NCBI RefSeq assembly: GCF_058153355.1
Contig: NZ_CM177019.1
Length of the DNA stretch: 64,000 nucleotides
Strand: one strand, 5' to 3'
This document shows, one piece after another, positions 1 to 64,000 of this stretch. Made by a program: the position numbers and the translations under genes. Numbering within the stretch: position 1 is the stretch's first letter; each line of letters starts with the position of its first letter. Under the pieces are notes generated by a model. That model had not been told where the DNA came from. It searched no databases and saw nothing but the letters and a program-made list of their open reading frames with translations.

Positions 1-4
1 TATA

Positions 5-22
5 ATATAGCCTGTGCTATAT
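5..22. promoter_or_regulatory. palindrome ATATAGC-N4-GCTATAT upstream of mntS; candidate MntR operator
   Basis: Perfect 7-bp inverted repeat about 60 bp upstream of the mntS start codon. MntR is known to repress mntS; the site assignment is inference. Confidence 0.4.
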
Positions 23-80
23 CTGTATGTAATGCAATCATCCCTCAAGGATCGACGGGATTAGCAAGTCAGGAGGTCTT

Positions 81-209
81 ATGAATGAGTTCAAGAGGTG
101 TATGCGCGTGTTTAGTCATTCTCCCTTTAAAGTACGGTTAATGCTGCTCTCTATGTTGTGCGATATGGTCAACAACAAACCGCAGCAAGATAAACCTTCC
201 GATAAATAG
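81..209 (+). CDS. mntS: small protein MntS (42 aa), manganese homeostasis
   Basis: ATG at 81 preceded by AGGAGG at 71-76. Translation MNEFKRCMRVFSHSPFKVRLMLLSMLCDMVNNKPQQDKPSDK matches my recollection of MntS. Below the 60-aa cutoff of the ORF track. Confidence 0.8.
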   Translation: MNEFKRCMRVFSHSPFKVRLMLLSMLCDMVNNKPQQDKPSDK

Positions 210-480
210 CGGCGTCGCGGTACGCCGCTTCACCCCTGCTTTTATGCAGGCACAACGCGTTTTGCTCTGAAAAACCCCACTTTTTGTCGGATTTGCAATC
301 CCCTTCGCAAAAGATTTGTTCGTCAGTAGTTGACCTGAACGGCTGCTCGCTCTATCTTCTTGCAGCCCTGCGTATATTGCGGCTCGCGGATGCGGACCCT
401 TTTCCCCTCTTCTCGCACTCTTGCAGGTATTGACCCTTGACGCCAGGGTAAGCACATGGCGTTTGTTACGATAGTGGCAT

Positions 481-2064
481 ATGAATTTAACCCTCAAAGA
501 ATCGCTTGTTACCCGTAGCCGGGTATTTAGCCCGTGGACTGCGTTCTACTTTTTACAGTCGCTATTAATTAACCTCGGCTTAGGTTACCCCTTCAGTTTG
601 CTATACACCGCCGCATTTACGGCTATTTTGCTTTTGCTATGGCGAACATTGCCTCGCGTACAAAAAGTTCTGCTCGGTGTCAGTTCACTGATCGCCGCTT
701 GTTATTTCCCTTTTGCACAGGCCTACGGCGCGCCTAACTTCAATACCTTGCTGGCATTGCATTCCACCAATATGGAAGAGTCGACCGAAATCCTGACGAT
801 TTTTCCGTGGTACAGCTACCTGGTCGGCTTATTTATTTTTGCGCTCGGCGTAATAGCAATCAGGCGGAAAAAAGAGAGCGAAAAAGCGCGCTGGAATACC
901 TTCGACAGCCTGTGTCTGGTATTCAGTGTGGCGACATTTTTTGTTGCTCCCATGCAAAACCTGGCCTGGGGCGGCGTATTTAAACTGAAAGATACTGGCT
1001 ATCCGGTATTTCGTTTTGCTAAGGATGTCATCGTCAATAATAACGAGGTGATCGAAGAGCAAGAACGGATGGCAAAACTTTCCGGAATGAAAGATACCTG
1101 GACGGTCACTGCCGTTAAGCCGAAATATCAGACCTATGTGGTGGTGATCGGTGAAAGCGCGCGTCGCGATGCCCTCGGTGCCTTTGGCGGTCACTGGGAC
1201 AATACCCCGTTTGCCAGCAGTGTTAACGGTTTGCTTTTTGCTGACTACATTGCCGCCAGTGGCTCCACGCAGAAATCGCTTGGCTTAACGCTCAATCGCG
1301 TAGTCGATGGCAAACCACAGTTTCAGGATAACTTTGTCACCCTGGCAAATCGCGCGGGCTTCCAGACCTGGTGGTTTTCCAACCAGGGCCAAATCGGCGA
1401 ATACGATACCGCCATCGCCAGCATCGCCAAACGTGCAGATGAAGTGTACTTCCTGAAAGAAGGTAATTTTGAAGCAGATAAAAACACGAAAGACGAAGCG
1501 TTACTGGATATGACCGCTCAAGTGCTGGCACAAGAGCACTCGCAACCACAGCTGATTGTTTTACATCTGATGGGCTCACATCCGCAGGCCTGCGACCGGA
1601 CACAAGGCAAATACGAAACCTTTGTGCAATCGAAAGAAACGTCGTGCTATCTCTATACCATGACGCAAACGGACGATTTACTGCGCAAGCTGTACGATCA
1701 GTTACGCAACAGCGGCAGCAGCTTCTCGCTGGTTTACTTTTCTGACCACGGTCTGGCCTTTAAAGAGCGCGGCAAAGACGTGCAATACCTTGCCCATGAT
1801 GATAAGTATCAGCAAAATTTCCAGGTACCTTTTATGGTCATTTCCAGCGACGATAAAGCGCATCGGGTGATTAAAGCCCGCCGCTCAGCCAATGACTTTT
1901 TAGGCTTTTTCTCGCAGTGGACGGGAATTAAAGCGAAGGAAATTAACATCAAATACCCGTTTATATCTGAGAAGAAAGCCGGGCCGATATACATCACCAA
2001 CTTCCAGTTACAGAAGGTAGATTACAACCATCTCGGAACCGATATTTTCGACCCGAAACCTTAA
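481..2064 (+). CDS. opgE: phosphoethanolamine transferase OpgE (YbiP), 527 aa
   Basis: Long ORF with N-terminal multi-pass membrane region and sulfatase-like domain; position between mntS and ompX matches the K-12 map. Confidence 0.9.
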   Translation: MNLTLKESLVTRSRVFSPWTAFYFLQSLLINLGLGYPFSLLYTAAFTAILLLLWRTLPRVQKVLLGVSSLIAACYFPFAQAYGAPNFNTLLALHSTNMEESTEILTIFPWYSYLVGLFIFALGVIAIRRKKESEKARWNTFDSLCLVFSVATFFVAPMQNLAWGGVFKLKDTGYPVFRFAKDVIVNNNEVIEEQERMAKLSGMKDTWTVTAVKPKYQTYVVVIGESARRDALGAFGGHWDNTPFASSVNGLLFADYIAASGSTQKSLGLTLNRVVDGKPQFQDNFVTLANRAGFQTWWFSNQGQIGEYDTAIASIAKRADEVYFLKEGNFEADKNTKDEALLDMTAQVLAQEHSQPQLIVLHLMGSHPQACDRTQGKYETFVQSKETSCYLYTMTQTDDLLRKLYDQLRNSGSSFSLVYFSDHGLAFKERGKDVQYLAHDDKYQQNFQVPFMVISSDDKAHRVIKARRSANDFLGFFSQWTGIKAKEINIKYPFISEKKAGPIYITNFQLQKVDYNHLGTDIFDPKP

Positions 2065-2071
2065 AAACAAA

Positions 2072-2098
2072 AATCCGCCCCGAGAGGCGGATTTTTTA
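2072..2098. terminator. bidirectional rho-independent terminator between convergent opgE and ompX
   Basis: Hairpin AATCCGCCcCGAGAGGCGGATT flanked by A-run and T-run. Confidence 0.7.
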
Positions 2099-2112
2099 TA
2101 TCACCGAAGTGA

Positions 2113-2628
2113 TTAGAAGCGGTAACCAACACCGGCAATCCAGGTGCCTACGTCAACGCTACGAATACGGCTCTGCTCGTAAGAGAAGTCCAGAGCAACG
2201 TTTTCCATCGGGTTGAACTGCAGACCAGCACCGTAGGAGAAACCGTAGTCGCTGGTGTCGTGTTTGTAGGTCGGGTATTCAGTGGTCTGGAATTTACCGT
2301 AACCCACACCCACTACACCGTAGATGCTTGCCCAGTCGTTAATGCGGTAAGCCGGACCAGCAGTGATGCCGTAGTACTGGTTTTTGTTGTAGTCACCAGA
2401 GCTTGCAGTACGGCTTTTCTCGGTGTAAGTGAAAGAACCGATCACACCCAGCGGGCTGTTGTCTTCTTCATAGCGGTATTTCAGGTTGAAACCGCCCATT
2501 TTGTTCATTTGGCCCTGAGCGTCGCTCTGTGCGTAACCGCCAGTTACGGTAGAAGTCGCAGCTACGGAAGTAGCTGCGGTGAAAGCCAGAACTGCAGCCA
2601 GTGCTGAAAGACATGCAATTTTTTTCAT
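2113..2628 (-). CDS. ompX: outer membrane protein OmpX (171 aa)
   Basis: Translation MKKIACLSALAAVLAFTA...VGYRF recognised as OmpX; start taken at the third Met of the 173-aa ORF. Confidence 0.95.
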   Translation of the reverse strand: MKKIACLSALAAVLAFTAATSVAATSTVTGGYAQSDAQGQMNKMGGFNLKYRYEEDNSPLGVIGSFTYTEKSRTASSGDYNKNQYYGITAGPAYRINDWASIYGVVGVGYGKFQTTEYPTYKHDTSDYGFSYGAGLQFNPMENVALDFSYEQSRIRSVDVGTWIAGVGYRF

Positions 2629-2980
2629 AACCACCTCAAATGTGATTCAAATAAGTCCTAAGTTTTAAATATATCAAAAATTAATGGGAAACTCTTCGCG
2701 ATTTGTGATGTCTAACGGGCCATTTCATGTAACAGAACGTTTCCATACGCCGCTATCCATCTAAATTTAAATCACTTTTTCAGAGAACTGCATAAGTATT
2801 ACGCATGTTTTCCCTGTCATTCATCCAGATTATTCCTAATCACCAGACTAATGATTCCATCAATCCTGGCGCATTTTAGTCAAAACGGGGGAAAATTTTT
2901 TCAACAAATGCTCAACCAGCATTGGGTATATCCAGTACACTCCACGCTTTACTTAGGTTTAGATATTTGTGGGAGAAAGG

Positions 2981-3868
2981 ATGCCTGGTTCATTACGTAA
3001 AATGCCGGTCTGGTTACCAATAGTCATATTGCTCGTTGCCATGGCGTCTATTCAGGGTGGAGCCTCGTTAGCTAAGTCACTTTTTCCTCTGGTGGGTGCA
3101 CCGGGTGTCACTGCGCTGCGTCTGGCATTAGGAACGCTGATCCTCATCGCGTTCTTTAAGCCATGGCGACTGCGCTTTGCCAAAGAGCAACGATTACCGC
3201 TGTTGTTTTACGGCGTTTCGCTGGGTGGGATGAATTATCTTTTTTATCTTTCTATTCAAACGGTCCCACTGGGTATTGCGGTGGCGCTTGAGTTCACCGG
3301 ACCACTGGCGGTGGCGCTGTTCTCTTCTCGTCGCCCGGTAGATTTCGTCTGGGTTGTGCTGGCGGTTCTTGGTCTATGGTTCCTGCTACCGCTGGGGCAA
3401 GACGTTTCCCATGTCGATTTAACCGGCTGTGCGCTGGCACTGGGAGCAGGGGCTTGTTGGGCTATTTACATTTTAAGTGGGCAACGCGCAGGAGCGGAAC
3501 ATGGCCCTGCGACGGTGGCAATTGGTTCGTTGATTGCAGCGTTAATTTTCGTGCCAATTGGAGCGCTTCAGGCTGGTGAAGCACTCTGGCACTGGTCGGT
3601 TATTCCATTAGGTCTGGCTGTCGCTATTCTCTCGACCGCTCTGCCTTATTCGCTGGAAATGATTGCCCTCACCCGTTTGCCAACGCGGACATTTGGTACG
3701 CTGATGAGCATGGAACCGGCGCTGGCTGCCGTTTCCGGGATGATTTTCCTCGGAGAAACATTGACACCCATACAGCTGCTGGCGCTCGGCGCTATCATCG
3801 CCGCTTCAATGGGTTCTACGCTGACAGTACGCAAAGAGAGCAAAATAAAAGAATTAGACATTAATTAA
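2981..3868 (+). CDS. rhtA: threonine/homoserine exporter RhtA (DMT/EamA family)
   Basis: 10-TM EamA-type protein in the conserved position; start placed at MPGSLRK inside the 299-aa ORF. Confidence 0.85.
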   Translation: MPGSLRKMPVWLPIVILLVAMASIQGGASLAKSLFPLVGAPGVTALRLALGTLILIAFFKPWRLRFAKEQRLPLLFYGVSLGGMNYLFYLSIQTVPLGIAVALEFTGPLAVALFSSRRPVDFVWVVLAVLGLWFLLPLGQDVSHVDLTGCALALGAGACWAIYILSGQRAGAEHGPATVAIGSLIAALIFVPIGALQAGEALWHWSVIPLGLAVAILSTALPYSLEMIALTRLPTRTFGTLMSMEPALAAVSGMIFLGETLTPIQLLALGAIIAASMGSTLTVRKESKIKELDIN

Positions 3869-3877
3869 ATTTACATT

Positions 3878-3906
3878 TCTGCATGGTTATGCATAACCAT
3901 GCAGAA
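3878..3906. terminator. perfect palindrome hairpin downstream of rhtA
   Basis: CTGCATGGTTATGCATAACCATGCAG inverted repeat immediately after the rhtA stop codon. Confidence 0.6.
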
Positions 3907-4080
3907 TTTCTCGCTACTTTTCCTCCACACCGTCTTTATATATCGAATTATGCAAAAGCATATTTATTCCGAAAATTCCTGGCGAGCCAATAAATAAGAA
4001 TTGTTCTTATCAATATATCTAACTCATTGAATTTTTATTAGTTTTGTTTTTCACGCTTGTTACCACTATTAGTGTGATAG

Positions 4081-4671
<591 letters not shown>

Positions 4672-4711
4672 ATCCATCGCTGATGGTGCAGAAATTTAGT
4701 AAACGATAACA

Positions 4712-4740
4712 GCGGCTTCCTGACAGGAGGCCGTTTTGTT
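4712..4740 (+). terminator. dps rho-independent terminator
   Basis: Hairpin CGGCTTCCTGacaGGAGGCCG followed by TTTTGTTTT. Confidence 0.6.
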
Positions 4741-4901
4741 TTGCAATCCGCCTCAACGCACTTATTTAGTGCATCCATCCGCTGTCCACGACCATCAAAG
4801 TAAATTTTTTGTATCCACATCATCACACAATCGTTACATAAAGATTGTTTTTTCATCAGGTTTTACGCTAAATAATCACTGTGTTGAGTGCACAATTTTA
4901 G

Positions 4902-5022
4902 CGCACCAGTTTGGTGCCCCAGAATGGTGCATCTTCAGGGTATTGCCCTATAAATCGTGCATTACGTTTTTGCCGCATCTCGATAAATCAATGAGTTGCA
5001 AAACTGGCACGATTTTTTCATA
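4902..5022 (+). promoter_or_regulatory. glnHPQ nitrogen-regulated promoter region (NtrC sites plus sigma-54 promoter)
   Basis: GCACCAGTTTGGTGC and AATGGTGCATC at 4902-4932 resemble NtrC half-sites; TGGCACGATTTTTTCAT at 5005-5021 resembles a -24/-12 sigma-54 promoter about 50 bp upstream of glnH. Confidence 0.5.
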
Positions 5023-5057
5023 TGTGAATGTCACGCAGGGGATCGTCCCGTGGATAG

Positions 5058-5819
<762 letters not shown>

Positions 5820-5834
5820 TAATGCTACGCCTGT

Positions 5835-5910
5835 AAAGCGCACTGGCAGTTCCCTCTCCCCTCTGGGGAGAGGATTAGGGTGAGGGGCGCAAACCCGCTC
5901 CGGGGCCATT
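5835..5910. repeat. intergenic GC-rich stem-loop between glnH and glnP
   Basis: Inverted repeat CCTCTCCCCTCTGGGGAGAGG plus flanking palindromic sequence in the glnH-glnP spacer. Confidence 0.4.
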
Positions 5911-5957
5911 AATTACCCTGAATTTGATTATTTACACCACGGTAACAGGAACAACAT

Positions 5958-6617
5958 ATGCAGTTTGACTGGAGTGCCATCTGGCCTGCCATTCCGCTTC
6001 TGATTGAAGGTGCCAAAATGACCCTGTGGATTTCGGTCCTCGGTCTGGCTGGCGGCCTGGTGATCGGATTGCTGGCAGGTTTTGCACGCACCTTCGGTGG
6101 TTGGATATCCAACCACGTCGCGCTGGTCTTTATTGAAGTGATCCGCGGCACACCTATCGTCGTCCAGGTGATGTTTATCTACTTCGCCCTGCCGATGGCG
6201 TTTAACGACTTACGCATCGACCCATTTACTGCGGCGGTGGTCACCATCATGATCAACTCCGGCGCATACATTGCGGAAATCACGCGTGGTGCGGTGCTGT
6301 CTATCCACAAAGGTTTCCGTGAAGCAGGACTGGCTCTCGGCCTTTCACGTTGGGAAACCATTCGCTACGTCATTTTACCGCTGGCACTGCGTCGTATGCT
6401 GCCGCCGCTGGGTAACCAGTGGATCATCAGCATTAAAGACACCTCGCTGTTTATTGTTATCGGCGTGGCGGAACTGACCCGTCAGGGGCAAGAAATTATT
6501 GCCGGTAACTTCCGCGCCCTTGAGATCTGGAGCGCCGTGGCGGTGTTCTATCTGATTATTACCCTGGTGCTGAGCTTTATTCTGCGTCGTCTGGAAAGAA
6601 GGATGAAAATCCTGTGA
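5958..6617 (+). CDS. glnP: glutamine ABC transporter permease GlnP
   Basis: 219-aa polar amino-acid ABC permease; overlaps the glnQ start by 4 nt. Confidence 0.95.
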
Positions 6618-7336
6618 TTGAATTTAAAAACGTCTCCAAGCATTTTGGTCCAACCCAGGTGCTGCACAATATCGATTTGAACATTGCTCAGGGCGAAGTC
6701 GTGGTGATTATCGGGCCGTCCGGTTCCGGTAAATCGACTCTGCTGCGCTGCATCAACAAACTGGAAGAAATCACTTCCGGCGATCTGATTGTCGATGGCC
6801 TGAAGGTTAACGATCCGAAAGTTGACGAGCGCCTGATTCGCCAGGAAGCGGGTATGGTGTTCCAGCAGTTTTACCTCTTCCCGCATCTGACGGCGCTGGA
6901 AAACGTCATGTTTGGCCCGCTACGTGTACGTGGCGCGAACAAAGAAGACGCTGAAAAACTGGCGCGTGAACTGCTGGCGAAAGTCGGTCTGGCAGAACGT
7001 GCACATCACTACCCTTCCGAACTTTCTGGTGGTCAGCAGCAGCGTGTGGCGATTGCCCGCGCGCTGGCGGTGAAGCCGAAAATGATGCTATTTGATGAAC
7101 CAACTTCCGCTCTTGACCCGGAACTGCGCCATGAAGTGCTGAAGGTTATGCAGGATCTGGCTGAAGAAGGCATGACGATGGTGATCGTGACCCACGAAAT
7201 CGGTTTTGCCGAGAAAGTCGCTTCGCGTCTTATCTTCATTGATAAAGGCCGAATTGCAGAAGATGGCGATCCGCAGGCGTTGATCAAGAACCCGCCGAGC
7301 CAGCGCTTGCAGGAATTTTTGCAGCACGTCTCTTAA
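6614..7336 (+). CDS. glnQ: glutamine ABC transporter ATP-binding protein GlnQ
   Basis: Walker [10 protein letters not shown], signature LSGGQQQR and Walker [13 protein letters not shown] present. Confidence 0.95.
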
Positions 7337-7425
7337 CTTCTCAGCCTCCCTTTCCCCCGAAAGGGAGGCACACCAGATTCCTCTCATTTAAAATCGCCCC
7401 TCCCCCAGCATCTATACTTATCTTT

Positions 7426-9678
7426 TTGCTCTGTTTTCTCACTGGAGGAGTCATGCGGTGGATCCTGTTCATCCTCTTCTGCCTGCTGGGCGCACCTGCC
7501 CACGCGGTATCCATACCCGGCGTTACAACCACAACGACAACGGACTCAACGACTGAACCGGCCCCGGAACCGGATATCGAACAAAAAAAAGCGGCCTATG
7601 GCGCACTGGCGGATGTGCTGGATAATGACACCTCGCGTAAAGAGTTGATCGACCAGTTGCGCACCGTCGCCGCTACGCCTCCTGCGGAACCCGTACCGAA
7701 GATCGTGCCGCCGACGCTGGTTGAAGAGCAAACCGTGCTGCAAAAGGTCACCGAAGTCAGCCGCCATTATGGTGAAGCCCTTTCCGCCCGCTTCGGACAA
7801 CTTTATCGCAATATCACCGGCTCCCCGCATAAGCCGTTTAATCCACAAACCTTCAGCAATGCGTTGACCCATTTTTCAATGTTAGCGGTATTAGTGTTTG
7901 GTTTTTACTGGCTGATTCGCCTGTGCGCACTTCCGCTGTATCGCAAAATGGGCCAGTGGGCGCGGCAAAAAAATCGTGAGCGCAGTAACTGGTTGCAGCT
8001 TCCGGCGATGATTATCGGGGCGTTTATTATCGACCTGCTGTTACTGGCACTGACATTATTTGTCGGCCAGGTCTTAAGCGACAACCTGAATGCGGGCAGT
8101 CGCACCATCGCTTTCCAACAAAGTTTGTTTCTCAACGCCTTTGCCCTGATTGAATTTTTCAAAGCCGTACTACGCCTGATTTTTTGCCCCAACGTGGCGG
8201 AGCTGCGCCCGTTCACGATTCAGGACGAAAGCGCCCGTTACTGGAGTCGTCGCCTGAGCTGGTTAAGCAGCCTGATTGGGTATGGTCTGATTGTGGCTGT
8301 GCCGATTATCTCTAATCAGGTGAATGTGCAAATCGGTGCGCTAGCGAACGTCATCATTATGCTGTGCATGACGGTCTGGGCGTTGTACCTGATCTTTCGT
8401 AATAAAAAAGAGATTACCCAGCATTTGCTCAACTTCGCGGAACACTCGCTGGCCTTTTTCAGCCTGTTTATTCGCGCTTTTGCGCTGGTGTGGCACTGGT
8501 TGGCAAGCGCCTATTTTATCGTGCTGTTTTTCTTTTCGTTGTTCGATCCGGGCAACAGCCTGAAATTTATGATGGGTGCAACGGTACGCAGCCTGGCGAT
8601 TATTGGTATCGCCGCGTTTGTTTCCGGTATGTTTTCCCGCTGGCTGGCGAAAACCATCACTCTCTCGCCACATACTCAGCGTAATTATCCGGAACTGCAA
8701 AAACGGCTGAACGGCTGGCTTTCGGCGGCACTGAAAACGGCGCGTATTCTTACCGTCTGCGTGGCGGTGATGTTGCTGTTGAGCGCATGGGGATTGTTCG
8801 ATTTTTGGAACTGGCTGCAAAACGGCGCGGGGCAGAAAACCGTAGATATCCTGATCCGTATCGCACTCATCCTTTTCTTCTCGGCGGTTGGCTGGACGGT
8901 GCTTGCCAGTTTGATCGAAAACCGACTGGCTTCGGATATTCATGGCCGCCCGCTACCGAGCGCCCGCACGCGTACTCTGCTGACGCTGTTTCGCAACGCG
9001 CTGGCGGTGATTATCAGTACCATCACCATCATGATTGTCTTGTCAGAAATCGGCGTCAATATCGCGCCATTGCTGGCAGGTGCCGGGGCATTAGGGCTGG
9101 CTATCTCGTTTGGTTCGCAAACGCTGGTGAAAGATATCATCACCGGCGTGTTTATACAGTTTGAAAACGGCATGAATACCGGTGATTTGGTGACTATCGG
9201 GCCGTTGACCGGCACTGTGGAACGGATGTCAATTCGATCGGTGGGCGTGCGTCAGGATACCGGGGCGTATCACATCATTCCGTGGTCTTCGATTACCACC
9301 TTTGCTAACTTTGTCCGCGGTATTGGTTCGGTAGTGGCAAATTATGATGTTGATCGCCATGAAGATGCTGATAAAGCCAATCAGGCACTGAAAGATGCGG
9401 TAGCGGAATTGATGGCAAACGAAGAAATTCGCGGGTTGATTATCGGTGAACCGAACTTTGCCGGGATTGTCGGCTTAAGCAATACCGCATTTACACTGCG
9501 AGTTTCGTTCACTACGCTGCCACTCAAACAGTGGACGGTACGCTTTGCCCTCGACAGCCAGGTGAAAAAACATTTCGACCTGGCGGGCGTTCGCGCGCCA
9601 GTGCAGACTTATCAGGTGCTGCCTGCTCCGGGCGCGACCCCGGCTGAACCGTTGCCGCCGGGGGAACCAACGCTTTAA
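7426..9678 (+). CDS. ybiO: MscS-family mechanosensitive channel YbiO
   Basis: Signal peptide, multi-TM region and C-terminal MscS domain; the true start may be the internal Met at 7453. Confidence 0.85.
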
Positions 9679-10601
9679 CGCTGGCGATTGACAAAACGGC
9701 GGCGCTGCTCGTCGTTCATAAAGGTCCAGGCAATAAAGCGACTCTGCTTTTGCCCCTGGGCCATCTCTTTTTTAACCACTTTCACCGCGCCCACGTCCGT
9801 CAGAGCACGATACAACGGCGGTAAGTTTTCGCCACGAGATACCAGCGAGGTAAACCACATCACCTGCTTCGCGAAGCCTTTGCTCTCTTCAATCATCTTT
9901 TTGATAAAAGCCACTTCACCGCCTTCACACCACAGCTCCTGTTGCTGACCACCAAAGTTCAGTGCATCGTCTTTGTTCAGCCCCAGGTTACGCCGTTTAC
10001 GCTCACTACCCGCCCGTGCCGCAGCGGCGGAATCGTGGAATGGCGGGTTACACAAGGTCGCGTCGTATTGCTCGTTTTTGTGGATAATACCGTTAAAAAT
10101 CGCCCCGCTCTCTTTCTGCCGACGCAGACGAATGGCGCGGTTAAGCCCCGGATTAGCACTGATGATCGCCTGCGCACTGCTTAACGCCTGGCTGCTGGTG
10201 TCACTACCGGTAAAACGCCAGCCATATTCATGTACGCCAATCAGCGGATAAATACAGTTCGCACCAACGCCGATATCCAGAATGCTGGCATTAGCTGGAA
10301 TTGTTCCGCTTGCTTCAGCCAGTAAATCGGCAAGGTGATGAATATAATCCGCCCGGCCCGGTACTGGCGGGCAGAGAAAACCGTCCGGGATATCCCAGTT
10401 CGCTACGGCGTAAAAATGGGCCAGCAACGCCTTATTGAGCGCCTTCACCGCCAGCGGATTGGCAAAGTCTACGCTTTGCTCCCCGGCAGGTGTAAGCGTG
10501 AGGAATTGCCTGAGTTCAGAATTGACCTGACAAAGCGTGGCAAGATCGTAGCGGCTGTGATGACGGTTGCGCGGATGCAACCCCGGTTTCTGGGCGGACA
10601 T
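9675..10601 (-). CDS. rlmF: 23S rRNA m6A1618 methyltransferase RlmF
   Basis: SAM-dependent methyltransferase in the conserved position; start set at [10 protein letters not shown] inside the 335-aa ORF. Confidence 0.85.
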
Positions 10602-10876
10602 AGCATTCTCCTTTAAGCAGCGGCGTAAGATACCCGCATAACGCGACAGGGTAAATATCTGGCTGCGTTTATCATTCCCCAAAACCTTAACATGGCTATG
10701 GTTTACGGCAATTCATCATAAAAATCAGCATCATGCATGTCATTGATTTGTCTTATTTTGTAAAAATATATCGTTCAAAAAACAAGCACATCTCTGTCAA
10801 TTTTTTGCGTCATTTTCATCGTCCAGGCGACCTACACTTATCAGGCACTACCCGTTGTATTTATGAGGATGTCATT

Positions 10877-11137
10877 ATGAAAAAGTGCCTCACACTACTG
10901 ATTGCCACCGTCCTGAGCGGAATCTCTCTCACGGCTTATGCCGCGCAACCGATGAGTAACCTGGACAGCGGTCAGCTACGGCCCGCCGGTACCGTTTCGG
11001 CAACTGGCGCATCAAACCTAAGCGATCTGGAGGATAAACTGGCAGAAAAAGCGCGCGAACAAGGCGCGAAAGGTTATGTCATTAATTCCGCGGGCGGAAA
11101 TGACCAGATGTTCGGTACTGCAACCATCTACAAATAA
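10877..11137 (+). CDS. mcbA: DUF1471 (YdgH/BhsA/McbA family) periplasmic protein McbA
   Basis: 86-aa product with signal peptide and conserved C-terminal GYVINSAGG...TATIYK motif; start set at MKKCLTLL inside the 134-aa ORF. Confidence 0.8.
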   Translation: MKKCLTLLIATVLSGISLTAYAAQPMSNLDSGQLRPAGTVSATGASNLSDLEDKLAEKAREQGAKGYVINSAGGNDQMFGTATIYK

Positions 11138-11272
11138 CCCCACCAACGTAACTGCATTCGCCTCTGGATGCAGTTTTCGCCTGTTTTGTAATCAAAAAAC
11201 ATCAAATATGAACGCAATGTAAATAAATGTATTTCTTTTTCGCGCAATGGGTGATAGAAAATCGCGCCAAGT

Positions 11273-11297
11273 GATAATGCTTATCAAAATTATTATC
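11273..11297 (+). promoter_or_regulatory. Fur box in the fiu promoter
   Basis: GATAATGCTTATCAAAATTATTATC resembles the GATAATGATAATCATTATC Fur consensus about 100 bp upstream of fiu. Confidence 0.6.
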
Positions 11298-11707
11298 ACT
11301 TGCACGAACGCTATCACGGGATTAACAGTGGCATCGCATCCGCAGAGAGGCTTTCTCGTGACAGTGAAAATTTCAACATATAAGAAAAAGTTACCTGCAA
11401 AATGGAAAACAATCGCAATTTCCCTGCCAGACAATTTCATTCGCTCACGTTCTTTGCCGGTCTTTGTATTGGCATCACGCCTGTGGCACAGGCACTCGCT
11501 GCCGAAGGGCAAGCTAACGCGGATGACACGCTGGTTGTCGAAGCATCAACGCCTTCGCTTTACGCGCCACAACAATCTGCCGATCCGAAATTCTCGCGTC
11601 CGGTAGCAGATACTACCCGCACGATGACGGTGATTTCTGAACAAGTGATTAAAGATCAGGGTGCAACCAACCTTACCGATGCGCTCAAAAACGTCGGCAC
11701 ATTGCCG

Positions 11708-13133
11708 TAATGCCGATCAGTTAAGGATCAGTTGACCGATCCAGTGGCTGTGTAAGAATCCGGAAACGCTCACTTGTTTCCGGATTTTTTTATGCACATT
11801 GGACAGGCTCTTGATCTGGTATCCCGTTACGATTCTCTGCGTAACCCACTGACTTCTCTGGGGGATTACCTCGACCCCGAACTCATCTCTCGTTGCCTTG
11901 CCGAATCAGGTACTGTAACGCTACGCAAGCGCCGTCTTCCCCTCGAAATGATGGTCTGGTGTATTGTTGGCATGGCGCTTGAGCGTAAAGAACCTCTTCA
12001 CCAGATTGTGAATCGCCTGGACATCATGCTGCCGGGCAATCGCCCCTTCGTTGCCCCCAGTGCCGTTATTCAGGCCCGCCAGCGCCTGGGAAGTGAGGCT
12101 GTCCGCCGCGTGTTCACGAAAACAGCGCAGCTCTGGCATAACGCCACGCCGCATCCGCACTGGTGCGGCCTGACCCTGCTGGCCATCGATGGTGTGTTCT
12201 GGCGCACACCGGATACACCAGAGAACGATGCAGCCTTCCCCCGCCAGACACATGCCGGGAACCCGGCGCTCTACCCGCAGGTCAAAATGGTCTGCCAGAT
12301 GGAACTGACCAGCCATCTGCTGACGGCTGCAGCCTTCGGCACGATGAAGAACAGCGAAAATGAGCTTGCTGAGCAACTTATAGAACAAACCGGCGATAAC
12401 ACTCTGACGTTAATGGATAAAGGTTATTACTCACTGGGACTGTTAAATGCCTGGAGCCTGGCGGGAGAACACCGCCACTGGATGATACCTCTCAGAAAGG
12501 GAGCGCAATATGAAGAGATCAGAAAACTGGGTAAAGGCGATCATCTGGTGAAGCTGAAAACCAGCCCGCAGGCACGAAAAAAGTGGCCGGGACTGGGAAA
12601 TGAAGTGACAGCCCGCCTGCTGACCGTGACGCGCAAAGGAAAAGTCTGCCATCTGCTGACGTCGATGACGGACGCCATGCGCTTCCCCGGAGGAGAAATG
12701 GCGGATCTGTACAGTCATCGCTGGGAAATCGAACTGGGATACAGGGAGATAAAACAGACGATGCAACTGAGCAGGCTGACGCTGAGAAGTAAAAAGCCGG
12801 AGCTTGTGGAGCAAGAGCTGTGGGGTGTCTTACTGGCTTATAATCTGGTGAGATATCAGATGATTAAAATGGCGGAACATCTGAAAGGTTACTGGCCGAA
12901 TCAACTGAGTTTCTCAGAATCATGCGGAATGGTGATGAGAATGCTGATGACATTGCAGGGCGCTTCACCGGGACGTATACCGGAGCTGATGCGCGATCTT
13001 GCAAGTATGGGACAACTTGTGAAATTACCGACAAGAAGGGAAAGGGCCTTCCCGAGAGTGGTAAAGGAGAGGCCCTGGAAATACCCCACAGCCCCGAAAA
13101 AGAGCCAGTCAGTTGCTTAACTGACTGGCATTA
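11708..13133 (+). mobile_element. insertion sequence IS4 (1426 bp)
   Basis: Imperfect terminal inverted repeats TAATGCCGATCAGTTAAG and CTTAACTGACTGGCATTA bound a single transposase ORF; the length equals the canonical IS4 length. Confidence 0.9.
11792..13120 (+). CDS. insG: IS4 transposase InsG (442 aa)
   Basis: Translation [27 protein letters not shown]... recognised as IS4 transposase (DDE family). Confidence 0.9.
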
Positions 13134-29369: not shown

Positions 29370-30495
29370 TCCGATCCTGTCCTGGCGTCGCGTGCGGGCG
29401 CTGTGCGTCAAAGAGACGCGGCAGATCGTTCGCGATCCGAGTAGCTGGCTGATTGCAGTGGTGATCCCACTGTTGCTGCTGTTTATATTTGGCTACGGCA
29501 TTAACCTCGACTCCAGCAAGCTGCGGGTCGGGATTTTGCTGGAACAGCGTAGCGAAGCGGCGCTGGATTTCACCCATACCATGACCGGTTCGCCCTACAT
29601 CGACGCCACCATCAGCGATAACCGTCAGGAATTGATCGCCAAAATGCAGGCGGGAAAAATTCGTGGCCTGGTGGTGATTCCGGTGGATTTCGCCGAACAG
29701 ATGGAGCGCGCCAACGCTACCGCGCCGATTCAGGTGATCACCGACGGCAGTGAGCCGAATACCGCTAACTTTGTGCAAGGTTATGTCGAAGGGATCTGGC
29801 AGATCTGGCAAATGCAGCGGGCAGAGGACAACGGGCAGACTTTTGAACCACTTATCGACGTCCAGACTCGCTACTGGTTTAACCCGGCGGCGATTAGCCA
29901 GCACTTTATCATCCCCGGTGCGGTAACCATCATCATGACGGTTATCGGCGCGATCCTCACCTCGCTGGTGGTGGCGCGAGAATGGGAACGCGGCACCATG
30001 GAGGCGTTACTCTCAACGGAGATAACCCGCACGGAACTGTTGCTGTGTAAGCTGATCCCTTATTACTTCCTTGGGATGCTGGCGATGTTGCTGTGTATGC
30101 TGGTGTCAGTGTTTATTCTCGGCGTGCCCTATCGCGGTTCGCTGCTGATTCTGTTTTTTATCTCCAGCCTGTTTTTGCTCAGTACTCTGGGAATGGGACT
30201 GCTGATTTCCACAATTACCCGCAACCAGTTCAATGCCGCTCAGGTCGCCCTGAACGCGGCGTTTCTGCCGTCAATTATGCTTTCCGGCTTTATTTTTCAG
30301 ATAGACAGTATGCCCGCGGTGATCCGCGCGGTGACGTACATTATTCCCGCACGTTATTTCGTCAGCACCCTGCAAAGCCTGTTCCTCGCCGGGAATATTC
30401 CGGTGGTGCTGGTGGTGAACGTGCTGTTTTTGATCGCTTCGGCGGTGATGTTTATCGGCCTGACGTGGCTGAAAACCAAACGTCGGCTGGATTAG
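29362..30495 (+). CDS. ybhS: ABC-2 family transporter permease YbhS
   Basis: 377-aa multi-TM ABC-2 permease, translationally coupled to ybhF. Confidence 0.9.
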
Positions 30496-30505
30496 GGAGA
30501 AGAGC

Positions 30506-31612
30506 ATGTTTCATCGCTTATGGACGTTAATCCGCAAAGAGTTGCAGTCGTTGCTGCGTGAACCGCAAACCCGCGCGATTCTGATTTTACCTGTGCTTAT
30601 TCAGGTGATTCTGTTCCCGTTCGCCGCCACGCTGGAAGTGACTAACGCCACCATCGCCATCTACGATGAAGATAACGGCGAGCATTCGGTGGAGCTGACC
30701 CAACGTTTTGCCCGCGCCAGCGCCTTTACCCATGTGCTGCTACTGAAAAGCCCACAGGAGATCCGCCCAACCATCGACACGCAAAAGGCGTTATTGTTGG
30801 TGCGTTTCCCGGCTGATTTCTCACGCAAACTGGATACCTTCCAGACCGCGCCATTGCAGTTGATCCTCGACGGACGCAACTCCAACAGTGCGCAAATTGC
30901 CGCCAACTACCTGCAACAGATTGTCAAAAATTATCAGCAGGAGCTGCTGGAAGGAAAACCGAAACCCAACAACAGCGAGCTGGTGGTACGCAACTGGTAT
31001 AACCCGAATCTCGACTACAAATGGTTTGTGGTGCCATCGCTGATCGCCATGATCACCACTATCGGCGTAATGATCGTCACGTCACTTTCCGTCGCCCGCG
31101 AACGTGAACAGGGTACGCTCGATCAGTTACTGGTTTCTCCCCTCACCACCTGGCAGATATTTATCGGCAAAGCCGTACCTGCGTTAATTGTCGCCACGTT
31201 TCAGGCAACCATTGTGCTGGCGATTGGTATCTGGGCGTATCAAATCCCCTTCGCCGGATCGCTGGCGCTGTTCTACTTTACGATGGTGATTTACGGTTTA
31301 TCGCTGGTGGGATTCGGTCTGTTGATTTCGTCACTCTGTTCAACGCAACAGCAGGCGTTTATCGGCGTGTTTGTCTTTATGATGCCCGCCATTCTCCTTT
31401 CCGGTTACGTTTCGCCAGTGGAGAACATGCCAGTGTGGCTGCAAAACCTGACGTGGATTAACCCTATCCGCCACTTTACGGACATTACCAAGCAGATTTA
31501 TTTGAAGGATGCGAGTCTGGATATTGTGTGGAATAGTTTGTGGCCGCTACTGGTGATAACGGCCACGACAGGGTCAGCGGCGTACGCGATGTTTAGACGT
31601 AAGGTGATGTAA
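30506..31612 (+). CDS. ybhR: ABC-2 family transporter permease YbhR
   Basis: 368-aa paralogue of YbhS immediately downstream. Confidence 0.9.
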
Positions 31613-31984
31613 CTTCTTATCTTTCGCCAGTAAAGACACTACTGCCGGGCCAGCAAGGATCGCCAGCCCTGCAATCGCCAGCAAAAAGTTGTTTTCCAGT
31701 ACGCGGGACAACAGCCACAGCACAATCAGCGCTGCGCCAAAATACCAGGTTGTGGTCAGTTCTTCCAGCACATCTGCCACCTCACGCCAGCGTTGCTCGG
31801 GGTGGCGCTGAAACACCAGCATCATCACTACCGTGACACAATACAGTGCGCATAATCCCACGCCGACGTGAACCAGAGTCTTACTCATCCAGCCCACCAC
31901 CAGCAGCGCCACTACCAGTAAATGCAACATAATCTGCCAGCAACTTAGACCCGTTGCGACACGAACACGTTGTTGCCACTTCAT
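31574..31984 (-). CDS. ybhQ: inner membrane protein YbhQ
   Basis: 136-aa 4-TM protein convergent with ybhR, with a 39-nt 3' overlap. Confidence 0.8.
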
Positions 31985-32116
31985 GGCTTCTCTCCTGAAG
32001 AATTTATCTCTACTTACTCAGAGTACCGAACTTTACGGAAAATTCCGTAAGACCGCACCTTTTTGTGACGCCGACTACACTATTTCAATGAGATAAGAGG
32101 CAAAGACAGGAAAATT

Positions 32117-32878
32117 ATGCCCGATCAAACACAACAATTTTCGTTCAAGGTGCTCACCATCAACATTCACAAAGGCTTTACCGCGTTTAACCGACGCTTC
32201 ATTTTGCCGGAACTTCGCGACGCCGTGCGTACCGTCAGCGCCGATATTGTTTGCCTGCAGGAAGTGATGGGCGCGCACGAAGTTCATCCGCTGCATGTGG
32301 AAAACTGGCCCGATACCTCGCACTACGAGTTTCTCGCCGACACCATGTGGAGCGATTTCGCCTACGGTCGCAATGCCGTATACCCGGAAGGGCATCACGG
32401 CAACGCGGTTCTTTCACGTTATCCCATTGAACATTATGAGAATCGCGATGTTTCGGTCGATGGTGCGGAAAAGCGCGGCGTGCTCTACTGCCGCATTGTG
32501 CCGCCGATGACCGGGAAAGCGATTCATGTGATGTGCGTACATCTGGGCCTGCGTGAGGCGCACCGTCAGGCGCAGCTTGCGATGCTCGCCGAATGGGTCA
32601 ATGAGCTGCCGGACGGCGAACCGGTATTAGTGGCGGGTGATTTCAACGACTGGCGGCAAAAAGCTAATCATCCGTTAAAAATGCAGGCCGGGCTGGATGA
32701 GATATTTACCCGCGCCCACGGACGCCCGGCGCGCACGTTTCCGGTGCAATTTCCTCTACTACGTCTGGACAGGATCTATGTCAAAAATGCCAGCGCCAGC
32801 GCGCCAACCGCGTTGCCGCTGCGGACATGGCGACACCTTTCTGATCATGCCCCTTTAAGTGCGGAGATTCATTTATGA
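32117..32878 (+). CDS. ybhP: endonuclease/exonuclease/phosphatase family protein YbhP
   Basis: 253-aa EEP-fold ORF, translationally coupled to clsB. Confidence 0.85.
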
Positions 32879-34116
32879 AATGTAGCTGGCGCGAAGGCAA
32901 TAAGATCCAGTTGCTGGAAAACGGCGAGCAATATTATCCCGCGGTGTTTAAGGCGATTGGCGAGGCACAAGAACGCATCATTCTTGAAACGTTTATCTGG
33001 TTTGAGGATGACGTCGGCAAACAGCTGCATGCGGTACTACTGGCAGCAGCGCAACGCGGGGTAAAAGCGGAAGTCTTGCTGGATGGCTACGGTTCGCCGG
33101 ATCTCAGCGATGATTTTGTCAATGAACTGACGGCAGCTGGCGTGGTGTTCCGCTACTACGATCCCCGCCCTCGCCTTTTTGGTATGCGCACCAATGTGTT
33201 TCGCCGGATGCATCGCAAAATTGTGGTGATCGACGCACGTATCGCCTTTATTGGTGGGCTGAATTACTCCGCCGAGCATATGTCCAGCTACGGTCCAGAG
33301 GCTAAACAGGATTACGCAGTGCGCCTTGAAGGGCCGATTGTCGAAGATATTCTCCAGTTTGAACTGGAAAACCTGCCAGGACACAGCGCAGCACGACGCT
33401 GGTGGCGACGTCATCACAAAGCGGAAGAAAACCGCCAGCCGGGAGAAGCGCAGGTATTATTGGTTTGGCGCGATAACGAAGAACATCGTGATGATATCGA
33501 ACGCCACTATCTGAAAATGCTCACTCAGGCGCGTCGGGAAGTGATTATCGCCAACGCCTACTTCTTTCCTGGCTATCGATTTTTGCACGCCTTACGCAAA
33601 GCGGCACGGCGCGGGGTGCGGATCAAGCTGATCATTCAGGGCGAACCGGATATGCCCATTGTCAGAGTCGGCGCGCGTTTACTGTACAACTATCTGGTTA
33701 AAGGCGGCGTTCAGGTTTTTGAGTACCGCCGCCGCCCGCTCCACGGCAAAGTAGCATTGATGGACGATCACTGGGCGACAGTAGGGTCCAGTAATCTCGA
33801 TCCGCTCAGTTTGTCGCTAAATCTCGAAGCAAACGTCATCATTCACGATCGTCATTTTAACCAGACGCTACGCGATAATCTGAACGGCATCATCGCCGCC
33901 GACTGTCAACAAGTGGATGAATCCATGCTGCCGAAACGCACCTGGTGGAACCTGACCAAAAGCGTGCTGGCATTCCATTTTTTGCGCCACTTCCCGGCGC
34001 TAGTGGGCTGGCTTCCGGCGCACACGCCGCGTCTGGCGCAAGTTGATCCCCCCGCACAACCGACAATGGAAACTCAGGATCGGATAGAAACTGAAAATAC
34101 GGGGGTAAAACCCTGA
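32875..34116 (+). CDS. clsB: cardiolipin synthase B (phospholipase D family)
   Basis: Two HxK(x)4D motifs (HRKIVVID and HGKVALMDD). Confidence 0.9.
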
Positions 34117-35072
34117 TGAGTAAATCACGCCCGCGCTGGCGCTTAGCAAAGAAGATCCTCACCTGGCTGTTTTTTATCGCAGTGATTGTGTTGCTGGTGA
34201 TCTACGCCAAAAAGGTAGACTGGGAAGAGGTCTGGAAGGTTATCCGCGATTACAATCGCGTTGCGTTGCTCAGTGCGATTGGGCTGGTGGTCGTCAGCTA
34301 TCTGATATATGGCTGCTACGACCTGCTCGCCCGTTTCTACTGCGGTCACAAACTGGCGAAGCGCCAGGTGATGCTGGTGTCGTTTATCTGCTACGCCTTC
34401 AATCTGACGCTCAGTACCTGGGTCGGCGGCATTGGTATGCGCTATCGTTTGTACTCCCGGCTAGGGTTACCGGGCAGCACTATTACGCGGATTTTCTCGC
34501 TCAGTATTACCACCAACTGGCTGGGCTATATTTTGCTGGCCGGGATTATCTTTACCGCAGGCGTGGTGGAGCTGCCGGATCACTGGTATGTCGATCAAAC
34601 TACGCTGCGTATTCTCGGCATTGGCTTACTGCTGATTATCGCGGTTTATTTGTGGTTTTGCGCTTTCGCGAAGCACCGCCATATGACCATCAAAGGGCAA
34701 AAGCTGGTGCTGCCTTCATGGAAATTCGCCCTCGCCCAGATGCTGATTTCCAGCGTTAACTGGATGGTAATGGGAGCGATTATCTGGCTGTTGCTGGGTC
34801 AAAACGTGAACTATTTCTTTGTACTGGGCGTATTACTGGTAAGCAGTATTGCCGGGGTAATTGTGCATATTCCGGCGGGAATTGGTGTACTGGAAGCGGT
34901 GTTTATCGCGCTACTGGCTGGGGAGCATACCTCCAAAGGCACAATTATCGCCGCCCTGCTCGCTTACCGTGTGCTGTATTACTTTATCCCGCTGCTGCTG
35001 GCGCTGATCTGTTACCTGTTGCTGGAAAGCCAGGCGAAGAAGCTACGAGCGAAAAATGAAGCGGTAATGTGA
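34116..35072 (+). CDS. ybhN: inner membrane protein YbhN (lysylphosphatidylglycerol-synthase TM-region family)
   Basis: 318-aa multi-TM protein, translationally coupled to clsB. Confidence 0.85.
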   Translation: MSKSRPRWRLAKKILTWLFFIAVIVLLVIYAKKVDWEEVWKVIRDYNRVALLSAIGLVVVSYLIYGCYDLLARFYCGHKLAKRQVMLVSFICYAFNLTLSTWVGGIGMRYRLYSRLGLPGSTITRIFSLSITTNWLGYILLAGIIFTAGVVELPDHWYVDQTTLRILGIGLLLIIAVYLWFCAFAKHRHMTIKGQKLVLPSWKFALAQMLISSVNWMVMGAIIWLLLGQNVNYFFVLGVLLVSSIAGVIVHIPAGIGVLEAVFIALLAGEHTSKGTIIAALLAYRVLYYFIPLLLALICYLLLESQAKKLRAKNEAVM

Positions 35073-35075
35073 AGT

Positions 35076-35339
35076 TCAGTTAAGTTCTTTTGGTTTAAGT
35101 TCGGGATGCTGTTTATAGATGGGGTTCATGATATCGATTAACATGCGCCCCATAATTTCCCCGACGGCGGAACGATAAATATTAAGCTCAGATTCATCGC
35201 AAGCTTGCTGAACATATAATACTGACGCATCTAATTGAGCACCAATATTGAGCATTAATGCGCTGATATCTGCTGCCAGAGTCTTATCTTTGAACATTTT
35301 ATAAACCTTTTCAATTTCTAAACATAAAAGATACTGCAT
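35076..35339 (-). CDS. hypothetical 87-aa protein, overlapping the 122-aa ORF by 29 nt (possibly one frameshifted gene)
   Basis: ORF in the same AT-rich insert; its start overlaps the end of the upstream ORF in a different frame. Confidence 0.35.
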   Translation of the reverse strand: MQYLLCLEIEKVYKMFKDKTLAADISALMLNIGAQLDASVLYVQQACDESELNIYRSAVGEIMGRMLIDIMNPIYKQHPELKPKELN

Positions 35340-35679
35340 GTTCCATTTTATTACCTACGGGATAATTATCTTTTATTGCATATGTAAAATCACTTGTTTT
35401 GGTTATTAAGTTTTTTATAGCATCATCAAGATACTCAGGAACTAATGATTCAATATTTTCAAGATCACAACCAAGATCAATTATCTCTATTAGCTCTTTA
35501 TCACAATCATTTTTGTGTAAAAGCCTGGAAATAAAAGGTCTGAAAACTAGTAGTTCAGATTCATCTATAGTTATCGTGCCTTCTTTCAAGGAATGTAACA
35601 CTCCTGAAAGCAGTATAGCCATAAATTTATCCATATATTTATTATCGATGGTACAAACTAACTGCATGATATTCTCCAC
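35311..35679 (-). CDS. hypothetical acidic 122-aa protein in an AT-rich insert
   Basis: ORF inside a ~0.65-kb AT-rich segment between ybhN and ybhM; no recognisable domain. Confidence 0.4.
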   Translation of the reverse strand: MENIMQLVCTIDNKYMDKFMAILLSGVLHSLKEGTITIDESELLVFRPFISRLLHKNDCDKELIEIIDLGCDLENIESLVPEYLDDAIKNLITKTSDFTYAIKDNYPVGNKMEHAVSFMFRN

Positions 35680-35725
35680 TATTGTATTTCAGATACTACA
35701 TTTCTAAACGTAAGTCGAAAGTGCG

Positions 35726-36439
35726 TTAAATATGAAACCGCGTATGCCTTTGCCAGACAAGCGTTATCGCTATTGCTGCAAGAATCCCAAAGAAGCTGAT
35801 AAAATAGTAATAGAGTGTTAATGCACCTGTAACAGCGCAACGAACCGGACTCCACAACTCTTCGCTATGGCATTTTCCTGCCAGTTCAAGGAGCTTATTT
35901 CGTCCATGCGAGATAATGCCTGACCATAAGACAATCATTAAGCAACTTATTACCCAAACAGGCCGTTCACTCATTAATGCGGTATTTACGCTGATCACCA
36001 GAGTCAACCCTGTCAACGTCATCATAATGATGAAACGGTGAGAACCAGGATCAACATTAAATAATAAACCGGCCTGCATACTGATTAAAAACATCGCGCC
36101 CGCAGTGCTGAACACAAGGATAATGGCAGATACAGGAACTAAACTAGCAACGACAATCGCCACCAAAGAGATTAAAAACAGATACATTACGCCTGCGATG
36201 GCGGCATTTATCTTGTTGATATCCTTACTTAAACCATACATACAAAGTAATAATAATCCTATGGCGACATACATTTGCGGTGAATCATATTTTGTTGCCG
36301 TAATTTCGAGATGCTTAGCTCCCCAGGCCAGTCCTGCGGTTGCCACCAAACCGACAGCGGTAATGAGCCATATGCCGTTTAATATCCTGGCCTCGTACTG
36401 AAAATCATTAGTTATGTTTTTTGATGAGTACGATTTCAT
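35726..36439 (-). CDS. ybhM: BAX inhibitor-1 (BI-1/YccA) family inner membrane protein, 237 aa
   Basis: 7-TM protein; its length matches my recollection of K-12 YbhM. Assignment relative to the adjacent paralogue is uncertain. Confidence 0.6.
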   Translation of the reverse strand: MKSYSSKNITNDFQYEARILNGIWLITAVGLVATAGLAWGAKHLEITATKYDSPQMYVAIGLLLLCMYGLSKDINKINAAIAGVMYLFLISLVAIVVASLVPVSAIILVFSTAGAMFLISMQAGLLFNVDPGSHRFIIMMTLTGLTLVISVNTALMSERPVWVISCLMIVLWSGIISHGRNKLLELAGKCHSEELWSPVRCAVTGALTLYYYFISFFGILAAIAITLVWQRHTRFHI

Positions 36440-36507
36440 TATTTTTATATCCTTAAGTTGAATATCAATATCTATTGCAATTAACGCAAAAAACTCATCA
36501 ATTCACG

Positions 36508-37248
36508 CTACCACACTAAACCATTAATAAAGTCAAGAACCGTTACAGCAAGTCTAAAAAGGACGCTTAGGATACAGAAATAGAGTGTTATTGCCCCTGC
36601 AACAATACAGCGAAGAACACCTGAAAATTCAGAGTTGTCGGCAACACGGATCAAATCTTCCAGTGTTGTTGCTTCACAGGCAGCCGTAACGCCCCAGATA
36701 ACGACAGTCAAAATACTCGCTAACCATACGGAAAAACTGCTGGTAAGAATCAGGTTAACAACAAAAGCAATACTCAAACCACAGAAGATATATAAACATA
36801 ACTGTCTAACTGGTGGGATAGCCCTATTAATACAACAGCAAATCAGCGCCATTGTGGCAAACATCCCTCCCGTAATTCCCATTACCGTCACTATGCTTGA
36901 AAAGGTAAAAAGTCTGGAGAAGAGAAAGCCATTAAGTAGGATTATTAGCAGATAGACCAGACATGCGCCTGATACCTCGAGCCTTTTCAGGGCATCGTTT
37001 AACCAGAAACCAATTATTATCAGCGCAGATAAAGCGAAGACAAACGCGCCTGGAGATTCTAGTGAAGCAACCCAATGCAAGTGCTGAAATATCCAGGCAC
37101 AGCCTGCCGTAGCCCATACTCCAGCAGCTGTTAACCACCAAATGAGGAACAGCATTTTGCTGAGCGAAGCGCTTTTTTGCTGTAATTGAGTAGCAGTGGA
37201 TCGTCTGTTCAAATGCGTTATCTGCCCCTGAAATTGCGTAGTGGACAT
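36508..37248 (-). CDS. second BI-1-family inner membrane protein (246 aa), divergent tandem paralogue
   Basis: 7-TM protein with conserved blocks shared with the 237-aa ORF (e.g. LxxIWxLTAxGxxATAGxAW) but well below half identity by eye. Confidence 0.55.
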   Translation of the reverse strand: MSTTQFQGQITHLNRRSTATQLQQKSASLSKMLFLIWWLTAAGVWATAGCAWIFQHLHWVASLESPGAFVFALSALIIIGFWLNDALKRLEVSGACLVYLLIILLNGFLFSRLFTFSSIVTVMGITGGMFATMALICCCINRAIPPVRQLCLYIFCGLSIAFVVNLILTSSFSVWLASILTVVIWGVTAACEATTLEDLIRVADNSEFSGVLRCIVAGAITLYFCILSVLFRLAVTVLDFINGLVW

Positions 37249-37321
37249 AGTCTGGCATTTGCGGCGATTCAGTTCTCATGTAAATGAGCGGAATAGTCTT
37301 TATAAAATCCGAAAAAAAATC

Positions 37322-37352
37322 CCGACACATGGCCGGGATATTGATGGTGAAA
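37322..37352 (-). terminator. ybhL rho-independent terminator
   Basis: On the minus strand, hairpin CCCGGCCATGTGTCGGG followed by ATTTTTTTT directly after the ybhL stop. Confidence 0.6.
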
Positions 37353-37357
37353 AAGAA

Positions 37358-38062
37358 TTAACGGCGGTTGCCGAAGATCCTCAACAACATCAGGAACAGG
37401 TTGATGAAGTCCAGATATAAGGTTAACGCGCCAAGAATGGAATATTTGCGCAGGTTTGACGTGTCGCGGGTATCAATCTGCTCACCCATATTTTTCAATT
37501 TCTGAGTGTCATATGCCGTCAATCCGACAAAGACAATCACGCCGATGTAGGTGACTGCCCACATCAATGCTTCGCTTTTCAGCCAGAAGTTGACCAGCGA
37601 TGCCAGCACAATGCCGATTAACGCCATAAACAGCATATTGCCAAAGCCGCTTAGATCACGTTTGGTGGTGTAACCGTACAGGCTCATTGCGCCGAACATC
37701 CCGGCAGTAACGACGAAAGTACTGGCAATCGAGGCGGCGGTATAGACAATGAAAATACTGGAAAGCGTAAGACCCGTCAGCGCCGAATAAAGCATAAAGA
37801 GCATCGTCGTTACACCTGCGCTCAACTTTTGAATCATCGCTGATAACACAATAACCAATGCTAATTGCGCGATGATCAGACCGATTAAAAAGACACGGTT
37901 AGTGAACAACAGCTCCATCACGGCCGCGGAATTAGCCGCATACCAGGCAACAAATGCTGTCAGCAACAAGCCAACGGTCATCCAGCCATAGACTTGCGCC
38001 ATATAAGTTTGCAAGCCAGCCCGGGGTTGTACAATTGAATCAGAACGTGGGAATCTGTCCAT
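37358..38062 (-). CDS. ybhL: BI-1-family inner membrane protein YbhL
   Basis: 234-aa 7-TM protein MDRFPRSDSIVQPRAGLQTYMAQVYGWM... in the conserved position next to moaE. Confidence 0.9.
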   Translation of the reverse strand: MDRFPRSDSIVQPRAGLQTYMAQVYGWMTVGLLLTAFVAWYAANSAAVMELLFTNRVFLIGLIIAQLALVIVLSAMIQKLSAGVTTMLFMLYSALTGLTLSSIFIVYTAASIASTFVVTAGMFGAMSLYGYTTKRDLSGFGNMLFMALIGIVLASLVNFWLKSEALMWAVTYIGVIVFVGLTAYDTQKLKNMGEQIDTRDTSNLRKYSILGALTLYLDFINLFLMLLRIFGNRR

Positions 38063-38197
38063 GACGATCTCCTGAAGATATAAGGAATATCTTAAGGATA
38101 CTGCAAATGATGAGGCTGTGCATCGACGCAGCGTAAACGCATATACTGAGCGGTGAAATTGCCGGACGCAGCGGTGCCTTATCCGGCTAACAAAAAA

Positions 38198-38650
38198 CTA
38201 CCAGCGTTTTGCTGCCTGCTGATCGCTCTCCCGGGCTTCAACCCAGCGGTCGCCTTCCGGCGTGGCTTCGCGCTTCCAGAACGGTGCGCGGGTTTTGAGA
38301 TAGTCCATAATAAACTGCCCGGCTTCAAACGCACTGCTGCGATGCGCACTGGTGACACCGACAAAAACGATTTCATCGCCCGGCCATAATTCCCCGATGC
38401 GGTGAATCACAGTGACGCGCCCCAGCGGCCAGCGGTTACGCGCTTCATCGACAATTTCTGCCAGTGCTTTTTCAGTCATCCCCGGATAGTGTTCGAGGGT
38501 TAATGCTTTGACGCTGTCGCCCAGGTTATGGTTGCGCACCTTACCGGTAAAGGTGACTACCGCACCGTCTTCGTCACGCTCAGCCAGCCACGGGTACTCT
38601 TCTCCTACACTGAACGGCTGCGGGCCGACAACAATTTTGGTTTCTGCCAT
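38198..38650 (-). CDS. moaE: molybdopterin synthase catalytic subunit MoaE
   Basis: 150-aa ORF, last gene of the moaABCDE operon. Confidence 0.95.
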   Translation of the reverse strand: MAETKIVVGPQPFSVGEEYPWLAERDEDGAVVTFTGKVRNHNLGDSVKALTLEHYPGMTEKALAEIVDEARNRWPLGRVTVIHRIGELWPGDEIVFVGVTSAHRSSAFEAGQFIMDYLKTRAPFWKREATPEGDRWVEARESDQQAAKRW

Positions 38651-38651
38651 T

Positions 38652-38897
38652 TTAACCTCCGGTCACCGGCGGGAAGAAAGCCACTTCGTCGCCGTCAGTC
38701 AGCGGATGGTCAAAACTCACCAGCGTCTGGTTGACGGCAGCCAGCAATTTGCCATCTTCCAGCGCCAGCGCCCAGCGATCGCTCTGCGCAGCCAGATGTT
38801 GGCGTAACGCTTCAACGGTTGGGAAATCCGCAGCCACTTCGCTTGCATCTGTTCCCACCAACTCGCGCACCTGGGCGAAAAAAAGAACTTTAATCAT
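38652..38897 (-). CDS. moaD: molybdopterin synthase sulfur-carrier subunit MoaD (81 aa)
   Basis: [15 protein letters not shown]... ending in the conserved C-terminal GG; start set inside the 102-aa ORF. Confidence 0.9.
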
Positions 38898-39375
38898 CCG
38901 CTTCCACCTTAAAGTCACCTGACTTGCCGCCGCTCTTCGCCAGCAAACGTACCGGACCAATTACCATATCTTTTTGCACCGCTTTGCACATGTCATAAAT
39001 GGTCAGCGCCGCCACCGAGGCCGCGGTTAACGCTTCCATTTCAACGCCGGTTTTCCCGGTCAGGCGGCATAAGGTTTCTATACGCACCCGATTGTGCTCC
39101 GGCTCGGCCTGCAAATTGACTTCAACTTTACTGAGCATCAGCGGATGACAAAGCGGGATCAAATCCCATGTGCGTTTTGCTGCCTGAATACCGGCAATAC
39201 GCGCAGTGGCAAATACGTCGCCTTTGTGGTGGCGACCATCAATGATCATCGCCAGCGTCTCGCTGCGCATGGTGACAAAGGCTTCGGCGCGCGCTTCACG
39301 CACGGTTTCCGCTTTGGCGGAAACATCCACCATGTGCGCTTCGCCAGCGGCGTTGATATGAGTCAGTTGCAACAT
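38890..39375 (-). CDS. moaC: cyclic pyranopterin monophosphate synthase accessory protein MoaC
   Basis: 161-aa ORF in the operon position. Confidence 0.95.
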
Positions 39376-39377
39376 AC

Positions 39378-39890
39378 TTATTTCTTCAAATGTGGATGGA
39401 AATTACACGGACGCGTACGGGCATCCAGCTGCGGTGCGATGATATTTTCCCAGGCGGTACGGCACGCTTTGGTCGAACCCGGCATGGCGAAAATCAGCGT
39501 TTTGTTAGCGACGCCCGCTACCGCACGAGATTGCAACGTTGAGGTGCCAATCTCTTCGAACGACAACATACGGAACACTTCACCAAAACCTTCAACTTCA
39601 CGGTCGAACAGCGGCAGCAGTGCTTCAGGTGCCTGATCGCCTTCGGTCAGACCAGTACCACCCGTAATCAACACCACTTGTACATCGTCGCTGGCGATCC
39701 ACGCAGATACCTGAGCGCGAATGGCATAGCGGTTTTCTTTCACAATGGCTTTATCGACAACGTGATGGCCCGCGTCCTGCGCCGAGTCGCGCAGATAGTG
39801 ACCGGAGGTATCGTCTTCTTCACCGCGACGATTAGAAACCGTAAGAATAGCAATACGGGTCGGGATAAATTCAGTGCTTACCTGACTCAT
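39378..39890 (-). CDS. moaB: molybdenum cofactor biosynthesis protein MoaB
   Basis: 170-aa MogA/MoaB-fold ORF. Confidence 0.95.
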
Positions 39891-39911
39891 CTGATCTCTC
39901 CTTTTGACGTT

Positions 39912-40901
39912 TTAGCCGCCAATGTACGATAAGTTTTGCGTAATACCGGTGTTGTTTTGATGCAGGAAATGGGTCTGTTTCTTCTCCCGCAGCGCCGCTG
40001 AAATACGCGCTTCCAGCGCCTGTTGCTGGGTATCGTCTTCCAGCAGATCGCGCAGGTTAACGCCGCCTTCACCGAACAGGCAGAGATGGAGTTTACCAAT
40101 GGAGGAGACGCGCAGGCGGTTGCAAGTGGCGCAGAAGTCTTTTTCATACGGCATGATAAGGCCAATCTCTCCGGCGTAATCCGGATGACAAAAGACTTGC
40201 GCGGGACCGTCGCTGCGTTGACGTAATTGGTGGATCCAGCCGCGACGCAGTAACTCGTCACGCAGAACCTGACCAGAGATGTGATGCTTACGGAAGAGCT
40301 CGCTGCCCTCGCCCGTTTCCATCAGTTCGATGAAACGCAGCTGGATGGGGCGATGCTGGATCCAGTTCAGAAAGGTGTCGAGTTGGTGATGATTAACATC
40401 ACGCATCAGCACGGTATTGACTTTGACCTTCTCAAAACCGGCCTCAAATGCAGCATCGATCCCTGCCATGACCTGATTGAATTTATCCTGTCCGGTAATA
40501 GCATGAAACTGGCGAGCGTCGAGGCTATCGACACTCACGTTGATACCAGTAAGACCAGCATCACGCCAGTTCGCTACATCTCGTTCCAGACGGTAACCAT
40601 TGGTGGTGACCGCAATCTGGCGGATAGCGTCGTTTTCTCGCACAGCGGCGATGATATCGGTAAAGTCGCGACGCAAAGACGGCTCTCCGCCCGTCAGACG
40701 GACTTTTTCGGTGCCCAGACTGGCGAAGGCGCGCGTAACCCGGCGAATTTCATCGACGGTCAGAAAGCCTTTATTGGTGACGCCGCTCGGTTTGTAGCCA
40801 TCCGGCAGGCAGTAGGTGCAACGGAAGTTGCACACATCGGTAATCGACAGGCGCAAGTAGTAAAACTTACGCGCAAATGCATCAGTCAGTTGTGAAGCCA
40901 T
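39912..40901 (-). CDS. moaA: GTP 3',8-cyclase MoaA (radical SAM), 329 aa
   Basis: CNFRCTYC radical-SAM motif near the N-terminus; start set at [22 protein letters not shown] inside the 356-aa ORF. Confidence 0.95.
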
Positions 40902-41045
40902 GTACACCTTTCCAGATACGGGAGGCGAAATCATTTCTTCCTTCGCCCTGGTGGCAATCTTTGTAAGCATTGTCACGGCCAAAGCACCGTATCAGTTGAC
41001 CCAGGTGCAGAGGCTAGAGTGTTTAGTGGTTAAGCCGATACTAGC
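40902..41045 (-). promoter_or_regulatory. moaA 5' leader; expected position of the molybdenum-cofactor (Moco) riboswitch
   Basis: Established knowledge that the E. coli moaABCDE leader carries a Moco riboswitch; the structure was not verified here. Confidence 0.45.

Positions 41046-64000: not shown

Follow-up and report, generated by a model that had tools for sequence, protein, structure and literature searches.

The mntS/RybA locus of Escherichia coli and the MntR-type box over its promoter

The gene mntS and the RNA RybA have been in the literature since 2011, as has the repression of both by MntR; the target of the protein, MntP, has been published, and RefSeq annotates the gene. The primary paper, which mapped both the MntR site of mntS and the start of its transcription, is reportedly that of Waters et al. 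(2011). Transcription of mntS is repressed by MntR:Mn (PMC4361602), and the RegulonDB curation paper lists MntR as the repressor of mntS, mntH and dps (PMC4207228). The protein binds and inhibits the exporter MntP (bioRxiv 10.1101/2023.06.02.543501), and it raises cellular Mn (bioRxiv 10.1101/2023.06.02.543501; PMC4361602). It is thought to have descended from the signal peptide of SitA, a protein linked to MntR (bioRxiv 10.1101/2023.06.02.543501). From that proposed ancestor MntS differs in being the product of a free-standing, 42-aa gene without the mature SitA domain. At the level of RNA, Martin et al. (2015) described seven species of 205 to about 400 nt, which share one 5' end and each contain the open reading frame (PMC4361602).

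The stretch of DNA considered here, referred to below as the window, is 64 kb (64,000 nucleotides) long, and its first few hundred bases belong to this system. We regard it as almost certain that positions 1–353 are the mntS/RybA locus of Escherichia coli, with an MntR box over the promoter. The feature is neither a new member of its family nor a variant; its DNA is identical to that of the type example. mntS, RybA and repression by MntR are already known, and there is nothing new in the gene or in the box. What the locus offers instead is a comparison, base by base, with the described system, and in its course two points of regulation come up: an apparent second MntR box, and a candidate site for CsrA.

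Locus identity and the MntS coding sequence

Positions 1–233 are base-for-base the same as the corresponding DNA of E. coli K-12 MG1655 and of strain 2020CK-00188 in a gap-free, three-way alignment. K-12 therefore shares, unchanged, everything from the promoter-proximal box through the 5' UTR and the entire CDS to the 3' hairpin, and the neighbours opgE, ompX, yliM, rhtA and dps are common to both. The differences amount to no more than nine substitutions, every one of them 3' of the CDS (window 234–413, comprising the 3' portion of RybA together with the spacer in front of opgE; gap-free alignment), and to orientation: the window runs in the reverse direction, such that the window position equals 853078 minus the K-12 coordinate and window 1 is K-12 853077. 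In K-12 these bases are named mntS (b4705, 852869–852997; YP_009029995.1) and lie within the non-coding RNA gene rybA (b4416, 852725–853064). The label mntS is also attached to the identical bases of strain 2020CK-00188, where the protein is WP_001001761.1.

When window 1–480 was searched by megablast, 5421 of the 5426 complete E. coli genomes gave a match, with identities of 95–99.6%, and RefSeq has mntS annotated under the match in all of the matches listed. An earlier note on this DNA, made from the letters alone, had described the gene as missed by the accompanying list of open reading frames; this is true of that list, which has a threshold of 60 aa, but it does not extend to RefSeq. Gene order in strain 2020CK-00188 is ldtB, ybiR, mntR (on the opposite strand), mntS, opgE, ompX and yliM, and in K-12 MG1655 it is the same. 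Within the window opgE follows mntS at 481–2064. The regulator gene, mntR, lies off the window; in E. coli records with identical DNA its start is 185 nt upstream, on the other strand. The order ybiR–mntR, mntS, opgE recurs in all eight loci fetched from other genera, and in each of these orthologous loci a divergent mntR, recognizable by its Fe_dep_repress domains, is found on one side and an opgE of the sulfatase family on the other.

The coding sequence occupies 81–209 on the + strand, from an ATG start to a TAG stop, and encodes 42 aa (MNEFKRCMRVFSHSPFKVRLMLLSMLCDMVNNKPQQDKPSDK in the ORF listing). A Shine-Dalgarno sequence, AGGAGG, was read at 71–76 (+), 4 nt before the ATG, and the whole of window 1–240 runs tataATATAGCctgtGCTATATctgtatgtaatgcaatcatccctcaaggatcgacgggattagcaagtcAGGAGGtcttATG...TAG. 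Eight of nine genera have a GGAGG-type motif in this place (the form in Trabulsiella is GGGAGG). The earlier note had reported just such a short frame with a strong ribosome-binding site, and had named its product MntS; both statements are borne out. The frame is mntS, because its DNA is identical to annotated mntS and because its protein matches the NCBIfam equivalog NF033226 (small_MntS) with 96 bits (E = 6.3e-28), against a cut-off of 36 bits. Residues 1–39 align to positions 1–40 of the 41 in that profile.

Searching a collection of 5.8 billion proteins produced 136 homologues of about 38–72 aa. Those that carry source names are MntS, from Escherichia, Shigella, Salmonella, Citrobacter, Klebsiella, Enterobacter, Kosakonia, Kluyvera, Trabulsiella and Silvania, so the database match to MntS for which the note had asked is there. 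The precomputed family PF26599 (MntS) is assigned to 120 of the 120 homologues listed. The 42-aa protein matched no family in a local Pfam scan, which is not evidence against membership because PF26599 is probably newer than the local copy of Pfam. Among 12 orthologues 20 columns are invariant, M1, N2, E3, K5, R6, C7, H13, S14, P15, F16 and C27 included. The protein of the window has every one of these residues, within a free-standing frame whose N-terminal core is MNEFKRC..VFSHSPFKVRLML.

K-12 annotation treats the region as a non-coding RNA, and Martin et al. left room for an sRNA role in other contexts (PMC4361602). One might suppose from this that the locus is mainly a regulatory RNA, RybA, and that the 42-codon frame is incidental to it. 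We consider this very unlikely, and how the frame has evolved speaks against it. Over the 36 gap-free codons of a nine-genus alignment, in which 63 of 108 columns are invariant, the variable columns fall 12, 6 and 27 to the first, second and third codon positions. Synonymous codon differences outnumber non-synonymous ones in each of the eight comparisons with E. coli, and the frame is open in all nine genera, whereas both alternative forward frames are interrupted by stops in each of them. Judged by this coding signature, 81–209 is a translated gene under selection. The protein profile score, far above its cut-off, points the same way. So do published experiments: the Mn phenotypes of over-production were attributed to the protein rather than to the RNA, and did not depend on Hfq (PMC4361602), and SPA-tagged MntS of Salmonella is reported, in a published passage, to have been seen on a Western blot. 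The full RybA RNA, for its part, folds into nothing stabler than its shuffled counterparts do (z = −0.45). A dual function, protein and RNA together, is possible, and it is compatible with the mntS reading preferred here.

The MntR box and the mntS promoter

The perfect palindrome that the earlier note had placed at 5–22 is present there: a 7-N4-7 inverted repeat ATATAGCCTGTGCTATAT, written out as ATATAGC-CTGT-GCTATAT (no strand is assigned to it), with the core ATAGC-N4-GCTAT exact at 7–20. By itself such a palindrome proves nothing, because 7-N4-7 repeats are not rare in the window, which contains 13 perfect ones where composition-preserving shuffles contain 4.6 +/- 2.2. The particular sequence, on the other hand, is seldom found. 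With up to two mismatches allowed, ATATAGC-N4-GCTATAT has two sites in the 64 kb, at 5–22 and at 4103–4120, against an expectation of 0.24.

For comparison we used sites located here upstream of K-12 mntH, mntP and dps, rather than a curated list of sites. An exact ATAGC-N4-GCTAT core lies 17–30 nt upstream of the mntH start codon, in the sequence ACATAGC-CTTT-GCTATGT, and another is found in the dps promoter, in ACATAGC-CGGT-GCTATAC. Upstream of mntP, some 370–420 nt away, there are two core sites, mntP-a (ATTTAGC-CAAA-GCTATGT), with one mismatch in the core, and mntP-b (ACATAGC-TTAG-GCTATAT), which is exact. When these sites are aligned they condense to AYATAGC-N4-GCTATRT, and the mntS site fits throughout. 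The core is thus common to the mntS box and to those of the other genes; the difference is in the outer positions, which in mntS are AT and AT, and complete a perfect, 7 + 7 palindrome. The box of dps belongs to the window as well: it is the site at 4103–4120 (+), the one place in the 64 kb, 5–22 itself apart, that comes close to the mntS palindrome. It lies in the rhtA–dps intergenic region, where it overlaps a TATACT hexamer, and it precedes the dps ATG (4169) by 49 nt.

In the nine-genus alignment 13 of the 14 columns of the core box are invariant, and 16 of the 18 of the full palindrome, against 1 of 13 and 10 of 37 in neighbouring non-coding stretches. Of the two palindrome columns that do vary, one falls in the spacer and the other in the outer positions, and compensatory changes are absent; this fits a site that is read by protein, not an RNA stem. 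In position, the box spans from about −9 to +9 with respect to the annotated 5' end of the RNA at window 14, a start taken from the K-12 annotation, and it overlaps the hexamer TATAAT at 1–6. Motif, conservation and position together support the view that the palindrome at 5–22 is an MntR box.

Given how common perfect 7-N4-7 repeats are, and given that about half of this one is transcribed, it could be argued that the palindrome is a chance inverted repeat, or else a hairpin at the 5' end of the RNA, and that there is no protein operator. This we think more improbable still than the RNA-only account of the gene. Chance would have to place the same 10-base core at three other MntR-regulated promoters and, in 64 kb, the sole other near-match at the promoter of dps, and it sits poorly with the near-invariance of the core and the lack of compensation described above. 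As for a hairpin, the annotated start leaves only the 3' arm of the repeat in the transcript, and the RNA is therefore unable to form one. The notion that 5–22 is the operator of another metal regulator, such as Fur, we regard as the least credible of all and close to negligible: Fur and MntR do both act at mntH and mntP, and Mn and Fe regulation overlap (PMC8632737), but the 185-nt mntR–mntS intergenic region holds no better match to the 19-bp Fur consensus than one of 10/19, which does not overlap the palindrome and which random 185-nt pieces of the window typically equal or exceed in their own best match (mode 11/19), and the literature reports that mntS depends on MntR (PMC4361602; PMC4207228).

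Read as an MntR box, then, 5–22 falls upon what is likely to be the −10 hexamer of the mntS/rybA promoter: TATAAT at 1–6 (+), which ends 7 nt upstream of window 14. Seven of the nine genera have TAnAAT here, while Enterobacter has AGTAAT and Salmonella TAAAAC. A simple promoter scan called no + strand promoter at the start of mntS, and we attribute the missed call to a −35 element that is weak or absent. No convincing −35 was seen upstream: TTAACG would entail a 15-bp spacer, and AATTAA one of 17 bp. Any such element lies beyond the left edge of the window, and the conserved block likewise runs on past that edge; in the nine-genus footprint alignment it reads AAAAAATTAACGTTTTAGC[A/C]ATAGCTAT, then TAnAAT, then ATAGCCTGTGCTAT.

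Within the part of this block that is cut off there is a second MntR-like box, TTAGC-AATA-GCTAT (L001 2487–2500, equivalent to window −13 to 0 and to K-12 853078–853091). Twelve of its 14 columns are invariant in the nine genera, its center is 20 bp from that of the box in the window, and its half-site TTAGC is a variant that also occurs in mntP-a. Judging by these alignments, mntS probably has an operator of two boxes that bracket the −10, of which only the downstream one falls within the window. The earlier note's claim of an MntR-type operator stands, then, as regards motif, conservation and position, with the amendment that the 18 bp to which it pointed are probably not the whole of it. 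A window edge can cut a regulatory region in half, and this one has removed the upstream MntR box, any −35 and the gene of the regulator.

The arrangement at mntS, with two boxes 20 bp apart, center to center, over the core promoter, fits repression. It differs from that at mntP, where two boxes are 40 bp apart and lie far upstream of the gene, an arrangement that the literature calls activating. If the scheme as a whole is put together, a sigma-70-type promoter with TATAAT at 1–6 as its −10 would initiate the transcript at about position 14. In cells with enough cytoplasmic Mn2+, MntR loaded with Mn would sit on the inverted repeat at 5–22, and probably also on TTAGC-AATA-GCTAT, the center of which is 20 bp upstream, just off the window. 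Since both the −10 and the transcription start are overlapped by these boxes, MntR bound to them would exclude RNA polymerase and so keep mntS off. When Mn2+ is scarce the transcript would be made, and 42-aa MntS would be translated from the strong AGGAGG; by binding and inhibiting the Mn exporter MntP, as the literature has it, the protein would bring intracellular Mn up. That MntR represses by occluding the −10 together with the start site, and that the two boxes, which are two helical turns apart, are used cooperatively, is what we infer; the resulting repression could be cooperative and switch-like. The scheme takes repression of mntS by MntR:Mn and inhibition of MntP by MntS from published papers, and joins to them the identity and coding signature of the gene, and the motif match, the conservation and the location of the box over the annotated RNA 5' end, as found in this comparison. 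Nothing was found in the analysis that contradicts the explanation of the locus as mntS with an MntR box.

Directly 3' of the MntR box is a near-invariant block, CTGTATGTAAT, at 23–33 (+), or +10 to +20 of the transcript. Across window 21–33 (L001 2521–2533) 11 of 13 columns are invariant in the nine genera, which makes the stretch as conserved as the MntR boxes. It may extend the operator, and with it the surface contacted by MntR, or else serve as an element of the RNA 5' end. The boxes are also overlain, on the minus strand, by the promoter-like ATTACA-18-TATATT, which might be taken for an mntR promoter under autoregulation. This reading is not supported, because the mntR 5' UTR given by Potts et al. 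starts at K-12 853136. That start is 58 nt past the window edge, downstream of a conserved TACAAT, and the boxes are therefore upstream of the mntR promoter.

Hairpins of the RybA transcript and a candidate CsrA site

The RybA/mntS transcript, transferred from K-12 (b4416, 852725–853064, 340 nt) via the gap-free alignment, occupies 14–353 (+), and the window thus starts 13 nt upstream of its annotated 5' end. The region is identical to K-12 over 14–233, and is assigned to RybA on the strength of the K-12 annotation. No RybA family was reported when window 1–3000 was scanned with Rfam at E <= 1; there were only two sub-threshold matches, at 2061–2155, which we read as chance. Credible structure in the RNA, as far as folding models go, appears limited to two local hairpins, at 40–61 and 208–229.

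The second of these is GC-rich, AGCGGCGU-CGCGGU-ACGCCGCU (208–229, +), with an 8-bp stem in the fold, and overlaps the stop codon of mntS. Sixteen of its 22 columns are invariant in the nine genera. Most of the other genera have TTCATTTTTCTG after it; the E. coli sequence interrupts the run of T (TCACCCCTGCTTTT), and because of this a simple terminator scan called no canonical terminator after the mntS CDS. The hairpin is probably a weak, leaky, intrinsic terminator that yields the short species of RybA, a role that fits both the 340-nt annotation and the reported set of RNAs, which range from 205 to about 400 nt and share one 5' end.

The first hairpin, AUCCCUC-AAGGAUC-GACGGGAU (40–61, +), lies in the 5' UTR, is present in both the MFE and the centroid folds, and is a candidate site for CsrA. 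Its loop displays GGA at 49–51, and in the loop CA-N-GGA is invariant, with A-N-GGA-N-N found in 9/9 genera. Over the nine genera 87% of cells in the 6-bp helix pair, against 30–74% in controls slid along the alignment, and two pairs have changed on both sides (C-G to U-A, for example). The covariation score was reached by one of 500 shuffles, in a sample of nine sequences and two covarying pairs. Twenty nucleotides downstream of the hairpin comes the AGGAGG Shine-Dalgarno, which contains a second GGA. One GGA in a hairpin loop and another in the Shine-Dalgarno sequence is the usual layout of a leader repressed by CsrA.

The binding of CsrA at mntS has itself been published, in tabular form: a CLIP-seq peak on mntS, peak_81, is among those in Supplementary Data 1 of Potts et al. 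(2017). It covers K-12 852943–853065, or window 13–135, with its maximum at K-12 853004 (window 74), in the Shine-Dalgarno; its log2 enrichment is 1.93, and its padj 5.8e-12. The mntS leader resembles CsrA-bound leaders in that its conserved hairpin loop, AAGGAUC, and its AGGAGG are both under the peak, and differs from them in that an effect on translation is, for mntS, something that we infer. Of the 11 papers that mention both CsrA and mntS, none names the two together in its title or abstract, and passages from four of them report no functional test. Taken together, the hairpin and the peak suggest a candidate control in which CsrA, by binding the hairpin at 40–61 and the AGGAGG at 71–76, would repress the translation of MntS. 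If this is true, the control of Mn export is tied to the Csr network of carbon and stress regulation. The GGA hairpin beneath the CLIP-seq peak is a lead that derives from nine sequences and one high-throughput table. That mntS has both an uncharacterized, post-transcriptional control by CsrA and an apparent operator of two MntR boxes, and that the known system is to this degree extended, is a tentative proposal; we would put its chances at somewhat below even.

Other features of the window

Within the 3' part of annotated RybA, at 330–358 (+), there is a sigma-70-like TTGACC-17-TATCTT; it precedes the opgE start (481) by ~120 nt and, to go by its sequence, may be the opgE promoter. Farther along, ompX (2113–2634, −) is given in the ORF list with a GTG start, two codons upstream of the annotated ATG (173 versus 171 aa). 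The longer start is an artefact, because the list follows a first-start rule. Upstream of ompX, at 2681–2746 (−), the 21-aa frame METFCYMKWPVRHHKSRRVSH is YliM (b4736), which falls below the 60-aa threshold; in K-12 another CsrA CLIP-seq peak, peak_80, located in the ompX 5' UTR, overlaps yliM. A floor of 60 aa conceals functional small proteins, and in this window mntS (42 aa) and yliM (21 aa), 2.5 kb away, are two of them.

ARAGORN reported an 85-nt tRNA-Gly(GCC) at 19643–19727 (−). The call lies within a 762-aa ORF (19323–21611, −), which from its position in K-12 we take to be dinG, and is probably a false positive. A Moco riboswitch at 40889–41033 (−) reaches 101.5 bits, where the gathering score is 36; it is ordinary, and expected upstream of moaA.

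A group II intron occupies about 56580–58946 (−), between ybhJ and ybhC, and is matched by Rfam RF00029 and RF02012. Its 580-aa ORF (56664–58406) aligns to annotated ltrA genes for reverse transcriptase/maturase, and the intron adjoins a REP-type naRNA4 match at 58947–59017. In none of the 5426 complete E. coli genomes is the intron stretch covered to at least 80%; the nearest copies, at 97%, are on plasmids, beside hok.

Follow-up and report, generated by a model that had tools for sequence, protein, structure and literature searches.

The locus raises the question of why two small reading frames lie between ybhN and ybhM, which in E. coli K-12 are adjacent and only 35 bp apart. In the 64-kb stretch of DNA analyzed here (the window), these reading frames are found between ybhN (34116-35072, plus strand; LPG_synthase_TM) and a ybhM-type gene of the Bax1-I (BI-1) family (35726-36439, minus strand), the product of which shares 90% amino acid identity with K-12 YbhM. 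A first, sequence-only reading of the locus had correctly given the flanking genes as adjacent in K-12. It took the segment for a small insert that could carry either a single frameshifted gene of about 200 aa or a compact two-gene cassette (for instance an immunity or chaperone-like pair), and recognized no domain in it. We asked whether the reading frames are genes, what their products might do, and how the difference with K-12 arose.

Two small genes between ybhN and ybhM

Comparison of the window with K-12 (NC_000913) by blastn and global alignment delimited a K-12-absent segment of 644 bp (35091-35734), which stands in place of 26 bp in K-12. A further K-12-absent block (36472-37312) carries an extra Bax1-I paralogue of 246 aa (36508-37248, minus strand), part of the same variable, co-oriented array; the ybhM-type gene is itself directly upstream of the segment and in the same orientation. 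The AT-richness noticed earlier was confirmed, the GC content being 0.27-0.32 over positions 35300-35700 versus 0.50-0.55 for ybhN and clsB.

The listing of open reading frames agrees with the earlier description in placing two minus-strand ORFs between ybhN and the BI-1-family gene, one of 122 aa (35311-35679, GTG start) and one of 87 aa (35076-35339, ATG start). These longest ORFs share 29 nt (35311-35339) in different frames. Alignment with homologues indicated later starts for both, namely MQLVCT... for a protein of 118 aa (ATG at 35667) and MFKDKT... for a protein of 73 aa (ATG at 35297), and the RefSeq annotation of near-identical loci likewise shows a 118-aa and a 73-aa gene. The 29-nt overlap therefore holds for the longest ORFs, of which it is an artefact, and disappears with the homologue-supported starts. 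The genes then occupy 35311-35667 and 35076-35297 and are separated by a 13-nt spacer (35298-35310, minus strand), which can be read directly from the sequence between the TGA stop of the upstream gene (35311-35313) and the ATG of the 73-aa gene, and which is also found in the RefSeq annotation of near-identical loci. The start codon of the 118-aa gene is preceded at 6 nt by GGAG, that of the 73-aa gene at 8 nt by AAGG.

Upstream of the 118-aa gene, a spacer of 58 nt (35668-35725, minus strand) extends to the stop codon of the ybhM-type gene and contains the GGAG (35675-35678). A consensus scan found in it a promoter-like TTTAGA-16-TACAAT (35708-35681); the number of promoter-like sites in the region was not above that in shuffled sequence.

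Both genes have homologues beyond Escherichia, and both show a dN/dS of 0.2-0.3 between alleles with dS values of up to 0.9. Across these alleles the two-gene layout is kept, with differing spacers. The 118-aa and 73-aa ORFs are real genes under purifying selection.

The DUF3969 family and a putative toxin domain

The earlier impression that neither product contains a recognizable domain does not hold for the larger one. The 118-aa protein matches the Pfam family DUF3969 (PF13108) with 56.9 bits (E = 2.5e-15; gathering cut-off, 25 bits) over model positions 4-87 of 106, and near-identical proteins are named 'DUF3969 family protein' in RefSeq. As had been remarked, it is acidic, with a pI of 4.7. 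Its AF2 model (pLDDT 94) is a helical bundle closed by paired N- and C-terminal strands. PADLOC, PHROGs and NCBIfam scans of both window proteins gave nothing useful, the best PADLOC and PHROGs matches being unrelated and having E values of 0.008 or weaker, and the searchable literature contains no mention of DUF3969 or PF13108.

An exhaustive profile search brought the DUF3969 family to 314 clusters at 50% identity, with members in Salmonella salamae, Xenorhabdus, Pseudomonas aeruginosa and Listeria booriae. The domain is also found fused to Barstar, to DUF4176 and CdiI_4, to pentapeptide repeats, to HEAT repeats and, in tandem, to a second DUF3969, a pattern typical for poly-immunity proteins. 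In P. aeruginosa, DUF3969 is present with Imm42 in an orphan cassette array that follows CdiA. The P. aeruginosa gene preceding DUF3969 was considered as a toxin candidate and rejected, its product being acidic and without significant similarity to the toxin described below. Also set aside was P0009 (excerpt 2825-3226), in which the N-terminal half of DUF3969 seems joined to a fragment with a Fic motif, HPFxxGNGR; it lies beside an N gap on a metagenome scaffold and is probably an assembly artefact.

The closest non-Escherichia relative of the window protein pointed to a partner. This relative, about 36% identical (the top non-Escherichia value in an alignment of 112 sequences), comes from Salmonella enterica subsp. 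salamae, where its gene follows those for Hcp, VgrG and a 1491-aa T6SS Rhs protein, and overlaps the Rhs stop codon by 4 nt. The C-terminal domain of this Rhs protein starts after a DPLGL motif. Its last approximately 80 residues recur, with 57-63% identity, directly upstream of DUF3969 in Xenorhabdus, where the carrier is a signal-peptide protein of 135 aa, and in a giant metagenomic RHS-repeat protein, of which they form the end.

A scan for this domain, restricted to one genome per species, yielded 31 loci, in which DUF3969 was then sought by a local HMM search. DUF3969 was found downstream and on the same strand at 30 of them, with a gap of at most 40 nt at 29; the remaining locus is a contig of 562 nt and stops at the toxin. 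Nearly half of the loci (15/31) come from four Xenorhabdus species. The others belong to Snodgrassella, Gilliamella, Entomohabitans, Pseudomonas, Parabeggiatoa, Bacillus, Evansella, Thermoactinomyces, Staphylococcus schweitzeri, Ruminococcus, Robertmurraya, a Lachnospiraceae genome and a Clostridia genome. The linkage is spread over Proteobacteria and Firmicutes. At three loci DUF3969 is intact and the toxin is frameshifted. The carriers are CdiA proteins (Fil_haemagg_2, DUF637, PT-VENN), PT-TG, PT-HINT and RHS-repeat proteins, the rest being short signal-peptide proteins. On Moraxella bovis plasmids, DUF3969 follows a filamentous haemagglutinin.

The consensus of the domain reads Y.SIKDAP.YPKGF...NGT......LL..LR..E.GKW.KVYKDG......SIHYFQS.SG.VF.VKV..GWS. 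and its pI is about 10, against 4.4-4.7 for DUF3969. No match to it was found in Pfam (searched with single sequences and with 20 members), NCBIfam or PDB sequence profiles. Its SIHYFQS motif may resemble the 'DHYQTF' of barnase. From the charge contrast and the conserved His, Glu, Arg and Lys, one may suppose that the domain is a nuclease, though this is only a guess. Taken together, the position of DUF3969 downstream of the domain, its fusions and the charge contrast form the signature of a cognate toxin/immunity pair. On this sequence evidence, DUF3969 is newly linked to a putative polymorphic-toxin C-terminal domain of about 80 aa, previously undescribed. The suggestion that the segment might be a compact cassette of the immunity type was well founded in this respect.

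Xenorhabdus yunnanensis has at least seven toxin-DUF3969 modules in one genome. At the two Xenorhabdus loci for which the proteins were read, the toxin is a Sec-type signal-peptide protein of about 135-160 aa and not a CdiA or Rhs C-terminal domain; the other Xenorhabdus toxin ORFs, at 147-181 aa, are comparable in size.

E. coli itself contains a decayed Rhs-toxin/DUF3969 orphan module, in 597-950 of 5426 genomes, from which we conclude that the toxin family has circulated in this species. In one example (pL65-4, excerpt 376-1315), the toxin is split by a frameshift and DUF3969 is broken into pieces of 33 and 64 aa. The window protein is 41% identical to the broken DUF3969 of the E. coli module. 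E. coli records of 6.7-7.3 kb were considered as bacteriocin plasmids and rejected; they are Rhs-element fragments with frameshifted genes, and these 'plasmids' look like circularized Rhs-repeat fragments. A further record, NZ_OL790696.1, labelled as a 4.8-Mb plasmid, turned out to be a chromosome.

The 73-aa protein and the history of the locus

The product of the second gene (35076-35297, minus strand) belongs to no Pfam family. Neither did it match significantly any entry of NCBIfam, PADLOC or PHROGs. The only hit in all was a sub-threshold one to CpeT (17.6 bits for a cut-off of 21). It is acidic (pI 4.9), and its AF2 model, built from a shallow alignment of Escherichia sequences only, is a two-helix hairpin with a pLDDT of 85; Foldseek found no match to this model in the PDB at E ≤0.001. 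A profile search retrieved 88 homologues, nearly all of about 73 aa and standing alone in distant bacteria. The window protein shares 41-62% identity with the homologues found in methanotrophs and in environmental metagenomes.

One context links this family to a possible toxin. In Methylomicrobium, a homologue starts 56 nt after an Rhs gene, the C-terminal domain of which is an 85-aa Cys-rich peptide. In a Methylomicrobium with an IS-displaced Rhs, 24 residues from the very end of the C-terminal domain are still present upstream of the 73-aa gene; such retention of the tail after IS insertion is typical of toxin/immunity modules. The 85-aa domain (excerpts 770-1027 and 137-391) ends with a hydrophobic, Pro- and Trp-containing tail, FPWWIPLIPLLTPWPDPY, belongs to no family that we recognized, and might be membrane-active. 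The toxin linkage of the 73-aa family is confined to the Methylomicrobium lineage. Otherwise the gene is found in extended arrays of small, unannotated ORFs, all running in one direction and including Ank and DUF7674 proteins, and, in Methyloglobulus, downstream of an MFS transporter with no toxin. Furthermore, conservation at 41-62% identity among distant Gammaproteobacteria is more than would be expected of an immunity protein and counts against such a role. We put at about even the chance that the 73-aa gene is a second, unrelated orphan immunity gene, which makes it a weaker candidate than DUF3969.

The segment is rare in E. coli. It is found, whole or in part, in 30 of 5426 complete genomes, at least 80% of it being present in 23, and 5342 of the 5426 have an uninterrupted ybhN-ybhM junction of the K-12 type. 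This bears out the earlier expectation that the segment would be missing from K-12-like genomes and that its products would not be conserved core proteins. The term 'insert', however, probably gives the wrong direction. Alignment showed that the end of the 73-aa gene, KELN* (four codons and the stop; 35076-35090, minus strand), is kept in the K-12 ybhN-ybhM spacer as AAAGAACTTAACTAA. The KPKEL C-terminus is intrinsic to the 73-aa family, the Methylomicrobium members included. Moreover, E. albertii has at the same locus, downstream of ybhL, a ybhM-like gene, DUF3969 and the 73-aa gene, in this order. The tail of the 73-aa gene in K-12, the pair in E. albertii and the deep divergence of the alleles all argue for an old array that was lost by deletion and against a recent insertion. 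The common E. coli state would then probably be a deletion, and the 15-nt K-12 remnant its relic; the array appears to be ancestral to the genus and to have been deleted in about 98% of sequenced E. coli.

The E. albertii locus (excerpt 1111-6382) has no ybhN, clsB or ybhP. A 553-aa sulfatase is encoded between ybhL and the ybhM-like gene, and ybhQ directly follows DUF3969 and the 73-aa gene.

A probable orphan immunity array and its alternatives

In other strains the content of the array varies. In E. coli 042, DUF3969 and the 73-aa gene are separated by two genes, one for a SUKH-4 immunity protein and one for a protein of 152 aa; strain 2020CK-00188 lacks DUF3969 but possesses the 73-aa gene. 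The 152-aa protein, encoded in some E. coli arrays at a position flanked by SUKH-4 and DUF3969 (excerpt 2430-2888 for 042, 3430-3888 for another), has no family match and may be another immunity candidate.

An HMM of the toxin domain found neither toxin nor relic in the 64-kb window, in six other E. coli ybhN-ybhL loci or in one metagenome contig. With no toxin in it, the window contains DUF3969 as an orphan, that is, not paired with a cognate toxin within these 64 kb. An obligate functional pairing of the two genes is not supported: a homologue of the 73-aa protein was present at none of the 31 toxin-DUF3969 loci.

The toxin linkage at 30 of 31 loci, the immunity-type fusions and arrays, and the absence of a local toxin together support the interpretation that we favor as the probable one: the segment holds two independent, co-oriented small cytoplasmic genes, which are members of a variable array, located between ybhL/ybhM and ybhN, of orphan immunity genes against polymorphic toxins, and DUF3969 is an immunity family for the approximately 80-aa toxin. 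The toxin domain would be delivered on CdiA, T6SS Rhs or PT-TG/PT-HINT toxins, or as a short signal-peptide protein. The DUF3969 protein would bind the incoming domain 1:1 in the cytoplasm and block its activity. As no toxin gene is present in the window, the window copy would serve for protection against attack by other strains rather than against self-intoxication. Binding, neutralization, allele specificity and expression of the window genes are all features that we infer from sequence. Immunity is usually allele-specific, and the identity of only about 31-41% between the window allele and toxin-linked DUF3969 proteins counts against the proposal.

We considered the possibility that the two ORFs are parts of a single gene of about 200 aa split by a frameshift, as the 29-nt overlap of the longest ORFs in different frames had suggested. 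This has next to no chance of being correct: the DUF3969 domain is complete, with its terminal strands paired in the pLDDT-94 model, the 73-aa homologues stand alone in distant taxa, the two-gene layout persists with varying spacers between alleles that have diverged to a dS of 0.9, and the genes are found apart in E. coli 042 and 2020CK-00188. Small genes 13 nt apart in AT-rich accessory DNA could also be a type II toxin-antitoxin pair. Yet both proteins are acidic and helical, neither matches a toxin-antitoxin or defence family in Pfam, NCBIfam or PADLOC, and the genes occur apart in other strains, the 73-aa partner being absent from the 31 DUF3969 loci; such a pair is therefore very improbable.

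The small size, acidity, helical fold and tight link to Rhs and CdiA toxins would also be in keeping with a role of DUF3969 as an effector chaperone or adaptor (cf. DUF1795/EagR, DUF4123 and DUF2169). We give this explanation only a slim chance. Adaptors follow the N-terminal delivery region of an effector, whereas DUF3969 is always downstream of the C-terminal toxin domain, and this across unrelated delivery systems (Sec signal only; Gram-positive PT-TG); it also persists where the toxin is frameshifted and is fused to known immunity domains. Finally, the genes might be kept for a function other than immunity, such as a small regulatory or housekeeping one, co-transcribed with the BI-1 genes, or they might be slowly decaying relics of an old island. 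The lack of a local toxin, the conservation of the pair at the E. albertii locus, the good conservation of the 73-aa family (41-62%), often in toxin-free contexts, and the loss of the genes from most E. coli all fit this explanation. We nevertheless hold it to be rather unlikely, since it does not readily account for the linkage of DUF3969 to the toxin or for the fusions with Barstar and CdiI_4, a SUKH-4 gene is present in the same array, and a dN/dS of 0.2-0.3 speaks against decay.

The favored interpretation, an array of orphan immunity genes, has precedents. Orphan immunity genes and orphan C-terminal-toxin/immunity modules are known for CDI and Rhs systems (Poole et al. 2011, PMC3150448; Koskiniemi et al. 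2014, PMC3967940). The present case is similar in that it concerns a small cytoplasmic gene, the homologues of which directly follow a variable CdiA or Rhs C-terminal toxin domain, and in that DUF3969 occurs without toxin, in arrays with SUKH-4 and Imm42, its presence varying by strain. It differs by its location away from cdi, rhs and T6SS loci, between the housekeeping-type genes ybhM and ybhN and with no toxin relic, and by a family and a toxin partner that were previously undescribed. The pair also recalls barnase/barstar and the colicin nucleases with their Im proteins, where a small basic secreted toxin domain is likewise followed immediately downstream by the gene of an acidic inhibitor. 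Some DUF3969-linked carriers are, like barnase, short signal-peptide proteins, and one DUF3969 protein is fused to a Barstar domain. However, no sequence relationship was detected with barnase, barstar, the colicin domains or Im proteins, and nuclease activity is in the present case a guess.

The acquired interbacterial defence (AID) clusters of Bacteroidales are large and are located on mobile elements. They were reportedly described by Ross et al. in 2019 as chromosomal immunity genes without matching toxins and proposed to protect against the toxins of competitors. The ybh locus would similarly comprise chromosomal immunity genes without matching toxins, but it consists of two to five genes at a fixed chromosomal site, is apparently ancestral to the genus and has been lost in most E. 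coli.

For DUF3969, a family of 314 clusters with no literature, these observations propose a testable role as cognate immunity partner to a toxin domain of about 80 aa that is itself undescribed; this domain is used by, among others, Salmonella, Pseudomonas, Xenorhabdus, Moraxella, Bacillus and Staphylococcus. In E. coli, they point to an immunity array that is small, hypervariable and located at a fixed position in the chromosome. Genes of this orphan type are relevant to how strains withstand contact-dependent killing in the gut. Since orphan immunity is a well-established concept, the DUF3969 case extends the catalogue and changes no principle; the family assignment is new.

The ybhL-ybhN interval further contains one to four tandem BI-1-like genes (in the window, 35726-36439, 36508-37248 and 37358-38062), which fall into four classes with 23-40% mutual identity and share the orientation of the immunity-type genes. 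Identity with the K-12 counterpart is 100% for YbhL and only 90% for YbhM; the presence of the 246/234-aa and 232-aa classes varies, and their GC content is 0.36-0.44. A bolder proposal, which we regard as distinctly unlikely, is that the entire interval from ybhL to ybhN forms an immunity island ancestral in Escherichia, in which the BI-1-like proteins (YbhM and up to two further paralogue classes) would also confer immunity, against membrane-targeting toxins. If true, ybhM, a y-gene of K-12, would acquire a function, and immunity proteins that are multi-pass membrane proteins would form a new class; this would come in addition to a new pair of toxin and immunity families, the basic toxin of about 80 aa and DUF3969. 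A literature search on ybhM and ybhL found no relevant papers.

As to its origin, the window appears, from sequence identity, to come from a divergent Escherichia or E. coli lineage. In the moa region (38100-42100), its identity with the best complete E. coli genomes is no higher than 98.4%, and 1051 genomes are at 90-95%. The genomes nearest to the window, in this region as well as over 32000-39000, are the same rare strains that have the cassette.

Follow-up and report, generated by a model that had tools for sequence, protein, structure and literature searches.

ybhM and an accessory BI-1 family paralogue in the variable stretch between ybhL and ybhN

In a 64,000-nucleotide stretch of DNA (NCBI RefSeq assembly GCF_058153355.1, contig NZ_CM177019.1; hereafter the window), the gene ybhL is followed downstream by two adjacent ORFs of 237 aa and 246 aa, both on the minus strand, exactly as the first-pass annotation had described them and as they stand in the ORF list. 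That annotation assumed a K-12 locus with ybhL and ybhM alone, and took one of the two ORFs to be probably extra or a lineage-specific duplication. Which of the two is ybhM, where does the other come from, and what could such proteins do?

Both ORFs had been attributed, like ybhL, to the BI-1 family, and the three products indeed score above the gathering score of the Pfam profile PF01027 Bax1-I (34.1 bits; profile length 207). YbhL, encoded by the canonical and conserved BI-1 gene of the locus (37358..38062, minus strand, 234 aa), reaches 212 bits (E 1e-62) and is 100% identical in amino acids to K-12 YbhL. The 237-aa product obtains 67.8 bits (E 1.5e-18) over profile positions 3-205 of 207, and the 246-aa product 52.8 bits (E 5.6e-14) over positions 5-203 of 207.

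On sequence grounds, the 237-aa ORF (35726..36439, minus strand, from an ATG) is ybhM: it shares 90% aa identity and an equal length with K-12 YbhM (b0787) and occupies the same position between ybhL and ybhN. It is preceded by a ribosome-binding site, AAGGA, 9-13 nt upstream of the start, and its product aligns over its whole length with BI-1 relatives. The K-12 locus comprises only ybhL and ybhM, with a 204-bp spacer between them. This picture of K-12 was thus right, a three-gene arrangement being absent there, and one gene of the window is therefore extra relative to K-12. This is the 246-aa ORF (36508..37248, minus strand, from the ATG at 37248), of which K-12 has no copy and which we call below the extra gene.

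As judged from related copies, the product of the extra gene is more likely 234 aa long, from a TTG at window position 37212. The common E. coli allele carries a TAA at codon 5 of the 246-aa frame and is started by PGAP at the TTG matching position 37212, giving 234 aa, and relatives from other genera start near this position too. No clear ribosome-binding site was found before either candidate start (37248 or 37212); Met32 is a further candidate. In RefSeq, the Escherichia gene at the same position bears the name "Bax inhibitor-1 family protein" (WP_001299026.1 in MB165, WP_235841532.1 in 2017-02-2CC) and its product is 86-97% identical in amino acids to the window copy; the uncertainty of the start codon explains why it is annotated with 215, 234 or 246 aa.

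The extra gene is present in 749 of the 5,426 complete E. coli genomes (about 14%), SE11 among them, 748 of these carriers covering at least 80% of its length. These E. coli copies fall in a narrow band, 737 genomes being at 90-95% identity, and at 91.4-91.8% among the matches listed. Orthologues of the protein are 75% identical in E. albertii, 83% in cryptic-clade Escherichia and 86-88% in E. coli (75-96% overall), and include a "MULTISPECIES [Escherichia]" RefSeq protein. Of the earlier proposal, the part that made the gene extra with regard to K-12 thus stands, whereas its being lineage-specific does not, given its occurrence in E. coli and in other Escherichia. K-12 lacks the gene, yet about one E. 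coli genome in seven and other Escherichia carry it under an existing annotation; it is hence an ordinary accessory gene, already annotated. As stated, the finding matters little, E. coli having many other small variable regions like this locus.

These two genes lie in a variable stretch of low GC (35073..37320; 39.4%, the flanking genes having 52-57%), delimited by GC and strain comparison, which runs from ybhN to the ybhL terminator and whose gene content varies among the Escherichia strains compared. Its upstream edge is ybhL, directly followed by a terminator-like hairpin with a T-run (37319..37339, minus strand) that was found by a consensus scan: an 8-bp stem with 5 GC pairs, then TTTTTTT, kept in K-12, MB165 and 2017-02-2CC. 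As ybhL possesses its own terminator-like hairpin, the extra gene and ybhM probably form a separate transcription unit. Beyond ybhM come a DUF3969 family gene (35311..35667, minus strand, 118 aa from ATG; Pfam PF13108, 56.9 bits, and PGAP annotation) and a small soluble ORF without family match (35076..35297, minus strand, 73 aa from ATG; the ORF list makes it 87 aa), the last gene before ybhN (34116..35072, plus strand). The latter, a convergent core gene with 98% aa identity to K-12 YbhN, closes the stretch. No RNA family of Rfam matches the stretch at E <= 0.1.

Could the extra gene have arisen in this lineage by a recent tandem duplication of ybhM or ybhL? The two ORFs belong to the same family, lie adjacent on the same strand and have similar lengths, as such a duplication would leave them. 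However, the first-pass annotation had noticed shared blocks within a high divergence that did not look recent, and our comparisons agree with it. By BLASTP, the extra protein is 30% identical to YbhM over 200 aa (E 7e-21; 23-30% across methods), and YbhM and the extra protein are respectively 25% and 23% identical to YbhL. In a neighbour-joining tree, the YbhM-like clade obtains 100% bootstrap; within it, YbhM and a third paralogue are sisters (84%) and the extra gene forms a clade of its own (100%), its nearest relative outside Escherichia being a Kluyvera gene which, at 39%, is closer to it than E. coli YbhM. With orthologues throughout the genus and in the 749 E. coli genomes as well, a recent duplication is scarcely credible; the identity of 23-30% and the tree rule it out.

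An exhaustive phmmer search against 1.84 billion representatives returned 13 clusters for the YbhM-like branch at E <= 1e-10, whose named members are all Enterobacteriaceae. As far as sequence comparison goes, the branch that comprises YbhM and the extra protein is very small and confined to this family of bacteria.

Within Escherichia, one to three YbhM-like genes stand just after ybhL. The fullest array seen reads ybhL, extra gene, ybhM, third paralogue, DUF3969 gene, 73-aa ORF and ybhN; the window holds all of these members except the third paralogue, and K-12 holds ybhM alone. The third paralogue was found in 2 of the 5,426 complete E. coli genomes. Four BI-1 family genes in tandem occur in L013/L014, and on contig L015 three YbhM-like genes alternate with small soluble ORFs. 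In E. albertii a remnant of ybhM is accompanied by the third paralogue and the DUF3969 gene. The gene ybhM itself is matched in 5,399 of the 5,426 genomes, of which 4,793 cover 80% of it or more, so that about 11% of genomes hold less than 80% of it; it is interrupted by an internal stop in 042, by a frameshift in 2017-02-2CC and by IS1 or IS5 insertions elsewhere. F9792 has no ybhM and SCPM-O-B-8794 lacks the whole ybhL-ybhN stretch.

We propose that the array would probably be ancestral to the genus Escherichia and would now be wearing away through deletions, IS insertions and inactivating point changes, the extra gene being an old paralogue, probably lost from most E. coli and from K-12 among them. 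Since arrays with up to four BI-1 genes exist at the level of the genus, the label "extra" would reverse the likely direction of change, and K-12 would represent a reduced state at this locus. We have good confidence in this account of identity and evolution, in which the 237-aa ORF is ybhM, the 246-aa ORF an old accessory paralogue and the locus an eroding array.

On the other hand, the stretch could be a foreign insertion, the extra gene and perhaps ybhM having been transferred horizontally, in which case the K-12 state would be nearer to the ancestral one. Such an event would agree with the GC3 of the stretch, 0.20-0.44 against 0.53-0.67 in the flanking genes. Moreover, among 47 Enterobacterales species surveyed that retain ybhN, 40 have ybhL abutting it without any YbhM-like gene between them, the junction bears unrelated cargo in other genera, and YbhM-like genes are found at further loci in Salmonella and Superficieibacter. 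The K-12 spacer may be read in the same way: by blastn-short and global alignment it matches the extra-gene region solely in the terminator and just upstream of ybhM, and for its remaining 115 bp or so no resemblance to the extra gene could be detected, which means that no deletion scar is left there. Against this, the divergence of the extra gene (75%, 83%, then 86-88%) tracks the order of the Escherichia species, namely E. albertii, the cryptic clade and E. coli; its dS with regard to the E. coli alleles is 0.16, just as in the flanking genes; and the boundaries of the stretch show no meaningful flanking repeats, no integrase and no tRNA. An old acquisition, before the genus diversified, fits both views. 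Given the genus-wide orthologues and a dS like that of the flanks, ancestral presence followed by loss is the better reading of the extra gene, and the foreign insertion is unlikely, although it keeps some weight. The direction of change at the locus, loss or gain, is not proven, and a single introgression could also give the narrow identity band of the E. coli copies.

The two genes differ from their neighbours in rate. For ybhM dN/dS is 0.23-0.52 and for the extra gene 0.40-0.43, against 0.00-0.085 for the flanking clsB, ybhN, ybhL and moaBCE (0-0.03 for ybhL and 0.01-0.05 for ybhN); dS is similar across ybhM, the extra gene and the flanking genes. The YbhM-like branch thus evolves fast, and would do so under a much weaker constraint than ybhL. 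A dN/dS of 0.4 is compatible with relaxed constraint and also with a mixture of purifying and diversifying selection. One could go further and regard both ORFs as decaying relics, effectively without function, for which the raised dN/dS, the frequent inactivation of ybhM by stops, frameshifts and IS insertions, the extra gene's want of a clear ribosome-binding site and the loss of functional aspartates described below would speak. But both ORFs are intact in the window, the extra gene is nearly always well covered in its carriers, dN/dS, at 0.2-0.5, stays clearly below 1, and the extra protein gives a confident AF2 model. We therefore judge decay to this point to be rather improbable.

This AF2 model (pLDDT 92.6) has seven long predicted helices, at residues 3-56, 66-86, 92-113, 116-140, 146-168, 172-204 and 209-245, and YbhM-like proteins are predicted to be seven-helix inner-membrane proteins. 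A parallel can be drawn with YetJ from Bacillus subtilis (PDB 4PGR), the bacterial BI-1/TMBIM homologue of known structure. YetJ is described as a pH-sensitive Ca2+ leak channel, and a conserved pair of aspartates in TM6 and TM7 acts as the pH sensor and gate of the BI-1 channel. The sequence identity is about 16% and the structural match weak, and the pair, D171 and D195 in YetJ, is intact there and gone from YbhM and the extra protein. At these two positions of the alignment, YbhL keeps both aspartates (in "AYDTQ" and "LYLDFIN"), whereas the extra protein shows E/C and YbhM G/Y instead; E/C and E/G stand there in the copies from Salmonella, and E/S in the one from Kluyvera. Because the pair that gates canonical BI-1 channels is lost, YbhM-like proteins are probably not pH-gated Ca2+ or cation leak channels. 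The BI-1 fold would be kept in YbhM and the extra protein, and a canonical channel mechanism is doubtful.

Another relative of known role is YccA of E. coli, likewise of the BI-1 family, which serves the FtsH protease both as a substrate and as a modulator. It belongs to the same superfamily, and relatives bear the label "FtsH-binding integral membrane protein" in some sources. Neither ORF, though, matches the NCBIfam equivalog for YccA (NF007765) at E <= 0.1, and YbhL obtains just 23 bits for a cut-off of 353; a literature search on ybhL together with yccA found nothing. For a narrow, fast-evolving branch devoid of the aspartate pair, the transfer of an "FtsH-binding" or "Ca2+ leak" function from the family name is unjustified.

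What, then, could be the benefit of such proteins? Much less certainly, we infer that they would be dispensable, poorly expressed and silenced by H-NS, with a protective role under some conditions; that they would protect against toxins is speculation. The broken or missing copies of ybhM speak for the first of these points, and the low GC and GC3 for silencing; in K-12, the ybhL-ybhM spacer is reported to contain an H-NS site as well as an RpoD promoter (PMC3946193). Our literature search returned no expression or phenotype reports for ybhM or the extra gene.

A possible lead comes from the ybhL/ybhN junction, which appears as an integration hot spot where toxin-, immunity- or stress-type cargo recurs in different genera; this recurrence offers a testable lead to the function of ybhM. 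On this basis, YbhM-like proteins could confer immunity or protection against membrane-targeting toxins (T6SS, CDI or bacteriocin), the stretch being an orphan immunity island. Their copy number, from 0 to 4, their patchy taxonomic distribution, their raised dN/dS and low GC would suit this role, and the mixture of YbhM-like genes with small soluble ORFs in L015 as well. In addition, the stretch of E. coli 042 encodes an immunity protein of the SUKH-4 family (27.2 bits in Pfam, and so named by PGAP), and the ybhL/ybhN junction of Enterobacter sp. BIGb0383 is occupied by a PLD-domain protein and three tandem Sel1/DUF6396 lipoproteins, laid out as are a T6SS phospholipase effector and the immunity genes that go with it. 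At a second locus of Salmonella, a YbhM-like gene and two membrane partners are found repeatedly, near a TsiV-family gene and Sel1 proteins, and the Superficieibacter homologue lies about 3 kb upstream of vgrG. We give little weight to this last vgrG, since the 864-aa neighbour has no family match and by eye looks more like a secreted hydrolase than like an evident effector.

Several points argue against such an immunity role, for which the support is indirect, coming from gene neighbours in other genomes. There is no toxin gene in or beside the stretch 35073-37320 of the window, no immunity-family match in Pfam, PADLOC or PHROGs, no family assignment for the neighbours in Salmonella, Superficieibacter and Pseudocitrobacter, and no link between BI-1 proteins and immunity in our literature search. 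The co-locations could simply mirror a shared integration hot spot, and dN/dS remains below 1. We regard this reading as distinctly improbable, and it would be a long shot to see in these genes a fast-evolving class of inner-membrane immunity proteins with a BI-1 fold, arranged in variable arrays at ybhL/ybhN alongside DUF3969 and SUKH-4 and directed against the pore-forming or lipid-targeting toxins of competitors. A defence or phage origin was also considered and rejected, PADLOC and PHROGs having returned nothing relevant for the BI-1 ORFs, for the DUF3969 gene and the 73-aa ORF, or for the partner proteins in Salmonella.

The two rarer low-GC neighbours of ybhM, absent from the first-pass annotation, remain to be described. 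The 73-aa ORF has no significant match in Pfam, NCBIfam, PADLOC, PHROGs or PDB, and a structure search found no solved relatives for it or for the DUF3969 protein, on whose family a literature search found nothing. In the ORF list, the DUF3969 gene begins earlier, with a GTG at position 35679, and encodes 122 aa; its GC is 29% and its GC3 20%. One homologue in the search with these two proteins bears a weak and uninformative Fic annotation. Their homologues are confined to Escherichia and Shigella; the 73-aa ORF figures as a hypothetical protein in the annotations of 2017-02-2CC, F9792, 042 and PT62, and the segment carrying both genes is present in 28 of the 5,426 complete E. coli genomes.

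The region corresponds to the moa-ybhL-ybhM-ybhN-clsB neighbourhood of Escherichia coli K-12 in reversed orientation. On the minus strand and in transcription order, the genes considered here begin with moaE (38198-38650), followed by ybhL (37358-38062, 234 aa), a terminator-like hairpin with a T-run (37339-37319), a 246-aa ORF (36508-37248), a 237-aa ORF (35726-36439), a DUF3969 gene (35311-35667, 118 aa, 29% GC) and a small, very AT-rich ORF (35076-35297) encoding a soluble protein of 73 aa without family match. All are convergent with ybhN (34116-35072, plus strand), next to which lies clsB, also on the plus strand. YbhL and the proteins of 246 and 237 aa scored above the gathering score of Pfam Bax1-I (212, 52.8 and 67.8 bits, respectively), which places the latter two in the BI-1/TMBIM family by sequence; the NCBIfam YccA model matched neither of them. 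The first-pass annotation had described two highly diverged BI-1-family ORFs beside ybhL, and this was borne out at the coordinates given: the pair shares 30% identity (E 7e-21), and each member is 23-25% identical to YbhL.

Judging from its 90% identity to K-12 YbhM, at equal length and equal position, the 237-aa ORF is ybhM. The 246-aa ORF, called below the extra gene, has no counterpart in K-12, where the ybhM-ybhL spacer measures 204 bp. RefSeq names it 'Bax inhibitor-1 family protein' in the genomes that carry it, and it is an already annotated accessory paralogue within a small variable region. Its translation probably does not begin at the ATG at 37248. Indeed, the common E. coli allele has a TAA at codon 5 of the 246-aa frame, PGAP annotates this allele as 234 aa from a TTG that corresponds to 37212 of the window, and the relatives from other genera start at about the equivalent of 37212; other annotation pipelines give 215 aa. 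A clear Shine-Dalgarno was found at neither candidate start (37248 or 37212).

The variable DNA between ybhN and the hairpin (35073-37320) has a GC content of 39.4%, and the GC3 of its genes is 0.20-0.44 versus 0.53-0.67 in the flanking genes. In K-12, genomic SELEX lists the ybhL-ybhM spacer as containing both an RpoD promoter and a site for H-NS (PMC3946193); the low GC together with this H-NS site is consistent with silencing of AT-rich DNA. At the boundaries of the stretch we found neither repeats nor an integrase nor an RNA family match. Pairwise Nei-Gojobori comparison of the window with seven Escherichia loci gave dN/dS values of 0.00-0.085 for clsB, ybhN, ybhL, moaB, moaC and moaE, 0.23-0.52 for ybhM, 0.40-0.43 for the extra gene, 0.24-0.41 for the DUF3969 gene and 0.13-0.50 for the 73-aa ORF. 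Since the dS of the stretch genes falls in the same range as that of the flanks, the excess amino-acid divergence reflects weaker or partly diversifying selection and not older alleles.

Among 5,426 complete E. coli genomes, the extra gene occurs in 749 (13.8%), with a coverage of at least 80% in 748; its nucleotide identity to the window copy is 90-95% in 737 genomes and 95-99% in 12. ybhM is found in 5,399, with a coverage of at least 80% in just 4,793, and its inactivation is frequent: an internal stop interrupts it in strain 042, its frame is shifted in 2017-02-2CC, and insertion sequences have entered it in several strains (IS1) and in RR1/HB101 (IS5; PMC5379014). Strain F9792 lacks ybhM and SCPM-O-B-8794 the entire stretch. 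The segment with the DUF3969 gene, whose homologues were found only in Escherichia and Shigella, E. albertii included, and the 73-aa ORF is present in only 28 genomes (23 at a coverage of at least 80%), a third YbhM-like paralogue of 232 aa in only two, and the whole 35000-37400 arrangement, at a coverage of at least 80%, in 19.

The window itself appears to derive from a divergent Escherichia lineage, resembling the cryptic clades, and not from mainstream E. coli, because over its core segments (2000-12000 and 37358-42000) none of the 5,426 genomes exceeds 97.6-98.3% identity, the dS of the flanking genes versus K-12 is about 0.2 and the loci nearest to it carry the same stretch. As for the extra gene, the E. 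coli copies are nearly uniform, so that they could stem from a single introgression. However, amino-acid identity to the window copy rises from about 75% in E. albertii to 83% in a cryptic clade and 86-88% in E. coli, in line with the order of the Escherichia species, and its dS of 0.16 versus the E. coli allele is like that of the flanking genes. On these grounds, it is more likely that the gene was present in the Escherichia ancestor and was later lost in most E. coli, although the K-12 ybhL-ybhM spacer holds no remnant of it, which counts against ancestral presence and loss.

The extra protein served as query in an exhaustive phmmer search against 1.84 billion cluster representatives, which retrieved 106 proteins at E <= 1e-3 and just 13 at E <= 1e-10. 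The named members of these close clusters are without exception Enterobacteriaceae: Escherichia/Shigella, Salmonella (two clusters), Kluyvera georgiana, Superficieibacter, Pseudocitrobacter and Phytobacter. In a neighbor-joining tree (200 bootstraps), all YbhM-like members fall into a single clade (100%), in which YbhM is sister to the third paralogue (84%); the extra gene has a clade to itself (100%), with a weak link to the gene of Kluyvera. YbhM-like genes mostly lie immediately 3' of ybhL, with one such gene in each of Kluyvera, Salmonella, Pseudocitrobacter and Phytobacter. The fullest form of the array is seen in two cryptic-clade Escherichia loci (L013 and L014, 3642-7299), where ybhL, the extra gene, ybhM and the 232-aa paralogue (234, 246, 237 and 232 aa) are followed by the DUF3969 gene, the 73-aa ORF and ybhN. 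In E. albertii NBRC 107761 (L021, 11063-12724), the place of the extra gene is taken by a sulfatase-domain membrane protein of 553 aa that resembles a phosphoethanolamine transferase; ybhM is reduced to an 81-aa C-terminal remnant, and the third paralogue and DUF3969 gene are present. Other E. albertii strains carry an extra-gene orthologue (75% amino-acid identity). Finally, on a 7-kb Logan contig (SRR18370191; L015, 1-7227), ybhL is followed by eleven ORFs on the same strand, in which three divergent YbhM-like genes are interleaved with small soluble ORFs without family match, and over the length of the array the GC content drops from 55% to about 30%.

For the extra protein, AF2 with an alignment of 68 sequences gave a confident model (pLDDT 92.6, pTM 0.86) that contains seven long helices. 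In BsYetJ, D171 and D195 form the pH-sensing latch of the channel. These residues are kept in YbhL, but the extra protein has E/C and YbhM has G/Y in their place, and the alignment shows that the pair is missing from nearly all YbhM-like proteins; the 232-aa paralogue, unlike its relatives, retains the second aspartate. With the pair gone, the extra protein and YbhM are unlikely to act as canonical pH-gated Ca2+ leak channels. Our best estimate is that both would be inner-membrane proteins that are dispensable, poorly expressed and protective under certain conditions.

We also surveyed the ybhL|ybhN junction in 80 species-representative loci anchored on YbhL. ybhN is kept in 47, and in 40 of these it lies within 350 bp of ybhL, as in Citrobacter, Enterobacter, Klebsiella, Lelliottia, Buttiauxella, Pantoea and Erwinia. 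A YbhM-like gene occupies the junction in only three surveyed loci (E. albertii, a Pseudocitrobacter MAG and Phytobacter massiliensis). The junction is a hot spot whose cargo differs between genera. That of Enterobacter sp. BIGb0383 (L048, 10763-15553) holds a 611-aa PLD-domain protein, then three tandem genes of ~328 aa with Sel1/DUF6396 domains and apparent lipoprotein signal sequences, a layout reminiscent of a T6SS phospholipase effector accompanied by an enlarged set of immunity genes. In E. coli 042 (L005, 2431-4354), a gene of the SUKH-4 immunity family and an ORF of 152 aa without family match are inserted between the DUF3969 gene and the 73-aa ORF. In Salmonella enterica, a module made of a YbhM-like gene and two ORFs for multi-pass membrane proteins (about 200 and 185 aa), neither with a family match, is found at two chromosomal loci (L009, 6001-7908; L011, 6001-7900), one 3' of ybhL and the other downstream of guaA, near Sel1, DUF1266, DjlB_C and, in L012, TsiV genes. 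In Superficieibacter electus (L100, 8001-13275), the YbhM-like gene lies away from ybhL, adjoining an 864-aa protein without family match and ~3 kb upstream of a vgrG (Phage_GPD) gene at the contig end. It is such co-location in other genomes that suggests a narrower role for the extra protein and YbhM, as immunity proteins against membrane-targeting toxins, a reading that we consider improbable.

Two other junctions deserve mention. That of Siccibacter holds an 80-aa and 118-aa pair that is toxin-antitoxin-like judging by size and sequence alone, and that of Pluralibacter holds 488-aa and 226-aa ORFs which, by eye, are catalase-like and lipocalin-like.
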